Shown here: piece by piece, positions 1 through 51,987 of the stretch | How positions within the stretch are numbered: position 1 is the stretch's first letter | Layout of the letters: each line of letters begins with the position of its first letter | Sequence record: PZ715803.1 | Length of the DNA: 51,987 nucleotides | Origin: a phage | Strand: one strand, 5' to 3' | Notes under the pieces: generated by a model | Databases searched by the model: none | Told to the model about the DNA's origin: nothing | The model's input: only the letters and a program-made list of their open reading frames with translations | Translations under genes and position numbers: made by a program

Positions 1-5
1 AAAAT

Positions 6-28
6 GCCCCGCATATGCGGGGCTTTTT
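6..28. terminator. GC-rich hairpin (GCCCCGCATATGCGGGGC) followed by T5; candidate bidirectional intrinsic terminator downstream of ssb and, across the window junction, of the tail fibre gene
   Basis: Perfect 8-bp stem with 2-nt loop, T-run on plus strand and A-run upstream (T-run on minus). Confidence 0.6.
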
Positions 29-32
29 GTTA

Positions 33-485
33 TTAGAATGGTATATCATCGTCAAAGTCAATCGGAGGCTGATTGCTTTGCTGCGGCTGCTGTTGAGCGT
101 TTTGTTGCTGTTGCTGTTGTGGTTGCCCCCAGCCTCCTTGCGTTCGCTGCTGATATTGTTGCTGGCTTTCTCCGCGCTGGCTAAATAGCAGGTTTGCAAA
201 TCCGCCAGGCTGCACGGTGCTGTAAATCTTTCCGTTGTATTCTCGCGTTTCAACTCGCAATGTATCGCAGGAAACAGAAATAACCTTTCCTACCTGGAAA
301 GCCTCAGCATACCAACCATTCAGGCCGTCTGTTTTCGCGTTAAAGAAAAACACATAGTTTGTATACTGCCAATTTCCCTCTCGGTCTTTGTAGCGCTCGG
401 AAAGCTCAACAACATATAGCGTGCTGCCGTTAGGCATTTGCTTTACTTTTGGCTCTTTTCGAATCTCACCTGTAATAACGTGCAT
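33..485 (-). CDS. ssb: Single-stranded DNA-binding protein
   Basis: OB-fold-like N-terminus, Gln/Gly-rich linker, acidic C-terminal tail DFDDDIPF; start moved to ATG at 485 preceded by AGGAG. Confidence 0.9.
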   Translation of the reverse strand: MHVITGEIRKEPKVKQMPNGSTLYVVELSERYKDREGNWQYTNYVFFFNAKTDGLNGWYAEAFQVGKVISVSCDTLRVETREYNGKIYSTVQPGGFANLLFSQRGESQQQYQQRTQGGWGQPQQQQQQNAQQQPQQSNQPPIDFDDDIPF

Positions 486-507
486 TTTGTTTTCTCCTAT
501 GACAAAA

Positions 508-523
508 GGGGCGCAAGCGCCCC
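508..523 (-). terminator. Hairpin GGGGCGC-AA-GCGCCCC with T-run on minus strand between erf and ssb
   Basis: Inverted repeat followed by TTTTG on the transcribed (minus) strand. Confidence 0.45.
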
Positions 524-528
524 GTTTA

Positions 529-1185
<657 letters not shown>

Positions 1186-1258
1186 CTAATTCTCCTGTTA
1201 TCTGGTTGGCGAATTATATCACCAACCATTATAAAAGTTTAGCTATTTGCTTAGTTTG

Positions 1259-2314
1259 TTATAGATACTGCCTGAATTGAGCGCGCACCCAATCAGGAGT
1301 ATCAAGATCAATTTCTGGCTGCCCGTTTGCATACGAAGGCCATTCATCTAACTGTTGGCAAACGTTGAACTTGTTGATCACGCTCATGTACTGGATACGC
1401 CCAATCTTCAATTGCTCAATGTTCATGCGGAATGCGAGCGGCAAGTAAGGCTCTTTCTTCTCTTGAGCAAGCAATCTCACAATTACTGGCCTTTCCTCGT
1501 CTGGATAAGCCTTTTTGAATAAATCATGCTGCAAAGCCATTTTGAGATAATAGCCGTGATTGTAAGCCAGACGCTGGAAGTCAACCGGATTTGCGCTAAC
1601 CGTTGTTTTATAGTCAGTGATAATCACAGCTTCTGGATAGATGACTTCTTCATAAATCGGTCGGCCTTTTTCGTCGTAACCGTTAATGATTGTGGCCTTT
1701 ACATCCTTGTTTACGTCAACGTGATCAAGACGCACTTTAACTTTTACGCCATTGATGATCCCGAATATTGACATTTCACGCTGCGCGGTTGGGCTATTCA
1801 TGCAAGCATTATGCTCAGGTATTGCCTCAAGTACGCGCCGCATCGCTACACAGGCATCATAATCTTTCGCGTCGATTAACTGCACGCCGTCCGCTGCGGC
1901 CTGGCATTCTGCCATCATTTCGATAAGCCACCATACATTGAGATCCTCGCCGCACTTGTACAGCATTTCCAGCAATTCTGGATATTGCTTACCCGTTGTA
2001 CCTTTCAGGCCAAAAGATTTCAGCTTTGAGGCTAACGCCGTTTGACTTGTGATCAGATCTTTAAAATCATCCTGCGACGGTGCGCGGCGATATGTTTTTT
2101 CGAATAACTCCTTGCTTTCAAAATTGGTATGCGACTGCGTACCGAAAACAAGTGCCTTAGTTTCCTGGCGAGGCTTGTACTTCCAGTACGCCGGGCAAGT
2201 GCTGTAAATCTCCGCCAGGCTGGAACCGCTGACATATTCAGCCGTCCATGCGTTAGGATCATGATAAAGCTCGTTGCTCATTTCTTCGCTAGTGTAGGCG
2301 TTAAAATCACTCAT
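1259..2314 (-). CDS. PD-(D/E)XK-type 5'-3' exonuclease, recombination partner of ERF
   Basis: 351 aa; D...E-x-K-like segment (ITDYKTT); first gene of exo-erf-ssb operon. Confidence 0.7.
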   Translation of the reverse strand: MSDFNAYTSEEMSNELYHDPNAWTAEYVSGSSLAEIYSTCPAYWKYKPRQETKALVFGTQSHTNFESKELFEKTYRRAPSQDDFKDLITSQTALASKLKSFGLKGTTGKQYPELLEMLYKCGEDLNVWWLIEMMAECQAAADGVQLIDAKDYDACVAMRRVLEAIPEHNACMNSPTAQREMSIFGIINGVKVKVRLDHVDVNKDVKATIINGYDEKGRPIYEEVIYPEAVIITDYKTTVSANPVDFQRLAYNHGYYLKMALQHDLFKKAYPDEERPVIVRLLAQEKKEPYLPLAFRMNIEQLKIGRIQYMSVINKFNVCQQLDEWPSYANGQPEIDLDTPDWVRAQFRQYL

Positions 2315-2344
2315 CTTTAATGCTCCTATTTGCTTTGTGTGTGC

Positions 2345-2372
2345 ATTGTAGCCATTTGGTTGATTTAGTCAA
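2345..2372 (-). promoter_or_regulatory. Sigma70-like promoter for the exo-erf-ssb operon (TTGACT-16 bp-TACAAT on minus strand)
   Basis: Near-consensus hexamers with 16-bp spacer about 30 bp upstream of exo start codon. Confidence 0.5.
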
Positions 2373-2742
2373 TAGTTGTTTTGTTTTTTCTGTTTTCTAA
2401 ACGTTCTCAGATGGCAAGAAAACAAATCTGACACGTAAGTTAATGATTAACATGTGTTATTTTTCTTGTTCCCTTGTTCTCTCAGATACGCCGGATTATA
2501 TACATACACATGAATGATGGCACATGCAGATACTCAGAAAGAAAAATCACCACAAACAACCAAAACCACAAGAAACACAGATAACAAGAAAAAACAAATA
2601 TACATACATAAATAAATAAACTATTGATTTTATATGTATATATCTATTTTATTGATTGTTTATTGCTCTTATGTTGTCTAAAATTTGCGCTAAATTTACG
2701 CCGTCTTAAATTCGATAACGCTGGAAAACAAAAAATAACAAG

Positions 2743-2784
2743 TAGCACTTTTTGCTAAACTCGGCTTGCCGGATCGTGTATAGT
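2743..2784 (+). promoter_or_regulatory. Variant copy of the 19-bp element (TAGCACTTTTTGCTAAA) followed 21 bp later by TATAGT; promoter of the lipoprotein cassette
   Basis: Same architecture as the element copies upstream of early genes; CAACAACAA leader then AGGAG RBS. Confidence 0.45.
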
Positions 2785-2815
2785 TACAGCCAACAACAAC
2801 TAAGGAGTATTGAAG

Positions 2816-3091
2816 ATGAAAAAATTAATCGCAGTTATCGCCACCGTAGCCGCCCTGACCGGATGTTCTTCTTCGCCTACTGGCAACTTCAAGGAGATCG
2901 ATTGCACGGCAAAATTTAACGTTAAAACATTCCCTGTTAACGGATTCCATGAAGTTAAAATTAATGCGGTACGCGAAAACAGATTCAGCCAAAAGCAATA
3001 CAGGTTGAGCGTTGACAATAAAGAAGTTAAATTTATCAACCGTTGGCAAGATGAAAGAAAATTCATTGATTTGAGGTGCAAAAATGGCTGA
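2816..3091 (+). CDS. Outer-membrane lipoprotein, candidate Cor/Llp-like superinfection-exclusion protein
   Basis: Signal peptide with lipobox LTGC; AGGAG RBS; ORF-track start at 2810 is a TTG, ATG at 2816 preferred. Confidence 0.8.
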   Translation: MKKLIAVIATVAALTGCSSSPTGNFKEIDCTAKFNVKTFPVNGFHEVKINAVRENRFSQKQYRLSVDNKEVKFINRWQDERKFIDLRCKNG

Positions 3092-3362
3092 ATATGGGTA
3101 TGCAATATATGATGAGCAAGGTAGAAATGTTACTGGCCTTTTAACTCCAGTTTTTTTCTTGGATAAATTTACTCAATCATCCGGCAGTAAGACCTACTCA
3201 AACAGGCCTCCAGGTAAGTCTTTGAAAGCAATATATGTTGGAATGAATTCGTGGCGAGGAGGCGATCCAGGCGCTCCAAAGTTGGGTGTAAGTGGTGATA
3301 CCGTTACATGGAGTGGACTTTCTGGATCTGACTCAAGATATATATATACTTTTTGGGGGTAA
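3084..3362 (+). CDS. Hypothetical protein
   Basis: 92-aa ORF with GAGGTG RBS; start overlaps lipoprotein stop. Confidence 0.55.
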   Translation: MAEYGYAIYDEQGRNVTGLLTPVFFLDKFTQSSGSKTYSNRPPGKSLKAIYVGMNSWRGGDPGAPKLGVSGDTVTWSGLSGSDSRYIYTFWG

Positions 3363-3364
3363 TA

Positions 3365-3979
3365 ATGTACGGGATGAGCATAAAAAAACCAGACGGTTCA
3401 TTGTGGTTAAGTCCAGATTTCACTCCTGTTAACCTTATAGATAAAGGGAAAATATCAGCAAGAACAGGAACCGTTTTTAATACTTCTATACCAATAAATA
3501 GACCGTGCTTCTTTTTTGTAAGGTTAACATCAAAATCATACATAGCATTTACTCAATTTAATAATGGTGGGAAGCACGCAATAAAGATAGAAAAGTCCGA
3601 CAATCAAGGTGAGGTATTTGTTTATGCTTTTAGCAATATGGTTACTCCTCCTGGTAGTCACGGAATAGCTTTTTATAATGCTAATGGTGAGATGGTTTAT
3701 CATGGAAAGATGAAGCCTTTGGATGCAAAACTTGTATCTGTAAGCGGGATCACTTTTGACGTTAACTTGGGATACCCTTGCGCAATCATGCCATCACTAA
3801 CAGCTTTAAACTCTGTGCGTAATCCGTCTTTAGGTGGATTCATGATATTTGAGTCTCAAGCTGCCGCGTATGGCAACGGGGTATATTCTTTATCTAGGCA
3901 GGTTGCGCAAACTCCTGGTCCTGTTGGTATTTACACGGCATCATCTGTTTTGGTTATAAATTCATCGCACTATGATTAA
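3365..3979 (+). CDS. Hypothetical protein
   Basis: 205-aa ORF; ATG at 3365 after GGGGG; followed by a strong terminator. Confidence 0.6.
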   Translation: MYGMSIKKPDGSLWLSPDFTPVNLIDKGKISARTGTVFNTSIPINRPCFFFVRLTSKSYIAFTQFNNGGKHAIKIEKSDNQGEVFVYAFSNMVTPPGSHGIAFYNANGEMVYHGKMKPLDAKLVSVSGITFDVNLGYPCAIMPSLTALNSVRNPSLGGFMIFESQAAAYGNGVYSLSRQVAQTPGPVGIYTASSVLVINSSHYD

Positions 3980-3986
3980 AATTAAA

Positions 3987-4009
3987 GGGGGCCATGCCCC
4001 CTTTTTTTT
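3987..4009. terminator. Bidirectional intrinsic terminator (GGGGGCCATGCCCCC plus T8) between the plus-strand cassette and the J-like gene
   Basis: Perfect hairpin flanked by A-run and T-run. Confidence 0.7.
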
Positions 4010-7000
4010 ACCAACTTCCGGTTATTCTCCCTATCTCAACCCTCAATCGTCCATTTGCATCTTTCACCTTTAAGCCTTCGTTAGTGAATTTTGTAGCTCC
4101 TTCCCCCGCTCTCGTTCCGTAGTTCTCAAAGTTACCATTTTTATCAAGCCTCCATCCTTGCTGATTCTGAACAAAGTTGTTTGACTGAATAACATTTCCA
4201 ATCATGGCATTCGTGATGGACCCGTTTTTCACTAACAAGCTGTTAATGAAAACTTGGTTGTTTTCAACAACGAAAGGCAAAGTAAACTTACCGCCAGTAG
4301 AGCTAGTCATGATCGCGAACCTGTTAGCATCGAACAAGATTTGCGAGATCAGGCCTTGAGAAGATTGCGACAACTGCATGATCATTCCCGCGCTGTACTT
4401 CTGCCCCTTGTAAGTAAGGCCCAATTTCATAGCGTACTTAGCGCCAACCGAATCAACGTTAGCCCACGAATCAAGTTTTTCGGCTAGTGCTGATTCAACG
4501 TCTCCGAATTTGGCTGTTAAAGCCTGGTCAGCCTGAACCCTTGCCTCTGTCTCATTAGCGATCGCCTGTCTTACTTCTGATATGTTCGCCTCAACATCAA
4601 CCTTGATTGCATCGTTAAGGTCATTAATCTCTTTCGAAAACTTAGCGTCAAGCTGCTGAACGGCTTGCGCACGCGCTTCTGATTCATTGGTAATGGTTTG
4701 CCTTACCTCGCCAATACTTGCAGCCGTATCTCGTTTTACGCCGTCTATTTCCTGCGTAAATTTAGAATCAAGTTGCTGCACTTGAGTAGCTCGCGTCTCT
4801 GATTCGTTGGCAATCGCTTCCTGAACGGTTTTGATACTTGAAACTATATCTTCATCAATTGACGCCCTTAACTCTTCGATTTGAGTTACGCGCGCCTCAG
4901 TTTCGTTGGCGATAAGCTCAAGAGCATGACCATATTCAGCCTTACGCTTTCCGTTTTGTACTCGCGTCCACTTCACATCAGCATCGTTTGCCAATGCGTT
5001 CTGGATGATTGATTGCGCCTGGTCTTTGATTTTGTTGGCACTGTCTATGGCGTTCTCTTTGATTTCTTGACCCGCTTCGGTATCAAAAATCTTGTCCAGA
5101 ATGTCGCCTAAAACAGATTCAACATCATCTGACGCCATGCCGCGAACAAAGTCAGTCCAGCCTGAAACGTTGCCGATCCTGTCAACGCTACGGATTCTAT
5201 ACCATACAACTTGACCCGCTGGTAACGTGCTATGCCAATACTCATATTGAGGATATGGAATCAGCGTAAGCAGGCTTGAGTTTTCAACCGTTCCGTCTGG
5301 AGATTGGTGAAGCTCAATGTAAGCCGTATCGCCTGATCCTTCCGGCATACCCCATTTGACACGAATGCCAAAAACTTCATTATCAGAAGCTGTAAGATTA
5401 ATCGGCGCTCCTGGCTCGCCAACTTTACCTGTCAGGGTGGCGGTTGCAATCTTTGACCACGGGGAAGTGTTCCCGCTTGCAGAAACAGATCTAACCCTTA
5501 CTTGATAGTTCCCCGAGTAAATCCCTTCTACCTCTATCTCTTTGTTAGCTGTCTGCGGCGTATTCAGCCAGTTGCCATCACCTTTTCGCCATTGCATTTC
5601 ATACAGTGACGCATAAGGCACTTTTTCCCACGACACAACCATAGTTTCAACGCTGACACCCTGCACTACGCGAGAATAAGATGAGATCTGCACGTTCTCC
5701 GGCGCTACCATCACGTCAGGCTGAACAATTGAAGTTGGTCTGTCATCAATGTTTACGCCATAATCAATCTCGTCGTATTTGTTCGGATCGTACTCTACAG
5801 CCGTGATTGAATAGGTAAACTCGTTTTCGTCATCACCCTTGCTGATAGTTGTCACAACGTATTGCTGCAACGCAAGGTCAGTGCGGTCAATCGCAAAAAC
5901 AGTGTCAGGCTTAACATCAAAACCAAATCCAATATTTAACTCAATGGTTTTTCCGTCTGCGCTAACCTTTGAGATCGTGCGCTTAACTGGCTTGCCGTCC
6001 GGCTTGTTGATGATAATAAAATCACCAGGACGAGCATCAACCTTAAACGGAACGAAAACCTGCAATCCTGAAACTTCCATCACTCGGCCCGATAGGTTTA
6101 ACGTTAGGTTGCTGCTCTGAAAATTATCAGCGATAGCAATCACATCACCTATTGATGGAATCATCCCCTCTAGTCCGGTAGCAAAGTTTACAGTAGTGCT
6201 TCTAAGGTTTGTTTTCAAAACCCACCGACCGCGACGATTCGCTTCGCTCCTGCGTGTACACCCGATCGCTGTAATGCTTGTTGGGTTGTATCCAAATCGT
6301 AATGCCGCCTCAGTATCAAAAACCCCCTCTACGTCCTGCTGATACATGTTTTGTTCGTCGTCAAACGTCACGTTACACTGCGTGTACATGCTTTTTTCGC
6401 TTGCGGTTGTGTACTGAAAATCACCGTTGATGACGTTTTCATTAGTAAACACGTATGATGGATCGCGCGGCTTATCAATCACGATTGATAAACTCTCACC
6501 ATTCCAAAAGCTCATTCCGCGAAAGATTGAGCAAATGTCACGGATTAGCTGATAAGCCTCAACCTGATTCTGGATCACCACATCGCATAGGTAGCGAGGC
6601 TCTGTACCGCCCTTACCGTCTGGAACTTTCTGATCACAGTAAACACCAGCCTCGTATAAGCTCCACTTGTCGATCTGTATTCCTAACTCTCGCTGGTCAA
6701 GCCCATAACGCTGATTCGTTACCAGATCATAAAGAACCCAAGCAGGATTATTTGACCACGCTTTTTTAAAAGTCCCATCCCATGACCCGCGATATTCTCT
6801 TGATATTGGATCGTAGTTGCTTGGCACATTAATAATCTTCCATTTCTTTTTTATAGAAATGTTAGGGATTTGCGTAGGAAACAATTCGCTGTCAAATTCT
6901 ACGAATACAAGGCCAGTCAGAGGATAACGGAATTTTGCATCTACAACCTCAGCGTAACTTTGCAGTTTGATTTTATCAGTCACCTTTGAAGATGTGCTGT

Positions 7001-7586
7001 CTGGAGTCAGTCGCTTGACCCTGATTAAAACGCGCTCATCAAACTTAGGAAGATCAATCCTTCTGCTGCGGTCATATCCTGATCTTGTCTTGCCGTCAAT
7101 TACATCTCTCATAACCTCGCTATAAGAACCGCCATCAACAGCCATATCTACGGCATATTGAACCCTTACACCAACAAGATCGCCGTTATCCTCCTGTTTT
7201 ATGCCAGTTGGCATCAGAATCTTGATTCTGATTGCGGAAAGATTTTTGTTTGTCACAGAGATAATATAGGGATTGTCTGCTGTAATATCTCGCGAAACTG
7301 TCACCTCGCTTGATGTGTCAGTAAACCCCTGGATGTAATCTTGCGTCTGTGTGCCTGGTCTATATTCAGCCGTTACCCCCTCATAGTTAACAGTGCCATC
7401 GCTGGCAATGACAGGAACATCATCAAGATAAAGATCACGCAACGTGAAATCTGGATCGCACTCGCCATCAGATACAGCCAGCAAAACTTTAATCTTGTTT
7501 ATCGAGATCAGGTTATCTTCCATCTCTTTTGGCACGTATGGCTTTTTGCTTCCGCCCTTACTGCCGCTTATCATATATTTAGCCAT
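4008..7586 (-). CDS. Tail tip / host-specificity protein (lambda J-like central fibre)
   Basis: 1193 aa; last gene of the M-L-K-I-J order; coiled-coil heptad repeats in the C-terminal third; start at MAKYMISG. Confidence 0.85.
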   Translation of the reverse strand: MAKYMISGSKGGSKKPYVPKEMEDNLISINKIKVLLAVSDGECDPDFTLRDLYLDDVPVIASDGTVNYEGVTAEYRPGTQTQDYIQGFTDTSSEVTVSRDITADNPYIISVTNKNLSAIRIKILMPTGIKQEDNGDLVGVRVQYAVDMAVDGGSYSEVMRDVIDGKTRSGYDRSRRIDLPKFDERVLIRVKRLTPDSTSSKVTDKIKLQSYAEVVDAKFRYPLTGLVFVEFDSELFPTQIPNISIKKKWKIINVPSNYDPISREYRGSWDGTFKKAWSNNPAWVLYDLVTNQRYGLDQRELGIQIDKWSLYEAGVYCDQKVPDGKGGTEPRYLCDVVIQNQVEAYQLIRDICSIFRGMSFWNGESLSIVIDKPRDPSYVFTNENVINGDFQYTTASEKSMYTQCNVTFDDEQNMYQQDVEGVFDTEAALRFGYNPTSITAIGCTRRSEANRRGRWVLKTNLRSTTVNFATGLEGMIPSIGDVIAIADNFQSSNLTLNLSGRVMEVSGLQVFVPFKVDARPGDFIIINKPDGKPVKRTISKVSADGKTIELNIGFGFDVKPDTVFAIDRTDLALQQYVVTTISKGDDENEFTYSITAVEYDPNKYDEIDYGVNIDDRPTSIVQPDVMVAPENVQISSYSRVVQGVSVETMVVSWEKVPYASLYEMQWRKGDGNWLNTPQTANKEIEVEGIYSGNYQVRVRSVSASGNTSPWSKIATATLTGKVGEPGAPINLTASDNEVFGIRVKWGMPEGSGDTAYIELHQSPDGTVENSSLLTLIPYPQYEYWHSTLPAGQVVWYRIRSVDRIGNVSGWTDFVRGMASDDVESVLGDILDKIFDTEAGQEIKENAIDSANKIKDQAQSIIQNALANDADVKWTRVQNGKRKAEYGHALELIANETEARVTQIEELRASIDEDIVSSIKTVQEAIANESETRATQVQQLDSKFTQEIDGVKRDTAASIGEVRQTITNESEARAQAVQQLDAKFSKEINDLNDAIKVDVEANISEVRQAIANETEARVQADQALTAKFGDVESALAEKLDSWANVDSVGAKYAMKLGLTYKGQKYSAGMIMQLSQSSQGLISQILFDANRFAIMTSSTGGKFTLPFVVENNQVFINSLLVKNGSITNAMIGNVIQSNNFVQNQQGWRLDKNGNFENYGTRAGEGATKFTNEGLKVKDANGRLRVEIGRITGSW

Positions 7587-7641
7587 GACTTTTAACCTTT
7601 TGTGCTGTTTCTTGGTTTGAACATTATAAAGGCACAAAAAA

Positions 7642-7658
7642 ACCCGCGCAAGGCGGGT
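7642..7658 (-). terminator. Hairpin ACCCGCGCAAGGCGGGT with flanking A/T runs, between I-like and J-like genes
   Basis: Inverted repeat with T7 on minus strand. Confidence 0.5.
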
Positions 7659-7665
7659 ATTTTTT

Positions 7666-8262
7666 TTATGCTTTATCTTCTGCGTAGCTGCCAGCCGACC
7701 AGATCGCGCCGCCTACTGTCCTATATCCATATGGCAAAGGAACCGGATAGCCTGCCGCCGTGGTATTTACTGCGCCGCCGAAAGCGTAAGAAGGCTTGTT
7801 TTCTGCTGATTGGCTTTGTAGTTTCATTCCGCCCTGCTGTGGCGAGATCATTTGCATGACACCGCCAAGCGCTATAGCACCACCCATCATAAATGCGGAA
7901 GATGCAAAAGCGCCCATAAGCGCCAGGCTTCCACCGCCAGTAATGAACGCAGTAGCCATAATTACAGCACCAAAAACAACATTGAACAGGCCGCCGGACT
8001 TAGAACCAGTTGGAACAGGAACTATTCGAACCTCTCGCGCGCACTTCCATGATTTTTCATCATGCTGACCAATGTTTTTACCGTCAACGAATACAGCGTA
8101 TTTCATGCGCGATCCTACTTCGCTTTGCATGTAGTCTTTGAACCCTTCAACCTGGGAAGATAACGCGCGTATTGCTTCGGGGTATGAGTCAACCGCCATT
8201 TTGTGAAAGACGCCAAATCTACGCCCCAGGGAACCAGATAGCTTAATTACTTTCAATGTCAT
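7666..8262 (-). CDS. Tail assembly protein (lambda I-like)
   Basis: 198 aa, Gly-rich hydrophobic C-terminal half; position after the K-like gene. Confidence 0.75.
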   Translation of the reverse strand: MTLKVIKLSGSLGRRFGVFHKMAVDSYPEAIRALSSQVEGFKDYMQSEVGSRMKYAVFVDGKNIGQHDEKSWKCAREVRIVPVPTGSKSGGLFNVVFGAVIMATAFITGGGSLALMGAFASSAFMMGGAIALGGVMQMISPQQGGMKLQSQSAENKPSYAFGGAVNTTAAGYPVPLPYGYRTVGGAIWSAGSYAEDKA

Positions 8263-8974
8263 ATTTCAGATCCTTATGTCGGCAAATTTTTACAGTGTGC
8301 TCCTGATACCATCCAGAATACAAGTCAATGCGAGATAGCTTTCCAAACGCATGATGTAATAGCTGATTGTTACCCAAATAAATCCCCGCATGATTCCAGA
8401 CTGGCGATGATAGCTGCATAATCACCATATCACCAGGTCTTGGAGGCTCGTTAGTTTCAACAAATCCCTCTTTCAAATAATTATCCTGGTAAAGATTTTC
8501 ACCATATTCTGACTTCCACCACTCGTAAGGCTTTCGGAAGTCATTCAATACTATTCCGTGCTGTTTATGCCACGCCATGATAAGACCCCAGCAATCGAAC
8601 GACCCAAGCGACCACGGGCGACCAATAAGCGGCCTCTCCTGCGGCTCGACAATTCTCATATCACCTTCGGGCCATGACACTATAATCCACGACACACCCA
8701 TTTCATCGCACATACATGAGTCGTGCGCGCTCGGTATCGTGCTAGCACCATCCCCGCAATGGGAATGCACCACCGCGATTAATTCGCCTTTGTCGAGCGA
8801 TTCAGCGTATTCTACGGCGTCCATTTCAAAGTGATTTTCTGGATCGTCATGCACGTTGGTTATGCGGTGATATTTCTGTACCCGTGACTTTTGAGTTATG
8901 ACGCCGCAAGCCTCTTTAGGGTATTCCTCTTTAACGTGCTGCATTATTTCAAGTTTAATTTTTGCACTAATCAT
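8243..8974 (-). CDS. Tail assembly protein (lambda K-like; JAB/MPN plus NlpC/P60-like)
   Basis: HSH...S and Cys/His segments; start at ATG 8974 overlapping the L-like stop. Confidence 0.8.
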   Translation of the reverse strand: MISAKIKLEIMQHVKEEYPKEACGVITQKSRVQKYHRITNVHDDPENHFEMDAVEYAESLDKGELIAVVHSHCGDGASTIPSAHDSCMCDEMGVSWIIVSWPEGDMRIVEPQERPLIGRPWSLGSFDCWGLIMAWHKQHGIVLNDFRKPYEWWKSEYGENLYQDNYLKEGFVETNEPPRPGDMVIMQLSSPVWNHAGIYLGNNQLLHHAFGKLSRIDLYSGWYQEHTVKICRHKDLKYDIESN

Positions 8975-9735
8975 TATTGATTCCTCCGTAGCAGTGAAGC
9001 AACCGCGCAACCGCCGAAATCCAATTCGTTTTGCTGACCGAACCTCAATTTGCAAGCCGTTACAGTTCCGGCGCAATAGTCTTGTGATGGATCTGTTACT
9101 GGCTTATTGTCTTTATCGAACATTGCCGATCCGTTATAAGAGCAACCCTTTCCGCTCCTGTACCACCCCCTTTGCGCCCAATAGCAAACGCTTTGAGTGA
9201 TGCGCGGCGGGATCATTAATCCATCCATATCGTAAGGCGATGTCAGATCAAATTTCGCCACCTCTCTATTATACTGGCTTGGTCGCTCAATGTAATAAAC
9301 CAATTTTCTGTAAGCGCCATCTTTGATTGCTCCGCCTTCTCCGATAAATTCCTTTGCCGTAATCCAGAAAGTCACCTTTGCTTGCATCATGCCATTGTAA
9401 TTTCTGATCATGGCGCTAACCCTGCTGTCAAGGTTTGACACTATAAGCTGAGGCTTATCTGCCCTGCCGTTACTTGTGAAGTTAATCCCGCTCACACCGA
9501 AAGGCCGCGCTCCGTAAACCTCACCCTGGAAAATAATATCTTTCGGCGGCAAGATTCCGGTTTGCTGCGCTTGCATTAATTCTTCGGCAGTATAAGAGAT
9601 GTTCTCATTGTGAAATCGGTAAATATTTGCCCCGAACTTCGTCCCGTCAATCTCTACAAGCGTTATAATTTCACCTGGGTACAAACTTTGTAGGCAATTC
9701 TCAAATTCAACTCTACCTGATTCTTTATTAGCCAT
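8974..9735 (-). CDS. Minor tail protein (lambda L-like)
   Basis: 253 aa; conserved position between M-like and K-like genes. Confidence 0.8.
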   Translation of the reverse strand: MANKESGRVEFENCLQSLYPGEIITLVEIDGTKFGANIYRFHNENISYTAEELMQAQQTGILPPKDIIFQGEVYGARPFGVSGINFTSNGRADKPQLIVSNLDSRVSAMIRNYNGMMQAKVTFWITAKEFIGEGGAIKDGAYRKLVYYIERPSQYNREVAKFDLTSPYDMDGLMIPPRITQSVCYWAQRGWYRSGKGCSYNGSAMFDKDNKPVTDPSQDYCAGTVTACKLRFGQQNELDFGGCAVASLLRRNQ

Positions 9736-9774
9736 TTTCTACCTCCTTTTTGCTCATTGTAACATCAATAAAAA

Positions 9775-9792
9775 AGCCGCACAAAGGCGGCT
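9775..9792 (-). terminator. Hairpin AGCCGCACAAAGGCGGCT plus T-run between M-like and L-like genes
   Basis: Inverted repeat followed by TTTTTTATT on minus strand, directly upstream of the L RBS. Confidence 0.5.
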
Positions 9793-9797
9793 TTAAA

Positions 9798-10148
9798 TTA
9801 CTGCATTGATGTAAATTGTTCCGTAAAAGTGGCTTTTACTTCCTGAACGGTTGGCGACAATGGAGTAAGGCCGACGCTACCGCTTTTCACCCTAAACAAT
9901 CCAGGGCTTCCATCTGGCATGATCCACAAGAAAGGTTTTAGCCTGTGCTCATTCAGGAACTTGACAACATCTCTGTAATCAAGCCCAGCGTAAACAATGC
10001 TGAACTCTCGCCGGATTGTGTTAAAACCTCCAGATGCTACCTGTGTGTATCCGTTACCGAATGCAATCTCTCGATCGTTATTCGATGACGTCATGGCCCC
10101 GCCGCCATTCTGAACCTGCGTACACCACTTAAACTGATCCAGCTTCAT
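9798..10148 (-). CDS. Minor tail protein (lambda M-like)
   Basis: 116 aa after the tape measure gene; ATG at 10148 (ORF-track start is TTG). Confidence 0.75.
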   Translation of the reverse strand: MKLDQFKWCTQVQNGGGAMTSSNNDREIAFGNGYTQVASGGFNTIRREFSIVYAGLDYRDVVKFLNEHRLKPFLWIMPDGSPGLFRVKSGSVGLTPLSPTVQEVKATFTEQFTSMQ

Positions 10149-10150
10149 TA

Positions 10151-12832
10151 TCAACCTCGCTTGCTCATAACAAATTCGTAAACCTCGCCGCCCTGCATAC
10201 AGGAACGCTTAATCATATCAGTAAAGATCATCTTAACACCAGTTTCGATGCCCTTCGGATCGTTGCCGTTAGTGATGCTAACATCAATCCCGCCGATGTT
10301 AAATTGAGGTGCTCCACCAGTTACAGCGCCACCGCCAGTATAGCCGGAACTACCAACAACGCCGCCGTTAGCATAGCCTCGCATCATGCGGTACAAGTTG
10401 CCTACCCCGATACGCTGCGTCGCCTCCTTCGTCATGACAAATTCACCTTTATGGACAATTCCGGCTGGCTCATACTTCCCGCCGTCGCCAGTGTATCCAC
10501 CGCCAGCAAATCCGCCAATGTTCTTAAGCAAGCTCCCCATCGTCCAGGTTTGACCACCCATCAGGCCAGATAACGCATTAAAGACAACCATTTTCGTGAT
10601 CATCTGAATAATCATTTTGATGATAGCCGTCGAGAAGTCTTTAAAGTTTGCCTTGCCAGTAGCGATAAAATTCGCTAATTGGTTTGTAAGGCCGTTTAAC
10701 GCCTCGCTTGCTATCTGCTGAACATTACCATAGGCATTGTTTGCATCTTCCGCGAATAGCTCCCATGCGTTCTTTGCTCCGGCTAACCAGTTGCTTTGCG
10801 CCTCGTCTTGTGTCTGGTAATACAGCTTAAGTTTCTCCTCCATTTGCTGAAAAACTTCATCGCTAACGCTTCCTCCTTGCGCCTCGTAGTCGGTACGCAG
10901 CTTGCGTAACTCTAGCTCACGCTCGATCTGCTTTTCAGTGTAGCCAAGTTGCTTAAGGCCAAGCACATCAATAGCCGCCTGCGTTTCACGGATAAACTTA
11001 ATGCTATCTTGCTCCAGCTTGTTTTTGCGCTCCTGCAAAACAATCTGATCCCCTAGCTCCGCTTTTTGCCTTGCCATTTCAAGAACGGCTTTTTGCTCGT
11101 TTAGTAGCGCCTGTTCCGCTCCGGTCAATTTACGCTTGCTCTGCGCATCCTCCAGGATCTCGATCTGCTTTTCGATGCTCCATAAAGATTTACGCTGGCG
11201 AGAAATAACATCATTAACAGTGCGATGCTCTTTAAGCGTTTCCAGTTGCGCTTTTAAAACGTACAACTCTTTATCAAGCTGCTCAGTTGGGCCGCGAACT
11301 ATTCCGCCTTTAGCCTCTTTCTTTTTCTGCTCCTGCTTCTTGATCTCCTCAAGCTCTTTGCGTCTGAACTCCACGTTTTCAGCCGCACGCTTTTTCAGTT
11401 CTTCATCAGCAGAACGCGCCACGCCCTTCTGATCCTCAATGGCTTTGTTTAAAGCCTCTTGTGCCGCTCGCACTCTGTTTAATGACAGGTTTTCTTTGTC
11501 GATTCGCTCCGCTCGTTCCGCCATGTCCTTATTCGCATCTTTTACGACCTTTCCAATGTCTTCATAAGTGTTAAGTGCAAACTTAAGCATAGGATTAACA
11601 TAGCCAAGCTCTTTACCTAACAGGCCGCCGGACGGGGAAGCGTAATCACGCTTAGCTTTCAAAACTTCATACCACGACTCGCCCAACTCAAGGACTTTGT
11701 TTTTGTGGTTTGCAATTTCGTTATTCAAGCTGACAAAGCTAGACGCGCCCTTGTACTCGTTGACTTTCTTTTTTGCGTCATCATAAGTCATGCCAACGTC
11801 AACCAGTTTTTTAATCGCCTCGCTCGCGCCGTCTTTCGTGGTGATGTAAGCCTTTGCCAGATCTTCTGCGCTTTCTCCTGTCTTGTCGGAAAGCTCCTGG
11901 ATTCCGGTAGCAATCTTTTCGGCAAAATCACCAGTCAAGCCAGTTGTTTCCTGAACGGTTTTTTTAATTGCCTCAAACTCTGTCTGTGTTTTGTAGGCAT
12001 TATATGCAGCAATTGCCAGCGTGCCGGAAAGCAAGCCAAACGCCACGTTTACCGGATTCAGGAAAGATAGCAACGCTTTTAAAGCATTGGATGCGCCACC
12101 AAAAGAATCCTTAATCTGTCCACCCTGCTGGATTGCTACCAACCAAACGGGCATACCAGAAGCAAGTGAAGTCACCACGTCTGTGATCTGCATTGGCAAT
12201 TGCGCCATTGCTTGTTTGTATTGGCCTGTAGAAATACCAAGTTTCTGGATCTGCTTTTCCTGCTCTTTCAGCCTTGCGATGTAAGGCGCCGCCTCCTGGC
12301 TAACTCCAAGCTGTGCAGCTTTCATTTCCAGCAATTCAGACTTGCTTTTTCCGGCTGCTTCTTCCTGCTCACGCAAAGCCTGGACGAATTTTTTAGCTTC
12401 TTCCGCTGCACGCGCCTTGTTCTTTGATTCCTCAAGCGCCGCGCGGCCTTCCTCTGTCATCGCTTTTTTGGTTGCGATCAGCTTGTTTTGCTGCGTCTCA
12501 AGAATTGCCCCAAGCTCAAAAAAAGTCTCATCAGGAACAACGCCCTTTTTCCATAGCGCATCAAGCTGTGTCGCTGCCTTTCGCAGCTTATCCATCTTTG
12601 ACGCGGTGGGATCAATTGACTCCTGGATTTTCTTAAATTCTGCTTTCTGGCGCGCCAGTTCTTCGGCAAACTGTTTAGCTTGCTGTCGCGCCACAACCTC
12701 AGAATCAATAAATTCATTAACGCTTTTTTTTGCGTCGTCGTTTGCCTTCTTGAATTGCTGCAATGATTTAACAGCATTGTTGACCTGCGACACGTCAACG
12801 CCTAGCGTTAGGCCAGCGTATTTCTCAGCCAT
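10151..12832 (-). CDS. Tail tape measure protein
   Basis: 893 aa, extended coiled-coil and Gly-rich C-terminus; downstream of the G/GT chaperone. Confidence 0.9.
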   Translation of the reverse strand: MAEKYAGLTLGVDVSQVNNAVKSLQQFKKANDDAKKSVNEFIDSEVVARQQAKQFAEELARQKAEFKKIQESIDPTASKMDKLRKAATQLDALWKKGVVPDETFFELGAILETQQNKLIATKKAMTEEGRAALEESKNKARAAEEAKKFVQALREQEEAAGKSKSELLEMKAAQLGVSQEAAPYIARLKEQEKQIQKLGISTGQYKQAMAQLPMQITDVVTSLASGMPVWLVAIQQGGQIKDSFGGASNALKALLSFLNPVNVAFGLLSGTLAIAAYNAYKTQTEFEAIKKTVQETTGLTGDFAEKIATGIQELSDKTGESAEDLAKAYITTKDGASEAIKKLVDVGMTYDDAKKKVNEYKGASSFVSLNNEIANHKNKVLELGESWYEVLKAKRDYASPSGGLLGKELGYVNPMLKFALNTYEDIGKVVKDANKDMAERAERIDKENLSLNRVRAAQEALNKAIEDQKGVARSADEELKKRAAENVEFRRKELEEIKKQEQKKKEAKGGIVRGPTEQLDKELYVLKAQLETLKEHRTVNDVISRQRKSLWSIEKQIEILEDAQSKRKLTGAEQALLNEQKAVLEMARQKAELGDQIVLQERKNKLEQDSIKFIRETQAAIDVLGLKQLGYTEKQIERELELRKLRTDYEAQGGSVSDEVFQQMEEKLKLYYQTQDEAQSNWLAGAKNAWELFAEDANNAYGNVQQIASEALNGLTNQLANFIATGKANFKDFSTAIIKMIIQMITKMVVFNALSGLMGGQTWTMGSLLKNIGGFAGGGYTGDGGKYEPAGIVHKGEFVMTKEATQRIGVGNLYRMMRGYANGGVVGSSGYTGGGAVTGGAPQFNIGGIDVSITNGNDPKGIETGVKMIFTDMIKRSCMQGGEVYEFVMSKRG

Positions 12833-12856
12833 TTTAAAACCTCCAGATATTAAAAA

Positions 12857-12872
12857 AGCGCCTTGCGGCGCT
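12857..12872 (-). terminator. Hairpin AGCGCCTTGCGGCGCT plus T-run directly upstream of the tape measure RBS
   Basis: Inverted repeat followed by TTTTTTAAT on minus strand. Confidence 0.45.
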
Positions 12873-13506
12873 TATGTTTTGTTTGAATGAATCATTTCTA
12901 GCGCCTTTTGTTCCATGATGCGCAAATCATTTAGCGCCATCTCCCGATCCTCAATCTTGTAAATGTCAAAAAGCATAGGCAAAACGTTATAGTCGAACCC
13001 ATACACACTGCCGCTAGTCGATCTCCATTGCGTTTGCATTGCGCAAAACAGATCCCAAGATTGAAACATTGATTCATCAAAAATTACCTCCGGCGGCTCC
13101 TCCCCTTCGTAGTCTGAACGGGATAGGCCGACGGCCTCTAGTTGTGCGTCAGTTGGCGGCTTGAGGTAAAACAGGTAAACCGCCCGCTTTAGTTTTTTAC
13201 CCGCTGCCCCGCAAGTGCTTTCATATAATGACCAGTCAGCGATAATGACGCAGAAGGGTAATAATCCAGCAATTTAGCAACGTTTTCCTCGTTAAATTCA
13301 TCTTCCAGATCCCAACCGGAAGCAAGAAAGGTGATCATTTCTACGTCGCTCATCGGCTTTTCTGCCGTGTATCGTTCGTGAATCTCGCTTGCCTTCTTGT
13401 GGCGCACGGTAAAAACAATAACTTGCTCATCACCATTTGGAAGCACGAAAGAAACAGGTAGCTTAAAATCAGGCAGTGGGCCTAACGTTAGTTTCATCTT
13501 TGCCAT
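12872..13506 (-). CDS. Tail assembly chaperone G-T fusion made by programmed -1 frameshift at about 13192-13198
   Basis: Slippery heptamer A AAA AAC in register immediately before the G stop; -1 frame stays open for 106 codons into ORF 12872..13069. Confidence 0.6.
13189..13506 (-). CDS. Tail assembly chaperone (lambda G-like, zero-frame product)
   Basis: 105 aa between major tail and tape measure genes; ends at slippery site. Confidence 0.75.
   Translation of the reverse strand: MAKMKLTLGPLPDFKLPVSFVLPNGDEQVIVFTVRHKKASEIHERYTAEKPMSDVEMITFLASGWDLEDEFNEENVAKLLDYYPSASLSLTGHYMKALAGQRVKN
13192..13198 (-). other. Slippery heptamer AAAAAAC (X XXY YYZ) for -1 ribosomal frameshift
   Basis: Zero-frame codons GTA AAA AAC TAA read directly from the minus strand. 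Confidence 0.6.
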
Positions 13507-13520
13507 CTCAAGATCTCCTT

Positions 13521-13539
13521 ATAGCACTTTTTGTTAAAA
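13521..13539 (+). promoter_or_regulatory. 19-bp element copy (ATAGCACTTTTTGTTAAAA), antisense to the late operon; abuts the RBS of the G chaperone gene
   Basis: Exact consensus; followed on plus strand by TTGATT repeats and TAGATT. Confidence 0.5.
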
Positions 13540-13583
13540 GTGGAATTGATTTATTTGATAGATTGATTTTACAGGAATGAAAA

Positions 13584-13602
13584 AAGGGGCGCAACGCCCC
13601 TT
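13584..13602 (-). terminator. Intrinsic terminator (AAGGGGCGCAACGCCCCTT plus T6) after the major tail gene
   Basis: Strong hairpin and T-run on minus strand. Confidence 0.6.
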
Positions 13603-13605
13603 GTT

Positions 13606-14268
13606 TTACTTAACGTCAGAAGGTAAGAACGTGAATCGACCTTTCAGAGATACGGAAAGGGAAACAGTTTCCATTTCGTTCATAGTGGTTTGCGGAATGT
13701 CATTAAAAGACAATACGCCAGCCCAGCAACGCATCTCTTTAGCTTTCGGCACGTACATACGCAAAGCGGTTACGTCGCCGGATTCCTCAGCCTCGCGCAA
13801 GATCGGATAAATCGGATTATCATATTCATGTGCGAAAGTATAGGTAAGAGAAACGGCGCTCTTGTAGGTCGGCAACTGCTGTTCCTGGTCATCAGCCAAA
13901 CACTGATAAGTGTAATACTGTTGCTCGCCGCCGTCCTGCGCAAGATCCTGTACGCAAGGAATCTCTACCCATGATTTTACTTCTCGGAAGGTTGCTGTAT
14001 TAGAACCAGCCGGAAACACGTTTTGATCGGTTGTGTCTACACCTTCAAGAGTTACGCTTGCGTTATCAGATACTTCTTTTACCCGCAACACACGACTAAC
14101 CAGTTTACCCCAGGAAGACGTTTCAATCAGAACATAAGCACCTTTTTTGATCTGCTGTGAATTACTAACAGTAAAAACCGGATCTTTAGCGTTTGAAATA
14201 TCAGTAGCGCTAATTGGCTCACCCATATTAACGCCGATGAAAATTTGAGAACCATTAGGCAAGTGCAT
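13606..14268 (-). CDS. Major tail (tube) protein
   Basis: 220 aa directly upstream of chaperone G; strong AGGAGG RBS. Confidence 0.7.
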   Translation of the reverse strand: MHLPNGSQIFIGVNMGEPISATDISNAKDPVFTVSNSQQIKKGAYVLIETSSWGKLVSRVLRVKEVSDNASVTLEGVDTTDQNVFPAGSNTATFREVKSWVEIPCVQDLAQDGGEQQYYTYQCLADDQEQQLPTYKSAVSLTYTFAHEYDNPIYPILREAEESGDVTALRMYVPKAKEMRCWAGVLSFNDIPQTTMNEMETVSLSVSLKGRFTFLPSDVK

Positions 14269-14270
14269 GA

Positions 14271-14672
14271 TTATTCCTCCTTTGTATCAAGCCTAACACT
14301 GAAACGGATCGGCAAAAACCAACCTGTTTCACTTTTTAGTAATGCGTGGACGTTTGCCCCCTCGCTAATATAGCCAGTTTCAAGCATTCTACCATCATAG
14401 AAAAATCTCGCAATCTCTTTAGCCAGTAAACGCGCTTTATCAGTGCCACCGCCAGGAGGAATGACAATTCCAACCTGAACCAAACCGATATAAGAAACAC
14501 ATTTTCTATCAAGAGATATGCGATCCGTGTCTGCTTCCATGTAGTTAAATTTTAACCACATAGAACCGTCGCCAGGCGGTACAAAATCAACGTTTTCATA
14601 GGAGATCTTGAATCGTGATTCATATTCCGACGCCAGCGCCTTTCTTGCCGCCAACATTAAATCATAGTGCAT
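14271..14672 (-). CDS. Tail terminator / tail completion protein (U-like)
   Basis: 133 aa; position between neck proteins and major tail gene. Confidence 0.45.
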   Translation of the reverse strand: MHYDLMLAARKALASEYESRFKISYENVDFVPPGDGSMWLKFNYMEADTDRISLDRKCVSYIGLVQVGIVIPPGGGTDKARLLAKEIARFFYDGRMLETGYISEGANVHALLKSETGWFLPIRFSVRLDTKEE

Positions 14673-15105
14673 TTTTTGCCCTCGAATCCTTTATTGCCTT
14701 AGCCATATAAGATCGCAGCTTTACCGCCACGATTCCAAGTACGCCGGACGGCGCTTGTTTTGAATGACCGTATTCAAGCGCGTTGGCGTAAATAAGCATG
14801 TTTGAAAAATAGATTGACCGCACCGCGCCACCGCCACGCATGATTGCATATATTGCTCGCTTGCCTTCTGCAATGGTTTTACCACCATCGCGATCGTATT
14901 GGTTGAGCGCATATAGCGGCGGCTTGTTTGCTGTTATCTGCCAGTTAGCTTTATATCGGCCCGTGTCAACTGGCGAGCGATTTACAAGATCCTCGTGGAC
15001 GTTTGTCGCGAACATTTCAACGCAATCAACAAGGCCGCTGCTTACTGAATCAATCCACCTGCTTATATCACCGTGAAATTCCCTGATCTTATAGTTATCA
15101 GCCAT
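14662..15105 (-). CDS. Neck / tail-completion protein (HK97 gp10-like)
   Basis: GRYKANWQ motif; ATG 15105 with AAGGAGG RBS. Confidence 0.5.
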   Translation of the reverse strand: MADNYKIREFHGDISRWIDSVSSGLVDCVEMFATNVHEDLVNRSPVDTGRYKANWQITANKPPLYALNQYDRDGGKTIAEGKRAIYAIMRGGGAVRSIYFSNMLIYANALEYGHSKQAPSGVLGIVAVKLRSYMAKAIKDSRAKNAL

Positions 15106-15469
15106 GCACAGCAACCCTCCTTAATATCGGACGATAAGCCGCCGTGATGTTAGTCTGCCTGACTGGTCTTGCTTCAACGACAACATAACGTTCGCCATCA
15201 ATTTCAATCTGATAACCATTTTTGATCTCAGTTTCATTGGTGAATATCCCCAACTTGTCGGTTACTCGGATTGTTTCACCGTCAACCTCTCTAGTCCTCG
15301 GAGATCTAACAAGCCCCTTTATCATCACTGAAATCTCCGGCTTGGTAACTTCCTCTCCTCCGATAATCTCAACCCCTCCCTGCTGCGTGATGCACTTAAA
15401 CATACCGTTAGCGTCGCTGAAAAAGTTAATCCCAGCCGTAGCCATTCTTGCAATCTCATTGTAGTTCAT
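15098..15469 (-). CDS. Head-tail joining protein
   Basis: Position and size; GGAG RBS before ATG 15469. Confidence 0.45.
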
Positions 15470-15885
15470 CGGCAGCATCTCCGGCGCAATCCAGTCACAA
15501 GGCCAAAGCCGCCACCGTGCTTACGGTTTAACACTTCGTACATTTTGCCCCACGGCGTTTGTCGGATCTGCTTTCCGCTTGTATCGGAAGAAATTCGATC
15601 AAACGTCTGACTAAACTCACCAGTCAGAGTGAACGAGGCAACTCGGCGGGAGTAGCTTTCTACGCTTTCACCTTCCTGTTTCATTGCTCCGTCTAAGGTC
15701 ATAAGGTGAAGAGTGTAAAGCGCAACCGCTTTCGGGTATGAGTTTTTAAACCGTTTTTTGCAAACAAACTCTTTAGCAAGCTCAATCCATGCCACAATTA
15801 AATCGGGATCAACCTGTTGCATTGGTGGGGCCAACTTTACGATTTGCTGAACGATTTCAGCGTCTGTGTAAAATTCATCTACCAT
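15466..15885 (-). CDS. Head-tail connector / head completion protein
   Basis: 139 aa downstream of the capsid gene; GGAG RBS. Confidence 0.45.
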
Positions 15886-15931
15886 TTTGTTTTCTCCAGA
15901 TGCGACAAGGGGCGCATAAGCGCCCCAATTA

Positions 15932-16198
15932 TTAATATTCGCCGCCGTCCTCTAGCTCTTTGCGGCTCTTACCCTCGGTAGGATCTTTTTTGCGCTTCTT
16001 CTCCGCTTTCGCCTTGATTTGCTCGTTAATTTCGGAATTGTCTTTAACTTCAACATCACCGCGAGCGATCAGGTATTCAATTGCGGAATCATTAATGCGA
16101 TCGGATTCAATTTCAATTTCATCACCAGGATGATAACGCTTACCGTCCATAATAATCATGCAAACGCCAGTTACTTTAAGTTTTAAAGTTTTGCTCAT
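15932..16198 (-). CDS. Hypothetical head-associated protein
   Basis: ATG 16198 with GGAG RBS; basic Lys-rich C-terminus. Confidence 0.55.
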
Positions 16199-16223
16199 TT
16201 TGTGTACTCCATAAATAAAAAAA

Positions 16224-16244
16224 GGGGAACCCTTAAGGCTCCCC
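16224..16244 (-). terminator. Hairpin plus T-run after the major capsid gene
   Basis: GGGGA...TCCCC stem followed by T7ATTTAT on minus strand. Confidence 0.45.
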
Positions 16245-16255
16245 ATGTTATCTAA

Positions 16256-17227
16256 TTACACAGCTTTTTTCAAGCCAGTAATAAGCACCATCGTAAACGG
16301 ACGATAAATCGTAAGGCCAGTACACTTGGAAGTGCAAGGAACCTTGAAATGTAGGTCTTTTGGCTGCGCCGGAAGCATGTTAAACGCTTCTGGAATCTCA
16401 ATGCTCATGTTCATTGGATCTTTTTCGTAAACCAAGCAACCTTTCGTACCTTTGCCGTCAATATCCTCAAGCTCTGCAATAGAGTCGATAGTGATACCGC
16501 CGTTTTGCTTCTGGAAGTATTCCAGATAACTTTCAGTGGTATTTTCCATTCGAACCGTCAGGACTTTGCGCATGGACGGCGGGATCAGGATGTTGGTCGC
16601 GCGGTGCTGACCTTTGGTTACTTCCTCGATCGTTTCGATTGCGGCCTCCAGTTCATCGCTTGCCACTTCCGGGAACTTGGTATTGCCGTCATTGCTCATC
16701 CAGCCTTTAGAAACAATTTTCGTAAGGTTAGGGTGATCGAAAACGGAAACGATCTTATGAGGCTTGGAACCTTTGAACACCAGGAAGTTAATCAACTGAT
16801 CATGCGCATTTTGCGCAGCGTTAGCCTTGCGAGTTGACAGGCTCTTGCCAGTTCGCTGACCTGCTTTAATCTCATCAATGGAGATCAGATAAGCGTTACC
16901 CAGGCGGAACACTTTGCCAAACTCAGAAGTCATCAACGCGTCCACAGTCGGCAGATCATCGGTGTAGTCGGCGATAATTTTCGCGTAGCCAACCTTATCA
17001 AAAGTCTGATATTCGAAAGTCTTGTCAGTATCAGAAAGCTCGTTTGTTACAGGGAATACGCGAAGCGCGGAACCTGCCGGATATTCTTTCTCGTATGCGG
17101 TTGAGCGGATCTTGTGTAGCTCTTGAGCGGTCCAAATACCCATATCAGAAGCATCACCCTTAACGCCCTGAACCTGTAAATGATTTGCTACAATAGTAGC
17201 ATCTAATTCATCGTATTTTTTAGCCAT
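16256..17227 (-). CDS. Major capsid protein
   Basis: 323 aa from MAKKYDEL; position after scaffold and decoration-like genes. Confidence 0.75.
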   Translation of the reverse strand: MAKKYDELDATIVANHLQVQGVKGDASDMGIWTAQELHKIRSTAYEKEYPAGSALRVFPVTNELSDTDKTFEYQTFDKVGYAKIIADYTDDLPTVDALMTSEFGKVFRLGNAYLISIDEIKAGQRTGKSLSTRKANAAQNAHDQLINFLVFKGSKPHKIVSVFDHPNLTKIVSKGWMSNDGNTKFPEVASDELEAAIETIEEVTKGQHRATNILIPPSMRKVLTVRMENTTESYLEYFQKQNGGITIDSIAELEDIDGKGTKGCLVYEKDPMNMSIEIPEAFNMLPAQPKDLHFKVPCTSKCTGLTIYRPFTMVLITGLKKAV

Positions 17228-17244
17228 TTTGTTTCCTCCATAAA

Positions 17245-17266
17245 AGGCCGCTAAATGTAACGGCCT
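17245..17266 (-). other. Hairpin AGGCCG..CGGCCT between the element copy and the capsid RBS
   Basis: Perfect 6-bp stem, followed by TTTTATGGAGG on minus strand. Confidence 0.4.
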
Positions 17267-17271
17267 AGATG

Positions 17272-17290
17272 ATAGCACTTTTTGTTAAAC
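17272..17290 (+). promoter_or_regulatory. 19-bp element copy (ATAGCACTTTTTGTTAAAC), antisense orientation upstream of the major capsid gene
   Basis: 18/19 match to consensus. Confidence 0.5.
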
Positions 17291-17315
17291 GTGCAATGTT
17301 TTTTTATGCTATTAG

Positions 17316-18098
17316 TTATTCGCCTACGGTTTTCTCAAAAACTATATCGAACTGATCCGCAACGCCCGAACCGTCATTTGCGGTCCAGTTAACATTAACA
17401 CTACCCCCAACTCCAGAAGGAACAACCAGACCTGTTTGGCTAATTGTTGCCACCTTTGGACTTTGAGGATTTGTTATTACCCATTGACCAGTCTTATCAT
17501 CTGCCCACTCAGGAGCTACGGTTACTTTAAGCTGAACGTTGTTTCTTGTTGGCGTTCCCTCAACATAATCGCCATCTGCCTCAATTATTGCCGCTGTTAG
17601 TGGGTATTTTCTGTGATGCAAAGGAGTGATTCTAACTCCAACGATATTGATTGTTTCATCAAACTTGTAAAAATCACCAGTAAAAATCCAGCCATCAACA
17701 ATTTCATCCCCGTCACTCTTTGCTACAAAGCCATCATTGTTAACATAAACAAGATCACCATGTTCAGGTGGCGAGTCAATTGTTTGAGTTACACACCATA
17801 CGACACCTCTTGTCAAAATGTTGATGGAGTCTCCTTCCTTGTAGTCAGAATACCCATCTTCCTCGTTAACCGTTGTTGTTATGTTGCTCCTTAGCGCTAC
17901 GCCAGCAACAACCGCATCATACTCTTTATGATCAACAAATATGTTATAACCTTCCACCCTCTCTTTGAAGAAAACAACTTTGCCAGCAATGATCGACTCA
18001 GATCCGCAAACTCCAGTGCCATCAATATTGTAGCGAGTAGAATCAACCAAACAACCAGGGCAAGAAAGACCCATAACAGATGAATAATCTTTAGCCAT
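17316..18098 (-). CDS. Head decoration-like structural protein, paralog A (with C-terminal extension)
   Basis: N-terminal 120 aa related to 18150..18659 (MAK..AYNIDG..C motif). Confidence 0.5.
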   Translation of the reverse strand: MAKDYSSVMGLSCPGCLVDSTRYNIDGTGVCGSESIIAGKVVFFKERVEGYNIFVDHKEYDAVVAGVALRSNITTTVNEEDGYSDYKEGDSINILTRGVVWCVTQTIDSPPEHGDLVYVNNDGFVAKSDGDEIVDGWIFTGDFYKFDETINIVGVRITPLHHRKYPLTAAIIEADGDYVEGTPTRNNVQLKVTVAPEWADDKTGQWVITNPQSPKVATISQTGLVVPSGVGGSVNVNWTANDGSGVADQFDIVFEKTVGE

Positions 18099-18123
18099 TT
18101 CATTTCTCCTTACATAATAAAAA

Positions 18124-18143
18124 AGGCGCTCAATTGAGCGCCT
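18124..18143 (-). terminator. Hairpin AGGCGCTCAATTGAGCGCCT plus T7 between the paralogous head genes
   Basis: Perfect palindrome followed by T-run on minus strand. Confidence 0.55.
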
Positions 18144-18149
18144 ATTATT

Positions 18150-18659
18150 TTAACCAGGGAACACCTGAACTTCAAACAAAGTCAACACATCTTCGCCAGT
18201 TCCAAATGTGGTTTTATCTCCCGTGTAAATCCAATTGGTGTTGATAGCACCAGCACTTTTAACCTTGCCAGTGTTTTCATCAATTTTTACAGGCTCACGA
18301 TAAGATGGCTTTTTGCTCTTATCGGAATCATCGCCAATCATCCAAACGCGGCCCTCGGTCATAACGTTGATTCCGCCGCCAGCCTCATAAACCATTCGAC
18401 CATTATCAGCCGTGGTTTGAAAGTGCGATCGGATGCCAACGCCATAAGGAACATCACCACCACCAGAAATAGCGTCGATCAGCTTATTACCCATTGAGTC
18501 AACGCCTTTTAGCTTAACAGCCACGCCAACCAGGATTGGGATGCCGTCTTCCTTGTCAAGAACGCAAGCGCCGTCGATGTTATATGCCGAAGTATCGGAT
18601 ACCTGACCAGGAAGCGCACGCGCCATAGTGTCAAAATAACTTGCTCCAATTTTAGCCAT
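18150..18659 (-). CDS. Head decoration-like structural protein, paralog B
   Basis: 169 aa; shares N-terminal motifs with 17316..18098. Confidence 0.5.
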   Translation of the reverse strand: MAKIGASYFDTMARALPGQVSDTSAYNIDGACVLDKEDGIPILVGVAVKLKGVDSMGNKLIDAISGGGDVPYGVGIRSHFQTTADNGRMVYEAGGGINVMTEGRVWMIGDDSDKSKKPSYREPVKIDENTGKVKSAGAINTNWIYTGDKTTFGTGEDVLTLFEVQVFPG

Positions 18660-18671
18660 TTTAATTACTCC

Positions 18672-19787
18672 TTATTTCAGTTTCTCAAAACGAGCGTTAG
18701 GATTCAGCTTAGAACCTGCGTCATCCTGCTTTTCATTCGCGAAAGAGTCACCTTTAATGCTCTTACGCTGCGCCGCCATTTTATCAGAGTTTTTGGCGAT
18801 GTCGAAAGCTGTTTCGATATAGGCATCAGTTTTATCGGAAACGTCATTGCCCATGACTTCTTTGATGTATGCAACCTTGATTGCTTTCGCATCCAGACCG
18901 TCGCACTTGATGCCTAACTCTTTAGCGTCTGCCACTAATTTAGCATATTGCTCGGCATCTTCTTTGGCCTTCTTGACTGCGGCATCAATCTGATCCTGAA
19001 TGCCATCTACTTTGGATTGCAGCGCATCGCGCTCAGCTTCCAAGCTGTCCGCCTTTTCTTTCTGTGCTTTGGCATCAGCTTTCAGTGATTCAATGTGATC
19101 CGCAACTGCTTTCGGAACATCAAATTCTACAGCGCCATCCAGTTTAATTTTTACAGTCATGATTTGATCCTCTTTGTTGTTAATAACTTCGTCACTATAC
19201 GGAAAATCTTGCTGACTATCAAGGTTTAATTTTGCGATACCAGCACGGCCTCTGAAAACTAACGCGATGTGGTTTACCTTGATTTCAGTCTGGATTGCAT
19301 CAAACTTAACCCAATCAGGAGAATCAGGTTTCCAGTCTTCGCTAACATCCTCATCGAAAACGTACTCACCAGTTTTATTATTGCCCCAGCCTGGTTTATC
19401 AATATCAACCGATGTATAACCAACCGAAATTTCCGCCGTATCTCGCTTCTTCGCGCTTTCGATTGCTCGTTTTGAGTAAATGCTTAACGGAACCTCTACG
19501 CCGATCCCGTTCGGCACGCCAGCGCCAGCACAAGAACCAACCACAACCTTTTCGGCGTTTTCTGGCGTTACCGTGACGTGACCAACCGTGACTGGCTTCC
19601 CTGCGAAGGTGGCGAGCGAGTCGGCCTTGAATACTTCGGACGCAGGACGAAATTCTCGGCGCTCACCGAAAGGAGTCTGATAGACTTGTAAACCAATTCG
19701 CGCCACGATAGGGCGATCAACTAAAAACCCGTTATCATCAAAGTGCGCCTTTACTTTGGCGCTATCAAATCTTTGTTTTGCCTTCAT
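18672..19787 (-). CDS. Scaffolding / prohead core protein with coiled-coil C-terminal half
   Basis: 371 aa; coiled-coil segment (KADAKAQKEKADSLEAERDALQ...); position between morphogenesis and head genes. Confidence 0.5.
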   Translation of the reverse strand: MKAKQRFDSAKVKAHFDDNGFLVDRPIVARIGLQVYQTPFGERREFRPASEVFKADSLATFAGKPVTVGHVTVTPENAEKVVVGSCAGAGVPNGIGVEVPLSIYSKRAIESAKKRDTAEISVGYTSVDIDKPGWGNNKTGEYVFDEDVSEDWKPDSPDWVKFDAIQTEIKVNHIALVFRGRAGIAKLNLDSQQDFPYSDEVINNKEDQIMTVKIKLDGAVEFDVPKAVADHIESLKADAKAQKEKADSLEAERDALQSKVDGIQDQIDAAVKKAKEDAEQYAKLVADAKELGIKCDGLDAKAIKVAYIKEVMGNDVSDKTDAYIETAFDIAKNSDKMAAQRKSIKGDSFANEKQDDAGSKLNPNARFEKLK

Positions 19788-19797
19788 TTAACACCTC

Positions 19798-20553
19798 TTA
19801 ACTGTTCCAATCTGGTATGGCCCAACAGCGACAACCGAAAGGCTCACCAGGAAAATCATGTTCAGAATCTAGCGCAATGCGCTTACCCTCCCATTGTACA
19901 TGCTGCAATCGCTCTCTGTCATCAAGCATACCATGCCAAAAATAATGAGTTACTTTTGCATCATAAAGACGCTGGCGCATGAGTCTACTATTCCAAGCGC
20001 CTATGATATTTTCAGCCCTTGTCTTACCCCAAGAGCTATACACTGCAAATCTCTTACCAGCCAATTCATTAACCTGACTATCTCTCATTCCGCGAAAGTT
20101 TGCCGATCTAATATTGGTTGACCAGTCAGACACGATGTTTCCAAATAGTTTTTGAAGCGATGCGATCGTCATGTCATGCCATTGACCGTATAGAGTCCTA
20201 TACCAACTCTCATTCGCATTGGCCCCAATAGCCATAAGGATGATAACGGCTGAATTTGACTTGCCTCCCGTTGATTTCGCTACGTTAATAAATTGCTTTG
20301 CGTTGAATTTATAAACAGCAAGGCCGATAGCCGGAAGTGATGCGGCGATGCCAGCTATTAGCTTTAACGCGAAGCTACTAATCTCATCCTCTGCGGCGTT
20401 GATTTCTTCGGTGTCCGCGTCAAATTTCATTTCCTTTGTTTTGCTGCGCATCAGCACAACAAGATCCCTTATCGCCTCCTGAATTGAGCGGCGCAATTGC
20501 CGCTCGCTTGCTTCAGGAAAGCGCCATTGTTTAACGACGCCTTTCACTATCAT
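19798..20553 (-). CDS. Head morphogenesis protein (Mu F / SPP1 gp7-like)
   Basis: 251 aa immediately after portal with overlapping start/stop. Confidence 0.7.
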   Translation of the reverse strand: MIVKGVVKQWRFPEASERQLRRSIQEAIRDLVVLMRSKTKEMKFDADTEEINAAEDEISSFALKLIAGIAASLPAIGLAVYKFNAKQFINVAKSTGGKSNSAVIILMAIGANANESWYRTLYGQWHDMTIASLQKLFGNIVSDWSTNIRSANFRGMRDSQVNELAGKRFAVYSSWGKTRAENIIGAWNSRLMRQRLYDAKVTHYFWHGMLDDRERLQHVQWEGKRIALDSEHDFPGEPFGCRCWAIPDWNS

Positions 20554-21842
20554 TGATTGCTACCCTCGGTTGTTCCTGGCTCCGGCTCTACGTCCTGCTC
20601 AGGTAATTTAATGTTATTGCCGTCCTTTAGTTTAACGTTAGGCGCAATGGCTCGCAATGTGTCGCGCGCCTCCTCTGTATCCATGAATTGACCGTCAATG
20701 GCCTTGCTCAAAGAATCAATATTCTTGTTCAAGATCTCGGCTTGGTCCTTTTCGCTGGGAACGCTTAACGGCGCAAACTGAATACTCCATTCTTGCTCTT
20801 GAATCAGGAACGGGATCAGAAATTCAAGGATTGGTTTGTATTCTTCCTTTCGCTTTCGGTCGATCAGCTTGTAGAAGGTTTCAAGCGCCGTGTTTTGGCT
20901 CGCGCTAACACCGCCAACGTTCTTGTTTTTGAGGATGATTTCATGGATGCCGGAAAGAGATACAATGCGATCCATCTTCTTTTCCAGGAATGAATCGACG
21001 CCGGAAATATCAGAATTTAAAACATCATATTCCTCATCTTCCGCATCAATGCCGATCGCACGGCCCACGCCACCCTCATCATCAACTTGAGCAAGGCGCA
21101 AACGTGCGGCGTTAACACCATCATCATCATCACAAAGATCGGCAAGTCCTTTAGCTTTCCATACTGCCTGTTGCTTACGTCGCAACAATTGAGTTGCTAA
21201 GTTTTCGCAGTAGTTGTAATCACAAATAGCCTCAACCAATCGCTTATTCAGGATTGACTCACCCCACCCATCATTTGATTGACGTCGCTGATTTGGTAGC
21301 CGCTCACCGTCGATAATACAGACTCGCGAATAGTGAACCTGGTATTCTGGCAGGTCAGCACCAGGTGTAATAGTGTAAATCAATGGCTCACCATATCGCA
21401 CCTTGCGCGGATTAGTTTCTCGCTTTTCTACGCGAACCTGAAAGCGATCGTAAACGCGAACATCTTCAAGGATTGCACCAGGCGCTACAGGTGACTTTAA
21501 TGCCCTGCCATCCTGAACGATTGCCACGATTGCAGCGCCACCAAAAAGACGCGACCAGCAAAGCGCATCAATGATTTTATCGTTTAGTCGCTTCTCATCC
21601 CACAAAGATCTAAAACTCTCCTCATCTTCCACGCCATCAATATTAAATCCAGGTGTCACCATTTCTTCTGGAACAACGTCGATGATTCGTTTCGCTAGGC
21701 CGTCGCGAATGTAAAAATCAGCGTGCGTGGTGTATTCGAACCCTTGCATAAAGAAAGGCAACTCCACACGCCCATTGCCCTTGCTACCCTTGAAAATCTC
21801 GTTGTATCCATCGGCCTTAACTAGCCTTGTTTTTTCGCTCAT
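20550..21842 (-). CDS. Portal protein
   Basis: 430 aa downstream of TerL; ATG 21842 with GGAG RBS. Confidence 0.85.
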   Translation of the reverse strand: MSEKTRLVKADGYNEIFKGSKGNGRVELPFFMQGFEYTTHADFYIRDGLAKRIIDVVPEEMVTPGFNIDGVEDEESFRSLWDEKRLNDKIIDALCWSRLFGGAAIVAIVQDGRALKSPVAPGAILEDVRVYDRFQVRVEKRETNPRKVRYGEPLIYTITPGADLPEYQVHYSRVCIIDGERLPNQRRQSNDGWGESILNKRLVEAICDYNYCENLATQLLRRKQQAVWKAKGLADLCDDDDGVNAARLRLAQVDDEGGVGRAIGIDAEDEEYDVLNSDISGVDSFLEKKMDRIVSLSGIHEIILKNKNVGGVSASQNTALETFYKLIDRKRKEEYKPILEFLIPFLIQEQEWSIQFAPLSVPSEKDQAEILNKNIDSLSKAIDGQFMDTEEARDTLRAIAPNVKLKDGNNIKLPEQDVEPEPGTTEGSNQ

Positions 21843-21863
21843 AGTCAAATCTCCATAATAAAA

Positions 21864-21885
21864 AAGGCTGGAAAAATCCAGCCTT
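21864..21885 (-). terminator. Hairpin AAGGCTGGAAAAATCCAGCCTT plus T-run between TerL and portal
   Basis: Perfect stem followed by TTTTTTATTAT on minus strand. Confidence 0.55.
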
Positions 21886-21912
21886 GATTATATAACTTTT
21901 TAGCAATTAGTG

Positions 21913-23481
21913 CTATTTATTGCGTAGACCTGCCAGCTTTTTCATCCTTGCTACCGGATCATCTGCCAAATTCATTTCGACGTTAACAGCATCAACTATA
22001 TTATCGACAATATCATCATGGGGATGAGAATCATCAAAAGTGAATGCTGCAACCTCTGCCAGTATCTCAGGCAGCATGGGATGATTTTCTGGCAGTGCCA
22101 CACGTCCGGCCCTCATTACTGGCGCGGCGTCCATTGCTCGCGTCACCTTGTCATTGCTTCGCTGAACGGGATTTATATCAATCGGGATCTTCTTTTTGGC
22201 CCCCTGAATCAAACCCGTGCCGCTGGCCTTATCCTCAATGTGGATACGTCGCAAGCTGCCACACTCCTTATTGCGCTTCCAGCACTGGTTAACGAAGGCA
22301 ATAAAATTTAATTCAAGATCCGGCGCTTCCCACTTTCCGCGAATGCCATCAATGAAGTAAACGCGATTCTTATACATCCCCCAATAACAAAAAACCGAAT
22401 AGTCGTTAAGCTCTCCGGCCTTCTGCGCGGTATCTCCAGTAATAAATGTGTATTCAAAGCGATCCGGTTTTGGTAGTGCGCACTTTTCGCCGCTGCCGTA
22501 ATACTGGAACCACTCTGTTTTAAACACGTTCCCGCCAAGCGCGATTGGTTGCTGTTGGTATTGGCTGGCGAACGTGTAAGGATCTGCATTGCGCAATGCA
22601 AGCAACTCCTCCGCGCTTTCCTTCGCAGGCCAAAATGAATAATGAGCGACGCCATCTATCATCACTGGCTTACTTGACAGCACATCACGATCAAATTCAG
22701 GCTTCAACCAATCAGGAAGCGTTTCGCGGTATTCTTTCGTAACCAGCGCCGGAATGCTCACGACTTTAAACTCAATACCACCCATCCCGCCATTAAGCAT
22801 GAACCAGGTGGAATCATTAACGTGTAGTCGCTGTTGCACCATAACAATTGGCGTGGTGTCTTTCATTCGACGCGATCGCACTGTGTTTTTTAACCTCATG
22901 TGAATAGCCTCGCGCTTGACCTTAGAAAGCATATCATCCGGCTTGTCTGGATCGTCAAGAACCAGCATACCAGTAAAACCATCATCCATATAGCCGCCAC
23001 GCAAACCTGTTACCTGGCCGCCAATAGAACGTGAGTTGACTTGCAATTTAACCTTGCCGCCTTCGGTGACTATCAGATCTTTAGCGCTCGCCTTTGCCAG
23101 TTTTCCAGGCCATAGCTCTTGCCACTCAGGAGAACCGATAATCTCCTTTATCCGGTTGCTGTTTTGCTGGACAAGGCCATCACTAAACGAAAGGTTAAGG
23201 TTTCTCACTTTCCGGCTTTTCAATGACGCGTAGGGTGACATGTGGATCGAGAAAATCTCAGTCTTGCCGCTACCTGGCGTAATGTTGAAAATCACATTCT
23301 GCGACTCTCCATTGATGATCTTCTCTACCTCACTGCACAATAAGCTAAAATGCCAGTTGCTCTGGAATTTTTGCCCCTGCAATAATTGGAACCAGATTCT
23401 GATCATCTTTTCGAATGAATGCTCACTGATTTCTTTAATGGCTCGCTTTTGCGCCGCCGTCAAATCTTCCCATATGATCAT
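21913..23481 (-). CDS. Terminase large subunit
   Basis: 522 aa; ATPase Walker A (TPGSGKTE) and Walker B-like VLDDPD; start overlaps TerS stop. Confidence 0.9.
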   Translation of the reverse strand: MIIWEDLTAAQKRAIKEISEHSFEKMIRIWFQLLQGQKFQSNWHFSLLCSEVEKIINGESQNVIFNITPGSGKTEIFSIHMSPYASLKSRKVRNLNLSFSDGLVQQNSNRIKEIIGSPEWQELWPGKLAKASAKDLIVTEGGKVKLQVNSRSIGGQVTGLRGGYMDDGFTGMLVLDDPDKPDDMLSKVKREAIHMRLKNTVRSRRMKDTTPIVMVQQRLHVNDSTWFMLNGGMGGIEFKVVSIPALVTKEYRETLPDWLKPEFDRDVLSSKPVMIDGVAHYSFWPAKESAEELLALRNADPYTFASQYQQQPIALGGNVFKTEWFQYYGSGEKCALPKPDRFEYTFITGDTAQKAGELNDYSVFCYWGMYKNRVYFIDGIRGKWEAPDLELNFIAFVNQCWKRNKECGSLRRIHIEDKASGTGLIQGAKKKIPIDINPVQRSNDKVTRAMDAAPVMRAGRVALPENHPMLPEILAEVAAFTFDDSHPHDDIVDNIVDAVNVEMNLADDPVARMKKLAGLRNK

Positions 23482-24008
23482 TAAAGTTGCTCCAGAATAT
23501 CAATCACAGCCTCTTTCACCTCATCGGCAGTTACTGCGTCAATGCTTGCATTAGCTGCCGCGCTCGCTTCAACGCTCACTGTTGCTGGCTTCTCTACTCC
23601 GATCTCTTTACCGATAAATCCAGCGTTAATCATGTTATTTGCCGCAAGCTGGAATTTTTGCTCGTAAATTACTTTATCAACAAACTCCATCACATCGCAG
23701 AATCCAGGCTCTTTACGCCATTTGCTTACGGCAGCCTCAGTCACGCCGAGATACAAGCTGAATCCGTTAACCGTGAAAACGCGAGGCTTGTAAACTCTGC
23801 TCTCGTACACGTCACCCTGAAAGGAAGCAGTTTCAGCCGCCTGGATGTGATTCTCTTCGGCCCAAGTGAAATAGCGGATCGCCATATCAAAAACCTGTTC
23901 CGGCGTGTACTTGTGGCGGTTATTTAGCGTGACAATATCGCCATAAGTTTTATTGTATAACTCTTTGAAATTTAATGCCTTTACAGCAGGCTCAACATTT
24001 TTAGCCAT
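23481..24008 (-). CDS. Terminase small subunit
   Basis: 175 aa directly upstream of TerL; ATG 24008 with AGGAGG RBS. Confidence 0.6.
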   Translation of the reverse strand: MAKNVEPAVKALNFKELYNKTYGDIVTLNNRHKYTPEQVFDMAIRYFTWAEENHIQAAETASFQGDVYESRVYKPRVFTVNGFSLYLGVTEAAVSKWRKEPGFCDVMEFVDKVIYEQKFQLAANNMINAGFIGKEIGVEKPATVSVEASAAANASIDAVTADEVKEAVIDILEQL

Positions 24009-24036
24009 TATTAATCCTCCTTTGGTTAGATGCCTG

Positions 24037-24045
24037 ATTATACCA
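24037..24045 (-). promoter_or_regulatory. Extended -10 promoter element (TGgTATAAT) upstream of terS
   Basis: Consensus TATAAT preceded by TG at -15/-14, about 25 bp upstream of terS start, just downstream of a hairpin. Confidence 0.35.
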
Positions 24046-24061
24046 GACAACGGGCAATAAA

Positions 24062-24080
24062 AAACCCGCCGTGCGGCGGG
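24062..24080 (-). terminator. Hairpin ACCCGCCGCACGGCGGGT plus T6 separating early genes from the packaging operon
   Basis: Inverted repeat with T-run on minus strand. Confidence 0.55.
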
Positions 24081-24086
24081 TAATTT

Positions 24087-24311
24087 TTAAGCTGTATATT
24101 TTACTTTTCCATCTTTGGCTCGAATGGAATTTAGGATCTTGCTGCCGATCATCAGGTATTGACCACGGACAAGCCATTTCTTTTGTTTTTCGCTCCAGAT
24201 TGCAGAAGCGTACCAGCCTTTATTAATAACGAACTTATAAGCAAAGCGCATGACAACGGAAAAGATAATGATAGCCATGATAAAACCAATGCAGAAAGAT
24301 AATGCGCTCAT
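24087..24311 (-). CDS. Small membrane protein
   Basis: 74 aa with N-terminal hydrophobic helix. Confidence 0.55.
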   Translation of the reverse strand: MSALSFCIGFIMAIIIFSVVMRFAYKFVINKGWYASAIWSEKQKKWLVRGQYLMIGSKILNSIRAKDGKVKYTA

Positions 24312-24475
24312 TGTAAAGCCCTCACAAGGTTAATTGAAAATTGATGTGTTTCAGGATTAGCGCCCGATTGCTCTTTTGCTTTTGCTACTGCTTCCAGTTC
24401 ATCAAGAGCATCAACTACGCATTCATATTCCTGTTTGCATGATTGGCAATTACGCCCCATTCGCCGGATCGTCAT
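24308..24475 (-). CDS. Small Cys-containing protein (start uncertain)
   Basis: ORF overlapping the 24450..24683 gene in another frame; CxxC pair. Confidence 0.3.
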   Translation of the reverse strand: MTIRRMGRNCQSCKQEYECVVDALDELEAVAKAKEQSGANPETHQFSINLVRALQ

Positions 24476-24683
24476 CTTCACTTTGTAATTCATCAGCGAC
24501 AACCTCACGCTTAATGCTGGTAATGTTGTGAATCGGGTAAGCAACATTTCCAATAGAAATGCAAGTTTCGTCACCGTCTAGCTGATCCTCTGTAACTTCT
24601 ACTGTAAAGCTGTTAACAAAGCTATTGTAGAAAGGATGAATAACGGTATCACGGAAAGAAACGGTTAATTTGTATTTGATCAT
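24450..24683 (-). CDS. Hypothetical protein
   Basis: 77 aa, GGAG RBS. Confidence 0.6.
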   Translation of the reverse strand: MIKYKLTVSFRDTVIHPFYNSFVNSFTVEVTEDQLDGDETCISIGNVAYPIHNITSIKREVVADELQSEDDDPANGA

Positions 24684-24845
24684 TTTGAATCTCCATTAAA
24701 AAAGGCGATACGTCTTACGGATTATTTTGCATTGCAAAAACCTCCTGCATATCGCCGTTGTTGTGTGACTATCGCGTCACGCGTTCGGACTAAGCCGCTC
24801 TTATGTAAACGACTCCATGCTAACCAATCAGGAAAGAGTTGTCAA

Positions 24846-25076
24846 TCATTCCCTGTCGAAAGCGTTCCCCCAACGTCCACGCAAGTAACCACATAGCCAA
24901 ATGAATTGAGTGATCGTCAACATTGGCGCGATTGGCTGGTAGTGTTCTGCAATGATGCCCTTCATTACTTCATCAACATACTTCCCGCGCTTTTCCACAT
25001 CAGCTTTCATCGCCTCGCCGCACTTTTTAGCCTGGCGTTTAGCTGCGTTGAATTGCGCCTCGTTCATTCCAAACAT
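24846..25076 (-). CDS. Hypothetical protein
   Basis: 76 aa; start overlaps stop of the upstream small ORF. Confidence 0.6.
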   Translation of the reverse strand: MFGMNEAQFNAAKRQAKKCGEAMKADVEKRGKYVDEVMKGIIAEHYQPIAPMLTITQFIWLCGYLRGRWGNAFDRE

Positions 25077-25204
25077 TACAGACCTCTACCCTTCCACAAG
25101 TTGTACATTTCGAAATAGTGCATTGCTGTTTCAGTGTCGCCGCGCTCCAATGCTTCCTCTTGCTTCTGTGCGCACCACTGCGACGGTTTTATGTAGTTAT
25201 CCAT
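25076..25204 (-). CDS. Small hypothetical protein (about 41 aa, below ORF-track cutoff)
   Basis: ATG with AAGGTGA RBS; TAATG overlap with downstream gene; fills an otherwise empty gap. Confidence 0.4.
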   Translation of the reverse strand: MDNYIKPSQWCAQKQEEALERGDTETAMHYFEMYNLWKGRGL

Positions 25205-25260
25205 TGAATCACCTTAACTAAAAAATTCATCGTTAGAATGAGATTTATGCGCTCCTATGG

Positions 25261-25584
25261 CTATTCATTTTCGTTAAATTCTCCGCGCATTATGCGCTTG
25301 ATGTTTTCCAGTGAGTTGTGCTTGTACTCGTTCCACTGCTCAGTGGTGAAATTCATGCTCCTGGGAGATCCCAATTCTTCGCTAATTAGATCGTCAATCA
25401 ATTGGCTCACCTCGTCGACAACAAGTTCGTTGGTTTGTTCGATGTTCTCCACGCATTCAAAACCCTGAATGCATCCACCTAAAACCTGTTGACGCTTTTT
25501 AGCCTCATCAAGCGTGTCACAAATTGCGCGACGCTCCTGCTTGTTTTCGTTAGTTCCGATCTTGTAGTAGTGAATGAAAATCAT
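25261..25584 (-). CDS. Hypothetical protein
   Basis: ATG 25584 overlapping upstream stop (ATGA). Confidence 0.55.
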   Translation of the reverse strand: MIFIHYYKIGTNENKQERRAICDTLDEAKKRQQVLGGCIQGFECVENIEQTNELVVDEVSQLIDDLISEELGSPRSMNFTTEQWNEYKHNSLENIKRIMRGEFNENE

Positions 25585-25844
25585 AATCCGCACTCCTCCA
25601 CAGTCTCGTTTTTGCGCTTCCAGTTTTCGACTTGCTGATCTCTGTATCCGTTCTCTCCGAACCAAGCCGCTGTTTCTGCCTGATCAGTGCCAACAGGAAC
25701 AAATGCGTGTTCAAGCTGGTTAAAAACTTCACGCGCCACTGGCTCAGGAATTTTAACAGTTGCCTGGATGCCGTCATCATCTCGCCAGCCAAAGGCCGCT
25801 AACATAATGCGCGCTTGCTGCTCTGACAGGTTAATCGTGATCAT
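25581..25844 (-). CDS. Hypothetical protein
   Basis: ATG 25844 overlapping upstream stop. Confidence 0.6.
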   Translation of the reverse strand: MITINLSEQQARIMLAAFGWRDDDGIQATVKIPEPVAREVFNQLEHAFVPVGTDQAETAAWFGENGYRDQQVENWKRKNETVEECGL

Positions 25845-26053
25845 TCTTCTACTACCTCGCATTCGTCATGGTTAACACTAATATTGTCGCCAGCCTTGAT
25901 AAACTCGCTGTTACGCGGCGCAATAACACAATAAGATCCGTCGCTGAAATGACCGTCAACTTCCAGCACATCACCAACAACCAAACCGCATTGCTCCAGA
26001 GTGATTGAACCGTCTCCGTTGATAGTGTCGATTTTGGTGATTTTGATTTTCAT
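25841..26053 (-). CDS. Hypothetical protein
   Basis: 70 aa; element promoter upstream. Confidence 0.6.
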   Translation of the reverse strand: MKIKITKIDTINGDGSITLEQCGLVVGDVLEVDGHFSDGSYCVIAPRNSEFIKAGDNISVNHDECEVVEE

Positions 26054-26110
26054 TGCGCTTTCCTCTGTTTCGCTTCAATAAGGGCACTTTACCAAATGCC
26101 CTTGCGGAAG

Positions 26111-26129
26111 TTTTAACAAAAAGTGCTAT
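26111..26129 (-). promoter_or_regulatory. 19-bp element copy, then 22 bp, then TAAAGT; promoter module for 25841..26053 and downstream genes
   Basis: Exact consensus on minus strand abutting the stop codon of 26129..26416. Confidence 0.55.
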
Positions 26130-26416
26130 TAGCTCAGATAGTAAAGCTCATCGCGCACAAAATCGTCAAAATCAGATTGCGTTAATGGTCGATCCTCTAA
26201 TGCTGCCTGTTCAATCATTTCAACCAGGGCGCAATCCATATCAAGGTAATGAGCATCAAAATCATACCATGACGCCATTTCACGCGCCCATGAGCGGCAA
26301 TTCTTGAATCCGTAACTGCGGATACAGTTTGCCGTGTGAAATGAGTCATTCCAACCACGCTCAAGCGCTGCCTTTTCGAATGCGTTAATCAACATCTTAC
26401 GATTGCTTTTAGCCAT
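26129..26416 (-). CDS. Hypothetical protein
   Basis: 95 aa; GGAGG RBS. Confidence 0.65.
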   Translation of the reverse strand: MAKSNRKMLINAFEKAALERGWNDSFHTANCIRSYGFKNCRSWAREMASWYDFDAHYLDMDCALVEMIEQAALEDRPLTQSDFDDFVRDELYYLS

Positions 26417-26458
26417 TTTTTCCTCCTTTTAGCGCCACCGAAGCGGCGCGATTAAACA

Positions 26459-26635
26459 TTATTTCTTCCCGGTCAGGATGTAACGCTTGCCGTTTTTAAA
26501 TCCATCGCCGTAGCCGTAACATGCGCCAGCTAGGAAGATAATCATTCCGCCGATTGACTCAACAATGCCGCTATAACCATATGCCAAGTGGGAACCAGCG
26601 ATAAGGGCAATAAAGGTGATAATTACTCTTTTCAT
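26459..26635 (-). CDS. Small membrane protein
   Basis: Hydrophobic, Gly-rich; ATG 26635 overlapping upstream stop. Confidence 0.5.
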   Translation of the reverse strand: MKRVIITFIALIAGSHLAYGYSGIVESIGGMIIFLAGACYGYGDGFKNGKRYILTGKK

Positions 26636-26895
26636 TCGTGATCCCATACGTCGCACTTTTTGACAACCAGCAAACGCAGCTTGTAAGGTCTGAACTTGTG
26701 CAACTTTTTAGCGTATTCGCGCGCTTCGCTGTAGCTATTGAACTCCATAGCCCAAAAGCCGAAAGCATCATCCGTCAGATATTCCCAATCCCCACTAATA
26801 ACGCGGCGGCGTTGCAGATAATAAATCTTGCATTCTGTGCAAGCAACGATCCGGTATTCCGGCTTAAACAGTCGTTTCAATGCGTTAAAAACCAT
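26632..26895 (-). CDS. Hypothetical protein
   Basis: 87 aa. Confidence 0.6.
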   Translation of the reverse strand: MVFNALKRLFKPEYRIVACTECKIYYLQRRRVISGDWEYLTDDAFGFWAMEFNSYSEAREYAKKLHKFRPYKLRLLVVKKCDVWDHE

Positions 26896-26994
26896 AGTAG
26901 CGCCCTCATGCTATAAAGAAAAAGTAGCATTGATAATACCGCAATCATTGCGGAATGAAAATCAAAAGGTGGCTTAGGATTCGTTGCGTTATTG

Positions 26995-27375
26995 TTATTT
27001 CCCAGCATTGCGCGCAATCCTCTTGTATCCATAGTAGAAATCATCGCCTACGCCACGGAATTTTAACGCGTTACGCGCCAGGCGGCGGATTCGACGATTA
27101 TCCAGTTTGCCGTAATTTATCGGTGCTTTAATCGTCTTGATTGGGCAGCCGCGATGATTAGTGATTCGTTTAAGAGTGGCAACAATACCCTCAAGCGCAC
27201 GGATAGCGAATCCGTCGAATCCAAGATCTCTATTGATTAGATAGCCATTGATACCAGGGATTCCGAATCTTTTGCTATCAACCTTAACAATCTGGCCCTT
27301 CTTCATTCCGCTATCTGGAATTGCGTAAGTAACTAAGAATTTAGTGCCGACGCGAATTTTTCTGATGTTAACCAT
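26995..27375 (-). CDS. Hypothetical protein
   Basis: 126 aa, basic. Confidence 0.65.
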   Translation of the reverse strand: MVNIRKIRVGTKFLVTYAIPDSGMKKGQIVKVDSKRFGIPGINGYLINRDLGFDGFAIRALEGIVATLKRITNHRGCPIKTIKAPINYGKLDNRRIRRLARNALKFRGVGDDFYYGYKRIARNAGK

Positions 27376-27445
27376 TGTGATTTCCTCTTGATTGTTGATG
27401 TGAGCATTATAGCGGGGCCGATAACCCCGCGTTTAGCAATTCGTG

Positions 27446-28036
27446 CTATTTAATCTGTGTGTGCTTCCATTTGACAGTATTGACGATCTCGTTTACAGCC
27501 AGCTCCGGCTTGCCGTCCTGCAAGTGGAAATCATAGTGGTGGATTCGATAGTGATAACCGCTCAGGTCAATGTAGTCTCTCGAATCGCCAGCAAACGTGA
27601 AGCCGTCGCGATGCAATCGGCAAATATGCACTTCATGCCCTGCCTTAACCAGCGGCTTGATTTCTTCGGGGAATCCGCCATCACTGATCACAACCGCCAA
27701 ATCTCGGTACATCTCGTGAATCTCTTCAACCATTCGACGCCCGAAATAGTGATCTCCAAAAACTGGCTTCATTACATCCTCGCTAATCCAGATCATGAAT
27801 TGTCGAGGTGACTTGCCGCCTAAGATAACTTGAGGCTTTTCTTTTTGTTCTCGGTCGTTGTACAGGTCCATAAATTCATCGTATCTGTACACGCCCAGCA
27901 TGGAAAACGCAATATCGAACATCGGCTGTTTGAATGACGCCTTAACCGCTGGGTAACGATGGCCCGTTAGGTAAGCTGCAATAGTGTCCTTTCCACAACC
28001 AGGCGGCCCATTAAGGATAATAATGTCTCGCTTCAT
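27446..28036 (-). CDS. P-loop kinase (polynucleotide kinase-like)
   Basis: Walker A GPPGCGKDT at N-terminus; 196 aa. Confidence 0.75.
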   Translation of the reverse strand: MKRDIIILNGPPGCGKDTIAAYLTGHRYPAVKASFKQPMFDIAFSMLGVYRYDEFMDLYNDREQKEKPQVILGGKSPRQFMIWISEDVMKPVFGDHYFGRRMVEEIHEMYRDLAVVISDGGFPEEIKPLVKAGHEVHICRLHRDGFTFAGDSRDYIDLSGYHYRIHHYDFHLQDGKPELAVNEIVNTVKWKHTQIK

Positions 28037-28038
28037 GA

Positions 28039-28230
28039 TTATTCTCCCCTTGCTTTCAACACAGTAATTTCTGTTGTCTCGCTTAAAACCTTGAAATTTC
28101 TATTCTCGCTTTTAATCGTCATATTGACAATCATAACCTGACCGCGCTCTATCATGTCGGCAAGCTCTCTAAGGTGACATGCAGTTTTGGCAATCTCTTC
28201 GCTTTTTTTGTCAAATGGCGGCAATTGCAT
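28039..28230 (-). CDS. Hypothetical protein
   Basis: 63 aa. Confidence 0.55.
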   Translation of the reverse strand: MQLPPFDKKSEEIAKTACHLRELADMIERGQVMIVNMTIKSENRNFKVLSETTEITVLKARGE

Positions 28231-28374
28231 TTAGTTTTCTCCATAGCGTGAGTTGATATTATGCAGCATTTCGCGTCTATGGCGCTTCTTGCGCTGTTTG
28301 TTCACAAACTCCACATGCTCATCGTACCCGCGACGCTTCTTTTTGGTAATGATTTTTTCAAAGTTACGCATCAT
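28231..28374 (-). CDS. Small basic protein (47 aa, below ORF-track cutoff)
   Basis: ATGATG start with AAGGGGG RBS; stop adjacent to next start codon. Confidence 0.4.
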   Translation of the reverse strand: MMRNFEKIITKKKRRGYDEHVEFVNKQRKKRHRREMLHNINSRYGEN

Positions 28375-28430
28375 TTCCCCCCTTAGGTTTTCTCAACATG
28401 GCGCACTGCATGAATGCGCCATAGCAAGAA

Positions 28431-28616
28431 TCACCAATCAAATTTCTGTTTGTCTCTGATGATCTCGTAAATTACTAACCACACCCAAACAAACCAGAAA
28501 GCGAGAACTATTTTATCGTCCTTGTCTGTCGCGCCAGAATATTTCGCAAACGCGCGGAACGTGAATAATCCTGAAATGTAAAGAAAAACAACCAAAAAAG
28601 CAAGTAACCAAATCAT
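28431..28616 (-). CDS. Small membrane protein
   Basis: Two hydrophobic segments; start overlaps upstream stop. Confidence 0.5.
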   Translation of the reverse strand: MIWLLAFLVVFLYISGLFTFRAFAKYSGATDKDDKIVLAFWFVWVWLVIYEIIRDKQKFDW

Positions 28617-28876
28617 TTATTTTCTCCTTCTACTACCAGAGTGTAAAGCAGAACAGGCTCTACCATGTCGCGGCGGCGTGGCTCTCGTGGCGAATCGGGC
28701 CATGCGCATTTCCCGTTTGACACAATATGTCCTACCAGGTCGCTAAGTTTTGAGATTCCATCTCGACGAATAACGTTGTACCCAATATCCTTGCCGTCAA
28801 TAGAATGGATCGCAAAGAAGCTCGGAGCGCCATCAATAATGTCTACCGCTTTAAAAAACTCGATCTTGTTAGCCAT
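28613..28876 (-). CDS. Hypothetical protein
   Basis: 87 aa; element promoter upstream. Confidence 0.6.
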   Translation of the reverse strand: MANKIEFFKAVDIIDGAPSFFAIHSIDGKDIGYNVIRRDGISKLSDLVGHIVSNGKCAWPDSPREPRRRDMVEPVLLYTLVVEGENK

Positions 28877-28932
28877 GATTTAATCCTCGTTTGTTGTTGA
28901 TGGGCTTACTATACCGCAAGCCCGTTGAGATG

Positions 28933-28951
28933 TTTTAACAAAAAGTGCTAT
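28933..28951 (-). promoter_or_regulatory. 19-bp element copy, then 22 bp containing a hairpin, then TATAGT
   Basis: Exact consensus; last base overlaps the phosphatase stop codon. Confidence 0.55.
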
Positions 28952-29742
28952 TACGCATTAACAAAATCGCCGTCGTCGTGTTCAAAGCACCAGCCAAAAC
29001 CTTTTTCATCCCACAAAAAGAATCGGTTTTTATCATGGCTATGAACATCATAAACCTTGCCTTTGATAAAGCTGGCATTGACCAGGCTGTCTTTGCTGCC
29101 GACGAATCGGGCGCGCTTCGTGATCTTGATTGATTCCACGCCGCAACGCAAACATTTACCATCAACCACGCTAAAACAGTGCTCGCCTTCGCATTCGATT
29201 TTTGACTTCAATTCATCCACGCCGTGAGATTGTATGTGAGCGTGTGGCTTGTCGTATTCCGTGACCTGATAGGTTGTGATCCCCAAGCTGCGGAAGTGCT
29301 TAACCACGTTCGGCGAATCGTCAAAGGCGCAAACAATGTTGTCCAGGCCAATAGCGCGCAAGGCTTCTTCTTTAATAACCGTATCCTTTCGGTTGTCCTC
29401 CTGGCGGCGCATGATGATTTCGTCAAACTTCACGCCGTTCTCATTCAACCATTTGCAGGTTTCATAGCGAACCTCGTCGCTGCGTCCGGTCAAGATGACG
29501 ATGGCAAATCCCGACACCCATAAACCGTTAATAACCGCGATAGTGCTTTTAATCGGTGAATCTCCGGCGGCGGCCCTGTTAAACTCGCGCCACGATTCCG
29601 TAAGGTGCAAGTTTTCAGTTGGCAGCAAATGCAAACGATGCGATCCGTCCGATAGTGTTCCGTCCAGGTCAACGATAACAATCGGCTTGCTGGTGATTAA
29701 TTCGTACTTCTTGCCCCACAGTTCGAAAGTGTATTTTTTCAT
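28951..29742 (-). CDS. HAD-family phosphatase (polynucleotide 3'-phosphatase-like) with Cys-rich C-terminal region
   Basis: DxDGT motif (VDLDGTLSDG) near N-terminus; C-terminal CxxC...CxxC. Confidence 0.75.
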   Translation of the reverse strand: MKKYTFELWGKKYELITSKPIVIVDLDGTLSDGSHRLHLLPTENLHLTESWREFNRAAAGDSPIKSTIAVINGLWVSGFAIVILTGRSDEVRYETCKWLNENGVKFDEIIMRRQEDNRKDTVIKEEALRAIGLDNIVCAFDDSPNVVKHFRSLGITTYQVTEYDKPHAHIQSHGVDELKSKIECEGEHCFSVVDGKCLRCGVESIKITKRARFVGSKDSLVNASFIKGKVYDVHSHDKNRFFLWDEKGFGWCFEHDDGDFVNA

Positions 29743-29753
29743 TATCAAACCTA

Positions 29754-29975
29754 TCAATTAAAATGGATTTGCCTGTATTCTATTTCATCTGCCAGATCAT
29801 TTAACTTATCTGCCAGCTTGCGCACTTGGTCAACGGTAAGTATCGACCTAAAATCCGGCCTACGACCACCTTCAAACGTGCCATCAATAAACACGCGATC
29901 GCCGAACTTGTATACATCAATCGCGTCGCCGTGGTTATCAGTAAACCTGTGCTTGACGCGATTATTTGTTTTCAT
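29754..29975 (-). CDS. Hypothetical protein
   Basis: 73 aa. Confidence 0.6.
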   Translation of the reverse strand: MKTNNRVKHRFTDNHGDAIDVYKFGDRVFIDGTFEGGRRPDFRSILTVDQVRKLADKLNDLADEIEYRQIHFN

Positions 29976-30192
29976 CTTTCACTTCCTCAAATTCAGCCAT
30001 TACCATAGCGTGTGCCATAACCTTAGTGCCTTCGCCGCCGTTCAGGAACATGCGATGCCCCTTACTATTGCTCACGTAAAAAGATCCGGTTGATGATTTC
30101 AGTTTTTGCGCCGTATAGATTTCGCCAGGCTTGAACATGCCAGAGCAAGCATAGTTAACGGAAACGCATTTCATCTTCTTTTTAATGTACAT
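29962..30192 (-). CDS. Hypothetical protein
   Basis: ATG 30192 with AAGGAG RBS; element promoter with consensus TATAAT upstream. Confidence 0.6.
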   Translation of the reverse strand: MYIKKKMKCVSVNYACSGMFKPGEIYTAQKLKSSTGSFYVSNSKGHRMFLNGGEGTKVMAHAMVMAEFEEVKDENK

Positions 30193-30246
30193 CGTTTTAT
30201 CTCCTTCGTTGAAAGTGAGGCCATTATACCTGGCCCCACATTTGAG

Positions 30247-30265
30247 TTTTAACAAAAAGTGCTAT
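30247..30265 (-). promoter_or_regulatory. 19-bp element copy, then 21 bp, then TATAAT
   Basis: Exact consensus element and consensus -10 hexamer. Confidence 0.6.
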
Positions 30266-30414
30266 TTCTTAATACATAGCGTGTGAGTGTACGCATAAAA
30301 CCTGTTGTTGTTCTTGATCTGCTCTCGCGCCTCAATGCAAGATTGCTGGCTATTCATTTCGATATGGTCAACGCCGCCATCAATCATAAGAATCAGCAAA
30401 ATCCAGGTAGCCAT
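30262..30414 (-). CDS. Small hydrophobic protein (about 50 aa, below ORF-track cutoff)
   Basis: ATG with GAGGTGAGAG upstream; stop codon TAG lies inside the element copy. Confidence 0.3.
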   Translation of the reverse strand: MATWILLILMIDGGVDHIEMNSQQSCIEAREQIKNNNRFYAYTHTLCIKK

Positions 30415-30490
30415 CTCTCACCTCAATAAAAGCTAAACAGGTAGGCAAACAATCCGATCCATGCGGCGACGTGCGCCGCAGTGAGCAAAC

Positions 30491-31384
30491 TCAAATCTTC
30501 ACCTTCCACTTAACCATCGTTCCGCGCTTGATGCTGATCTCACCCGCAACAGTCCGGTTTTTAGTGCCGCCGTAGTGAAGCAGGAGAATAACAACATCAT
30601 CATGAATCTCGATCGTCTTTGGTGTAGCCGTTAATTCATACCATGTGCCGTCATCAAGCCGGACTCCTTTTAGCGTGGCTGCAACTGGCATATCTTCAAT
30701 CGCGCCCTGCGTTACGATTTCTTGATAGGCAAAGGCGCTCTTATCAATACGCCAGCCTCCAGGCGCTTTCATTTCGGCAGCCGCTTTGTGGATCTCCTCG
30801 CCAATGATTTTTTGAATTGACGTCTTTCCGCCGCCGAATGGAGTTTCTCCAAACAAGTGTTTTGTAATGTCTTCCACGTAGTACACTTTATCCTCTTCGT
30901 TGTGCGGATTGAATTTGTTGTGACCGTTGACAAAGAAATCAACTTTCAACTCTGATTTCGTGCCATCGCTATAAACGCCATTGTCGCGCGATGTGTAGCG
31001 AATCGTTGACTTACCAGTCGTGTGGAACGTGATCGGATACTTGATATTATCCACGCTTAAGCACCACAGCTTTTTGTAGTCGCAGGTTTTCATGTGGACC
31101 ATCGGAATCTCTGCGCGTTCCGGTGAGCGCACTGGTAACACCTGGCCCTTATATGGCTTGTAGTGCAAACATGTGTAGCCTGGCATTGCATAGCCATAGT
31201 CTTTAAGGGCGTGGTAGTGCGTATTGTGTGCATCAATAAAGTGTTCAATCTCCATTGTTGATGGGCTTAGTTTGTCGCTATTCATATCAACCTTATGGCA
31301 TGTTTTTTCATCGGTAAAAATGTAATGACCAATGCCGCGAGATTCGAAGGTGATCGGGAATTTAATGTCAGCAAGTTTTAACAT
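30491..31384 (-). CDS. Hypothetical protein with internal tandem duplication
   Basis: 297 aa; repeated IK(F/Y)PITF..G module at residues about 7 and 115. Confidence 0.75.
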   Translation of the reverse strand: MLKLADIKFPITFESRGIGHYIFTDEKTCHKVDMNSDKLSPSTMEIEHFIDAHNTHYHALKDYGYAMPGYTCLHYKPYKGQVLPVRSPERAEIPMVHMKTCDYKKLWCLSVDNIKYPITFHTTGKSTIRYTSRDNGVYSDGTKSELKVDFFVNGHNKFNPHNEEDKVYYVEDITKHLFGETPFGGGKTSIQKIIGEEIHKAAAEMKAPGGWRIDKSAFAYQEIVTQGAIEDMPVAATLKGVRLDDGTWYELTATPKTIEIHDDVVILLLHYGGTKNRTVAGEISIKRGTMVKWKVKI

Positions 31385-31463
31385 GGTGCTTTCTCCTGAT
31401 TGGTTTTGTGGGCGACGCCGTGCCGCCCTATGTGATTTATTATGCCTGGTTATCGCTTTCGAG

Positions 31464-31482
31464 TTTTAACAAAAAGTGCTAT
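31464..31482 (-). promoter_or_regulatory. 19-bp element copy, then 22 bp, then CATAAT
   Basis: Exact consensus; directly downstream of the stop of 31483..31668. Confidence 0.55.
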
Positions 31483-31668
31483 TTAGAATTTTACCTCTTC
31501 CACAAGCTCAACCATCTTGTAACCAAGACGATAAGAGTCACCGAACAACAAGATCCCCATAAATTCATCGTGGCTTATTGACTCTTTGCCAACCGTTCTA
31601 AGCTCTCCGTTGTGAATCACAGTATCGCCGATCTTGATTTCTGATTTATGGACTAATTTCGTTTTCAT
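31483..31668 (-). CDS. Hypothetical protein
   Basis: 61 aa. Confidence 0.55.
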   Translation of the reverse strand: MKTKLVHKSEIKIGDTVIHNGELRTVGKESISHDEFMGILLFGDSYRLGYKMVELVEEVKF

Positions 31669-31683
31669 TTATTCACCCGCTAA

Positions 31684-31869
31684 TTAAAAGAAAGCTACAT
31701 AGTTTGCAATGCCTTTTGCGTCGTCGTTTGGCATTGCTTTTACAGCCAGGTCATAACCCGCCTCTACCTTCTGCTTTGCTGTTTCTTCGTTGTAGCCCCA
31801 GATAACCAGGATTTTAACTACGTTTTCTTTGTTCAGGACTTTAAGGTCTTTGGTGATGCGACGTGCCAT
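31684..31869 (-). CDS. Hypothetical protein
   Basis: 61 aa; element promoter with hairpin and CATCGAAAC leader upstream. Confidence 0.6.
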   Translation of the reverse strand: MARRITKDLKVLNKENVVKILVIWGYNEETAKQKVEAGYDLAVKAMPNDDAKGIANYVAFF

Positions 31870-31926
31870 TTTTGTTTCCTCAATCTCGTTTCGATGAGGC
31901 TATTATGCCAGGCTTTGCGCCTGGCG

Positions 31927-31945
31927 TTTTAACAAAAAGTGCTAT
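31927..31945 (-). promoter_or_regulatory. 19-bp element copy, then 22 bp containing hairpin GCCAGGC..GCCTGGC, then CATAAT
   Basis: Exact consensus; stop codon of the upstream lipoprotein gene embedded in the element. Confidence 0.55.
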
Positions 31946-32202
31946 TTAATATCTGTTGTGACTTGCTGGTGCATTACGTTCTTTCCGCTGTTGTACGTGC
32001 TATCCGTTGCGCCTTTGCAATTGGTGTAATAGATCGCGCGACCGTTATCATAGAATCTGTATGCTGTGCATCCGTCAACAGTGAACAGGCGACCGACTTT
32101 GAAATCTGACTCCACGCCTACGACAACCGTTGATTCTGATGCCTTTTCGCATCCGGTCAGGAGTGTCATTGCCGCCAAAACGCCGATTAATGCCTTTTTC
32201 AT
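31942..32202 (-). CDS. Lipoprotein (second predicted lipoprotein; candidate receptor-masking / superinfection-exclusion protein)
   Basis: Signal peptide with lipobox LTGC; two additional Cys. Confidence 0.7.
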   Translation of the reverse strand: MKKALIGVLAAMTLLTGCEKASESTVVVGVESDFKVGRLFTVDGCTAYRFYDNGRAIYYTNCKGATDSTYNSGKNVMHQQVTTDIK

Positions 32203-32666
32203 TATTGCTCCTCCTCTTTGATGATTTCGCGGATCATATCCTGGTAGCGGCTTACGCCCTCACAAGCTCCAGCCAGTTTATCCCCTTCCAGGTCCACGAT
32301 GTTCGGGATTGCTGCCAGTAAGCGATCGGCAAACTTTTTGATCGCCCTTGCCTTGATGGCTGGCAATTCTTCGGGTGTGATGATTTTCCTTTTCGATTCG
32401 CGCACCATGCGGAAAACGTAAAATTTATCATCTTCCGTTTCCTCGACCTTGATACTTACCCGACCTGCGGCCCTTACTTCTGGAACGCGGTTGATAATGG
32501 TCCGGCTGTAGGATGAACTGCGCGTGATCTTGTAGCAGTCGTCACCGCTTAACATTCCGGCCAGGTCAATTAGTGACATTTTATACTCTTCAATATCGCC
32601 ACTAGCCAGGCGGCGACCAAGCTCGCGAAGCCAATCGCAATAGTCCTTAGTGGTCTTCTGTTCCAT
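32202..32666 (-). CDS. Hypothetical early protein (first gene of leftward early operon)
   Basis: ATG 32666 with GGAGG RBS downstream of a near-consensus sigma70 promoter. Confidence 0.65.
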   Translation of the reverse strand: MEQKTTKDYCDWLRELGRRLASGDIEEYKMSLIDLAGMLSGDDCYKITRSSSYSRTIINRVPEVRAAGRVSIKVEETEDDKFYVFRMVRESKRKIITPEELPAIKARAIKKFADRLLAAIPNIVDLEGDKLAGACEGVSRYQDMIREIIKEEEQ

Positions 32667-32697
32667 TTCCTTTCCTCCAGTTGTTGACTGTTGGCGC

Positions 32698-32725
32698 ATT
32701 ATAAAAGCTATTTGGTGCGTGTCAA
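32698..32725 (-). promoter_or_regulatory. Near-consensus sigma70 promoter (TTGACA-16 bp-TATAAT) for the leftward early operon
   Basis: Both hexamers consensus, read on minus strand about 30 bp upstream of the first early gene. Confidence 0.55.
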
Positions 32726-33159
32726 TGTTTTTGTTGTATTCAAAACGTTACCAATATCGAAAAACTACAAAATCATGCGCAAGTTATTGATTTCGCGGCT
32801 GTTATTTTTCTGTTCACGCTGTTAACGCAATCCGCCGGAAAAAGTATATATACATATGCAATCCGCCGCGCGCGCAACTATCCATATATGCCCACACACA
32901 ACCACACCATAACCAACAAAAAGCACTGTAACAGTGAGAACAAAAAGAAAACATTATAGATATATATAAATAAATAATCTTTATTTTCAATGTATTATAG
33001 AGGGATTTTTTTGTTTTTTCCGTTTTCGCTACACCGGAAAACCGCGCGGAAACATGCCGCCTGAAATCGGTAACAGGGGTGAACAAAAGACAACAACCAC
33101 TGACAGCCAGGCAAAAAAGTGAGGCAAGAGGGGAAGGTTTCACTATCTCCCCTGCAACC

Positions 33160-33250
33160 AATGATTAAACGTGATTGCTTTTCTCATCAAATTTGCAAAG
33201 GCAATCATCATTTTGACGTGATTTGATTACGAATGATTACTTTTGATTAT
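33160..33250 (+). repeat. Cluster of TGATT(A) direct repeats at 10-11 bp phasing (iteron-like)
   Basis: TGATTAC, TGATTAC, TGATTAT at about 33224, 33234, 33244, plus TGATTA/TGATTG at about 33160-33180. Confidence 0.45.
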
Positions 33251-33280
33251 TTCTATCGCAATCCTGGCGCTAACCGTCAA

Positions 33281-33299
33281 ATAGCACTTTTTGTTAAAA
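33281..33299 (+). promoter_or_regulatory. 19-bp element copy, then 22 bp, then TACATT; promoter of the rightward early operon
   Basis: Exact consensus; CATCGAAAC leader and GGAGA RBS follow. Confidence 0.55.
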
Positions 33300-33358
33300 C
33301 TCAGGCCACCTGATCGGGTACATTGCACACATCGAAACGAACCGCTCAGGAGATAGCA

Positions 33359-33631
33359 ATGAACATCAGCAAAACCACTTTCAATTTCGCCAAGCGTCAC
33401 GGTCTGGATCTGACTGTTGAAGATTTTGGCGATGTTCTGCAACTCTGCATTTGGGAAGCAGATAACGATTGCGAGTGGCTTTGCTCTTATCGCATCAACT
33501 ACGATTGCTTGACCTGGCACGGCAATATCTATCTGCCGCAAGAAGTGAAAGAAGAATTGCCAGCGACTATCAACAACGAGGTTTTCTTGCGTCAGGTGCT
33601 GAAATTTATCAGTGAGGAGATCAAGAAGTAA
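33359..33631 (+). CDS. Hypothetical protein
   Basis: ATG 33359 with GGAGA RBS (ORF-track start 33323 is upstream). Confidence 0.6.
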   Translation: MNISKTTFNFAKRHGLDLTVEDFGDVLQLCIWEADNDCEWLCSYRINYDCLTWHGNIYLPQEVKEELPATINNEVFLRQVLKFISEEIKK

Positions 33632-33897
33632 TGGCGGTGATTACCGAAAATGATTTGGATCTGGCGGAGGCGTTTTGCAGGGCCGCCAGGGCTAACCTGG
33701 ATGTGATGACTAAATTTCTTCCGGCGCGCACACTCTTTTCATGTGCGCCCGTGAATAAACCGACTCGCGTGATGATCGTGATTGAAGGTGATGGCCTGTA
33801 CGCTGAAAAGACGTTCCACATCAGCAACATTAAGGGCCGTGCTGATTTTATCAATGATGTTTGCTTATTGCAGGAGAAGAAAAAATGTTGGATGTGA
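33631..33897 (+). CDS. Hypothetical protein (shares F-INxVC motif with next gene)
   Basis: 88 aa; start overlaps upstream stop. Confidence 0.6.
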   Translation: MAVITENDLDLAEAFCRAARANLDVMTKFLPARTLFSCAPVNKPTRVMIVIEGDGLYAEKTFHISNIKGRADFINDVCLLQEKKKCWM

Positions 33898-34094
33898 TCA
33901 AGAAAGCACATGAGATGGGTATGGATGTTTCAATCAGTGATGCGCAACGCTATAACCGCTCAATGCCTGAAAACATGGTTGTAGTCATCGTGCATAATCA
34001 TAAGTTTGAATGCCGCGCAATTCTTGAGCGTGACAACAAAGGGGCGCAAAGCAATTTTATCAACGAAGTCTGTGATCTGTATGGGCGTATCTGA
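33885..34094 (+). CDS. Hypothetical protein (paralog-like to 33631..33897)
   Basis: ATG 33885 with AGGAGA RBS. Confidence 0.55.
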   Translation: MLDVIKKAHEMGMDVSISDAQRYNRSMPENMVVVIVHNHKFECRAILERDNKGAQSNFINEVCDLYGRI

Positions 34095-34095
34095 A

Positions 34096-34308
34096 ATGTT
34101 CAAGAAATTGTTATGGCTGTACCGCTCCAGGCGCAACAAGGGATATTGCAGGGGCACGGAAAGGAATCTTGACCGCGCTTATAAATACTGCCTGTTATTG
34201 CTCGCCAGGATGCCGGAAAACAGGAAGGAATATATTGCACTGCGGGAAATAACAATGCGGATATATAGTTACCGCAATAAACTATACGTCTTTAAATCTT
34301 TACGATAA
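34096..34308 (+). CDS. Small Arg-rich basic protein (uncertain)
   Basis: ATG 2 nt after upstream stop; no clear RBS; fills the gap to 34321. Confidence 0.3.
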   Translation: MFKKLLWLYRSRRNKGYCRGTERNLDRAYKYCLLLLARMPENRKEYIALREITMRIYSYRNKLYVFKSLR

Positions 34309-34320
34309 GGAGTAATAACC

Positions 34321-34584
34321 ATGAAAATTAATGCACCTATTCCAGTTAAGCGCAAAGCACGTTTGCTCAACAACGGATGTTACGCCCTGCGGCCTGCATT
34401 TAAGGATCGCACATTTCCGGTTATCGTTAACGTGTCTCACGTAAGCCGTAGCGGGAATATGGTATTCGTTAAAGGTGAAGATCTGACGGCGCTTGGATTC
34501 TATGGCGGTGTTCACGGCGAACCGCTCGGATTCTGGCTTGTAGATCTGTTAACTGGAGAGCGTGAAATCGAATTCTTGGACTAA
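34321..34584 (+). CDS. Hypothetical protein
   Basis: AAGGAG RBS; 87 aa. Confidence 0.7.
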   Translation: MKINAPIPVKRKARLLNNGCYALRPAFKDRTFPVIVNVSHVSRSGNMVFVKGEDLTALGFYGGVHGEPLGFWLVDLLTGEREIEFLD

Positions 34585-34603
34585 ATAGCACTTTTTGTTA
34601 AAA
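34585..34603 (+). promoter_or_regulatory. 19-bp element copy, then 22 bp, then TACATT
   Basis: Exact consensus immediately after the stop codon of 34321..34584. Confidence 0.55.
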
Positions 34604-34661
34604 CTCAATCCTCGTATTCCTGTACATTACACGCATCGACAACGAATGCGAGGATTTGAAA

Positions 34662-34814
34662 ATGGTTACTCTGATTACCTGGGAACACGAAAACAGCCAG
34701 CCGGAAGCGCGCGAATTTGAAACCGTAGCCGCTTGTTACAACCTGGCGAAAAATGGCGGATTCTACAAGGCGCAAATCGTTAACGAGTTTGGAGTTGTTG
34801 ACTATGAGTTCTAA
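34662..34814 (+). CDS. Small hypothetical protein (50 aa, below ORF-track cutoff)
   Basis: ATG with GAGGAT RBS right after the element promoter; overlaps next start. Confidence 0.45.
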   Translation: MVTLITWEHENSQPEAREFETVAACYNLAKNGGFYKAQIVNEFGVVDYEF

Positions 34815-35094
34815 GTTTTACAGCTACACCGACACAGTTGATTTTGAGGGGATACAATTGCCCCTCCCAAATATATACCGCTATATCACTCGTGACGAGC
34901 GCGGATTTATTGAAGCCTGGCGCGCTAAGCCAGTGCGGGATCTTGAATTTGGCGGCTTCCGTTCGCTTGAAGGTGAATTGCCGATCTGCTTTGGTCATCA
35001 AAGCGGTGAAAGCCTTCCTGTTGTTGCGCGTAAGTATCGCCGCCACAAGATCACAAGGCAACTTATCTCTTTAACTGGAAAAGTTGTTGAATAG
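34804..35094 (+). CDS. Hypothetical protein
   Basis: ATG 34804 with GGAG RBS. Confidence 0.55.
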   Translation: MSSKFYSYTDTVDFEGIQLPLPNIYRYITRDERGFIEAWRAKPVRDLEFGGFRSLEGELPICFGHQSGESLPVVARKYRRHKITRQLISLTGKVVE

Positions 35095-35109
35095 CACTTT
35101 TTGTTAAAA
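35091..35109 (+). promoter_or_regulatory. 19-bp element copy, then 22 bp, then TGgTATATT (extended -10-like)
   Basis: Exact consensus; stop codon TAG of the upstream gene inside the element. Confidence 0.55.
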
Positions 35110-35165
35110 ACGATGTGCGCCTGAATGGTATATTACACCCATCGACAACAAGAGAGGATTTAAAG

Positions 35166-35363
35166 ATGGAAAATCATGTTGATGTTAAAGTTGTTAAGCG
35201 CGACAAGTCTCACGAAAAAGGTTTGTTTAAGAAAGGTGCTGAAATCACCATTGACCTTGATGATATGGAGGCGTACCACTCAGGGCTAACTTGGAACGTG
35301 CGCAAATGTGAAAACGGCCTGTTCAAGTTAAATGGCTTTGAAACATACATGGAGATCATTTAA
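35166..35363 (+). CDS. Hypothetical protein
   Basis: ATG 35166 with GAGGAT RBS. Confidence 0.6.
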   Translation: MENHVDVKVVKRDKSHEKGLFKKGAEITIDLDDMEAYHSGLTWNVRKCENGLFKLNGFETYMEII

Positions 35364-35644
35364 TGGCATACGAAAAGAATGATTTCAATAGCGCAAGAGA
35401 AAAAATCAAGGCAGCGCGAATTAAACAGCGTGCCTTTAGATTCTGGCTGGACTATCGCGATCTAAGAAAAGAGATGGATACGCTCATTAAGACTGGTAGC
35501 GCATTCTGCTCTAATAGAACGGTTTGGCGAAATATGAATGCGCAGTACGGCCAGGGTAAAATTCGTGTATTTGGCGGCGCTGTTGATGCTTATGTATTTA
35601 GCGCAACAAGGGCTGTAAGTTTTAACGTAACTGGGATCGCATAA
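35363..35644 (+). CDS. Hypothetical protein
   Basis: TAATG overlap with upstream gene. Confidence 0.6.
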   Translation: MAYEKNDFNSAREKIKAARIKQRAFRFWLDYRDLRKEMDTLIKTGSAFCSNRTVWRNMNAQYGQGKIRVFGGAVDAYVFSATRAVSFNVTGIA

Positions 35645-35856
35645 TGGCAAAGCAATTAAAACTTAAATGCGTAGAAACTTATAACTCAATTTGGAAATTT
35701 ACGCGCGAAAAAGAATATCCACTAATGGGAAATCTCAAAGAAGATCCTCATGTAATTTCAGATAATGGTATTCACCTTTATTTGATGGAATACAACGATG
35801 GGTATATTGGCGCTGGTCTTCCAGGTCATAAATTTAAGCTGAAAAATAAGAAATGA
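35644..35856 (+). CDS. Hypothetical protein
   Basis: TAATG overlap with upstream gene. Confidence 0.6.
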   Translation: MAKQLKLKCVETYNSIWKFTREKEYPLMGNLKEDPHVISDNGIHLYLMEYNDGYIGAGLPGHKFKLKNKK

Positions 35857-35964
35857 GGCTATTTATTTTCAAAAACGCTTGGATGGTGGCGGTTGCAAAT
35901 GACCATTACGGCGGCGACGGAAAAAGAGCGCCACGTCATTCATATTTCAATTGAGGATATTTAA

Positions 35965-36192
35965 ATGAAAGCAAAAGTTTTAAACATTATGGCAACTATT
36001 GACGCTCATCACCGCGTGGCTGTAAAACTTGATAAGTCCTGCGGAATTAGCCAAATCACTATCACCGAGGGCAAAGGCGGCTATCTTATTGGCATCCATC
36101 CAGGCGGCAAGGTGCGCAAATACAATAAAGATCAGGTAAAAGAATTACTGGAAGAAAACGCTTTCTATATTCAAAGTTGGCGCGCTCTTTAA
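35965..36192 (+). CDS. Hypothetical protein
   Basis: 75 aa; GAGGAT RBS. Confidence 0.6.
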   Translation: MKAKVLNIMATIDAHHRVAVKLDKSCGISQITITEGKGGYLIGIHPGGKVRKYNKDQVKELLEENAFYIQSWRAL

Positions 36193-36202
36193 TTAATCTG
36201 GC

Positions 36203-36219
36203 GGCGTTTTGCCGCCTTT
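36203..36219 (+). other. Hairpin GGCGGCG-TTTT-GCCGCC followed by TTTTAAATG (weak terminator / attenuator)
   Basis: Inverted repeat with T-run. Confidence 0.35.
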
Positions 36220-36234
36220 TAAATGAGGTGAAAA

Positions 36235-36351
36235 ATGATGGATAAAGCTATTGATTTCTTTTTTTATTCGATTATTGGCGCGGCTGGCTTTTTGGTTACT
36301 GCTGCTGGCCTGGCTATTATCTTGGTTGTTATTAAGGAGATTATGCGATGA
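36235..36351 (+). CDS. Small membrane protein (38 aa, below ORF-track cutoff)
   Basis: GAGGTGA RBS; single hydrophobic helix; stop overlaps next start. Confidence 0.45.
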   Translation: MMDKAIDFFFYSIIGAAGFLVTAAGLAIILVVIKEIMR

Positions 36352-36572
36352 GTCAAGACGGATTTTTTGAACGCCTTCAAATGGCAGAAGATGCCGGACT
36401 AAATAAAGAGGCTGCGCTTGAAGTGGCATATAAAATTAAGCCTCTTGATGAGGCTTTAGGTGATATGGATATGGATCTTGAATCAAGCGCAATATTTGCA
36501 GATCCCACTATGATTGTTAATGATTGTGGATGCGATTTCGATCCTGGTTGTGCGCGCTGTTTTCCGTTTTGA
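36348..36572 (+). CDS. Hypothetical acidic protein with Cys-rich C-terminus
   Basis: 74 aa; C-terminal CGCDFDPGCARC. Confidence 0.6.
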   Translation: MSQDGFFERLQMAEDAGLNKEAALEVAYKIKPLDEALGDMDMDLESSAIFADPTMIVNDCGCDFDPGCARCFPF

Positions 36573-36582
36573 GGTAATTACG

Positions 36583-37293
36583 ATGTATAAAGGTTTAATA
36601 TTCTCCCTATTTGATGGATCTGGCAAAGCCGTTAAAGATTGGGCTGATAATGGCTATAAGTGCATTTGCTTTAATGCTGACGGTGGCGATCACGGTGATT
36701 ACCAGTCAGTGCGCATACAGCATGAGAATATCGAATACGTTAACGTCTGGATTGATGAAAGATTTTACCACCGCGCGCGCTGGGAGGAATGGGGCATTCC
36801 TGACTTTATTATGGCATTTCCGCCGTGCACCGACCTTGCAAATAGCGGATCTCGCCATTGGGCCAAAAAACGCCTTGAGAATCCATCGTTCCAGGATGAG
36901 GCCGCCGACACTTGCAGAATCGCGGCTGATATAGCTGATTATTTCGGTGTTCCTTACATGATCGAAAATCCGGTTGGCAAGTTGTCAACGTTATGGCGAA
37001 AGCCTGATTATACGTTCCATCCGTGCGATTACGCTGGCTATCTGCCGGAAGATGATAAACATCCCGACTTCCCTGATATTATTCCGGCACGGGATCGCTA
37101 TTTTAAGAAAACGTGCCTCTGGACTGGCAACGGCTTTGTTATTCCTCCGCGCGCTTTAATCCTGCCGAAAGAGGAAGACAAAGATAATCCAGGCTGGGCC
37201 AAAACTGGCGGTAAGTCATCGCGCACAAAGATGATCCGCTCCCTCACTCCGCGCGGATTTGCTCGCGCCGTCTTTGAGTCAAACTCAAAATAG
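36583..37293 (+). CDS. Putative DNA (cytosine-5)-methyltransferase-like protein
   Basis: FDGSGK (motif I-like), FPPC (catalytic Pro-Cys, motif IV-like), ENPVG (motif VI-like); ATG 36583 with GAGGT RBS. Confidence 0.5.
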   Translation: MYKGLIFSLFDGSGKAVKDWADNGYKCICFNADGGDHGDYQSVRIQHENIEYVNVWIDERFYHRARWEEWGIPDFIMAFPPCTDLANSGSRHWAKKRLENPSFQDEAADTCRIAADIADYFGVPYMIENPVGKLSTLWRKPDYTFHPCDYAGYLPEDDKHPDFPDIIPARDRYFKKTCLWTGNGFVIPPRALILPKEEDKDNPGWAKTGGKSSRTKMIRSLTPRGFARAVFESNSK

Positions 37294-37308
37294 CACTTTT
37301 TGTTAAAA
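37290..37308 (+). promoter_or_regulatory. 19-bp element copy, then 22 bp containing hairpin GCCAGG..CCTGGC, then CATAAT
   Basis: Exact consensus with stop codon TAG of the MTase gene embedded. Confidence 0.55.
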
Positions 37309-37362
37309 GCCAGGTGTAAAAACCTGGCATAATCACATCGAACAAACAAAGGAGATCTGATC

Positions 37363-37749
37363 ATGAATGTTATCTGTAATGAAACCAAAGTATTGATGAA
37401 AGGCCGTTTTAAAACGGTTTATCAGAAGATTGCAGGAAGTGATGATGTGATCGAGGTGGAAGAGTTCCAGGTTAAGACGCTTGTTAAGGGTAGCCGCTGG
37501 CTTCCAGCAAACCGAGATGATTACCGCGCCATTAACACAAAAACCGTTCTTTGCACGTTTGTAGATCATAACATGCCGTGCAAAAAGCACTTTAAGCAGG
37601 GCAAGCGATACCAGATCGAGAAAGGGCGACCGCTTGGAAGCGTTGCGGGTTATGTTTTTGATGAGTGCGGCGACCGCTGGAACCTGTACCGTGAAGAGGT
37701 CGGATTCTCTGCTGGCGGCTGTTATCTGTTTGAGGGCAAATATCTGTGA
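37363..37749 (+). CDS. Hypothetical protein
   Basis: 128 aa; AAGGAG RBS. Confidence 0.7.
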   Translation: MNVICNETKVLMKGRFKTVYQKIAGSDDVIEVEEFQVKTLVKGSRWLPANRDDYRAINTKTVLCTFVDHNMPCKKHFKQGKRYQIEKGRPLGSVAGYVFDECGDRWNLYREEVGFSAGGCYLFEGKYL

Positions 37750-37967
37750 TAAACAGTGAAAACCGTTACAAAGTAACGCATTCTACCACAAAGACTTTCA
37801 AGCCTGGCGATATAGTCAGGCCCATCAAAAAAACGGCGGTAGGTTGGCTGATTGGTTTTTCATATCATAAGGCGCTTTACTTTACGTTTAAGGATGGGAT
37901 TACAGGAGAATGCTACAGCGACCGCCAGCCTGATCGACTTCTGGTTGCAATAGAGCGGATCAAATAG
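37746..37967 (+). CDS. Hypothetical protein
   Basis: 73 aa; overlapping start. Confidence 0.6.
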   Translation: MINSENRYKVTHSTTKTFKPGDIVRPIKKTAVGWLIGFSYHKALYFTFKDGITGECYSDRQPDRLLVAIERIK

Positions 37968-37982
37968 CACTTTTTGACAAAA
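37964..37982 (+). promoter_or_regulatory. Element variant with TTGACA (ATAGCACTTTTTGACAAAA), then 22 bp, then TAAAAT
   Basis: Single T-to-C change creates a consensus -35-like hexamer. Confidence 0.5.
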
Positions 37983-38035
37983 CGGGGTAGTATTGGGCCG
38001 TTAAAATTTACGGCCCACAAAGGAGAAGCTAACGA

Positions 38036-39616
38036 ATGTTTTCATTAGAAACGAACAAATTAACTCCACAGCAAATAATCGCTATGGCTGAAAGCCAGAA
38101 CCTTTCACCAGTTCGCGTATCAATTCAGGCTAACGGCTATCGCCAGTCGTCCAGCTTTTGGGGCGACGTGAAGGATGTAAATAGCGGTCACGATCGCTAC
38201 CCCGTTATTTCTCTTGGTAATGATATTGATGTTGTCGGCAAGCTATCACGCAGCATTGCGCGATCCGTTCAATTCCCTGAATCATCGGCTTACATGCACT
38301 TTATCGGCTGCATTTCTGCCGCTATGCTTGGACGCTTTACGGTTGACTATCACGGAACAGATCAGCCGACTGCGCTTTACGTCGTTACAAGCCAGCCGCC
38401 GTCAACTGGTAAATCTGCGATCAACAGCATGGCTATTGCTCCGATGATTGCGGAAGTTGAGAAGATCAACGAGCAACGCCGCAAGGAAAGAAAGAAAATA
38501 CAGGCAAAGTTGGCAGGTCTTGCAAAGGAGATGAAAAGCGAAAGGTCCGGCGCTGATATGGAATCTCTATACCAGGAAAAAGAGGATCTGGAGGAGAAGC
38601 TGGAAAAGATGTGTGATATAACTTTCCCTGTTTCAGATACAACTCCAGAAGGCTTGGCGAAAATCAACAACAAGCAAGGTAACTTTGCCGTAATATCTGA
38701 CGAAGCAACAAGTATTAACAGTCTGTTAGGCTTGACCTATGCAAATAGCGAAAGGAAGACTAACAGTGAGCTAGTGCTTAAGGCGTGGGATAATGGTCAC
38801 GTATCAATTGCCCGTGCTAATGCCGACAATAATATGAGTTTTCGCGCGCTTGGATGTATGAGCGTTATAGCACAGGATGAAACGATAAGCGGAATCATGG
38901 ACGCTGGATCGCGCGGTATCGGTGTGAGTGAGCGCTTTTTGTTGGTCCGCGAAGAATCATTCTTAGGCCGTCGCTCATTCATTGATGAAAATGGTGATTC
39001 TACCTATGAGGCGGTGGATTCTGAATTGAAAGCCCAATATTATCAATTGGTGCATAACATCATGAGCGAATCAAATATATCGCTGAAAATAAGCCGCTCA
39101 GCTATGCGAGTGCTCAACATTGCTCGCCAGGATATGGAACCGCATCTTGCAGACGGCGGAAAGTATTCTCATACAATGTTACGCGGTGCGCTGGGTAAAA
39201 TGGATAAACAGGTGATCAGGCTTGCTTCCGTCCTGCATGTTATCCGCAACTGGTTTAATCCTGCTGGATACCCGCAGAAGTCGAAAGAGATCGACGTGGA
39301 AACAATGCAAGAGGCGCTGATCATGTTTCAGGAATTGAGCAAAACATACATTAGCGCCGCCAATGCTTCTGGTTATGCTGGTGATGATGCTGAAATGGGC
39401 AAATTGATTGAATTGATCACTAGACACGGCAAGGCTAATAAAGGGATTCTGAATATTCGCGCCCTGTACGAATCAGCGAGAAAGGTAAAACCTTTCGTTG
39501 GTCAAGCTGGCGTAATGAAGAGGATAGAAGGGCACTTGCTGCCAATGCTGGAAGAAAGAAATTATGTTTGTGTTATTAATGGTGTTATTTTTGTCAATCC
39601 AATACTGCTGGGATGA
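38036..39616 (+). CDS. P-loop NTPase with Walker A/B (putative replication or recombination ATPase)
   Basis: 526 aa; Walker A QPPSTGKS, Walker B-like AVISDEA. Confidence 0.8.
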   Translation: MFSLETNKLTPQQIIAMAESQNLSPVRVSIQANGYRQSSSFWGDVKDVNSGHDRYPVISLGNDIDVVGKLSRSIARSVQFPESSAYMHFIGCISAAMLGRFTVDYHGTDQPTALYVVTSQPPSTGKSAINSMAIAPMIAEVEKINEQRRKERKKIQAKLAGLAKEMKSERSGADMESLYQEKEDLEEKLEKMCDITFPVSDTTPEGLAKINNKQGNFAVISDEATSINSLLGLTYANSERKTNSELVLKAWDNGHVSIARANADNNMSFRALGCMSVIAQDETISGIMDAGSRGIGVSERFLLVREESFLGRRSFIDENGDSTYEAVDSELKAQYYQLVHNIMSESNISLKISRSAMRVLNIARQDMEPHLADGGKYSHTMLRGALGKMDKQVIRLASVLHVIRNWFNPAGYPQKSKEIDVETMQEALIMFQELSKTYISAANASGYAGDDAEMGKLIELITRHGKANKGILNIRALYESARKVKPFVGQAGVMKRIEGHLLPMLEERNYVCVINGVIFVNPILLG

Positions 39617-40008
39617 TTATGTTTTTGCTTGATCTGTATAAATGGTGTGAGTCATACGACTGGTTTAACAGGCAGCACATAGCCAAATTTATCTATCAGC
39701 ATAGAGAATGCGAGCGGCTCGCACGGGCCGCCGGACTTACGCCGCGAATGTTCGCCAGCCTTGCATCTAAGGAATTTTGCGCAAGAATGATGACGGCTGG
39801 TTATATAGATGGGGTCTGCGGAAAATACTGGTCCAAAGGATCGTCAAAGCGGCCTTTCGGATTCGAATTGTATAGCCTGGATGGTATGCGCAACGACTGG
39901 ATCAGGGATATGGCGAGAATAGGGGAGATGGGCGATGATGAATTGTTCCAGGCAAAAGCTAATAGACAAGATCTTGAAGCACTGCGCCGTAAATTCAATA
40001 TCACATGA
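39613..40008 (+). CDS. Hypothetical protein
   Basis: 131 aa; ATGA overlap with upstream gene. Confidence 0.65.
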   Translation: MIMFLLDLYKWCESYDWFNRQHIAKFIYQHRECERLARAAGLTPRMFASLASKEFCARMMTAGYIDGVCGKYWSKGSSKRPFGFELYSLDGMRNDWIRDMARIGEMGDDELFQAKANRQDLEALRRKFNIT

Positions 40009-40125
40009 GGATTTTATTCATGCTTTACTTACGCTACTTTATTCAGATATGCGCGCTTTTAGCACCACTGAACATGTTTTATGCAATGATGATGGTGTAT
40101 TACTGGTTACGGTAAAGCGTATGGA

Positions 40126-40144
40126 ATAGCATTTTTTGTTAAAA
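40126..40144 (+). promoter_or_regulatory. Element variant (ATAGCATTTTTTGTTAAAA), then 22 bp hairpin, then TATATT; left arm of a 45-bp inverted repeat with the copy at 43369-43387
   Basis: About 30 bp identical to the reverse complement of 43343-43387. Confidence 0.55.
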
Positions 40145-40205
40145 CGCCCGGCCTAGTGTCGGGTATATTTGTTTCATCGAAACGAAACAACCAAAAGGTA
40201 AAATT

Positions 40206-40430
40206 ATGTCCAGCAAGTTTTTAGTAGTTCGCGTATATAATCATGACAACGGATCTTCTGCTGAAATCCCGACAATTTACGACAGGGATTTTGGATGGAG
40301 TGAGCAATCGGCGGTTGAAAATGAGCGCAAGATTGCAGAAATGTACGGCGACACTTGCAGCATTGAAGTAAGGCAGTACGACGAATCGAACAAGCCAACA
40401 AACGAAACTCATATGTGGCCCGACGCATAA
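40206..40430 (+). CDS. Hypothetical protein
   Basis: 74 aa; single-gene unit between element promoter and terminator. Confidence 0.6.
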   Translation: MSSKFLVVRVYNHDNGSSAEIPTIYDRDFGWSEQSAVENERKIAEMYGDTCSIEVRQYDESNKPTNETHMWPDA

Positions 40431-40437
40431 AAATAAA

Positions 40438-40454
40438 GGAGGCATTAAGCCTCC
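40438..40454. terminator. Bidirectional terminator (GGAGGC-ATTAA-GCCTCC plus T-run) at the convergent junction
   Basis: Hairpin overlapping the spanin stop codon; T5CT4 on plus strand. Confidence 0.6.
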
Positions 40455-40840
40455 TTTTTCTTTTCTCTCCAGTAAAGACAAATCAGCACAATTAACACAA
40501 CCACGCATATGATTACTGGATCGTACCATCTGCCGTTATTACCCTGCACGACCTGAATTTTGTCTGCCTTGATGGTATTGGCCTGAATGGTTGATGTTGT
40601 GAAATCCTTCTTGCTGGACGTGTCCACCTTGTCAACCGCAGATTCCTTTATTGTGGTTTTCTGTTTTGTGCTGGCGTCCTGCTTTGCTGTAATGCCAACT
40701 GTCTGCTTCACGTTCTCCGCGCCAGCCTGTGCTGTGATTTCCGGCTTACTGCCGATTAATCCGGTCAGTGGCGTAACGCTTGAACATCCAGACAAGATCA
40801 CCGCCATTGCGATTGGTGCGATTAAAAATTTCTTCATCAT
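40445..40840 (-). CDS. Unimolecular spanin (N-terminal lipoprotein signal plus C-terminal transmembrane helix)
   Basis: Lipobox ILSGCSS, C-terminal hydrophobic helix [16 protein letters not shown]; ATG overlaps endolysin stop. Confidence 0.65.
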
Positions 40841-41328
40841 TTCAGATCCATTGTGCAATATTTGTATTCGACCTTGCGCCTGTTAAGTAAGCCTTTAGAC
40901 TTCTCGCGCTTTCCTGTTTTGGGGTTATGGTAATACGTCCAACGATAAAGCTGATCGCAAGCCTCGTTTAATTTCCCCTGGTTGATGAGTTTCAGCATTG
41001 TTGAATTTCTGAAAGCTCCCACACCTGCATTGTAAGTGAATGAGTACATTGCTGCACGCATACTATCAGGAATGTCAACCTTAACTTGCTTGTCAACTTC
41101 CTTTTTAGCAACCTGGATATGCTTAGCCAACAAAGCATCACACTCTTTTTTAGTGTACGTTTTCCCCAGGATAACATCTGGTCCGGTGATTCCTGCGCAA
41201 ACCGTCCATACTCCAGCAATATCTTTGTATGGCTTGTATCTTACCCCTTCGATCTCTTCAAGAAGTGGAGAAGTCAAGGCAACCGCAACGCCAAAGGCCG
41301 CCGCCGCCACCCTGTTCTTGATGCTCAT
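40837..41328 (-). CDS. Endolysin, phage lysozyme (GH24-like) with N-terminal signal-anchor-release (SAR) domain
   Basis: Catalytic E-x8-D-x5-T arrangement ([19 protein letters not shown]); N-terminal weakly hydrophobic Ala/Gly-rich helix. Confidence 0.8.
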
Positions 41329-41543
41329 TACTTGCCCCTGATTTCAATAGCTTTTTGAATATCACCTTTTTCGATCGCCTCGTGGAATTTTTTACTATCA
41401 CGCCAGCGAAGGTAAGCACCCCACGCACCGAATGCAGCCATTAAAACAAAGCTGGCAATAGCAATGGTTAACTGACCTGTAGCGGCGCTTGCGATAGATG
41501 AACCGCCAGATCCGGCTGTAGCTGCGTTAATAAAATCTTTCAT
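41328..41543 (-). CDS. Holin (pinholin-like, two transmembrane segments)
   Basis: 71 aa, Gly/Ala-rich hydrophobic segments and charged C-terminus; stop overlaps endolysin start. Confidence 0.6.
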
Positions 41544-41689
41544 TTTTAATGCTCCATATTAATTAAAGTCAATATATTAACCGCATAATAAACGCACATG
41601 ATAAAAATTTAAACAAAAAAAAGAGGCGACAAACGCCGCCCCTTTGCAAGTTTTTGATTTAATTTGTCATTGATTTAAATAAAAATTCA

Positions 41690-42805
41690 TCAATTCATCA
41701 TTTCTGGATAGTGAACAAATCGCCCAACTTCTCCATGCTCTTTGTCGTAAATGATAACCGCTGCACGGCGTCGAGATCTCCAGCCACCGCGCGCGGCGTA
41801 TGCGTCTTTTGCCGCCAGGGTGCTATGTACCTCCACGATCCCAAGCGACGTTTCCGTCACGGTCTGGTGATGCCAGTGCCCTACGTGCGCATACATCGTT
41901 TTTGAGTTTCCGAAGTCCTCCCGCCAATCTGACGCGCACATCATTAGCAAAGTCTCAGGTTTGCGCACTGTGTGCCCGTGATGGTACGCAAGGAAAGTTT
42001 TTCCGTATTGCGTGTGGTGAACAACGCGAGGAGAAACATCAACGTAAACGCGCGGCTCGTTCTCATATGCTGCCGCCATTGCTGCGCGTAGCCAAATCAT
42101 TCCTGATTGGTCGTGATTGCCCTCAACGATCTGGACCTCAACATGTTTATGCTTTAACAGCATTTTATTAATTGCGCGGCGCATTGCACGTATTGCAACG
42201 TAAACCAATTTTGCATATCGGCTATCTTGATCAAGTACGTGACCGCTTGCAGGGGTCACAGCCTCCAGGCCATCGCTATGAAGCATGTCGCCACCAATCA
42301 GGATAACAGCCTTTTCACTGTCAGGTGCGCACATCAAAGCATAGTCGATAAAGTTATTCATAACGCGCTCCGCCGTCGCAGTATCCCAATTTTCGCCGCA
42401 CTCGTGCTTATGGGCCATAGCGCCTAAGTGCATGTCAAAGATCGGATACAATGAAAGCGTTTCATTATAGTCACGCTCCTGCAATGGAACTGGATCTAAT
42501 CGCGGCACTTCCTCGCTAAACGCCTCCATTGCTGCGCGCATCAATGCTTCTAGTTGCTCTTTATCCTTGCTGGTTTTGGTCCACTTGAGGATTATGTTTC
42601 CTTCTTTGTCAGTCATTACTGACTCACCATGAACACCAAAACCAGGCGCTCCGATGGTTGATAACTGTCCTTGCTTTGCAAGACGCGCCGCGCGACGCTC
42701 GACGCTTCTCACATTCATTCCGTACTCTTGAGCGATCTGTTTATATGTCTTACCTGCCGCTCGTTCGATCTTGAATTGCTCATCTGTAATTTTTACATTT
42801 TTCAT
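41690..42805 (-). CDS. Calcineurin-like metallophosphoesterase with N-terminal helix-turn-helix domain
   Basis: DxH, GDxxHxD, GNHD motifs; N-terminal HTH-like segment TYKQIAQEYGMNVRSVERRAARL; ATG 42805. Confidence 0.75.
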   Translation of the reverse strand: MKNVKITDEQFKIERAAGKTYKQIAQEYGMNVRSVERRAARLAKQGQLSTIGAPGFGVHGESVMTDKEGNIILKWTKTSKDKEQLEALMRAAMEAFSEEVPRLDPVPLQERDYNETLSLYPIFDMHLGAMAHKHECGENWDTATAERVMNNFIDYALMCAPDSEKAVILIGGDMLHSDGLEAVTPASGHVLDQDSRYAKLVYVAIRAMRRAINKMLLKHKHVEVQIVEGNHDQSGMIWLRAAMAAAYENEPRVYVDVSPRVVHHTQYGKTFLAYHHGHTVRKPETLLMMCASDWREDFGNSKTMYAHVGHWHHQTVTETSLGIVEVHSTLAAKDAYAARGGWRSRRRAAVIIYDKEHGEVGRFVHYPEMMN

Positions 42806-42899
42806 TCTGCTACCTATCTCATTACTATATGGTACATAACTGTAACAGCGATGATAACGGGTAACGGTAGAACAAACAAGCGCCACATGATAACTATCC

Positions 42900-43142
42900 T
42901 CATTTATAATATTTGCGAGGCTCTCGGATTTTAGTCATTGCCTCTTTGAAATCAATTTTTGTTGGAACTGCTGGAACTCTTACCATTTTTCGCGGCCTTT
43001 CCTTGAGGAAAGTCATCTTGTCGCCGCTAATTATGCTCACATCTGCAATATCAAAGTATTGCGCGATCTTCTTTATATCGTCGGCAATACCGCATTCTTT
43101 AGCGTGATTCCATACCGCATCTCTTCCTTGCTCAACCTTCAT
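42900..43142 (-). CDS. Hypothetical protein
   Basis: ATG 43142 overlapping the upstream small ORF. Confidence 0.5.
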   Translation of the reverse strand: MKVEQGRDAVWNHAKECGIADDIKKIAQYFDIADVSIISGDKMTFLKERPRKMVRVPAVPTKIDFKEAMTKIREPRKYYK

Positions 43143-43311
43143 GCTTATAATATGCCTCCGCTTGTTCAATTGGCGCGTGACCGTATGCAACTTTCAGTAA
43201 AAACATTGCGATCTCCCAATCAAACTGGAATCCTTCCTTTGAACCTCCCTCTACTGAACCTTTTGCTGCCTCTTGAGCAAGATTAAAAGCGCGTTTATCG
43301 AATACCACCAT
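43132..43311 (-). CDS. Small hypothetical protein (59 aa, below ORF-track cutoff)
   Basis: ATG with GAGGAA RBS directly downstream of the element promoter at 43369. Confidence 0.45.
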   Translation of the reverse strand: MVVFDKRAFNLAQEAAKGSVEGGSKEGFQFDWEIAMFLLKVAYGHAPIEQAEAYYKHEG

Positions 43312-43368
43312 TTTTATTTCCTCATGTTTGCTTCGTTGAAATAATTATGCCCGACACTAGGCCGGGCG

Positions 43369-43387
43369 TTTTAACAAAAAGTGCTAT
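43369..43387 (-). promoter_or_regulatory. 19-bp element copy, then hairpin, then CATAAT; right arm of the 45-bp inverted repeat; candidate promoter of the lysis-containing operon
   Basis: Exact consensus; stop codon of 43387..43644 abuts the element. Confidence 0.55.
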
Positions 43388-43644
43388 TAGTGGATCATTC
43401 CGTGCTGAAAATTCCACGAATCGACAAACTCTTGCATGTCATTTCTTATTTGTTCGTGCCATTTTTCAAGCGGGAGTTTTCTTGTCTCCTCAAAGCTCAT
43501 ATCTAATGCGCTTGAAAATTCCCACGGATCGCAATCAATCATCTTTTTCACGTTAGGGTTTTTATCAAGTGCATCGCACACCATAGCGCGAAATAACAAC
43601 CATTCGCCAGTTTCATTTAAATAAACGCTTCTCTCTTTTTTCAT
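43387..43644 (-). CDS. Hypothetical protein
   Basis: 85 aa. Confidence 0.6.
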   Translation of the reverse strand: MKKERSVYLNETGEWLLFRAMVCDALDKNPNVKKMIDCDPWEFSSALDMSFEETRKLPLEKWHEQIRNDMQEFVDSWNFQHGMIH

Positions 43645-43648
43645 CGTG

Positions 43649-44374
43649 TTAGCTCCGTTTGCGCGCGCGGCGTTCGGTTACAGAAGGGCAAATATCGCTG
43701 ATCTTAACGTATCGCGTTTTCTGCTCCTCGCCTTCTTTAAGTTTTCGCATGACAAAAATCACGCTCCCCTTGTTGTTGCCCTGTACAGGCTCGCCAGTCA
43801 ATCCAGACACAAAGGCGATTCTTCCGGTGCGGGAGTATTCTACTCCACCCTCTTCGTAAACCTCACCAGTGATCCAGATGATTTCAGCCGCGTTTTTCTG
43901 CGCCTCATAAAACCATGCTGTAGAGTTGTCGGCTGGCAACAAAACATCAATTTGGTTGTTGTGCTCCATTTGCTCAATTGCTTTCTTGATAAATGGAGTT
44001 GGGTTGCTGTACGGCGGGTTAAGCCATACGTGCTTGTTGCTACCCCACCAACGCTTTAAGCAGTTTGTTTCCTTGCTATAGAACTTCTCGCAAACTGCGT
44101 TTTCCTGGCTTGCTGCCGCGTCGAGATCGTATTCACCAAATTCTGATTCCATCCACTCCACAATCTCTTGAGGCGTGCTCCACATATCGCGCACAACGTC
44201 CGGCGTGGTGCTTCCAGCGTATCGGTTTCCGCTTACCTTATAATATTGATTTGGCTTTACTGCCTGGTAATGGCCTCCAGTTGCAAGAGCATTCCCTATA
44301 AATGTTTCTCTCTCCAACTGCTCAAAGCTAACGAATGCGTCATTGGTGTCTTTATCTAAAATATCTTTAGCCAT
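43649..44374 (-). CDS. dam: DNA N6-adenine methyltransferase (Dam-like)
   Basis: NPPY catalytic motif (HVWLNPPYSN), 241 aa. Confidence 0.85.
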   Translation of the reverse strand: MAKDILDKDTNDAFVSFEQLERETFIGNALATGGHYQAVKPNQYYKVSGNRYAGSTTPDVVRDMWSTPQEIVEWMESEFGEYDLDAAASQENAVCEKFYSKETNCLKRWWGSNKHVWLNPPYSNPTPFIKKAIEQMEHNNQIDVLLPADNSTAWFYEAQKNAAEIIWITGEVYEEGGVEYSRTGRIAFVSGLTGEPVQGNNKGSVIFVMRKLKEGEEQKTRYVKISDICPSVTERRARKRS

Positions 44375-44438
44375 TTCATTTCTCCGCTATTAAAAGCTAT
44401 CTCGTGTTATTGAATTATGGCGCAATCCATCGCGCCAG

Positions 44439-44457
44439 TTTTAACAAAAAGTGCTAT
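44439..44457 (-). promoter_or_regulatory. 19-bp element copy, then 22 bp, then CATAAT; promoter module upstream of dam
   Basis: Exact consensus immediately after the VRR-NUC stop. Confidence 0.55.
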
Positions 44458-44873
44458 TTAAGCATGTATTCAATAGCCAACTTAAACTGATTAAATCCGT
44501 AGGCGACCGCAGCGAATCCTCCTAAGCTGCGAACTCGACGCAAAAAAGCCTTTTGTTCATCGCTGACTGGTGATGCTTTACCCTTGCCTGATTTATTCAC
44601 TCGTTTGATCTCAATCGCTGCAAATGGGTATTTCCCGTTTAAACCAATCAGGATGATGAAATCGCTTACTCCCTTAACCAAGCCGGACTGCTGATCAATC
44701 ATCGCCGTTGCTTTAGACTTCTCATTCTCGTTTACCGTATGCCACGCCAGCAAATAAGGATGAGCATAAGTCAACCACTGAAAACTATCTATCTGGTGAT
44801 TAACTTCCCTTCTCGTGTCGGTTGGATCTCTTTCGTAAAACTCAAGATAATCGCCTTTATCAGTTATAGCCAT
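44454..44873 (-). CDS. VRR-NUC domain nuclease (PD-(D/E)XK)
   Basis: 139 aa; D...E-x-K segment (SDFIILIG...AIEIKR). Confidence 0.7.
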   Translation of the reverse strand: MAITDKGDYLEFYERDPTDTRREVNHQIDSFQWLTYAHPYLLAWHTVNENEKSKATAMIDQQSGLVKGVSDFIILIGLNGKYPFAAIEIKRVNKSGKGKASPVSDEQKAFLRRVRSLGGFAAVAYGFNQFKLAIEYMLK

Positions 44874-46870
44874 TAAACAAACTCCCGTTTTGCAATGTTA
44901 TCCTCACCTTTGCCGTTCTTGCGATGCGTTACGCGTACAGGCGGCATGATGTGATGAGCGTATGACATTATTTTACGCGCATTTCTATAGCTCGCCACCA
45001 TACCAGCAATCTTGCGATCCGGTATGTGCTGCAATGCTATTTTTCTCCATATCGTACGGCAAATGTTGCTTTCTGACTCAGGGAAAAATCTTTCGTATGC
45101 CTTGAACGTGTCGCCGTTTGCCTCAAGCTCATAGCAAAAAACAATTCCTTTCTGGTTTTTCGTCATATCAACGCGGAAAGATTTAACGTTGCACCAATCG
45201 TTTTTGGTGTAGTGCTTGCCGCTTAACTTCTCGTTAGGATCGACAAGAGAAATATCGCAACAACGGCATACTCTCGCCACTACGTCGTTTTTTGTTCCGC
45301 AACCGCGCTTGATTATCTTTTTCGTTCTCGGATCTACCTGGTCCTCGCAAATTCTGTAAGTCCAAAAATGCTCGCATCTCTTCCCGTTATCGTCTACGTG
45401 CATACATCGGCGAGCGTAAAAGCTGTTTAGCGTTCCACATATCGGGCAAGTCTTAGGCTCTTTCCCGTTTGTAAACCTCTTTTGGAATTGCGCTTGCTCA
45501 AGGATTGGATCGAAATACAAATCCCCTAACTCATCCATAGTACCAGCAAAATCCAATACAAGATGGTCTTTTTTCTTGAATCCCTGCTCAATGTGCCATT
45601 GCTTAAGCAGTCGCATACCGCGCCCCAAAAGCTGGATAAGCAATGTTAGAGATCCTATCTTTCTCAGTATTACAGAAGTATCCCAAAACGGAACGTTAAC
45701 GCCAGTGGTAAGCGCCTGTACCTGGAAGATGTATTTTACTTTTCCCTCGTATGCCTCCCTCAGCCACTCTTTACGCTGATTGTCTCCAGTCTTGCCAGTT
45801 ATGATCCTGTATTCAACGCCTGGCGGCAGTGCGGCGGCGGCCTCCTTGCAGTGTCTTTCCCCTGCGCATGTAACTAAAACTCCGTTCCTGTCTTTGCATA
45901 TCTCATGGACTTTAGCCATGATTTTCTGTGTCATTGTTGCGTCTTGATGGATCTTTTCTTCCATCTTGCGCAATGTTTTAGCGTCAAAGTCTGAAACGCC
46001 ATCCTCGCTACTGGCTTCGAACTCTGAAAGGTCATACCCCAGGTCGCCTACGTCGCCGAAATTTGTTGGCACTACAGAACCGAATTTGATTAAGTAGTTT
46101 GTGTCTATGTTAGTCACCTGCTCACGCCAGAATCCCTTTTTGTTCTTATCTTCAACCAGTATTGGAACCACGCCGCGAAATTCAGATCCAGTCATACCGA
46201 ATATTCGCAATTCGTGCCCGTATGCCTCGCGACACCTGCGCATCATTTCCATGATTATTACCGTGTACTGTGTGCGTCCTGTTCCGAACATTGGATCGCC
46301 ATTGGAATCAAATTGCTGTTCTTCTCCAATCAGTACAGGCAAATCCTTCTTAGTGGTCATCTGCTGGTAAGATTCATTATTTTCTATCGCGTCGGCGAGA
46401 TCCTCCCAATCCACCTGGTGACATTCATCAATACCGATAACGTGCGGAACATAATCACCTAACGACTTAAACAATCCGTTTACCACAGTGCCCTCAGAAC
46501 CGACTACGATCGGAAAGTATGCGCTTTTTGTTTTCAGTCCGGCGCAATAGATTGAGTTTGGCACGCCAAGATTGCTGATCTCTTCTGAATCCTGATCAAC
46601 AATTTCAGCCTGACGAGCAAGCACCATCATTTTCAATCCCATTTTGCGGCATTGCGCCGCAACCATCGCAAACATCAATGTTTTGCCAGCCGACACAGAA
46701 GCCTTAACAAAGAAAGGATGCTCATAGTTTTTCATGCGCTTTGCGATCTCGGCATACGCAACGCACTGATAAGGATAAGGCACTATATTGCCAACAGTGA
46801 ATCGCTCTTGGATGCTTTTTATTACTGCCTCGCCTAACGCTGATATTTGTTTTTCGATATTTGGAATCAT
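44873..46870 (-). CDS. SF2 DExH-box helicase with C-terminal Cys-rich zinc-ribbon region
   Basis: Walker A SAGKT, DECH box, multiple CxxC pairs in the C-terminal 200 aa. Confidence 0.85.
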   Translation of the reverse strand: MIPNIEKQISALGEAVIKSIQERFTVGNIVPYPYQCVAYAEIAKRMKNYEHPFFVKASVSAGKTLMFAMVAAQCRKMGLKMMVLARQAEIVDQDSEEISNLGVPNSIYCAGLKTKSAYFPIVVGSEGTVVNGLFKSLGDYVPHVIGIDECHQVDWEDLADAIENNESYQQMTTKKDLPVLIGEEQQFDSNGDPMFGTGRTQYTVIIMEMMRRCREAYGHELRIFGMTGSEFRGVVPILVEDKNKKGFWREQVTNIDTNYLIKFGSVVPTNFGDVGDLGYDLSEFEASSEDGVSDFDAKTLRKMEEKIHQDATMTQKIMAKVHEICKDRNGVLVTCAGERHCKEAAAALPPGVEYRIITGKTGDNQRKEWLREAYEGKVKYIFQVQALTTGVNVPFWDTSVILRKIGSLTLLIQLLGRGMRLLKQWHIEQGFKKKDHLVLDFAGTMDELGDLYFDPILEQAQFQKRFTNGKEPKTCPICGTLNSFYARRCMHVDDNGKRCEHFWTYRICEDQVDPRTKKIIKRGCGTKNDVVARVCRCCDISLVDPNEKLSGKHYTKNDWCNVKSFRVDMTKNQKGIVFCYELEANGDTFKAYERFFPESESNICRTIWRKIALQHIPDRKIAGMVASYRNARKIMSYAHHIMPPVRVTHRKNGKGEDNIAKREFV

Positions 46871-46926
46871 CTTAAACCTTTAAAAAATGCCATTTGGAGT
46901 ATATAATAGACTCATTACAATAAACT

Positions 46927-46945
46927 GTTTTAACAAAAAATGCTA
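46927..46945 (-). promoter_or_regulatory. Element variant (ATAGCATTTTTTGTTAAAA), then 22 bp, then TATTAT; promoter of the helicase operon; also abuts the RBS of the divergent gene at 46958
   Basis: 18/19 match; located in the divergent intergenic region. Confidence 0.5.
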
Positions 46946-46957
46946 TGAGGTGACTAG

Positions 46958-47434
46958 ATGAAAGATGCACGAATTGCAGTGTCTACGGGTGAGATCGACA
47001 AGCGCACTATTAACGGTAACAACGGAACGCGACGAGGTAAAGACAAAAAGCCACGAAAACACCGAACCGGATTTCTTATCCTGCGAGATGAGGTAAAAGC
47101 AAGCCTGAAATCTCGCCTTGACATTCTGATCGAGTATTACGGCGGCGTTCCTGCTATGGCTCGACGTCTGCGCGTATCTCAGCAAGTCGTTAACCAGTGG
47201 CGAAAGCGTGGTATGATTTCAGCCGCTGGAGCACAAAAGGTGCATAACGACTACAAATATAATGGATGCAAAGGATACCGCGCCTCGTTTTGTCGTCCAG
47301 ATCTGCGGTTTGATTCTAACGGCAAGCCTCTTACTACCCGTTGCGACAAATACGAAATGTTGCGCGTAGTCAAAAATTCAGACTACGAACCAGGCGGACG
47401 ATTCTACAAAGGTGATAACAGCACGAATAGCTAA
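46958..47434 (+). CDS. Helix-turn-helix DNA-binding protein
   Basis: Cro/CI-like HTH segment (MARRLRVSQQVVNQWRKRG); GAGGTGA RBS. Confidence 0.65.
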   Translation: MKDARIAVSTGEIDKRTINGNNGTRRGKDKKPRKHRTGFLILRDEVKASLKSRLDILIEYYGGVPAMARRLRVSQQVVNQWRKRGMISAAGAQKVHNDYKYNGCKGYRASFCRPDLRFDSNGKPLTTRCDKYEMLRVVKNSDYEPGGRFYKGDNSTNS

Positions 47435-47441
47435 TGATAAG

Positions 47442-47476
47442 GCCCAGCGAAATGATAATATTTGCTGGGCTTTTTT
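47442..47476 (+). terminator. Intrinsic terminator (GCCCAGC...GCTGGGC plus T6)
   Basis: Stem-loop followed by TTTTTTATT. Confidence 0.65.
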
Positions 47477-47488
47477 ATTGAGGTTGCT

Positions 47489-48418
47489 ATGAATACTGAA
47501 AACTTTATGACCTATCAGAAAGAAGATGTTTTGCCATATATGAAGGGGTTATGGCGTGAAGCACTACAAAGCATTTGCGGACTGCATAGCGATGTTTTCA
47601 ACAAAAAGCATCAGCCTTGCCCACACTGCGGCGGTAAGGATCGTTTTAGATGGACTGATAAGCTAAATGAAGAGGGCGACGGCGGCGCGATCTGCAACGT
47701 GTGCGGTAACGACACGGGGATCGGTTGGTTAATGAAATTAACTGGCGAACCTTACAGCGAGGCCATCAACATTTTGGGTCGCTTCCTCGGAAAAGTGCCG
47801 CAGGATTACAGGATCAGAGCAAACAAACGCGCTTCGCGTTCTTCTGGTTACTCGTTCGGGAAACAGGCAAGTCATGAATGCTGCGAAAAAGTGATGGCAA
47901 AAACATTAAAATTCGATCGCACACCTTTAAGCGTTTATGAGGGGATATATCCGCCGGAAGGTTGTCATTATGATTGCGGCGTCAAGGATGGTCGATACAT
48001 TCACGCGCTACCTTGTCACCTGGTGCATGATGATGGGCTGGATGATGAAATGTGTAACGTGCTTTTCATTGATGAGGATGGAAAGGATTGGTTTTTAGCT
48101 CGCGACTACACGCGCGGGTCTGTTGTTAAAACAGGTAGCACAGATAAGACGATCTATTTGTGCCTTGATTGGGTTGATTCCCAGCATGTTCATTTATCAA
48201 CTGGTCAAGAGGTGTGGGCCTGCTTTACTCCTTCAAATCTTGAAATGGTTGCGCATAGATATAAAGGAGAAAGAAGAATGCGCGTAGTCTGCCGGAAGGA
48301 TGATCGTGATGTGATAATCGCGGCAGAGGAAAGAGGTCTTGACATAATGATGCCTGTTAACGATAATTTTAAACAGGGCGTAGAAAGAAAACTCTACAAG
48401 CCCGAATCACTGCTATAA
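47489..48418 (+). CDS. Putative DNA primase (zinc-ribbon CxxC...CxxC N-terminus)
   Basis: CPHCGG...CNVCG zinc-binding motif near N-terminus; ATG 47489 with GAGG RBS. Confidence 0.6.
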   Translation: MNTENFMTYQKEDVLPYMKGLWREALQSICGLHSDVFNKKHQPCPHCGGKDRFRWTDKLNEEGDGGAICNVCGNDTGIGWLMKLTGEPYSEAINILGRFLGKVPQDYRIRANKRASRSSGYSFGKQASHECCEKVMAKTLKFDRTPLSVYEGIYPPEGCHYDCGVKDGRYIHALPCHLVHDDGLDDEMCNVLFIDEDGKDWFLARDYTRGSVVKTGSTDKTIYLCLDWVDSQHVHLSTGQEVWACFTPSNLEMVAHRYKGERRMRVVCRKDDRDVIIAAEERGLDIMMPVNDNFKQGVERKLYKPESLL

Positions 48419-48435
48419 AACTCCGCTAGTATTAC

Positions 48436-48459
48436 CCCGCTTATGCGGGGTTTTTTTTT
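48436..48459 (+). terminator. Intrinsic terminator (CCCCGCTTATGCGGGG plus T9)
   Basis: Perfect hairpin and long T-run; hairpin sequence resembles the one at nt 6-23. Confidence 0.7.
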
Positions 48460-48490
48460 GCATTTGAAAATGCTATTATCTGCATTGTCA

Positions 48491-48507
48491 TTAGCAAAAA
48501 GTGCTAT
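48491..48507 (-). promoter_or_regulatory. Element variant (TTAGCAAAAAGTGCTAT on plus), inverted relative to and abutting the RBS of the tail fibre gene
   Basis: Core GTGCTATTTA shared with copies at 21892 and 27428. Confidence 0.45.
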
Positions 48508-48524
48508 TTAGGAGGATTTTACAA

Positions 48525-51500
48525 ATGGCAATTTACAGACAAGGCCAAGCGTCTATGGACGCGCAAGGTTATGTAACTGGTTACGACACAAAATGGCGTG
48601 AGCAATTAACCTTGATTCGCCCAGGTGCGACAATTTTTTTCTTAAGCGAGCAATTACAGGCCGCAGTTATCACAGAAGTGATTAACGATACAAGCATTCG
48701 CGCTATTTCAACTGGCGGCGTTGAAGTGCCTCGGACGAATTACATTATCCTTCTTCACGACTCCTTAACCGTTGACGGCCTGGCGCAAGACGTAGCGGAA
48801 ACGTTGCGTTATTACCAGGGGAAAGAGGCTGTAATTGAGGAAGCGATCGAGTTTTTCAAAACCTTTAAGGATTGGGATCGCGTAAATGAGATCGTGCAGC
48901 AAATCAAGGAGTATTCCGACTCTGCGAAAACTTCCGCAGATAATGCTGCTCAAGCGAACGTATCTGCTAATCAGTGGGCGCAAAACGCATCTAACTCAGC
49001 AAGCGAATCAAAGACGGCTCGCGATCAGTCTGTTGCCGCAAATAATGCAGCACAGCAAGCTAAGACTGACGCGCAAAATGCAAACGCCTCCGCTCAGGGC
49101 GCTAAAGATAATGCTGCGCAATCCGCAGCCGATGCGCTTAATTATAGAAATCAAGCTCAATCTATTGTTGGCAGCGACATTGGCTTAGGATCAGCGCCTC
49201 GCGATTGCCCTGACATTTCCGGCAATCCATCCGGTTATATTGGCTTTATGCGCATTATGGCAAGCGCTAAAGGTTTTCCGTCTATTGCGTCAGGCGAAAG
49301 TAGTCTTACTGGTTTTATTAGCCAAGTTGACGGAAGTCCTGCATATACAGGCATCTTCCAGGGCTGGGCATCAAGATCGCTTTATACTTACCGTTGGAGT
49401 ACAGGCACAGGCCCACAATGGACGCGACATGCTCGCAAAGATGAGGTTAGCAGGCTTTCACAAATAGCAAATGATCAGACTCGTCTTTACGCTGGAAACG
49501 GAACAACATATTTTGAGATTGGCAACGATCGCGCGTGGGGTGTTTATGATTCTGCGTCTGGTCAGTGGAAGCCATTAGATCTTGCTCAGGGTGGCACTGG
49601 TGGGAGAAATGCAGGGCAAGCAAGACAAAACCTTCAGGTTTTCCAAGAGCAAAAAACAGACCTTGCAGATAAAAACATAAACGATTTAACTGGTGAATAC
49701 AGCGGTGTTTATCGGCAAACCACAAACAGCAAAGCTACATCAGCAAATGGATACCCAGTAGAGGCAGCTGGTTCTCTTGTTGTTTTGATTAATGGTGCAA
49801 ACAAACCTAGTGGATGCATTCAGATATACTATCCATACAATGACAACAAGAAATTTTATATCCGTTTTTATGATGCAGCGACTAGCACATGGAGAGCGTG
49901 GGCACAGTGGAATCAGCCAGAAGATACGGACGATTTTAGAAATCGTATAGGCTTGGGGAGAAACAATGTTAGAGACTTTTTAACGCTTGGTTTGAGATCT
50001 ACATACTCGCAACCGCTTTCAATATCAAGCCAGAATCCAACAATTAGATTCGATGAAACTGATCGACCTTCTGGCTCGCCGCTTTACGAATTTGTTTTCG
50101 ATGGTGGCAACTGGCGAATCCAGAAAGGAGGGGAAGGATTTAAAGGTGAGTATGTTTTAAGCTATGAGTATGCCAACGATAGAATTGTTATTGGAAATTT
50201 AAAAGCTGATAACATTTTTGTTCCAAGAGACAAACTGCAAAACACGAAAGACAATCTCTTGATCCCTAATACCGGATTAGCAAGATGGATTGATTACAAC
50301 GCTCCTGCTGGTGCTGAATCTGGTAAATATTACCCAGTTGTAATAACACATCCTGCTGGATGGAATGGTGATGCGTTTATCGAAGTTTCAATGCGCACAA
50401 GATCTTTAAGTGGATCTCAAGAACCTAACTGCAACATGATCCATTTATGGATTCGTGATGCTGGATGGTCTGACATGGGGCAAGGCGCTTTCGGTCATTA
50501 TCACTGTTATGATTCTGGAGAGGTTGCGATTTTATGTGTGCGAGGAACTGATAAGGGCCAATATCCGCATAACGTTGTTTATGTTCGCGGCGATGCATTC
50601 CCGATCAGGTTATCAACCACAGTTGGTTGCACAGTTACAATTCCTACGGCAGATTGGCGCCCTAGTACAGCAAGCGATTCACCAATTTATAAATGGGGTA
50701 TTGCTGATGCTAACGATGGGACTACAAGTGAGTTTGGTTGTACAAACCTGTTAAACTTCACTCGCGGGCGAACTGGTTTCTATAGCAACAATCAATTCGT
50801 TGATGGTAACGGTAATAAATATTTGCGAGATGGGCTTGGTGACGGTGGAACTATAACGCTTGGTATTGCTAATCTTGTTAACAATGGAAAAATTACGTCA
50901 AACGGAGGTGTCATTGCTCAAGGTGATCTCACGGAAGAGTTTTCGTTTATTTCTAAGTTAACTGATGCTGGCGTGACTACTGTTATTGGTCAGTCAGAAT
51001 TCCGTGCTGGTGAGAATCAGGGGCAAGTTGTTGTAAGGGATCTAACAAGCTCTGGAAACCATAAATTTTTCAACTTCAATCTTGATGGCACTTTTGGCGC
51101 TCCTTTAGGTTATGTTACACAAACTGGAACGGACTGGAATACTCAACAAACTGACAATGTAAACAAGTTTAGACCAATTGCCGGGCAAGCTAACTCACCT
51201 GAAAACAACGTTGTTTATGGTGGATTTCACATTGGCTTTAGTGGAAGCTACGGTGCTCAATTTGCTATGCGTAATAACAGGGCCGCATTCAGGACGATTG
51301 AGGCTGGTCAATTTGGAGGTTGGAACAGGTTAGCAACATGGGCGACTGATAACGAATGGTCAGGGAAAAGCTATCACAATCAAGCTGTTATTTTGAGGGG
51401 GTCATCATCAAGCAAGGACTTTAAGATTCAAAATGATAAAAACTCAGCGATTGGTGGGACAATTAATTTGTGGGGTGCATCTTCAAGACCTACGGTTATG

Positions 51501-51986
51501 GAGTTTAAACTTGATAATGGTTATCTTTTTTATGCTCAGCAAAATACTGATAGTTCAAGGGTGCTCCAGGTGAATGGGGTTGCGCAAGCAACGGCATTTA
51601 ACCAGACTTCTGATCGTGACTTGAAGGACAACATCAAAGAGATTGAGAACGCAACTGAATCATTGCGCAAAATGAGCGGATACACTTACACGCTTAAGGA
51701 GAATGGTTTACCTTATGCTGGGGTAATTGCTCAAGAAGTAATGGAGGCAATACCGGAAGCGGTTAGCGGATTCACTCAGTACACGGATCTTGCTGGTCCA
51801 ACTAAGGATGGAAATCAGTTAGTTGGCGAGGAGAGATTCTTATCTGTTGATTATGGTGCTGTTACTGGATTGCTTGTGAAAGTATGCCGTGAAAGTGACG
51901 ATCGCATAAGCAAACTTGAAAAGGAGGTTGCAGAATTAAAAGATTTACTGTCAAAGCTAATCAACAATCCTACTACTCTTAACTAA
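48525..51986 (+). CDS. Side tail fibre protein with C-terminal intramolecular chaperone (peptidase S74-like) domain
   Basis: 1153 aa; C-terminal SDRDLKDNI...coiled-coil typical of auto-cleaving fibre chaperone domains; GGAGG RBS. Confidence 0.8.
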   Translation: MAIYRQGQASMDAQGYVTGYDTKWREQLTLIRPGATIFFLSEQLQAAVITEVINDTSIRAISTGGVEVPRTNYIILLHDSLTVDGLAQDVAETLRYYQGKEAVIEEAIEFFKTFKDWDRVNEIVQQIKEYSDSAKTSADNAAQANVSANQWAQNASNSASESKTARDQSVAANNAAQQAKTDAQNANASAQGAKDNAAQSAADALNYRNQAQSIVGSDIGLGSAPRDCPDISGNPSGYIGFMRIMASAKGFPSIASGESSLTGFISQVDGSPAYTGIFQGWASRSLYTYRWSTGTGPQWTRHARKDEVSRLSQIANDQTRLYAGNGTTYFEIGNDRAWGVYDSASGQWKPLDLAQGGTGGRNAGQARQNLQVFQEQKTDLADKNINDLTGEYSGVYRQTTNSKATSANGYPVEAAGSLVVLINGANKPSGCIQIYYPYNDNKKFYIRFYDAATSTWRAWAQWNQPEDTDDFRNRIGLGRNNVRDFLTLGLRSTYSQPLSISSQNPTIRFDETDRPSGSPLYEFVFDGGNWRIQKGGEGFKGEYVLSYEYANDRIVIGNLKADNIFVPRDKLQNTKDNLLIPNTGLARWIDYNAPAGAESGKYYPVVITHPAGWNGDAFIEVSMRTRSLSGSQEPNCNMIHLWIRDAGWSDMGQGAFGHYHCYDSGEVAILCVRGTDKGQYPHNVVYVRGDAFPIRLSTTVGCTVTIPTADWRPSTASDSPIYKWGIADANDGTTSEFGCTNLLNFTRGRTGFYSNNQFVDGNGNKYLRDGLGDGGTITLGIANLVNNGKITSNGGVIAQGDLTEEFSFISKLTDAGVTTVIGQSEFRAGENQGQVVVRDLTSSGNHKFFNFNLDGTFGAPLGYVTQTGTDWNTQQTDNVNKFRPIAGQANSPENNVVYGGFHIGFSGSYGAQFAMRNNRAAFRTIEAGQFGGWNRLATWATDNEWSGKSYHNQAVILRGSSSSKDFKIQNDKNSAIGGTINLWGASSRPTVMEFKLDNGYLFYAQQNTDSSRVLQVNGVAQATAFNQTSDRDLKDNIKEIENATESLRKMSGYTYTLKENGLPYAGVIAQEVMEAIPEAVSGFTQYTDLAGPTKDGNQLVGEERFLSVDYGAVTGLLVKVCRESDDRISKLEKEVAELKDLLSKLINNPTTLN

Positions 51987-51987
51987 A

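What the first reader, a model, noticed from the sequence alone, without database searches (positions are those of the whole stretch)
32698..32725. Canonical sigma70 promoters only at the two leftward early operons, element-type modules everywhere else
Near-consensus TTGACA/TTGACT and TATAAT/TACAAT with 16-bp spacers are found only upstream of 32202..32666 (32698-32725) and of the exo-erf-ssb operon (2345-2372). These probably define the immediate-early units read by unmodified host polymerase. All other transcription units use the 19-bp element architecture, and terS is preceded by an extended -10 (TGgTATAAT, about 24037-24045) without a -35. This implies at least three promoter classes, with one or more genes of the 24087-32666 block acting as regulators.
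Basis: partly seen in the sequence, partly recalled or inferred. Interest (0 to 1): 0.5.

Follow-up and report, generated by a model that had tools for sequence, protein, structure and literature searches.

The report
T1-like phage promoters: sigma70 and marbox types
The two flagged sites are real, ordinary strong host-type promoters of a T1-like coliphage. The repeated 19-bp element at most other promoters matches the E. coli MarA/SoxS/Rob binding site (marbox) in sequence, orientation and position, so this phage family may run most of its transcription through a host stress-response activator.

Summary
The window is a T1-like (Drexlerviridae, Warwickvirus) coliphage genome. Both flagged promoters exist exactly as described: TTGACA-16-TATAAT at 32725..32698 and TTGACT-16-TACAAT at 2372..2345, minus strand. 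Promoters at the same gene positions are conserved across diverged relatives.

"Only" is wrong. At least two more element-free sigma70-type promoters exist, at +46879..46907 (Cro-like regulator and primase) and -584..555 (ssb). All four carry CCAAATRGC in the spacer, and that 9-mer occurs nowhere else in the window. It may be a repressor operator.

The general layout was already published for phage TLS: three intergenic sigma70 promoters plus about 20 copies of aaATAGCACnnnTTGnTAAAA, function unknown.

What appears new is the identity of the element. It matches the published marbox GCANNWWNTGNNAAA exactly (19 sites against 1.6 expected). It lies in forward orientation over the -35 region, a rigid 19 bp from a -10 hexamer. 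This is the class II geometry of E. coli micF.

The phages encode no AraC-family protein, so host MarA/SoxS/Rob is the most likely partner. This is untested.

Late genes instead use a terminator followed by a -35-less -10. There the element sits over or just downstream of the promoter, as an operator would.

Three architectural promoter classes are supported. A phage-encoded regulator is not required.

The parts
32698..32725 (-). Element-free sigma70 promoter, TTGACA-16-TATAAT (12/12), of the DUF7174 gene
   Evidence: TTGACA plus a near-consensus -10 is conserved upstream of DUF7174 homologues in diverged relatives and in FritzSarasin.
32726..32745 (-). A-rich tract (gaatacaacaaaaaca) directly upstream of the -35; resembles a proximal UP element
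   Evidence: Comparable A-rich tracts precede the orthologous TTGACA in L003, L006 and L007. The UP-element reading is an inference.
32202..32666 (-). DUF7174 gene (154 aa), first gene behind the consensus promoter
2345..2372 (-). Element-free sigma70 promoter, TTGACT-16-TACAAT (10/12), of the exo-erf-ssb operon
   Evidence: Orthologous promoters in T1 (30319) and TLS (P51, 29110).
33..2314 (-). exo (1259-2314, PDDEXK), erf (529-1182) and ssb-like (33-485) genes
   Evidence: Pfam; FritzSarasin annotation.
555..584 (-). Internal sigma70-type promoter, TTGACA-18-TAAAAT (11/12), in the 3' end of erf and upstream of ssb. A terminator hairpin follows at 523-508.
   Evidence: Conserved in FritzSarasin.
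1213..1221 (-). Extended -10, TGaTATAAT, between exo and erf. It is preceded at 18 bp by a degenerate element (ACTAAGCAAATAGCTAAAC).
   Evidence: T1 has a comparable degenerate element plus TATAAT at 31443.
46879..46907 (+). Element-free sigma70-type promoter, TTTAAA-17-TATAAT, of the regulator-primase operon.
   Evidence: Orthologues: TLS P57 TTGACT-17-TATCAT, T1 36511 TTGAAT-17-TATAAT, Rtp TTGTCT-17-TACAAT.
46958..47434 (+). Cro/YdaS-like HTH regulator (158 aa) with an invariant basic N-terminal arm. Core gene of Drexlerviridae and candidate repressor of the element-free promoters.
   Evidence: Pfam; 99 homologue clusters; 825 phage records; AF2 pLDDT 85 and Foldseek top hits Xfaso-1 Cro and N15 Cro.
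32707..32715 (-). CCAAATAGC motif in the spacer of the DUF7174 promoter
   Evidence: This is one of exactly four occurrences of CCAAATRGC in the window, all in spacers of element-free promoters.
2351..2359 (-). CCAAATGGC motif in the spacer of the exo promoter
568..576 (-). CCAAATGGC motif in the spacer of the ssb promoter
46889..46897 (-). CCAAATGGC motif in the spacer of the regulator promoter, inside the 11-bp palindrome AAATGCCATTT (46885-46895)
   Evidence: The palindrome is shared with TLS P57.
2742..2760 (+). Marbox-type element (GTAGCACTTTTTGCTAAAC), then 18 bp, then TATAGT; promoter of genes 2810-3979
26111..26129 (-). Marbox-type element, then 19 bp, then TAAAGT
27431..27449 (-). Marbox-type element of the 'GAA' type (ATAGCACGAATTGCTAAAC), then 19 bp, then TATAAT
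28933..28951 (-). Marbox-type element, then 19 bp, then TATAGT
30247..30265 (-). Marbox-type element, then 18 bp, then TATAAT
31464..31482 (-). Marbox-type element, then 19 bp, then CATAAT
31927..31945 (-). Marbox-type element, then 19 bp, then CATAAT. First element promoter downstream of the DUF7174 and DUF4884-like genes.
33281..33299 (+). Marbox-type element, then 19 bp, then TACATT. Rightward promoter, divergent from the DUF7174 promoter.
34585..34603 (+). Marbox-type element, then 19 bp, then TACATT
35091..35109 (+). Marbox-type element, then 19 bp, then TATATT
37290..37308 (+). Marbox-type element, then 19 bp, then CATAAT
37964..37982 (+). Marbox-type element (ATAGCACTTTTTGACAAAA), then 19 bp, then TAAAAT
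40126..40144 (+). Marbox-type element, then 19 bp, then TATATT
43369..43387 (-). Marbox-type element, then 19 bp, then CATAAT
44439..44457 (-). Marbox-type element, then 19 bp, then CATAAT
46928..46946 (-). Marbox-type element, then 19 bp, then TATTAT (46908-46903); helicase operon promoter. Its -10 overlaps the -10 of the rightward regulator promoter by 5 bp.
24037..24045 (-). Extended -10, TGgTATAAT, of terS with no -35, directly downstream of the terminator at 24081-24064
   Evidence: A terminator followed about 22 nt later by TATAAT or TAAAAT is conserved in TLS, T1, Rtp and Vc1, with the TG present in 3 of 5.
9756..9764 (-). TGtTACAAT just after the terminator at 9794-9773; late (tail) module
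7623..7628 (-). TATAAT after the terminator at 7658-7642, upstream of the J-like tail tip gene
   Evidence: Conserved in T1 (TATAAT) and TLS (TACAAT).
7590..7608 (-). Forward element copy (ACAGCACAAAAGGTTAAAA) at about +8..+26 of the J promoter, abutting the start codon. Not in activating position.
   Evidence: Conserved in T1 and TLS (DR8).
17272..17290 (+). Reverse-oriented element. It fills the 16-bp spacer of the leftward major-capsid promoter, TTGCAC (17296-17291)-16-(TGc)TATCAT (17274-17269).
   Evidence: Conserved in T1 (TTGACG-16-TATTAT), TLS and Vc1.
13521..13539 (+). Reverse-oriented element abutting the ribosome-binding site of the tape-measure chaperone gene (13506..13189)
   Evidence: Conserved in T1.
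21898..21916 (-). Forward element (ATAGCACTAATTGCTAAAA) that ends 5 nt before TATAAT (21892-21887), upstream of the portal gene. Not at class II distance.
48489..48507 (-). Reverse-oriented element at about +4..+22 of the lateral tail fibre promoter (TGcTATTAT, 48471-48479, after the terminator at 48434-48451)
   Evidence: A reverse element next to the ribosome-binding site is conserved in T1 and Rtp.

Best explanation
The window is a T1-like (Drexlerviridae) genome with three promoter architectures.

(1) Three to four activator-independent sigma70 promoters. They have a consensus or near-consensus -35 and -10, a 16-18 bp spacer and an A-rich upstream tract. They drive DUF7174, exo-erf-ssb, ssb alone, and the Cro-like regulator with primase. 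The two flagged sites belong to this class. Host holoenzyme can most likely read them unaided, so they are the best candidates for the first transcripts (inferred). All four share CCAAATRGC in the spacer. I infer this is an operator through which a phage repressor shuts them off together. The autoregulated Cro-like regulator is the most plausible candidate.

(2) Sixteen promoters in which the 19-bp element replaces a good -35. The element is a consensus marbox, the asymmetric site bound by the monomeric AraC-family activators MarA, SoxS, Rob and RamA. It lies in forward orientation over the -35 region, a rigid 19 bp from the -10, which is the class II geometry of E. coli micF. I infer that these promoters need a marbox-binding activator that contacts sigma region 4 and alpha-CTD. 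Because the phages encode no such protein, the host's MarA/SoxS/Rob is the most likely partner.

(3) Late structural genes use a terminator followed by a -35-less, often extended, -10. There the same element lies over the spacer or in the first 5-45 transcribed bases, where a bound protein would repress. This suggests one factor that activates early and middle units and holds late units back.

SHOWN: the sequences, the geometry, the conservation, and the absence of a phage AraC homologue. INFERRED: who binds the element, and the timing.
For: SIGMA70 PROMOTERS. TTGACA plus a near-consensus -10 is kept upstream of DUF7174 homologues at 38-59% protein identity, while the spacer sequence changes. 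Orthologous promoters exist in T1, TLS and Rtp at the same three gene positions.

CCAAATRGC MOTIF. It occurs exactly four times in the window, every time in the spacer of an element-free promoter. FritzSarasin shows the same four sites.

MARBOX SEQUENCE. The published definition is 5'-GCANNWWNTGNNAAA-3', with class II meaning forward orientation, overlapping the -35 and centred at -36 to -55 (PMC12052159). The window has 19 exact matches against 1.6 in dinucleotide shuffles.

MARBOX GEOMETRY. In MG1655 micF the 15-mer ends 20 nt before the -10 and is centred at -41 (RamA-micF site at about -41 in PMC8811837). In the phage promoters the 15-mer ends 20 nt before the -10 in most copies and 19 nt in two.

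MARBOX IDENTITY. The phage 20-mer is 15/20 identical to the micF marbox and 16/20 to the mar marbox.

SPACING ACROSS THE FAMILY. Of 504 distinct element contexts from Drexlerviridae loci, 344 have a 5/6-or-better -10 at a gap of exactly 19 nt.

VARIATION AMONG COPIES. The least conserved positions are 8, 9, 10 and 14. Positions 9-10 are 93-95% A/T and position 14 is 91% C/T. These are the N/W/Y positions of the marbox.

NO PHAGE ARAC-FAMILY PROTEIN. Pfam found none among 63 proteins. phmmer and hmmsearch with MarA, SoxS and Rob against six-frame ORFs of five phages gave nothing better than E=0.34.

LATE MODULES. Element copies in non-activating positions are conserved across subfamilies.
Against: No binding or transcription data exist for any of these sites. 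TSS positions are predicted from the -10 hexamers.

Rob is said to be largely sequestered, and MarA and SoxS scarce, in unstressed cells (from memory). It is therefore unclear whether the host supply would suffice for about 16 promoters per genome.

Positions 11-12 (TT) and 1-3 (ATA) are more conserved in the phages than the marbox consensus requires. This could reflect a different, phage-specific binder.

The Cro-like regulator is as universal in the family as the element is, so co-conservation cannot exclude it.

A phage annotated as infecting Vibrio cholerae carries the same element. I did not check whether that host has a marbox-binding protein.

CCAAATRGC is genus-specific. It is absent from T1 and Rtp promoters, so the operator idea rests on two closely related genomes plus one TLS site.
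Confidence: 0.55

Rival explanations
1. The element promoters are recognised by a phage-encoded activator made from the immediate-early consensus promoter. The candidate is DUF7174, the first gene of the 24087-32666 block. This would give an obligatory early-to-middle cascade in the manner of T4 MotA.
Confidence: 0.17
2. The family-wide Cro-like HTH regulator (46958-47434), with its invariant basic N-terminal arm, is the protein that binds the 19-bp element, whether as activator or repressor.
For: The regulator and the element are both universal in Drexlerviridae. The N-terminal segment DKRxxNGNNGxxRGxDxxxRK is nearly invariant. Its gene starts next to a marbox promoter, and the two -10 hexamers overlap.
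Against: The protein has a single Cro-type HTH. Such proteins usually bind palindromes as dimers, and the element is asymmetric. The predicted recognition helix varies between clades (QVVNQW, AALHEW, RLTNAY), while the element does not vary. Its own promoter carries a clade-specific palindrome (AAATGCCATTT here and in TLS), which is a better fit for its operator.
Confidence: 0.12
3. The element is only a strong activator-independent promoter module, an UP-like tract plus an unusual -35, read directly by sigma70 holoenzyme. The resemblance to a marbox is incidental.
For: The TLS authors raised UP-element-like function as one option. The element contains a T-tract and ends in TTAAAA. The consensus scan reads this as a -35 for the one copy with an 18-bp gap.
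Against: With the dominant 19-bp gap, TTAAAA is 19 bp from the -10, which is too far. At 17 bp the hexamer is AAAACn, only 3/6, the same as in activator-dependent micF. The best-conserved block, ATAGCAC, is G/C-containing and lies at about -49 to -43, unlike the A/T-only UP consensus (established knowledge). This model does not explain copies in reverse orientation or inside 5' UTRs of late genes.
Confidence: 0.1
4. The element is mainly a repressor or 'stoperator'-type site, or a decoy that titrates host MarA/SoxS/Rob away from their regulon. It is not a positive promoter element.
For: The TLS paper suggested stoperators. Five copies lie over or downstream of late promoters. About 20 high-affinity sites per genome, multiplied by replication, would titrate a scarce factor (inference).
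Against: 68% of 504 element contexts have a -10 at exactly 19 bp, and the elements sit 72-78 nt before start codons. This is the signature of a promoter component. A pure decoy or roadblock would not need fixed spacing to a -10.
Confidence: 0.06

Closest known systems
Phage TLS: 'three intergenic sigma70-like promoters' plus 18-21 copies of the 21-nt direct repeat aaATAGCACnnnTTGnTAAAA (German, Kropinski et al. 2024, PMC11447400)
   Same: Same family (Tempevirinae) and the same repeat, oriented with transcription about 76 nt upstream of start codons. The three sigma70 promoters (P01, P51, P57) lie at the same three gene positions as window 32725, 2372 and 46879.
   Different: The authors left the function open (stoperator, enhancer site or UP element) and did not connect the repeat to the marbox. 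They did not describe the fixed 19-bp distance to a -10, the shared spacer motif of the sigma70 promoters, or the non-activating copies at late promoters.
E. coli class II marbox promoters of the MarA/SoxS/Rob (RamA) regulon, e.g. micF, fumC, lpxC P2
   Same: The element matches the consensus GCANNWWNTGNNAAA (the RE1 GCAC and RE2 AAA halves). It is in forward orientation, overlaps a weak -35 (AAAACn), is centred at about -40, and has the same distance to the -10 as micF. It is 15-16/20 identical to the micF and mar marboxes.
   Different: Host marboxes are degenerate and occur about once per promoter. The phage carries about 20 near-perfect copies in 52 kb. Binding and activation by MarA, SoxS or Rob are untested. 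Phage positions 1-3 and 11-12 are more constrained than in the host consensus.
Phage T4 middle promoters (MotA box with the AsiA co-activator)
   Same: They work alike in outline. A good -10 is paired with a conserved activator box that replaces the -35, and the class follows host-type early promoters.
   Different: T4 encodes its own activator and sigma-appropriation factor. No MotA or AsiA homologue is present here. The MotA box is centred at about -30 and lies 11-13 bp from the -10 (from memory), whereas this box is centred at about -40 and lies 19 bp from the -10.
Strong early sigma70 promoters of virulent coliphages (T7 A1-A3, T5 PN25 and similar)
   Same: Near-consensus hexamers with an A-rich upstream tract, placed at the start of early operons and read by unmodified host RNA polymerase (established knowledge).
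   Different: Here there are few such promoters (3-4), and they carry a shared 9-bp spacer motif that suggests co-ordinated repression.
Extended -10 (TGn) promoters that lack a -35
   Same: terS (TGgTATAAT), erf (TGaTATAAT), a tail module (TGtTACAAT) and the tail fibre gene (TGcTATTAT) fit the definition.
   Different: They sit directly after intrinsic terminators, and several are followed or overlapped by a marbox-type element. This arrangement is not a described feature of the class.

Membership tests
sigma70 (housekeeping) promoter, activator-independent | -35 hexamer close to TTGACA and -10 hexamer close to TATAAT | tested here: met
   32725: 12/12. 2372: 10/12. 584: 11/12. 46879: 10/12.
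sigma70 (housekeeping) promoter, activator-independent | Spacer of 17 +/- 1 bp | tested here: met
   Spacers are 16, 16, 18 and 17 bp.
sigma70 (housekeeping) promoter, activator-independent | More than chance would give | tested here: inconclusive
   A 12/12 match occurs in 4.5% of shuffles, and 10/12 matches are at chance level. Significance comes from position, orthologous conservation and the shared spacer motif.
sigma70 (housekeeping) promoter, activator-independent | Transcription start about 7 nt downstream of the -10, and activity with holoenzyme alone | not testable with these tools
   Needs 5'-end mapping and in vitro transcription.
Class II marbox promoter (MarA/SoxS/Rob regulon) | Match to the marbox consensus 5'-GCANNWWNTGNNAAA-3' (PMC12052159) | tested here: met
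   19 exact matches against 1.6 in shuffles. The element is 15/20 identical to the micF marbox and 16/20 to the mar marbox.
Class II marbox promoter (MarA/SoxS/Rob regulon) | Forward orientation, overlapping the -35, centred between -36 and -55 | tested here: met
   16 copies in the window are forward, with the 15-mer ending 19-20 nt before the -10. The centre is at about -40 from the predicted TSS, against -41 in micF. 344 of 504 family-wide contexts have the -10 at the same gap.
Class II marbox promoter (MarA/SoxS/Rob regulon) | Variation among sites confined to the degenerate positions of the consensus | tested here: met
   Positions 8, 9, 10 and 14 vary most. Positions 9-10 stay A/T and position 14 stays C/T.
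Class II marbox promoter (MarA/SoxS/Rob regulon) | Bound by MarA, SoxS or Rob, with transcription dependent on them | not testable with these tools
No paper in the library links the marbox or Rob with T1-like phages.
TLS-type 21-nt direct repeats of Drexlerviridae | Sequence aaATAGCACnnnTTGnTAAAA, in the direction of transcription, about 76 nt upstream of start codons | tested here: met
   distances are 68-98 nt, mostly 72-78. The exceptions are the five late-region copies.
T4 MotA/AsiA-type middle promoters | Phage-encoded activator (MotA) and anti-sigma co-activator (AsiA) | tested here: not met
   No such Pfam family was found among 63 phage proteins. The box position also differs.
Phage-encoded AraC/XylS (MarA-like) activator system | A phage protein with the HTH_18 / AraC double helix-turn-helix | tested here: not met
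   Pfam found none. phmmer and hmmsearch with MG1655 MarA, SoxS and Rob against six-frame ORFs of the window, T1, Rtp, TLS and Vc1 gave a best E of 0.34. The one clear HTH protein has a single Cro-type motif.
Extended -10 promoter | TGn immediately upstream of a good -10, with no -35 needed | tested here: met
   TGgTATAAT lies at 24045..24037 with no -35. The -10 is conserved in five genomes and the TG in three.

The most novel reading that the evidence does not exclude
Drexlerviridae run their whole transcription programme through the host's MarA/SoxS/Rob stress activators. About 16 class II marbox promoters switch on early and middle genes. The same box, placed over or just downstream of the -35-less late promoters (major capsid, J, tail fibre, tape-measure chaperone, portal), holds late genes off. 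The factor is then lost in one of two ways: it decays after host shut-off (MarA and SoxS are Lon-labile, from memory), or thousands of replicated phage marboxes titrate it. That loss would flip the early-to-late switch. Phage growth would then be coupled to the host's antibiotic and oxidative stress state.
Probability: 0.2. Interest if true: 0.85.

Novelty: new variant of a known kind. Interest (0 to 1): 0.6.

Why it matters
How T1-like phages order their gene expression has never been worked out. They encode no RNA polymerase and no sigma factor. The function of their conserved repeat, present about 20 times per genome, was still listed as unknown in 2024.

If the repeat is a class II marbox, a whole family of common virulent enterobacterial phages depends on, or at least engages, the MarA/SoxS/Rob regulators. 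These are the same proteins that drive multidrug resistance (the mar phenotype). That would link phage productivity to host stress and resistance state, which matters for phage therapy against mar-derepressed clinical strains.

It would also give a simple candidate mechanism for temporal control, and a set of about 20 natural near-consensus marboxes for studying these activators.

The question is directly testable with existing strains and proteins.

By contrast, the two flagged consensus promoters are ordinary and were expected from the TLS annotation.

Tried and rejected
RFAM. A search of the whole window at gathering threshold gave no hit, so the large intergenic regions are no known RNA family.

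THE CRO-LIKE REGULATOR AS A HIDDEN DOUBLE-HTH PROTEIN. The AF2 model shows a single Cro-type HTH.

A PHAGE ARAC HOMOLOGUE. Pfam found none among 63 proteins. Direct phmmer and hmmsearch with MG1655 MarA, SoxS and Rob found none.

SIGMA54. I considered the resemblance of TAGCAC-N3-TTGC to TGGCAC-N5-TTGC and rejected it. The spacing is 2 bp too short, and a sigma70-type -10 follows at a fixed distance.

REVERSE COPIES AS CLASS I MARBOXES. I considered this for the late-region copies and rejected it, because a TSS 56-85 bp downstream would fall inside the coding sequences.

CCAAATRGC AS A FAMILY-WIDE OPERATOR. It is not found in T1 or Rtp promoters, so it is genus-level only.

fumC AS A SECOND GEOMETRY STANDARD. 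The marbox was found (ATGGCACGAAAGACCAAAC), but the -10 is ambiguous, so I did not use it for spacing.

LITERATURE. I found no time-resolved transcriptome of a T1-like phage and no paper linking the marbox, MarA or Rob to these phages. The exact 20-bp consensus AYnGCACnnWnnRYYAAAYn is quoted from memory, because it was not retrievable in the library.
Full report
IDENTITY OF THE WINDOW. The 6-kb stretch 30000-36000 is 98% identical to Escherichia phage vB_EcoS-95, and 92-97% of it aligns to phages such as tonijn and FritzSarasin at about 97-98% identity. These are Drexlerviridae, Tempevirinae, genus Warwickvirus. The gene order matches phages T1, TLS and Rtp, in reverse orientation. From left to right it reads: ssb-erf-exo leftward (33-2314); three small genes rightward; the structural genes from tail tip to terS leftward (4008-24008); a block of small genes leftward (24087-32666); a block of small genes, a Dcm-like methylase and a helicase rightward (33323-40430); the lysis, Dam and helicase genes leftward (40445-46870); and the regulator, primase and lateral tail fibre rightward (46958-51986).

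THE OBSERVATION. The first is minus strand 32725..32698, TTGACA-16-TATAAT. The second is minus strand 2372..2345, TTGACT-16-TACAAT. Their -10 hexamers end 31 and 30 nt before the ATGs of a DUF7174 gene and of the exonuclease gene. The TGgTATAAT upstream of terS (24045..24037) is also real. It lies just after an intrinsic terminator and has no -35.

By hexamer matching alone the case is modest. A 12/12 site turns up in 4.5% of dinucleotide shuffles, and 10/12 sites are at chance level, 18 observed against 18.5 expected.

What makes them convincing is comparison with relatives. In IMG/VR T1-like contigs whose DUF7174 protein is only 38-59% identical, the gene is still preceded by an A-rich tract and TTGACA, then 16-17 bp, then TATAAT, AATAAT, TATGAT or TATTAT. 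The spacer sequence is not conserved. T1 and TLS both have TTGACT-16-TATAAT in front of their exonuclease genes.

"Only" is incorrect. A third element-free promoter, TTTAAA-17-TATAAT at +46879..46907, precedes the Cro-like regulator and primase. Its orthologues are TLS P57, T1 36511 and an Rtp site. A fourth, TTGACA-18-TAAAAT at -584..555, lies in the end of erf and upstream of ssb. A perfect extended -10, TGaTATAAT at 1221..1213, precedes erf.

The late region does not use the element architecture either. Its intergenic gaps hold a terminator hairpin and T-run followed at once by a -10-like hexamer.

A NEW FEATURE OF THE ELEMENT-FREE PROMOTERS. The 9-mer CCAAATRGC occurs exactly four times in the window, against roughly 0.8 expected from its information content. 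Each copy is inside the spacer of one of the four element-free promoters. FritzSarasin has the same four sites and no others. In the regulator's own promoter the motif is part of an 11-bp palindrome, AAATGCCATTT, which TLS P57 shares. T1 and Rtp lack the motif.

The regulator (46958-47434) has a disordered, nearly invariant basic N-terminal arm and a single Cro-type helix-turn-helix. Its Foldseek top hits are Xfaso-1 Cro and N15 Cro. I infer that CCAAATRGC is a clade-specific operator through which this autoregulated protein shuts off the element-free promoters together. This is an inference from position only.

PRIOR KNOWLEDGE. The 2024 re-annotation of phage TLS reports "only three intergenic sigma70-like promoters" and 18-21 copies of aaATAGCACnnnTTGnTAAAA. 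The repeats are oriented with transcription about 76 nt upstream of start codons. The paper suggests stoperators, enhancer sites or UP elements as possible functions, and notes unpublished sightings in T1, Rtp and Rogue1 (PMC11447400). TLS P01, P51 and P57 lie at the same three gene positions as the window's 32725, 2372 and 46879.

WHAT THE 19-BP ELEMENT IS: SEQUENCE. ATAGCACTTTTTGTTAAAA matches the marbox, the asymmetric site bound by the monomeric AraC-family activators MarA, SoxS and Rob (RamA in Klebsiella). The published working definition is 5'-GCANNWWNTGNNAAA-3'. Class II promoters carry it in forward orientation, overlapping the -35 and centred at -36 to -55 (PMC12052159; PMC8811837). 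The window has 19 exact matches against 1.6 in dinucleotide shuffles. Matches with one or two mismatches are not enriched.

GEOMETRY. In the MG1655 micF promoter the 15-mer GCACTGAATGTCAAA ends 20 nt before the -10 (TAGAAT) and is centred at -41. This promoter is class II and was solved in complex with RamA. In the window, 14 of the 16 promoter-competent copies have a 19-nt gap between the 19-mer and the -10, and two have 18 nt. The 15-mer therefore ends 20 or 19 nt before the -10 and is centred at about -40. At 17-bp spacing the -35 reads AAAACn, as in micF (AAAACA).

IDENTITY TO HOST MARBOXES. The phage 20-mer is 15/20 identical to the micF marbox. It is 16/20 identical to the marRAB marbox read in its own orientation.

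FAMILY-WIDE CHECKS. Of 504 distinct element contexts from about 130 Drexlerviridae loci, 344 have a 5/6-or-better -10 at a gap of exactly 19 nt, 19 at 18 nt and 10 at 20 nt. The positions that vary among copies are 8, 9, 10 and 14. Positions 9-10 remain A/T (93-95%) and position 14 remains C/T (91%). These are the degenerate positions of the marbox.

The element is present with the same layout in T1 (Tunavirinae), Rtp (Braunvirinae), TLS, Vc1 (Jhansiroadvirus) and diverged metagenomic relatives. The exact 19-mer is found almost only on contigs of 44-53 kb in IMG/VR.

WHO BINDS IT. No phage protein resembles MarA, SoxS or Rob. Pfam finds no AraC-type domain among 63 small and medium proteins. 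Searches with the MG1655 proteins against all six-frame ORFs of five phages give only noise, with a best E of 0.34.

DUF7174 has at best a generic winged-helix-like domain and diverges rapidly. The Cro-like regulator is universal, but it has a single helix-turn-helix whose recognition helix differs between clades, whereas the element does not differ.

An element that stays invariant while phage proteins drift to 40-50% identity is most simply explained by a conserved host partner. I therefore rank the options as follows: host MarA/SoxS/Rob-type activator at roughly 0.55; a phage-encoded binder at about 0.3 (DUF7174 0.17, regulator 0.12); an activator-independent module at about 0.1. None of this is shown experimentally. 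I found no paper connecting the marbox, MarA or Rob with T1-like phages.

THE LATE CLASS. Upstream of terS, five genomes from four subfamilies or genera share a terminator followed about 22 nt later by TATAAT or TAAAAT. The TG extension is present in three of them, and none has a -35. Similar modules precede the J-like tail tip gene, a tail module and the lateral tail fibre gene.

All five element copies in or next to structural genes are in non-activating positions:
- Major-capsid promoter: a reverse copy fills the 16-bp spacer of TTGCAC-16-(TGc)TATCAT. This is conserved as TTGACG-16-TATTAT in T1, and also in TLS and Vc1.
- J promoter: a forward copy lies at about +8..+26, conserved in T1 and TLS.
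- Tail fibre promoter: a reverse copy lies at about +4..+22, conserved in T1 and Rtp.
- Tape-measure chaperone gene: a reverse copy abuts the ribosome-binding site.
- Portal gene: a forward copy ends 5 nt before a TATAAT.

This pattern fits a dual regulator that activates from the class II position and represses when it sits on or after the core promoter. It suggests, speculatively, that loss or titration of the factor could time late expression.

VERDICT. The flagged promoters are real and conserved, but ordinary and already described in a sister genus. "Only two" is wrong, and "everything else uses the element" is wrong for the late genes. Three promoter architectures are supported. A regulator encoded in the 24087-32666 block is neither required nor supported. 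The added value is the identification of the family's enigmatic repeat as a consensus class II marbox, which turns an old open question into a simple set of experiments.

Noticed in passing
window 2373-2741 and 32726-33280: The two large divergent intergenic regions that hold the flagged promoters are paralogous, with about 70% identity over the aligned columns. They share an AACGTTTnGAAnACA...AAAAACA block upstream of the -35, A/C-rich runs and ATATACATA/AAATAAATAA stretches. There is no Rfam hit. T1 and Rtp have similar AT-rich tracts upstream of exo. Function unknown; an origin, a pac-related site or an upstream regulatory region are possibilities.
   Followed up: partly
window 7590-7608, 13521-13539, 17272-17290, 21898-21916, 48489-48507: Element copies in the structural-gene regions are never at class II distance. 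They lie in promoter spacers or 5' UTRs, in either orientation, and abut ribosome-binding sites. Their positions are conserved in T1, TLS, Rtp and Vc1. They look like operators or roadblocks rather than antisense promoters.
   Followed up: partly
window 17227-17296 and 21843-21892: At the major-capsid and portal genes, a terminator-like hairpin follows the -10 so closely that the predicted TSS falls at or inside the left arm of the stem. Transcripts arriving from upstream could terminate there, while locally initiated ones could not form the hairpin. At ssb (508-584) the promoter is followed by a complete terminator before the gene.
   Followed up: no
window 46879-46946: This is a back-to-back overlapping promoter pair. 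The -10 of the rightward regulator promoter (46902-46907) and the -10 of the leftward marbox-type helicase promoter (46908-46903) share 5 bp, so RNA polymerase binding should be mutually exclusive. The arrangement is conserved in T1, TLS and Rtp.
   Followed up: partly
window 40146-40164 and 43349-43367, plus other element-to-(-10) spacers: Many 19-bp spacers between the element and the -10 are G+C-rich hairpins. Two promoters share nearly the same hairpin (GCCCGGCCTAGTGTCGGG). They may double as terminators for the upstream unit. E. coli fumC likewise has its marbox directly after the fumA terminator (L141).
   Followed up: no
window 46958-47434: The Cro-like regulator has a nearly invariant, predicted-disordered N-terminal segment (DKRxxNGNNGxxRGxDxxxRK) across 35 diverse homologues, and a conserved Cys-containing C-terminal segment (GYRASFCRPDLRFDxNGK...RC). 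The function of both is unknown.
   Followed up: partly
window 41690-42886: A 398-aa protein upstream of the lysis genes, annotated 'DNA repair exonuclease' or 'phosphoesterase' in relatives, gives a weak sub-threshold Pfam hit to sigma70 region 4 at residues 44-68 (E=0.002).
   Followed up: no
window, small early genes (alignment A2): Two small proteins match Pfam PF25180, 'Phage antiviral trigger protein Gp54' (best E=3e-37). Several others match recently defined DUF families (DUF7421, DUF7444, DUF7180, DUF7299).
   Followed up: no
L016 (Vibrio phage Vc1, NC_054898.2) and L033 (174-kb IMG/VR contig): A Drexlerviridae phage annotated as infecting Vibrio cholerae carries the same marbox-type elements. 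One exact 19-mer also occurs on a 174-kb viral contig outside the usual 44-53 kb size class. Neither was examined further.
   Followed up: no
window 47418-47436: A degenerate element (ACAGCACGAATAGCTAATG), followed after 17 bp by GATAAT, lies at the end of the regulator gene just upstream of primase. It may be a weak internal promoter.
   Followed up: no

What the first reader, a model, noticed from the sequence alone, without database searches (positions are those of the whole stretch)
36583..37293. Compact cytosine-C5 methyltransferase-like protein in addition to Dam
A 237-aa protein with FDGSGK, FPPC and ENPVG segments resembles the SAM-binding, catalytic Pro-Cys and ENV motifs of m5C methyltransferases, but it is too short to hold a typical target-recognition domain. 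Together with the Dam-like enzyme (43649..44374) the phage would methylate both A and C, a broad anti-restriction strategy. Alternatively this is an RNA or nucleotide methyltransferase, or it hypermodifies cytosine.
Basis: partly seen in the sequence, partly recalled or inferred. Interest (0 to 1): 0.5.

Follow-up and report, generated by a model that had tools for sequence, protein, structure and literature searches.

The report
Known compact phage cytosine-C5 DNA methyltransferase
This gene encodes the small "Dcm-like" cytosine-C5 DNA methyltransferase of T1-like coliphages, whose near-identical orthologue has already been shown to make 5-methylcytosine and to trigger the bacterial retron Ec86/Eco1 defence, so the finding is correct but already known.

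The parts
36583..37293 (+). CDS of the compact Dcm-like cytosine-C5 DNA methyltransferase (236 aa + stop)
   Evidence: ORF and translation. phrog_757 E=2e-84. 100% identical to the phage atuna protein. 91% identical with no gaps to KarlJaspers bas06_0055 'Dcm-like C5 cytosine methyltransferase'. AF2 model pLDDT 87.8 with C5-MTases as best structural matches.
36571..36574 (+). Shine-Dalgarno GAGG, 8-nt spacer to the ATG; overlaps the TGA stop (36570-36572) of the upstream gene
   Evidence: Read directly from the sequence and conserved in KarlJaspers. K42 retron-escaper mutants carried a point mutation 9 bp upstream of the dcm start codon. That position would fall in or next to this element (inference).
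36610..36624 (+). Motif I (SAM binding), F10-D-G-S-G14
   Evidence: G12, S13 and G14 are invariant and F10/D11 >=90% conserved in 39 homologues. This segment aligns with DNMT3B 'SLFDGIATG' and with the start of Pfam PF00145.
36820..36828 (+). Motif IV, P80-P81-C82 (catalytic cysteine nucleophile)
   Evidence: C82 is invariant in both the 39- and 81-sequence alignments. It aligns with the DNMT3B and M.HhaI Pro-Cys. C82 is the residue mutated in the inactive K42 Dcm mutant.
36964..36975 (+). Motif VI, E128-N-P-V131 (ENV variant)
   Evidence: E128 is invariant and N129/P130 >=90% conserved across the broad family. E128 was mutated in the inactive K42 Dcm mutant.
37090..37110 (+). Motif VIII-like segment R170-D-R-Y-F-K175-K176, just before strand 177-182
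   Evidence: D171 and Y173 are invariant, R170 is kept in 36/39, K175 in 38/39 and K176 in 37/39, but R172 in only 1/39. K175/K176 were assigned as substrate-binding residues by superposition on DNMT3A in the K42 study. Strand position from the AF2 model.
37138..37206 (+). Short variable stretch (residues 186-208) between conserved blocks; the only room for a target-recognition element
   Evidence: Column composition is variable and includes an indel. It contains the lowest-pLDDT block of the C-terminal half (63, residues 201-210). Only two conservative differences from KarlJaspers, L192T and E198D. Its role in recognition is inferred, not shown.
37237..37272 (+). Motif IX-like helix segment R219-S-L-T-P-R-G-F-A-R-A-V230
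   Evidence: R219 to R224 are invariant in 39 homologues. By eye it resembles M.HhaI motif IX 'RKLHPRECARVM' (M.HhaI sequence verified). Profile methods could not confirm this, so the assignment is an inference.
43649..44374 (-). Second methyltransferase: Dam-type N6-adenine DNA methyltransferase (241 aa)
   Evidence: Pfam PF05869 Dam, E=9.7e-62, 208 bits against a cutoff of 28.1. The syntenic gene in KarlJaspers is annotated 'Dam-like N6-adenine methyltransferase'.

Best explanation
The gene encodes an active, SAM-dependent DNA cytosine-C5 methyltransferase of the compact phage 'Dcm-like' family (PHROG 757). The inferred mechanism is the standard C5-MTase one: C82 of the Pro-Cys motif attacks C6 of a flipped-out cytosine, E128 of the ENP(V) motif protonates N3, and the methyl group passes from SAM (bound by FDGSG) to C5. 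The enzyme keeps only the catalytic Rossmann-type domain. About 35 residues separate the motif-VIII strand from the motif-IX-like helix, where ordinary bacterial enzymes carry an 80-100-residue target-recognition domain; its nearest structural relative is the DNMT3 catalytic domain. During infection it methylates DNA. The phage's benefit is probably protection of its ~127 CCWGG sites from EcoRII-type restriction, especially in dcm-negative hosts such as E. coli B, working beside the Dam enzyme that covers GATC. This benefit is inferred. The cost has been shown for the orthologue: its methylation of the stem-loop of retron Ec86/Eco1 msDNA is sensed by the host and activates the retron's abortive-infection effector. 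The gene is dispensable in the laboratory, since escaper phages delete or frameshift it.
Against: The window protein itself gets no Pfam or NCBIfam hit, and sequence matches to solved C5-MTases are only marginal (E~0.05). No profile method could align the C-terminal half to canonical enzymes, so motifs VIII to X are not securely mapped. The second Arg of the canonical RxR motif is not conserved: R172 is Ala in 31/39. CCWGG specificity was assumed by analogy with host Dcm and supported only by msDNA mutants that lose defence. The experiments were done in dcm+ MG1655, where host Dcm did not activate the retron, which sits awkwardly with an identical specificity. The anti-restriction benefit is unproven: the BASEL study found no simple link between MTase genes and RM resistance. 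Nothing was measured on this exact phage.
Confidence: 0.9

Rival explanations
1. It is a DNA C5-methyltransferase, but its specificity or substrate preference differs from host Dcm's C(m5C)WGG. It might methylate the outer cytosine, use a shorter or relaxed site, or prefer hairpin or single-stranded DNA. This would follow from recognition by a minimal loop instead of a full target-recognition domain.
For: Specificity was assumed, not mapped, in the accessible study. Host Dcm in MG1655 left msDNA with low 5mC and did not trigger Ec86, whereas the phage enzyme did. AATGG, ACTGG and CATGG variants of the msDNA site all abolished defence, so both cytosines matter. There is no detectable sequence kinship to E. 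coli Dcm (hhalign probability 1.1%). No canonical TRD is present.
Against: CCWGG is not avoided in the genome while unprotected palindromes are. Close relatives were isolated and propagated on MG1655, which carries McrBC (established knowledge), so extensive R-m5C methylation seems unlikely (inference). Overexpression versus native host Dcm levels could explain the msDNA result without any difference in specificity.
Confidence: 0.3
2. It is a cytosine hypermodification enzyme like CmoX. It would transfer a carboxymethyl or other group from a SAM analogue to C5 as a handle for further modification.
Confidence: 0.03
3. It is an RNA (tRNA or rRNA) m5C methyltransferase or a nucleotide-level methyltransferase, not a DNA enzyme.
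Confidence: 0.03
4. It is a catalytically dead remnant that acts only by binding DNA or host factors.
For: No curated family model recognises it. It lacks a canonical TRD and apparently the motif-X helix.
Against: The catalytic Cys and Glu are invariant over more than 80 diverse homologues. The model is confident and complete. Catalytic-site mutations abolish both 5mC formation and retron triggering in the orthologue.
Confidence: 0.02

Closest known systems
Dcm of Escherichia phage K42 / KarlJaspers (Bas06_0055), the phage trigger of retron Ec86 (Retron-Eco1)
   Same: Same length (711 bp, 236 aa) and 91% identity without gaps. Same catalytic residue positions (C82, E128, K175, K176). Same gene neighbourhood and same phage family, Drexlerviridae.
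   Different: 22 substitutions. Eighteen lie in residues 23-116, outside the invariant columns, and only L192T and E198D fall in the variable stretch. This phage is closer to vB_EcoS-95, atuna and FritzSarasin than to KarlJaspers. No experiment exists on this exact protein.
DNMT3A/DNMT3B catalytic domain (eukaryotic de novo C5-MTases)
   Different: Only 14-19% identity. DNMT3 domains are ~280 aa and work as oligomers with DNMT3L or 3B3 on CpG. The phage protein is ~45 aa shorter, and its oligomeric state and target are unknown.
E. coli Dcm / M.EcoRII-type CCWGG methyltransferases (Pfam PF00145)
   Same: Same chemistry (5mC), and the same target has been proposed for the orthologue (CCWGG). The FxGxG, PC and ENx motifs are shared.
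   Different: Dcm is 472 aa with a full TRD. A profile comparison detects no significant similarity beyond the Pro-Cys region (probability 1.1%). The window protein does not reach the PF00145 threshold. 'Dcm-like' is a functional label, not a family assignment.
M.HhaI / M.HaeIII (canonical bacterial C5-MTases)
   Different: These are ~325 aa with a separate small domain (TRD) and a C-terminal motif-X helix. Neither could be identified here.
CmoX, phage DNA cytosine C5-carboxymethyltransferase (PDB 8yf3)
   Different: CmoX uses Cx-SAM through an Arg that replaces the motif-X Asn, and it is linked to CmoA and CmoY. None of the ORFs scanned here resembles those partners, and the orthologue makes 5mC.

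Membership tests
Cytosine-C5 DNA methyltransferase superfamily | Class I SAM-MTase (Rossmann-type) catalytic domain whose closest structural relatives are C5-MTases | tested here: met
Cytosine-C5 DNA methyltransferase superfamily | Motif I FxGxG (SAM binding) | tested here: met
   F10-D-G12-S-G14. G12, S13 and G14 are invariant in 39 homologues. In the wider family the consensus is FDxTG.
Cytosine-C5 DNA methyltransferase superfamily | Motif IV Pro-Cys with the catalytic cysteine | tested here: met
   P81-C82. C82 is invariant in the 39- and 81-sequence alignments and aligns to the DNMT3B and M.HhaI PC.
Cytosine-C5 DNA methyltransferase superfamily | Motif VI ENV (glutamate that protonates N3) | tested here: met
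   E128-N-P-V. E128 is invariant and N129/P130 >=90% conserved. It is a variant: ENPV instead of ENV.
Cytosine-C5 DNA methyltransferase superfamily | Motif VIII RxR before the sixth strand | tested here: inconclusive
   R170 is kept in 36/39 but R172 in only 1/39 (Ala in 31). K175/K176 are conserved instead. Structural equivalence rests on the K42 paper's superposition.
Cytosine-C5 DNA methyltransferase superfamily | Separate target-recognition domain (about 80-100+ aa) between motifs VIII and IX | tested here: not met
   Only ~35 residues lie between strand 177-182 and R219. Family members are uniformly 210-260 aa and match end to end.
Cytosine-C5 DNA methyltransferase superfamily | Motif X (GN..) C-terminal helix that closes the SAM pocket | tested here: inconclusive
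   The protein ends 6 residues after the motif-IX-like segment. No method aligned the C-terminus to canonical enzymes. N234 and G209-G210-K211-S212 are conserved, but their role is unknown.
Cytosine-C5 DNA methyltransferase superfamily | Reaches the Pfam PF00145 gathering score | tested here: not met
   No hit for the window protein even at E<=1. 21/39 relatives give sub-threshold hits (best 21.9 bits against a cutoff of 22) that cover only profile positions 3-98 of 324.
Cytosine-C5 DNA methyltransferase superfamily | Produces 5-methylcytosine in DNA | not testable with these tools
   Shown by LC-MS for the K42 orthologue and lost in the C82A/E128A/K175A/K176A mutant.
Compact phage Dcm-like methyltransferase (PHROG 757; retron Ec86/Eco1 trigger) | Full-length match to the family profile | tested here: met
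   phrog_757 E=2.1e-84, residues 2-235.
Compact phage Dcm-like methyltransferase (PHROG 757; retron Ec86/Eco1 trigger) | Orthology to the characterised K42/KarlJaspers dcm (length, identity, residue numbering, synteny) | tested here: met
   711 bp in both; 91% identity with no gaps; C82/E128/K175/K176 at the same positions; identical gene order.
Compact phage Dcm-like methyltransferase (PHROG 757; retron Ec86/Eco1 trigger) | Activates retron Ec86 by methylating the msDNA stem-loop | not testable with these tools
   Shown for K42 Dcm. Predicted for this phage by orthology.
E. coli Dcm / EcoRII-type CCWGG methyltransferases | Detectable sequence homology to Dcm | tested here: not met
   hhalign of the family profile against E. 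coli K-12 Dcm: probability 1.1%, with only 25 columns around Pro-Cys aligned.
E. coli Dcm / EcoRII-type CCWGG methyltransferases | Methylates the inner cytosine of CCWGG | not testable with these tools
   Assumed by analogy in the K42 study and supported only by msDNA site mutants. CCWGG is not avoided in the genome, obs/exp 0.95; this is compatible but not diagnostic.
CmoX-type cytosine C5-carboxymethyltransferases | Genomic linkage to CmoA (Cx-SAM synthase) and CmoY-type ligase | tested here: not met
   No such domain among the ORFs scanned against Pfam or PHROGs. Those with hits are Dam, DUF3987, helicase, VRR-NUC, exonuclease, PNKP-HAD, DUF7174, Cro-like, primase, PDDEXK and ERF. Several ORFs gave no Pfam hit, and smaller ORFs were only partly covered.
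CmoX-type cytosine C5-carboxymethyltransferases | Arg in place of the motif-X Asn (M.HhaI N304) | tested here: inconclusive
   Motif X could not be located. The criterion comes from PMC12783734.

The most novel reading that the evidence does not exclude
This roughly 2,000-cluster family of 210-260-aa enzymes may be a minimal C5-methyltransferase architecture that reads its target without a canonical recognition domain and apparently without the motif-X helix. Its real specificity or substrate preference may then differ from host Dcm, for example the outer cytosine, a relaxed site, or hairpin/ssDNA. That would explain why retron Ec86 stays silent in dcm+ K-12 cells but fires when the phage enzyme appears.
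Probability: 0.3. Interest if true: 0.45.

Novelty: already known. Interest (0 to 1): 0.15.

Why it matters
This does not open a new question. The gene is routinely annotated as a DNA (cytosine) methyltransferase in hundreds of T1-like and other enterobacterial phages, and its orthologue is a published, mechanistically studied trigger of retron Ec86/Eco1. Practically, the annotation can be upgraded from "C5-MTase-like" to "orthologue of the retron-Eco1-triggering phage Dcm". It also predicts that this phage is sensitive to Ec86-carrying hosts such as E. coli BL21. The phage also carries a Dam, and phage Dam enzymes are a second class of known retron triggers. What is still worth doing is base-resolution mapping of the enzyme's specificity and a structure with DNA, because how a ~236-aa C5-MTase without a recognition domain selects its site is not explained by the literature I could read.

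Tried and rejected
(1) Curated sequence libraries. Pfam and NCBIfam give no hit for the window protein even at E<=1. Scanning 39 relatives gave only sub-threshold PF00145 hits covering motifs I-IV.

(2) PDB sequence searches. A single-sequence search, a 39-sequence profile and an 81-sequence profile produced only marginal DNMT3B, HaeIII or DNMT2 N-terminal matches. The broad profile gave nothing meaningful.

(3) Mapping motifs VIII to X by profile alignment. hhalign against E. coli Dcm gave probability 1.1%. Local hhalign of a 100-sequence family alignment against an M.HhaI-family alignment aligned only the Pro-Cys region (E 0.17); the M.HhaI sequence had been verified against PDB 10mh, and the global mode gave nonsense. 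The M.HhaI homologue search returned only 71-80%-identical sequences, too uniform to help. Motif X therefore remains unassigned. My reading of RSLTPRGFARAV as motif IX is by eye only.

(4) CCWGG and GATC 'enrichment'. Both appear 1.6-2.3-fold enriched against dinucleotide shuffles. I rejected this as an artefact of a weak null model, because a maximal-order Markov expectation gives ratios of 0.95-0.98.

(6) The published Cell Reports version (pmid 39395169) is not held, so experimental details come from the 2023 preprint and may have been extended in print.

(7) Literature searches for direct methylome or specificity data on this family in Drexlerviridae found nothing beyond the retron work. 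The PLoS Biol 2025 retron paper concerns the Bas51 Dam, not this protein.

Full report
**Observation.** The ORF at 36583..37293 on the + strand is real. It runs from an ATG through 236 sense codons to a stop, while the opposite strand is full of stops. The three cited segments are present at F10-D-G-S-G-K15, F79-P-P-C82 and E128-N-P-V-G132. A GAGG Shine-Dalgarno lies at 36571-36574, 8 nt before the ATG. It overlaps the stop codon of the upstream gene and is conserved in a related phage. A longer TTG-initiated form (36514, 259 aa) is listed mechanically, and one database cluster holds a 257-aa version. That extension would overlap the conserved upstream gene (phrog_9323, E=9e-36), so the ATG start is preferred.

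**What the window is.** A 4-kb stretch around the gene is 98.7% identical to Escherichia phages vB_EcoS-95 and JLBYU26, and 97-98% identical to tiwna, tonijn, atuna, FritzSarasin and SECphi27. These are T1-like siphoviruses of the family Drexlerviridae (taxonomy line for the relative KarlJaspers). The protein is 100% identical to the atuna "putative site specific DNA methylase". Homologues are encoded in 1,499 of 50,697 phage records, in Drexlerviridae, Klebsiella siphoviruses, Phi1/JSE-type and rV5-type myoviruses and others. They are annotated variously as DNA methyltransferase, Dcm-like C5 cytosine methyltransferase or hypothetical protein.

**Sequence-level family assignment.** PHROGs places the protein in phrog_757, "DNA methyltransferase", at E=2e-84. 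Pfam and NCBIfam give nothing. Against PDB sequences there is only a marginal match (E~0.05) to the DNMT3B catalytic domain, but that match aligns motif I and the Pro-Cys motif in register. Among 39 relatives, 21 give sub-threshold PF00145 hits (best 21.9 bits against a cutoff of 22), covering only motifs I-IV. So this is a divergent branch that curated models miss.

**Conservation.** In 39 homologues (55-83% identity) the invariant columns include G12-S13-G14, P81-C82, E128-N129-P130, D171, Y173, T177, W180, R219 to R224 and N234. In a broader set of 81 cluster representatives (34-57% identity), C82 and E128 remain invariant, and F79, P80, N129, P130, D171, K175, T177, R219 and P223 stay at 90% or more. 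A profile search of 1.84 billion representatives finds 2,132 clusters at E<=1e-3 and 215 at E<=1e-30. Members are nearly all 210-260 aa and match the profile end to end. The small size is therefore a family trait, not a truncation.

**Architecture.** After the strand at 177-182 only ~35 residues remain before the invariant R219-S-L-T-P-R224 segment. Those residues comprise a variable stretch (186-208, with an indel and the lowest confidence of the C-terminal half) and a conserved G209-G-K-S-x-R-T-K216 segment.

By eye, RSLTPRGFARAV resembles M.HhaI motif IX, RKLHPRECARVM (M.HhaI sequence verified). The protein ends six residues later, so the canonical motif-X helix seems to be missing. I could not confirm this. 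Profile comparisons with E. coli Dcm (probability 1.1%), with an M.HhaI-family alignment (E 0.17, Pro-Cys region only) and with all PDB sequences fail to align the C-terminal half. The canonical RxR of motif VIII is only half conserved: R170 in 36/39 and R172 in 1/39. K175 and K176 are conserved instead.

**Direct experimental literature.** A study of retron Ec86 (bioRxiv 10.1101/2023.08.16.553469; published as Wang et al., Cell Rep 2024;43:114857, citation seen) isolated four escaper mutants of phage K42. K42 is a strain of phage KarlJaspers with 95.4% genome identity.

- All four escapers disrupted a 711-bp gene for a "Dcm-like C5 cytosine methyltransferase". [quoted passage not shown]
- Expression of the protein was toxic only in cells carrying Ec86.
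- LC-MS showed high 5mC in msDNA with the wild-type protein, but not with a C82A/E128A/K175A/K176A mutant.
- Changing the CCTGG in the msDNA stem-loop abolished defence.
- Of 35 Ec86-sensitive phages, 34 encoded the protein.

The window protein has C82, E128, K175 and K176 at exactly those positions, and the gene is also 711 bp. The protein is 91% identical over 236/236 residues, without gaps, to KarlJaspers bas06_0055. Gene order is the same: a 225-nt gene upstream; 387-nt and 222-nt genes and a ~1.58-kb DUF3987 "helicase" downstream; and Dam, VRR-NUC and a helicase nearby. Of the 22 substitutions, 18 lie in residues 23-116. Only L192T and E198D fall in the variable stretch, and none touches an invariant column. 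Later papers treat this enzyme as the established trigger of Retron-Eco1, whose effector then hydrolyses NAD(P)+. The window protein is therefore an orthologue of an experimentally characterised enzyme.

**Mechanism, and what is shown versus inferred.**

- Shown for the orthologue: 5mC formation in DNA that depends on the catalytic residues, triggering of Ec86, and dispensability for lytic growth.
- Inferred from family chemistry: C82 attacks C6, E128 protonates N3, and the methyl group comes from SAM bound at FDGSG.
- Inferred biology: protection of the phage's 127 CCWGG sites against EcoRII-type restriction, alongside Dam for GATC.

Consistent with this, a maximal-order Markov analysis shows that CCWGG (obs/exp 0.95) and GATC (0.98) are not avoided. 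GATATC (0 vs 13.5), GAATTC (3 vs 14.5) and CCSGG (6 vs 21.6) are strongly avoided. The apparent 2.3-fold enrichment of CCWGG against dinucleotide shuffles disappears under this better null model.

The BASEL study found most Drexlerviridae very sensitive to RM systems and saw no simple link with methyltransferase genes.

**Weak point in the literature.** CCWGG specificity was taken over from host Dcm and not mapped. The phage enzyme has no detectable kinship to Dcm. Host Dcm in the MG1655 background used neither methylated msDNA appreciably nor fired the retron. A different or relaxed specificity or substrate preference therefore remains possible; I put it at about 0.3. Against extensive R-m5C methylation, close relatives were isolated on MG1655, which is McrBC+ (established knowledge). 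This is an inference.

**Rivals.**

- A dead enzyme is excluded by the invariant catalytic residues and by the mutant data.

**Verdict.** However, the protein is already known: it is routinely annotated, and its orthologue has been functionally characterised as the retron Ec86/Eco1 trigger. Interest is low. The open questions are the true recognition sequence and how a ~236-aa C5-methyltransferase without a recognition domain reads DNA.

Noticed in passing
whole window 1..51987: Selective palindrome avoidance against a maximal-order Markov expectation: GATATC 0 observed vs 13.5 expected, GAATTC 3 vs 14.5, CCCGG+CCGGG 6 vs 21.6, GGACC 3 vs 10.2, CTAG 33 vs 68. CCWGG (127 vs 133) and GATC (305 vs 310) are not avoided. 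The phage seems to avoid sites it cannot methylate and to tolerate the two that Dam/Dcm-type methylation would protect.
   Followed up: partly
window 43649..44374 (-): The Dam-type methyltransferase (PF05869) belongs to a class that is itself a reported retron trigger: the Bas51 Dam for Retron-Asa1 and -Squ1, and Dam for Retron-Sen2. This phage therefore carries two different methyltransferases of kinds that host retrons are known to sense.
   Followed up: partly
BFVD entries A0A6J5SE15 (1397 aa) and A0A6J5NPY6 (1126 aa), uncultured Caudovirales: The compact methyltransferase fold recurs (27-29% identity, TM 0.63-0.65 over ~236 columns) as one domain of very large phage proteins, one annotated 'Helicase/UvrB, N-terminal'. 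These may be fusions of this minimal MTase to helicase-type modules.
   Followed up: no
window 41690..42886 (-): A 398-aa protein matches phrog_704 'DNA repair exonuclease' (E=8e-149) and has a weak sigma-70 region-4-like helix-turn-helix near its N-terminus. In KarlJaspers the syntenic gene is annotated only as a hypothetical protein.
   Followed up: partly
window 36514..36582 (+): A mechanical TTG start 69 nt upstream gives a 259-aa ORF, and one metagenome-derived cluster representative is a 257-aa version (P0001). The extension overlaps the conserved upstream gene 36348..36572 and lacks the GAGG ribosome-binding site, so it is probably a gene-calling artefact.
   Followed up: partly
phage records labelled Campylobacter phage (e.g. 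MG065680.1 A113, 49,946 bp; MG065687.1 A136): About 20-39 records named 'Campylobacter phage' match this T1-like region at the DNA level (77-81% identity over parts of the gene) and have T1-like genome sizes. This is odd for phages of an epsilonproteobacterium, so host assignment or contamination in those records may deserve a look.
   Followed up: no
window 38036..39616 (+): The 526-aa DUF3987 protein (E=1.7e-44) lies about 740 bp downstream of the methyltransferase, beyond two small genes. It is annotated 'putative helicase' or 'DNA helicase' in relatives. Its function was not examined here.
   Followed up: no

Follow-up and report, generated by a model that had tools for sequence, protein, structure and literature searches.

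Convergent promoter-like cassettes with matching hairpin spacers at the two ends of the lysis region of a Warwickvirus coliphage

Phage TLS and other T1-like phages carry 21-nt intergenic direct repeats (German, Kropinski, Misra et al. 2024, PMC11447400) with the consensus aaATAGCACnnnTTGnTAAAA, which in TLS follow the direction of transcription and precede a start codon by about 76 nt. The TLS paper gives the 21-mers by themselves and does not decide between a stoperator, an enhancer and an UP element as their function; it was the sole match in a literature motif search for the repeat. In T4-like phages, promoter-early stem-loop (PeSL) cassettes (Arbiol et al. 2010, PMC2839356; Comeau et al. 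2014, PMC4122927) combine comparable elements in intergenic positions, and the locus described here is set against both systems.

The window analysed, a stretch of 51,987 nt from a Warwickvirus (Drexlerviridae, T1-like) coliphage, contains about 19 copies of the published Drexlerviridae repeat, and two of them form the arms of an inverted repeat around the lysis region. At up to three mismatches the 21-mer occurs 16 times in the window, against 0 expected. Relative to AATAGCACTTTTTGTTAAAAC, the left arm has one mismatch and the right arm none, and both arms conform to the TLS placement, each repeat lying on the strand of its downstream gene and starting 81 nt (left) or 77 nt (right) before the ATG. 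Of the 19 window copies, 14 have the ATG 73–84 nt past the start of the repeat; the upstream ORF has its stop codon inside the repeat.

An inverted-repeat search of the 52-kb window aligns 40125–40186 with the reverse complement of 43327–43388 at 55 of 62 positions, giving two 62-nt arms that are 89% complementary and 3140 nt apart. This pair ranks best among all inverted repeats of the window, the runners-up reaching 77–80%. The 45-bp repeat reported in the initial annotation is present, with 42 of 45 positions matched and mismatches at 40132, 40164 and 40168; its longest mismatch-free run is a perfect core of 31 nt (40133–40163, the reverse complement of 43350–43380), beyond which identity decays on both sides. 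The arm alignment thus carries identity through the spacer and is not limited to a 19-bp core. The arms had been described as pointing outwards, which is reversed here: the left module (+) reads rightwards and the right module (−) leftwards, both into the segment, and the arms are therefore convergent. The same pair is found in the independent genomes tonijn, PeterMerian, tiwna and Poky, so that an assembly artefact does not account for it.

The left arm is a complete module of repeat, hairpin spacer, −10 and leader start (40125..40186, +). Its 21-mer, AATAGCATTTTTTGTTAAAAC (40125..40145, +), includes the TAG at 40127–40129 that ends the upstream ORF 39935..40129, and is followed by the spacer hairpin GCCCGGC-CTAGT-GTCGGGT (40146..40164, +), with seven pairs including one G.U, and by the −10 hexamer TATATT (40164..40169, +) with a predicted start at A40176. 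This module serves a 74-aa gene of phrog_27210 in PHROGs (40206..40430, +), the single gene of its unit. A predicted bidirectional terminator hairpin (40435..40457) marks the meeting point of the two convergent units, and the Sip record carries terminator annotations at the equivalent place. On the other strand, Pfam and PHROGs identify the lysis cassette (40445..41543, −), composed of spanin (40445..40840), endolysin (40837..41328) and holin (41328..41543).

The right arm is likewise a complete module (43327..43388, −), with the 21-mer at 43368–43388, the hairpin at 43349–43367, the −10 hexamer CATAAT at 43344–43349 and a predicted start at the A at 43337; its 21-mer is overlapped by the TAA of the upstream gene 43387..43644. 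The first genes downstream are two small overlapping ones (43132..43311 and 42900..43142; together 42900..43311, −), followed by a gene encoding an HTH and metallophosphoesterase protein ('DNA repair exonuclease', phrog_704; 41690..42805, −). An alternative GTG start of this gene lies at 42886, and a sequence search of its product against solved structures gave no match. After the phosphoesterase gene stands an intrinsic-terminator-like hairpin of 11 pairs plus T8 (41620..41645, −), which is strong by folding (−17.9 kcal/mol, z −4.4), is annotated as a terminator in Sip and coincides in position with T66 of TLS. Between it and holin lies a predicted sigma70-like promoter, TTTAAA-17-TATTAT (41585..41613, −). 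The right arm had been proposed to drive an operon reaching as far as spanin, and this operon is interrupted by the 41645–41620 (−) hairpin and then by the promoter-like site at 41613–41585 (−). Since both elements stand between the genes for the phosphoesterase and holin, the right arm probably does not drive the lysis genes.

The description of these elements as promoter modules is reasonable. Comparison of 138 distinct modules from 37 sources reveals a −10-like hexamer exactly 18 nt after the 21-mer in 123, with information peaks at A(−11), T(−7), G(−14) and C(−1)/A(+1). In the arms, both TATATT and CATAAT occupy this 18-nt offset as sigma70-type −10 hexamers. A −35 hexamer at 16–18 bp from the −10 is absent from both arms, where the −35 position reads AAAACN; the TTGTTA of the repeat is separated from the −10 by 22 bp, leaving the modules without a canonical −35, and a consensus sigma70 scan calls neither arm a promoter. 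Three other readings of the element were rejected. A sigma54 site (TAGCAC-N3-TTGC against TGGCAC-N5-TTGC) would be 2 bp short in its spacing and have AG for GG, and by inspection the conserved downstream sigma70 −10 also opposes it. The UP element suggested in the TLS paper would need the T/A tracts to lie about 8 bp further upstream, within −59 to −38, provided that the −10 assignment is correct. An extended −10 inside the repeat (TGnTAAAAC) fails because the position that would need T(−7) varies.

The 18-nt spacer of the module family usually holds a GC-rich hairpin. Both arm hairpins pass a terminator scan, each as a stem-loop of seven pairs, five to six of them GC, followed by a T-rich tract (ATATTTGTTT and ATAATTATTT), and these tails are the most terminator-like among all copies. 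The right arm is the orthologue of TLS repeat DR12, directly after which the TLS authors place predicted terminator T62 (PMC11447400). The 61-nt left-arm segment folds at −16.6 kcal/mol with other helices included, and the 61-nt right-arm segment has an MFE of −14.3 kcal/mol and a centroid of −13.0 kcal/mol with the hairpin alone. Over 17 distinct orthologous arms, pairing is kept in 95.8% of cells, with compensatory C-G<->U-A and G-C<->A-U changes and an A-U<->G.U change tolerated on the sense strand only. Across 125 module contexts the folds are at −11.6 kcal/mol (sense), −10.3 (antisense) and −5.4 (shuffles), a comparison whose shuffle statistics overstate the support because related module sequences are not independent. 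An IMG/VR search for the hairpin pattern returned 17 loci. In most other modules the U-tract after the hairpin is weak, and in the 125 contexts the hairpin lies in the spacer, lies around the −10, or is absent (about 16%); the hairpins may therefore terminate only part of the transcripts, or may chiefly stabilise 3′ ends. Since no transcript-end mapping for any Drexlerviridae phage was found in the searchable literature, promoter and terminator activity are both read here from sequence only.

The spacer also records the history of the pair. Among all pairs of 16 modules in the window, the arm spacers are identical at 18 of 18 positions and the remaining 119 comparisons reach at most 11/18 (mode 5/18), so the earlier statement that this spacer is common to these two copies alone holds. 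Arm-to-arm identity is 6–8/18 in Tlsvirus and Tunavirus, 13–14 in Hanrivervirus and 14–18 in Warwickvirus, with individual Warwickvirus genomes at 14, 15, 16, 17 or 18. The left spacer reads (A/T)CCCGATCTYGTATCGGG in four genera and the right spacer GCCCGGCCTTGTGTCGGG in Hanrivervirus, while the derived loop CTAGT is common to both arms in Warwickvirus. Against its orthologue in Hanrivervirus egaa, the left spacer of the window has mismatches at 7 of 18 positions; the two spacers of one lineage are thus closer to each other than orthologues are between lineages. Of the 24 differences from tinuso over 645 nt, three are in the 18-nt spacer, each bringing the left arm to the state of the right. 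The derived states are confined to this short tract, and the flanks stay arm-specific in every genome (left GCAT / TATATT TGTTTCATCG; right GCAC / CATAAT TATTTCA). These comparative data across lineages, drawn from about 20 genomes, support gene conversion, that is, copying between the arms, as the origin of the spacer identity, which was one of two origins suggested initially.

The other suggested origin, a recent duplication, draws on the 18/18 identity of an otherwise variable spacer. In all six genera or lineages examined (Warwick-, Hanriver-, Changchun- and Tlsvirus, Klebsiella T1-likes, Tunavirus), a module nevertheless stands at each of the two sites; a recent duplication is therefore set aside, and with lineage-specific flanks kept by each arm in every genome and identity confined to about 31 nt, that one arm is a recent copy of the other at a new site is scarcely credible. 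Selection in place of transfer deserves more weight, though we regard it as unlikely: both entrances to the zone may need the same hairpin, perhaps to bind a single factor or to act as a matched pair of terminators, and may have reached it by independent substitutions. The CCCG...CGGG frame is common to both hairpins even in Tunavirus, where the loops differ, both tails are unusually T-rich and conserved across genera, and neighbouring spacer states are just one to three substitutions apart. Identity is dispensable, however, in viable relatives at 6–16/18; the right-arm hairpins of Tlsvirus and Changchunvirus are unrelated; the newly shared loop base (CTTGT to CTAGT) is unpaired and under no evident constraint; and the changes are clustered and all directed towards the partner arm. 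Parallel selection could still account for part of the similarity of the arms. Two further readings concern what the arms do. The hairpin might act in DNA, as part of the promoter mechanics and not as a terminator, a cruciform or changed spacer geometry allowing RNA polymerase to use the displaced TTG together with the −10. The TTGnTA element is indeed too far from the −10, at 22 bp, for normal sigma70 contacts, and some modules have the −10 in the hairpin loop. This is improbable all the same, given that G.U/G.T wobbles, present in 6 of 17 arms, would turn into C.A mismatches on the opposite strand, that sense folds are more stable than antisense ones, that the place of the hairpin relative to the −10 is not fixed, and that an extruded 19-nt hairpin would leave a 3-bp spacer without restoring normal geometry.

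The arms, being inverted repeats at the ends of the segment, had also been thought capable of mediating its inversion, and as recombination sites they could flip the lysis region, either with a site-specific recombinase or by homologous recombination at high frequency, and so switch regulation or generate variation. The perfect 31-nt core is long enough for phage recombinases, and the map suggests that a flipped product should be viable, because no gene would be separated from its own −10 and leader. Against this, gene order is identical in every relative inspected, comprising the same six genera or lineages, and 125 records match at least 80% of 39900–43700 in co-linear order. In a search of 50,697 phage records with a synthetic inverted junction, built for recombination within the 31-nt core, none of the 279 matching records spans the junction and the best covers 57%; these records are consensus assemblies, from which a rare inverted subpopulation could escape. 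Pfam and PHROGs searches of all segment proteins yield lysozyme, holin, spanin, the exonuclease-like phosphoesterase and small proteins only, and no recombinase, and no serine or tyrosine recombinase gene was found in or beside the segment. Inversion thus finds no support, and a switch of this kind is very improbable.

The explanation that we favour, and hold as a whole to be probable, treats the arms as the last two members, one per strand, of about 19 compact intergenic cassettes. The order of parts in each cassette is fixed: the upstream stop codon inside the 21-nt repeat (about −51 to −31), the 18-nt spacer, a conserved G at −14, a sigma70-type −10 and a predicted start at the conserved CA, from which a leader of about 25 nt leads to a ribosome-binding site and the ATG. 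The spacer would usually fold as a GC-rich hairpin in the sense-strand RNA and end or attenuate transcripts arriving from upstream, the −10 and T-rich discriminator taking the role of the U-tract, after which the cassette would restart transcription for the next gene. Positioned at the two entrances of the convergent lysis-gene zone, the arms therefore probably insulate it from the replication-gene operons on either side. That their spacers are identical would be a matter of history, not of function: the two hairpins may already have been alike in the common ancestor (CCCGRY...RYCGGG), and in the Warwickvirus lineage gene conversion over a tract no longer than about 31 nt would have made them identical, the conserved promoter elements on its flanks having primed the exchange. 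In this explanation the segment is no invertible switch.

The modules would in addition double as crossover points for mosaic exchange among co-infecting relatives. Specifically, mosaic joints inside the right module are seen as a diverged block at 43119–43360 in six genomes, a block starting at 43363 in JLBYU07 and a breakpoint at 43336–43357 in JLBYU16, which makes three independent mosaic boundaries within the module in a small sample, as expected of PeSL-type exchange sites. More tentatively, the cassettes may constitute a family-wide promoter class without a −35, with a nested terminator and read by a factor, in which they act as patches of homology for gene exchange and homogenisation among Drexlerviridae and the arms as matched insulators of the lysis zone. 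The conserved phosphoesterase of the segment, with its sigma70-region-4-like HTH, is one candidate reader of the repeat. Such a class, if real, would answer the question that the TLS authors left open.

Relative to the TLS description (PMC11447400), the fixed 18-nt link to the −10, the hairpin spacers and the pair with a homogenised spacer are additions. The arm pair offers a small, clean case of dispersed regulatory cassettes that evolve in concert over short tracts within a virulent phage, and the cassettes also appear as joints of mosaic exchange. The anatomy of the 21-nt repeat is fixed by its rigid −10 coupling, the upstream stop codon inside it and the usually compensatorily kept hairpin after it, and this provides a testable model of transcription stop and restart at each gene boundary. 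It bears on how T1-like phages are annotated and engineered; these phages commonly contaminate fermentations and are candidates for therapy.

No new kind of system is revealed, and likeness to known ones is partial. With the Hin, Gin, Cin and Fim switches the locus shares inverted repeats around a segment of a few kb, but here no recombinase gene was found, no relative shows a second orientation, and the arms are two ordinary copies from a promoter family dispersed over the genome. Activator-dependent phage promoters without a −35 include Mu Pm with Mor, the Mu late promoters with C, T4 middle promoters with MotA, and class II activator sites; the modules resemble them in having a conserved element that runs over the −35 position and further upstream (about −51 to −31 in the modules) and a good −10. 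We know of no activator in T1-like phages, and the modules serve replication-type genes that may have to be expressed by unmodified host polymerase; this likeness is positional only. The closest analogue appears to be the PeSL promoter/terminator cassette of T4-like phages, as an analogue and not as a class that would include the modules: likened by architecture, with no evident sequence relationship, both are small repeated intergenic composites of a sigma70-type promoter and a terminator-like stem-loop between small genes, and PeSLs are likewise homologous-exchange sites that shuffle neighbouring genes (PMC2839356, PMC4122927). PeSLs have a canonical −35/−10 with the stem-loop beside it, whereas the modules nest the stem-loop between an upstream element and the −10 and have no canonical −35. 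The promoter and terminator activities of PeSLs were measured (PMC2839356, PMC4122927), whereas those of the modules are deduced; and PeSL recombination produces deletions and mini-circles between direct copies, in contrast to the short-tract conversion proposed here between inverted ones.

Over 39000-45000, the window shares 98-99% identity with Escherichia phages PeterMerian, tonijn and other members of Warwickvirus (Drexlerviridae, Tempevirinae; T1-like virulent siphoviruses). Here the plus strand carries the helicase gene, ydbL and a 74-aa gene, and converging on them the minus strand carries the genes for spanin, endolysin, holin and an HTH-phosphoesterase ('DNA repair exonuclease'), two small genes, a further small gene and dam. 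The N-terminal HTH of the conserved HTH-phosphoesterase (41690-42805, minus strand) weakly resembles sigma-70 region 4 (E 0.0018, short of the Pfam cut-off), and two Klebsiella phage records list the protein as a sigma70_r4_2 protein; a sequence search found no solved relative. About 20 GenBank records labelled 'Campylobacter phage' (e.g. MG065669, A123), an unexpected host for a T1-like enterobacterial phage, share ~78% identity with this coliphage region.

The two arms, 40125-40186 (+) and 43327-43388 (-), are complementary at 55 of 62 positions and constitute the best inverted repeat that a repeat search finds in the window. When the arms are aligned, the 45 nt described in the initial annotation as nearly identical to the reverse complement agree at 42 positions, including a perfect core of 31 nt (40133-40163), and the pair recurs in independently sequenced genomes. 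The 21-mer AATAGCACTTTTTGTTAAAAC occurs 16 times in the window at up to three mismatches (0 expected by chance; 19 copies under looser matching), and the arms are two of these copies. The claim that the arms share a spacer unlike that of other copies also holds, with 18/18 identity between them against a maximum of 11/18 (mode 5) in the other 119 pairs among 16 well-formed modules. The likeness of the arms therefore exceeds both chance and the background of the repeat family. The next most similar spacer (11/18) belongs to the module at 31926, where 31866-31946 (-) is 78% identical to 43308-43388 (-) over 81 nt, leader and start codon included; this module may be a paralogue within a module sub-family.

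The 21-mer has already been described as a direct repeat in TLS, T1, Rtp and Rogue1 (consensus aaATAGCACnnnTTGnTAAAA), present in TLS as 18 intergenic copies ~76 nt upstream of start codons, whose function was left explicitly open, with a stoperator, enhancer site or UP element suggested (PMC11447400). By membership, the arms are part of this Drexlerviridae repeat family. Pooling the window with 36 related loci gave 138 distinct modules, and in 123 of them the best -10-like hexamer is placed exactly 18 nt past the repeat, with information peaks at A(-11) and T(-7) (1.7 bits each), at a G two bases ahead of the hexamer (-14; 1.3 bits) and at a CA that follows the hexamer by seven bases. As its TTGnTA lies 22 bp from the -10, the repeat covers roughly -51 to -31. 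Read from sequence, the module is a putative sigma70-type promoter signature with the repeat in place of the -35; a literature search found no transcript-end mapping for Drexlerviridae, so we infer promoter function. An ATG follows 73-84 nt from the repeat start in 14 of the 19 window copies. In most copies, the upstream ORF's stop codon falls within the first five bases of the repeat (TAG at positions 3-5, or an overlapping TAA; e.g. 40127-40129, 43387-43389 and 44454-44456), and the repeat therefore doubles as the end of the upstream gene. The module upstream of the helicase gene (37963-38035, +) has a perfect TTGACA inside the repeat and its -10 TAAAAT in the loop of a GGGCCGT/ACGGCCC hairpin; the orthologous modules of Hanrivervirus, Changchunvirus and Klebsiella phages retain a hairpin around the -10, built on other stem sequences. 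Elsewhere, just upstream of a weak module at 2741, the A-rich stretch 2541-2630 carries short overlapping direct repeats (families D5 and D6).

The arms were initially taken to point outwards, and in fact they face inward: the left module lies on the plus strand upstream of 40206..40430, the right on the minus strand upstream of 43311..43132, and the two convergent units meet at a bidirectional terminator hairpin predicted by terminator scan and folding (40435-40457). An operon running from the right arm through to holin, endolysin and spanin had also been proposed. The phosphoesterase/holin gap contains a terminator-like hairpin of 11 pairs and T8 (41645-41620, -; -17.9 kcal/mol, z -4.4), annotated as a terminator at the equivalent place in the Sip record and as T66 in TLS, followed 3' by a sigma70-like TTTAAA-17-TATTAT site from a sequence scan (both within 41585-41645, -). 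Because these elements intervene before holin, the right arm probably serves only the first three genes (43311 to 41690) and extension to the lysis genes is doubtful; the two elements suggest that the lysis cassette forms its own transcription unit, and it is probably either separate or reliant on read-through. Tunavirus has a degenerate 21-nt repeat module in the equivalent gap.

Most modules carry a GC-rich hairpin adjoining the -10. Of 125 contexts, 38 have it in the spacer, 67 have it around or overlapping the -10, and 20 have a weak hairpin or none. The contexts fold at a mean of -11.6 kcal/mol, compared with -5.4 for shuffled sequences, and folding of the sense strand is 1.4 kcal/mol more favourable than that of the antisense strand, both figures being inflated by sequence relatedness. 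In the hairpins of the two arms, 95.8% of cells are paired over 17 distinct orthologous sequences (support likewise inflated), with double changes C-G<->U-A and G-C<->A-U and an A-U<->G.U alternation that pairs on the transcribed strand only. Both arm hairpins pass the terminator scan, with the -10 and T-rich discriminator as tail, and in TLS the annotated terminator T62 directly follows direct repeat DR12, the orthologue of the right arm. On these grounds, we read the spacer hairpin as a probable RNA element for transcripts arriving from upstream, where it is predicted to act as a terminator, attenuator or 3' stabiliser and would sit in the one stretch of this very short intergenic cassette that is sequence-neutral. 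In the modules 33301-33360 (+) and 34605-34665 (+), the spacer pairs with the downstream gene's ribosome-binding region (-10.0 and -15.2 kcal/mol); since only read-through transcripts would contain the spacer, translation there might vary with the promoter from which the RNA started.

Recent duplication and gene conversion had both been offered for the shared spacer. The former is excluded, because modules occupy both positions in Warwick-, Hanriver-, Changchun- and Tlsvirus, Klebsiella T1-likes and Tunavirus. Four genera have (A/T)CCCGATCTYGTATCGGG as the left spacer; the right spacer is GCCCGGCCTTGTGTCGGG in Hanrivervirus, TACCCGGCGAAAGTCGGG in Tunavirus and a different hairpin in Changchun- and Tlsvirus. 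Arm-to-arm spacer identity is 6-8/18 in the distant genera among these and 13-14/18 in Hanrivervirus, and within Warwickvirus it is graded: 14/18 in tinuso, orkinos and swan01, 15/18 in EcoS-95, JLBYU16 and one IMG/VR contig, 16/18 in two IMG/VR contigs, 17/18 in Sip and JLBYU07, and 18/18 in the window, tonijn, PeterMerian, tiwna and Poky. The derived loop CTAGT is common to the two arms of the window type, and arm-specific flanks are kept (repeat GCAT left, GCAC right; TATATT TGTTTCATCG versus CATAAT TATTTCAACG). Relative to tinuso there are 24 differences in 645 nt, three of them inside the 18-nt spacer, and all three turn the left arm into the right-arm state. This evidence supports conversion, most simply explained as templated exchange of short tracts between the arms. 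The ancestral left hairpin CCCGATCT...ATCGGG (related loci L003, L005, L007 and L008) has a GATC (Dam) site in its stem, and phages with it encode a Dam methylase; the site has been lost from the Warwickvirus left hairpin (CCCGAC or CCCGGC; window 40146-40163). BEK7 (L004, 2489-2894) is without the left module, and a homing-endonuclease gene ends 19 nt ahead of the small gene; other relatives have HNH insertions nearby.

The suggestion that the arms could mediate inversion finds no support. Every inspected relative is co-linear, and in 125 records a single co-linear match covers at least 80% of 39900-43700; none of the 279 records that match a synthetic inverted junction spans it (consensus assemblies; best coverage 57%), and Pfam and PHROGs searches found no recombinase in the bracketed segment. 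Inversion should be tolerated in principle, because every gene would keep its own -10, and the absence of the inverted form from these records points to inter-arm crossover being either infrequent or counter-selected. In related loci L002, L022, L027-L031 and L036, compared over 43119-43389, highly diverged allele blocks of the small genes on either side have boundaries inside the right module: a block at 43119-43360 (~62 differences; six genomes) ends within the spacer, another starts at 43363 in JLBYU07, and the breakpoint in JLBYU16 falls at 43336-43357. From these joints, the modules look like sites of crossover in mosaic exchange between phages.

Collectively, the repeat is real, its initial description is partly wrong, and the inverted pair adds one more instance to kinds already known. 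The wider repeat-family anatomy is more useful than the pair itself, offering a testable answer to the published question of repeat function. Promoters without a -35 that carry activator sites are known from Mu (Mor/C) and T4 (MotA), whose sites the 21-nt repeat may be likened to in position. Mechanistically, the PeSL cassettes of T4-like phages are the closest system described: repeated intergenic units of a sigma70-type promoter and terminator stem-loop with measured promoter and terminator activities, which mediate modular shuffling (PMC2839356, PMC4122927). Both are repeated intergenic promoter and stem-loop cassettes, the activities here being predicted from sequence; unlike in PeSLs, the stem-loop is nested inside a promoter with no canonical -35, and the exchange observed is conversion between inverted copies.

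Follow-up and report, generated by a model that had tools for sequence, protein, structure and literature searches.

A predicted T1-type late lysis cassette with holin, SAR endolysin and unimolecular spanin genes in a Warwickvirus-like phage genome

The closest described systems are the lysis genes of coliphage T1 and its relatives. In the curated T1 GenBank record (AY216660 / NC_005833), gp13 is designated a "pinholin class 2", gp12 a "SAR endolysin" and gp11 a "u-spanin", and the T1 and TLS holin homologues are likewise named pinholins in the literature. T1 gp11 is the prototype u-spanin; as described in PMC6139136, it has been characterized experimentally, complements a lambda Rz/Rz1 defect, and carries an LSGC lipobox whose mutation was tested. 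According to Kongari et al. 2018 (PMC6139136), T1gp11 family members share their cassettes with genes for a SAR endolysin and a pinholin, and a beta-strand-rich periplasmic domain is among the family traits. An exonuclease-holin-endolysin-spanin core module is reported for 508 of 522 Drexlerviridae (PMC13164509). The three-gene cassette is already known, to the point of being textbook material, and near-identical phage genomes (~99%) are annotated in the same way. Hundreds of sequenced phages of Escherichia and Klebsiella, which are therapy candidates and sources of endolysins, carry the T1-type holin family.

Here we analyzed this region in sequence record PZ715803.1, a stretch of phage DNA of 51,987 nucleotides, the whole of which is called the window below. 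Judged by sequence comparison, the window is a Warwickvirus-like (Tempevirinae) Drexlerviridae genome, and complete Drexlerviridae genomes matched both of its halves at 95-97%. A sequence-only reading of the window had proposed a three-gene lysis cassette composed of a holin, a SAR endolysin and a unimolecular spanin. The minus-strand ORFs and the homology of their products to T1 gp13, gp12 and gp11 agreed with this proposal. The region is very probably the late lysis cassette of a T1-like coliphage, in which the holin, SAR endolysin and unimolecular spanin genes are orthologues of T1 genes 13, 12 and 11, respectively. The cassette marks the window as a T1-like virulent coliphage; its significance otherwise goes little beyond correct annotation. 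The features of the locus are listed below.

42886..41690: upstream exonuclease gene, closed by the intrinsic terminator at 41620..41645
41620..41645, minus strand: intrinsic terminator of the exonuclease gene and 5' boundary of the lysis transcription unit; 11-pair stem (6 GC pairs) with TTTTTTGTTT after it
41585..41613, minus strand: weak sigma-70-like match (TTTAAA-17-TATTAT), a possible promoter only, in the AT-rich 76 nt that precede the holin gene
41543..41328, minus strand: holin, 71 aa, ATG at 41543 to TAA at 41328 (ORF reading)
41475..41534, minus strand: holin residues 4-23, weakly hydrophobic G/A/S/T-rich N-terminal segment (hydropathy)
41409..41471, minus strand: holin residues 25-45, the one clearly hydrophobic transmembrane helix, with the charged C-terminal tail RWRDSKK... 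after it
41328..40837, minus strand: endolysin (lysozyme), 163 aa, ATG at 41328 to TGA at 40837 (ORF reading)
41260..41310, minus strand: endolysin residues 7-23, putative signal-anchor-release segment (hydropathy and alignment with the R21 SAR segment)
41203..41250, minus strand: codons of the catalytic triad E27 (41250-41248), D36 (41223-41221) and T42 (41205-41203), in the pattern E-x8-D-x5-T
40840..40445, minus strand: spanin, a predicted lipoprotein with a C-terminal membrane helix, 131 aa, ATG at 40840 to TAA at 40445
40784..40840, minus strand: lipoprotein signal peptide of the spanin, residues 1-19, with the lipobox L16-S17-G18-C19 (Cys codon tgt, 40786-40784)
40469..40519, minus strand: C-terminal transmembrane helix of the spanin, residues 108-124, then the basic tail REKKKEA (predicted to be cytoplasmic)
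40435..40457, both strands: predicted two-way intrinsic terminator, a GC-rich hairpin with a 9-bp stem, a 5-nt loop and a T-run on each strand

Gene junctions and flanking terminators

The cassette showed 99.1% nucleotide identity to that of phage PeterMerian across 1401 bases, and 76 phage records covered at least 80% of the region. The cassette genes are conserved beyond chance, at nucleotide identities as high as 99% and, in other Drexlerviridae, at protein identities as low as 44-66%. Neither tRNA nor Rfam matches were found in the whole window. As had been proposed, the holin stop overlapped the endolysin start: at this junction, GCAAGTAATGAGC, TAA and ATG have one base in common (TAATG, base 41328). 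The endolysin stop also overlapped the spanin start, as proposed, through the four bases ATGA at 40840-40837 (CTGAAATGATGAAG). The form of the junction differed between relatives, which showed a 1-nt overlap, abutting genes, or a 4-nt or 25-nt overlap. Tight or overlapping start/stop junctions are common in phage genomes generally.

Downstream, the predicted terminator at 40435-40457 is common to the lysis cassette on the minus strand and the convergent helicase operon on the plus strand. Folded as RNA, the lysis strand reached -17.1 kcal/mol (z = -4.2) and the plus strand -14.2 kcal/mol (z = -4.0), and the T1 record marks the equivalent downstream hairpin as a terminator. The spanin stop codon had been placed in the loop of a bidirectional terminator at 40438-40454; the TAA (40447-40445) does lie in the loop (40448-40444), and 40438-40454 is the core of the hairpin. 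The codons of the final spanin residues, K-K-E-A, lie in the 5' arm. A hairpin with the stop codon in its loop was found in all seven divergent relatives examined (7/7), whose stem sequences differed but were complementary owing to compensatory changes. Because the spanin stop codon is in the terminator loop family-wide, the terminating ribosome may mask the hairpin, and the hairpin may act mainly on the convergent transcript.

Upstream, each of the seven relatives (7/7) also had a terminator at this place, 60-85 nt ahead of the holin start codon, and the T1 and Motto records annotate it. The sigma-70-like match at 41585..41613 agreed at 9 of 12 positions and was without conservation in the relatives. 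A promoter scan around the cassette returned 3 sites in the region compared to 3.2 in shuffles, indicating no excess. When the upstream regions of eight phages were aligned by eye, the terminator was conserved, and no conserved -35/-10 pair was seen before the holin. TTGAC(A/T) was observed ~30 nt before the holin ATG in four of the eight phages, with no usable -10.

Spanin and endolysin

The spanin, which begins MMKKF, was 46% identical to T1 gp11 over 135 aligned columns, that is, over its full length, and 44-53% identical to the proteins of seven relatives. It matched PHROG 1804 "Rz-like spanin" (E = 7.6e-47). The T1gp11 family is clustered at identities of at least 40% over at least 40% of the length (Kongari et al. 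2018), and the values for the spanin lie within this range. In the 99%-identical phage PeterMerian, the last cassette gene is annotated "u-spanin". The string ILSGCSS, which had been read as a lipobox, was present, and a PROSITE-type lipobox pattern matched with Cys19. C19 and the adjoining S20 were invariant in all eight relatives (8/8). The residue at +2 is Ser; therefore, there is no Asp inner-membrane retention signal. The expected C-terminal transmembrane helix was located at residues 108-124. With a mean Kyte-Doolittle (KD) hydropathy of 3.04 and a summed insertion energy of -2.65, it was the most hydrophobic segment among the three proteins, and a C-terminal hydrophobic stretch followed by a basic tail was seen in 8 of 8 spanin relatives. 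Cys occurred only at position 19, the predicted lipidation site, and at positions 112 and 121 within the helix, which agrees with the absence of periplasmic Cys from u-spanins (PMC6139136). There was no separate i-spanin/o-spanin pair in the cassette. Alternative-frame ORFs within the endolysin and spanin genes (e.g. 40992..41219 and 40513..40635) gave no sign of an embedded Rz1-like gene and contained no lipobox. Sequence comparison thus supports assignment of the last cassette gene to the T1 gp11 family of unimolecular spanins, and the earlier preference for a single chain over an i-/o-spanin pair is borne out by the full-length identity to gp11.

The endolysin scored 134.4 bits on the Pfam profile Phage_lysozyme (PF00959), whose cut-off is 22.3; the match (E = 3.6e-39) took in profile positions 2-125 of 125. 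The protein was 66% identical to T1 gp12. It aligned with structure 3HDE of the full-length phage 21 R lysozyme (E = 4.8e-47, query residues 2-159 on 4-161) and with RrrD 4ZPU (E = 4.2e-46). Since the alignment to 3HDE starts at residue 2, the N-terminal hydrophobic segment is included, which favors the earlier reading of the protein as a SAR lysozyme. On the basis of these alignments, the endolysin is a GH24 / T4-lysozyme-type muramidase and probably a SAR endolysin of the phage 21 R class (class II). The Ala/Gly-rich, weakly hydrophobic N-terminus that had been described corresponds to 17 uncharged residues, 7-23, which are preceded by the basic residues K4 and R6. Their mean KD was 2.01 with 53% Gly/Ala/Ser/Thr; the SAR segment of RrrD/R21 has values of 2.29 and 59%. 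The only Cys residues, at positions 44, 63, 124 and 158, align with those of R21; none lies in the N-terminal segment, which indicates a phage 21-type enzyme, not a P1 Lyz-type one. The residues E27, D36 and T42 were invariant in eight aligned endolysins, R21 included.

For a Drexlerviridae endolysin, azide-sensitive (Sec-dependent) lysis has been reported and the enzyme discussed as non-cleaved (bioRxiv 2026, 10.64898/2026.09.09.750462). The published 20 N-terminal residues of that endolysin match the JeanPiccard endolysin exactly; the JeanPiccard protein and the one analyzed here are 47% identical. R21 has six residues (TGPSGN) between its SAR helix and the catalytic Glu region, whereas the Drexlerviridae endolysins are without them, so that their SAR helix adjoins the catalytic Glu. 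The endolysin could be held inactive by sheer membrane proximity and not by the refolding switch of R21. A single-sequence AlphaFold2 model of the endolysin had a mean pLDDT of 56, with residues 1-50 below 50, and was too poor for reading the N-terminal packing.

Holin and alternative readings of the products

The holin gene is preceded by a GGAG ribosome-binding site 8 nt 5' of its ATG. Its product matched PHROG 2877 "holin" over the complete profile (E = 3.8e-32, residues 1-71 on positions 1-71 of 71), was 55% identical to T1 gp13, and was 100% identical to the PeterMerian holin. Residues 4-20 had a mean KD of 0.72 with 76% G/A/S/T, compared to 0.48 and 65% for the first transmembrane domain (TMD1) of EssD, the S21 homologue. 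For residues 25-41 the mean KD was 2.03, equal to that of S21/EssD TMD2 (2.02). Only T-G-Q, and no charged loop, lies between the two segments, and the two-segment hydropathy of the holin was nearly superimposable on that of S21/EssD. In the alignment of relatives, G13, G14, T22 and G23 in and around the first segment were invariant in seven of them, as were F38, G39, G42 and A43 in the alignment of the helix. Residues 4-23 would be either periplasmic or a releasable TMD1-like segment. The topology of T1-type holins is disputed: the curated T1 record gives one TMD with N-out/C-in orientation, whereas the TLS paper gives two.

The sequence-only reading had called this protein pinholin-like. Its identity as a holin stood, given PHROG 2877 and T1 gp13, whereas the pinholin part is by analogy and was not matched by homology to S21. 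Profile comparison with hhalign gave no homology to S21/EssD (probability 0.5%). EssD matched PF04971 (Phage_holin_2_1) at 2e-35, but neither this holin nor its homologues in T1 and Brooksby did; searches of Pfam and NCBIfam assigned the holin to no holin family, with a sub-threshold match to DUF3262 only. The designation "pinholin" is one that we infer: to the pinholin of phage 21 this protein shows a likeness in hydropathy only, and no homology. The analogy draws on the presence of a SAR endolysin gene in the cassette, the small size, and the S21-like hydropathy. By this analogy, the holin is most likely a pinholin that would form small holes, which in this functional class measure about 2 nm, depolarize the membrane and are too narrow for a folded endolysin. 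The T1-type holin may then be an evolutionarily independent, convergent pinholin with zero sequence homology to S21, and its Gly/Ser/Ala-rich N-terminal 20 residues may, as in S21, constitute a releasable SAR-like first membrane segment. The reasoning of the sequence-only reading was sound, though its interpretation is not new.

The main rival concerns the holin. The cassette might be as described, with the holin being a large-hole holin of the conventional type, or else a distinct kind of holin with one TMD, which would depolarize and permeabilize the membrane and release nothing specific; we regard this as unlikely. SAR endolysins can also function with large-hole holins, as in phage P1, and they do not strictly need pinholins; therefore, the pairing is no proof of pinhole formation. 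The lack of S21 homology and of a Pfam or NCBIfam holin family match is in keeping with such a holin, as is the prediction in the curated T1 record of a single TMD, N-out/C-in, unlike the two TMDs of S21. Experimental work on T1-type holins was not found in the literature searched, and as far as that literature shows, their pinholin designation is so far bioinformatic. However, a protein of 71 aa with a hydropathy near-identical to that of S21/EssD, in which a weak G/A/S/T-rich segment precedes one real TMD, argues for a pinholin, as do its consistent pairing with SAR endolysins throughout the family and the annotation chosen by specialists. The pinholin is thus the reading that we prefer. The fuller combination, in which the holin is an independent pinholin, the endolysin is inactive by membrane proximity, and the ribosome masks the terminator hairpin, is possible but doubtful as a whole.

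For the other two products, the alternatives carried less weight. It is very unlikely that the endolysin N-terminus is an ordinary Sec signal peptide, cleaved to give a soluble periplasmic enzyme that is controlled otherwise. Its basic n-region (K4/R6), short hydrophobic core with an uncharged stretch of only 17 residues, and A15-V16-A17, a signal-peptidase I site possible in principle, would suit such a peptide. Nevertheless, the segment aligns with the SAR domain of R21, which has A-I-A at the aligned position and yet reportedly is not cleaved. It is also Gly- and Ala-rich, and an always-active periplasmic muramidase would cause premature lysis. The relatives carry the annotation SAR endolysin, and the experimentally Sec-dependent enzyme discussed above as non-cleaved is one of them. 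Scarcely credible is the idea that the last gene encodes another small lipoprotein, such as a Cor-like superinfection-exclusion protein. A weak PHROG match to Cor (phrog_1119, 1e-5) was found, and several GenBank records say just "lipoprotein". However, this match went no further than the N-terminal residues 2-60, signal peptide included, whereas the full length of the protein matched the spanin PHROG, at 7.6e-47. The identity to the functionally proven T1 gp11, the C-terminal TMD, the position as the final lysis-cassette gene, and the absence of a separate i-/o-spanin pair also argue against a Cor-like protein and for the unimolecular spanin.

Proposed lysis pathway and comparison with known systems

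In the pathway that we propose, the three lysis genes would be expressed as one compact unit between two terminators, and the overlapping junctions would probably couple their translation. The terminal hairpin would end both the lysis transcript and the convergent transcript of the helicase operon. By homology to phage 21 R, the 163-aa muramidase would be exported by the host Sec system and kept inactive, tethered to the inner membrane via its uncleaved N-terminal segment. The spanin precursor would be lipidated on Cys19, cut by signal peptidase II and, with Ser at +2, sorted to the outer membrane, while its C-terminal helix, according to the topology suggested by the sequence, would stay in the inner membrane. 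With the lipid anchor in the outer and the helix in the inner membrane, one spanin chain would thus span the periplasm through the peptidoglycan mesh. The 71-aa holin would build up harmlessly and then trigger, collapsing the membrane potential, most likely through small holes by analogy. Depolarization would free the SAR segment, whereupon the enzyme would refold with its catalytic Glu positioned and degrade the peptidoglycan. Once the mesh is gone, the spanin would be able to collapse, fusing inner with outer membrane and setting the virions free, as in the model proposed for gp11.

Among the known systems, P1 Lyz (PDB 1XJT/1XJU), a class I SAR endolysin, shares with this endolysin the GH24 fold and the principle of N-terminal signal-anchor-release, but it is a distant match (E about 1e-4). 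Regulation of P1 Lyz relies on disulfide isomerization involving a Cys in its SAR domain, whereas this endolysin is without Cys in the N-terminal segment. The lambdoid phage 21/DLP12 cassette is closer. Its endolysin R21 (RrrD) is clearly homologous (E ~1e-46 to 3HDE and 4ZPU): the triad and the positions of the four Cys coincide, and its SAR segment is likewise Cys-free. S21 (EssD) has the same length and hydropathy layout as the holin, and the S-R junction overlaps too; however, S21 is not homologous to this holin and has a dual-start Met that this holin lacks. Furthermore, phage 21 uses a two-component embedded spanin, Rz/Rz1 (rzpD/rzoD), in contrast to the single chain here.

T1 (AY216660 / NC_005833) has the same gene order and similar protein sizes, 71/162/133 aa compared to 71/163/131 aa here, with protein identities of 55%, 66% and 46% for gp13, gp12 and gp11. 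It also shares the upstream exonuclease gene, the downstream convergent helicase operon, a terminator on each side, the spanin stop within the downstream hairpin, and the LSGC lipobox. However, in T1 the exonuclease and holin genes are separated by an HNH endonuclease gene and a small SH3/DUF7244 gene, neither of which is in this window; a tblastn search of the window with T1 gp14, which represents the SH3/DUF7244 accessory gene found in Tunavirus lysis modules, gave no match. Both junctions in T1 are 1-nt overlaps, whereas the second junction here is ATGA. The closest counterpart is PeterMerian (Bas05, MZ501101; Warwickvirus), in which bas05_0041-0043 form effectively the same locus, with identical gene boundaries and the annotation holin / endolysin / u-spanin, differing by a few point differences only. 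About 60 other phages showed 95-99% identity to this locus.

Layout and identity of the cassette

We analyzed the region 40445-41543, in which three successive open reading frames, all on the minus strand, form a lysis cassette.

Genes of the lysis cassette
41543-41328, minus strand: holin, 71 aa, ATG at 41543, TAA ending at 41328
41328-40837, minus strand: endolysin, 163 aa, ATG at 41328, TGA ending at 40837
40840-40445, minus strand: spanin, 131 aa, ATG at 40840, TAA ending at 40445

As shown, the holin stop and the endolysin start are joined as TAATG with one base in common, and the endolysin stop and the spanin start as ATGA with four. Both overlaps had been claimed in the sequence-only reading, and all sequence strings cited there were found in the DNA. 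A GGAG was located 8 nt 5' of the holin ATG. The 1.4-kb cassette region was 99.1% identical to that of Escherichia phage PeterMerian (Drexlerviridae, Tempevirinae, Warwickvirus), in which holin, endolysin and u-spanin (unimolecular spanin) are annotated with equal boundaries, and 95-99% identical to ~60 other coliphages. The cassette is already known, being annotated in near-identical genomes; the earlier observation is correct, and so is its interpretation. Furthermore, complete Warwickvirus-like Drexlerviridae genomes matched both halves of the window at 95-97% identity, indicating that the window is essentially a whole T1-like phage genome; neither tRNA genes nor Rfam matches were detected in window 1-51987. 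Of 522 Drexlerviridae genomes, 508 reportedly contain the core module exonuclease-holin-endolysin-spanin (PMC13164509). A T1-like cassette was also present, at ~73-87% protein identity, in ~20 "Campylobacter phage" records (e.g., A16a and A119; stated host C. jejuni); these records with a coliphage-type cassette look like cases of host mis-assignment or contamination.

Endolysin and spanin

The endolysin matched Pfam Phage_lysozyme well over threshold. Its nearest solved structures were the phage 21 R lysozyme (R21; 3HDE, E = 4.8e-47) and RrrD, the twin of R21 in DLP12 (4ZPU), to which residues 2 to 159 were aligned, the N-terminal hydrophobic segment included. E27, D36 and T42 (E-x8-D-x5-T) did not vary when seven Drexlerviridae proteins were aligned with R21; the R21 sequence used is supported by its agreement with the 3HDE/4ZPU alignments. 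Residues 7-23, after K4 and R6, showed 53% Gly/Ala/Ser/Thr and a mean hydropathy of 2.01, comparable to the signal-anchor-release (SAR) segment of RrrD (59% and 2.29). This weakly hydrophobic, Gly/Ala-rich composition and the R21 homology running through the segment support the proposed SAR-type N-terminus. The segment contained no Cys and the protein's four Cys occupied the aligned columns of R21, which assigns it to the phage 21 class rather than that of P1 Lyz (disulfide-caged), which matched the endolysin only at E about 1e-4. Residues 15-17 form an A-V-A motif that might be taken for a signal-peptidase site; R21, however, has A-I-A at the aligned position and is reportedly not cleaved. 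In R21, six residues (TGPSGN) link the SAR helix to the region of the catalytic Glu; all seven Drexlerviridae endolysins lacked them, which places the Glu just four residues past the hydrophobic segment (41248-41260, residues 23-27). Azide-sensitive lysis has been described for a Drexlerviridae endolysin (2026 preprint), whose N-terminal 20 residues equal the JeanPiccard sequence in our alignment; the JeanPiccard protein is 47% identical to the window endolysin. A single-sequence AlphaFold model of the endolysin was of too low quality for use.

Spanin residues 1-19 matched the lipoprotein-signal pattern, and the Ser at +2 indicates that no signal for inner-membrane retention is present. Residues 108-124 had the highest hydrophobicity in the cassette and were followed by REKKKEA. 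The lipobox Cys and the next Ser were invariant in eight of eight relatives (44-53% identity), all of which also ended in a hydrophobic stretch and a basic tail. The remaining Cys all lay within the C-terminal helix, in agreement with published u-spanins, which have no periplasmic Cys (PMC6139136). In addition, the spanin falls in the T1gp11 family by the rule that Kongari et al. 2018 (PMC6139136) used for clustering. The lipobox, the helix and this placement argue that the last gene encodes a u-spanin, as had been proposed. T1 gp11, the prototype, complements a lambda Rz/Rz1 defect, its LSGC lipobox has been tested by mutation, and its family members, two excepted, share their cassettes with a pinholin and a SAR endolysin (PMC6139136). 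A weak PHROG match to the superinfection-exclusion lipoprotein family Cor (phrog_1119, 1e-5) covered residues 2-60 only, signal peptide included, and probably reflects only the common lipoprotein signal.

Terminators and a dispersed repeat

Signals flanking the cassette
41645-41620, minus strand: strong terminator downstream of the exonuclease gene; distance to the holin ATG, 76 nt
40457-40435 (read on the minus strand), both strands: two-way terminator hairpin AAAGGAGGC-TTAAT-GCCTCCTTT, scored terminator-like
40206-40430, plus strand: convergent 74-aa ORF, ending 5 nt before the common hairpin

The hairpin was far more stable than shuffled sequences, with -17.1 kcal/mol (z = -4.2) for the lysis strand and -14.2 kcal/mol (z = -4.0) for the opposite strand. 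The spanin TAA (40447-40445) lies within its 5-nt loop, as the sequence-only reading had stated, and the same arrangement was observed in seven of seven divergent Drexlerviridae relatives. Their stems (GGAGGC/GCCTCC, AGCCTCC/GGAGGCT, GGGGC/GCCCC, GGCGGC/GCCGCC and AGCCCC/GGGGCT) vary in sequence and keep complementarity, so that good comparative evidence points to a functional structure. Thus, the conserved hairpin constrains the end of the spanin gene, whose final two or three codons double as its 5' arm, and a ribosome terminating there would cover the hairpin. T1 records annotate the hairpin as a terminator on the convergent-operon strand. An equivalent of the 41645-41620 terminator was likewise found in seven of seven relatives. 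No convincing promoter was detected in the gap before the holin; one sigma-70-like match was at chance level and not conserved in relatives.

The convergent ORF, annotated in relatives as a hypothetical protein, is preceded by one copy (40125) of the 20-nt motif AATAGCACTTTTTGTTAAAA, which occurred 19 times in the window (up to 3 mismatches) against 0.01 expected by chance.

Copies of the 20-nt motif
2741, 13520, 17271, 33280, 34584, 35090, 37289, 37963, 40125: plus strand
21917, 26130, 28952, 30266, 31483, 31946, 43388, 44458, 46947, 48508: minus strand

Most copies lie ~21 nt before a TATAAT-like hexamer, upstream of a ribosome-binding site and ATG; in those copies that were compared with ORFs, the orientation follows the downstream gene. 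Several contain a GC hairpin in the spacer, its stem varying from copy to copy. This motif is the 21-nt direct repeat of phage TLS (consensus aaATAGCACnnnTTGnTAAAA; PMC11447400). None of the 19 copies is directly upstream of the lysis cassette.

Holin type, probable lysis pathway and comparison with T1

The description of the first gene as a pinholin-like holin stood: a full-length match to PHROG 2877 identified a holin, and the pinholin label follows from analogy, not from homology to S21, the phage 21 pinholin. No Pfam or NCBIfam family matched the holin. PF04971 matched the DLP12 equivalent EssD at 2e-35, but not the window holin or its T1 and Brooksby homologues, and profile comparison with the prototype pinholin gave a probability of 0.5%; judged by sequence, the two are unrelated. 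Such a result would be compatible with a conventional or otherwise different holin, which we consider rather unlikely. Despite the absent homology, the holin mirrors the physical layout of S21, with a weak Gly/Ala/Ser/Thr-rich segment at residues 4-20 (Kyte-Doolittle 0.72; S21 TMD1, 0.48) and one real helix at residues 25-41 (2.03; S21 TMD2, 2.02) before a charged tail. From this analogy and the pairing with a SAR endolysin, a pinholin is a reasonable inference. Sources differ on whether T1-type holins have one or two membrane segments, and no experimental study of them was found in the literature searched. The N-terminus (MKDFINA..., 41523-41543) contains a single Met, whereas the TLS, Brooksby and Motto homologues show M1...M7, a proposed dual-start (antiholin) motif of TLS-type holins.

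Most likely, the cassette would follow the standard pinholin/SAR endolysin/u-spanin pathway. The muramidase would be exported through Sec in inactive form and tethered to the membrane, and the spanin would be lipidated and sorted to the outer membrane with its C-terminal helix remaining in the inner membrane. Holin triggering would depolarise the membrane, the endolysin would then be released and refold, peptidoglycan would be degraded, and the spanin would fuse the two membranes. The cassette itself shows the gene identities, motifs and homologies; we infer all the dynamic steps from phage 21, T1 gp11 and one Drexlerviridae endolysin.

The only difference from Tunavirus concerns optional SH3/DUF7244 and HNH genes 5' of the holin. 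The exonuclease-holin gap (41544-41689) holds no gene: the HNH endonuclease is absent from this position, and tblastn with T1 gp14 found no match to the SH3/DUF7244 gene in the whole window. Otherwise, the order is that of T1: exonuclease, terminator, gp13, gp12, gp11, a terminator overlapping the spanin end and a convergent helicase operon. The curated T1 record AY216660 names gp13 "pinholin class 2 (1 transmembrane domain, N-out C-in)", gp12 "SAR endolysin" and gp11 "u-spanin (PMID 30135120 shows molecular function)". Protein identities to these were 55% for the holin, 66% for the endolysin and 46% for the spanin, and on every property tested the cassette belongs to the T1 lysis-cassette family.
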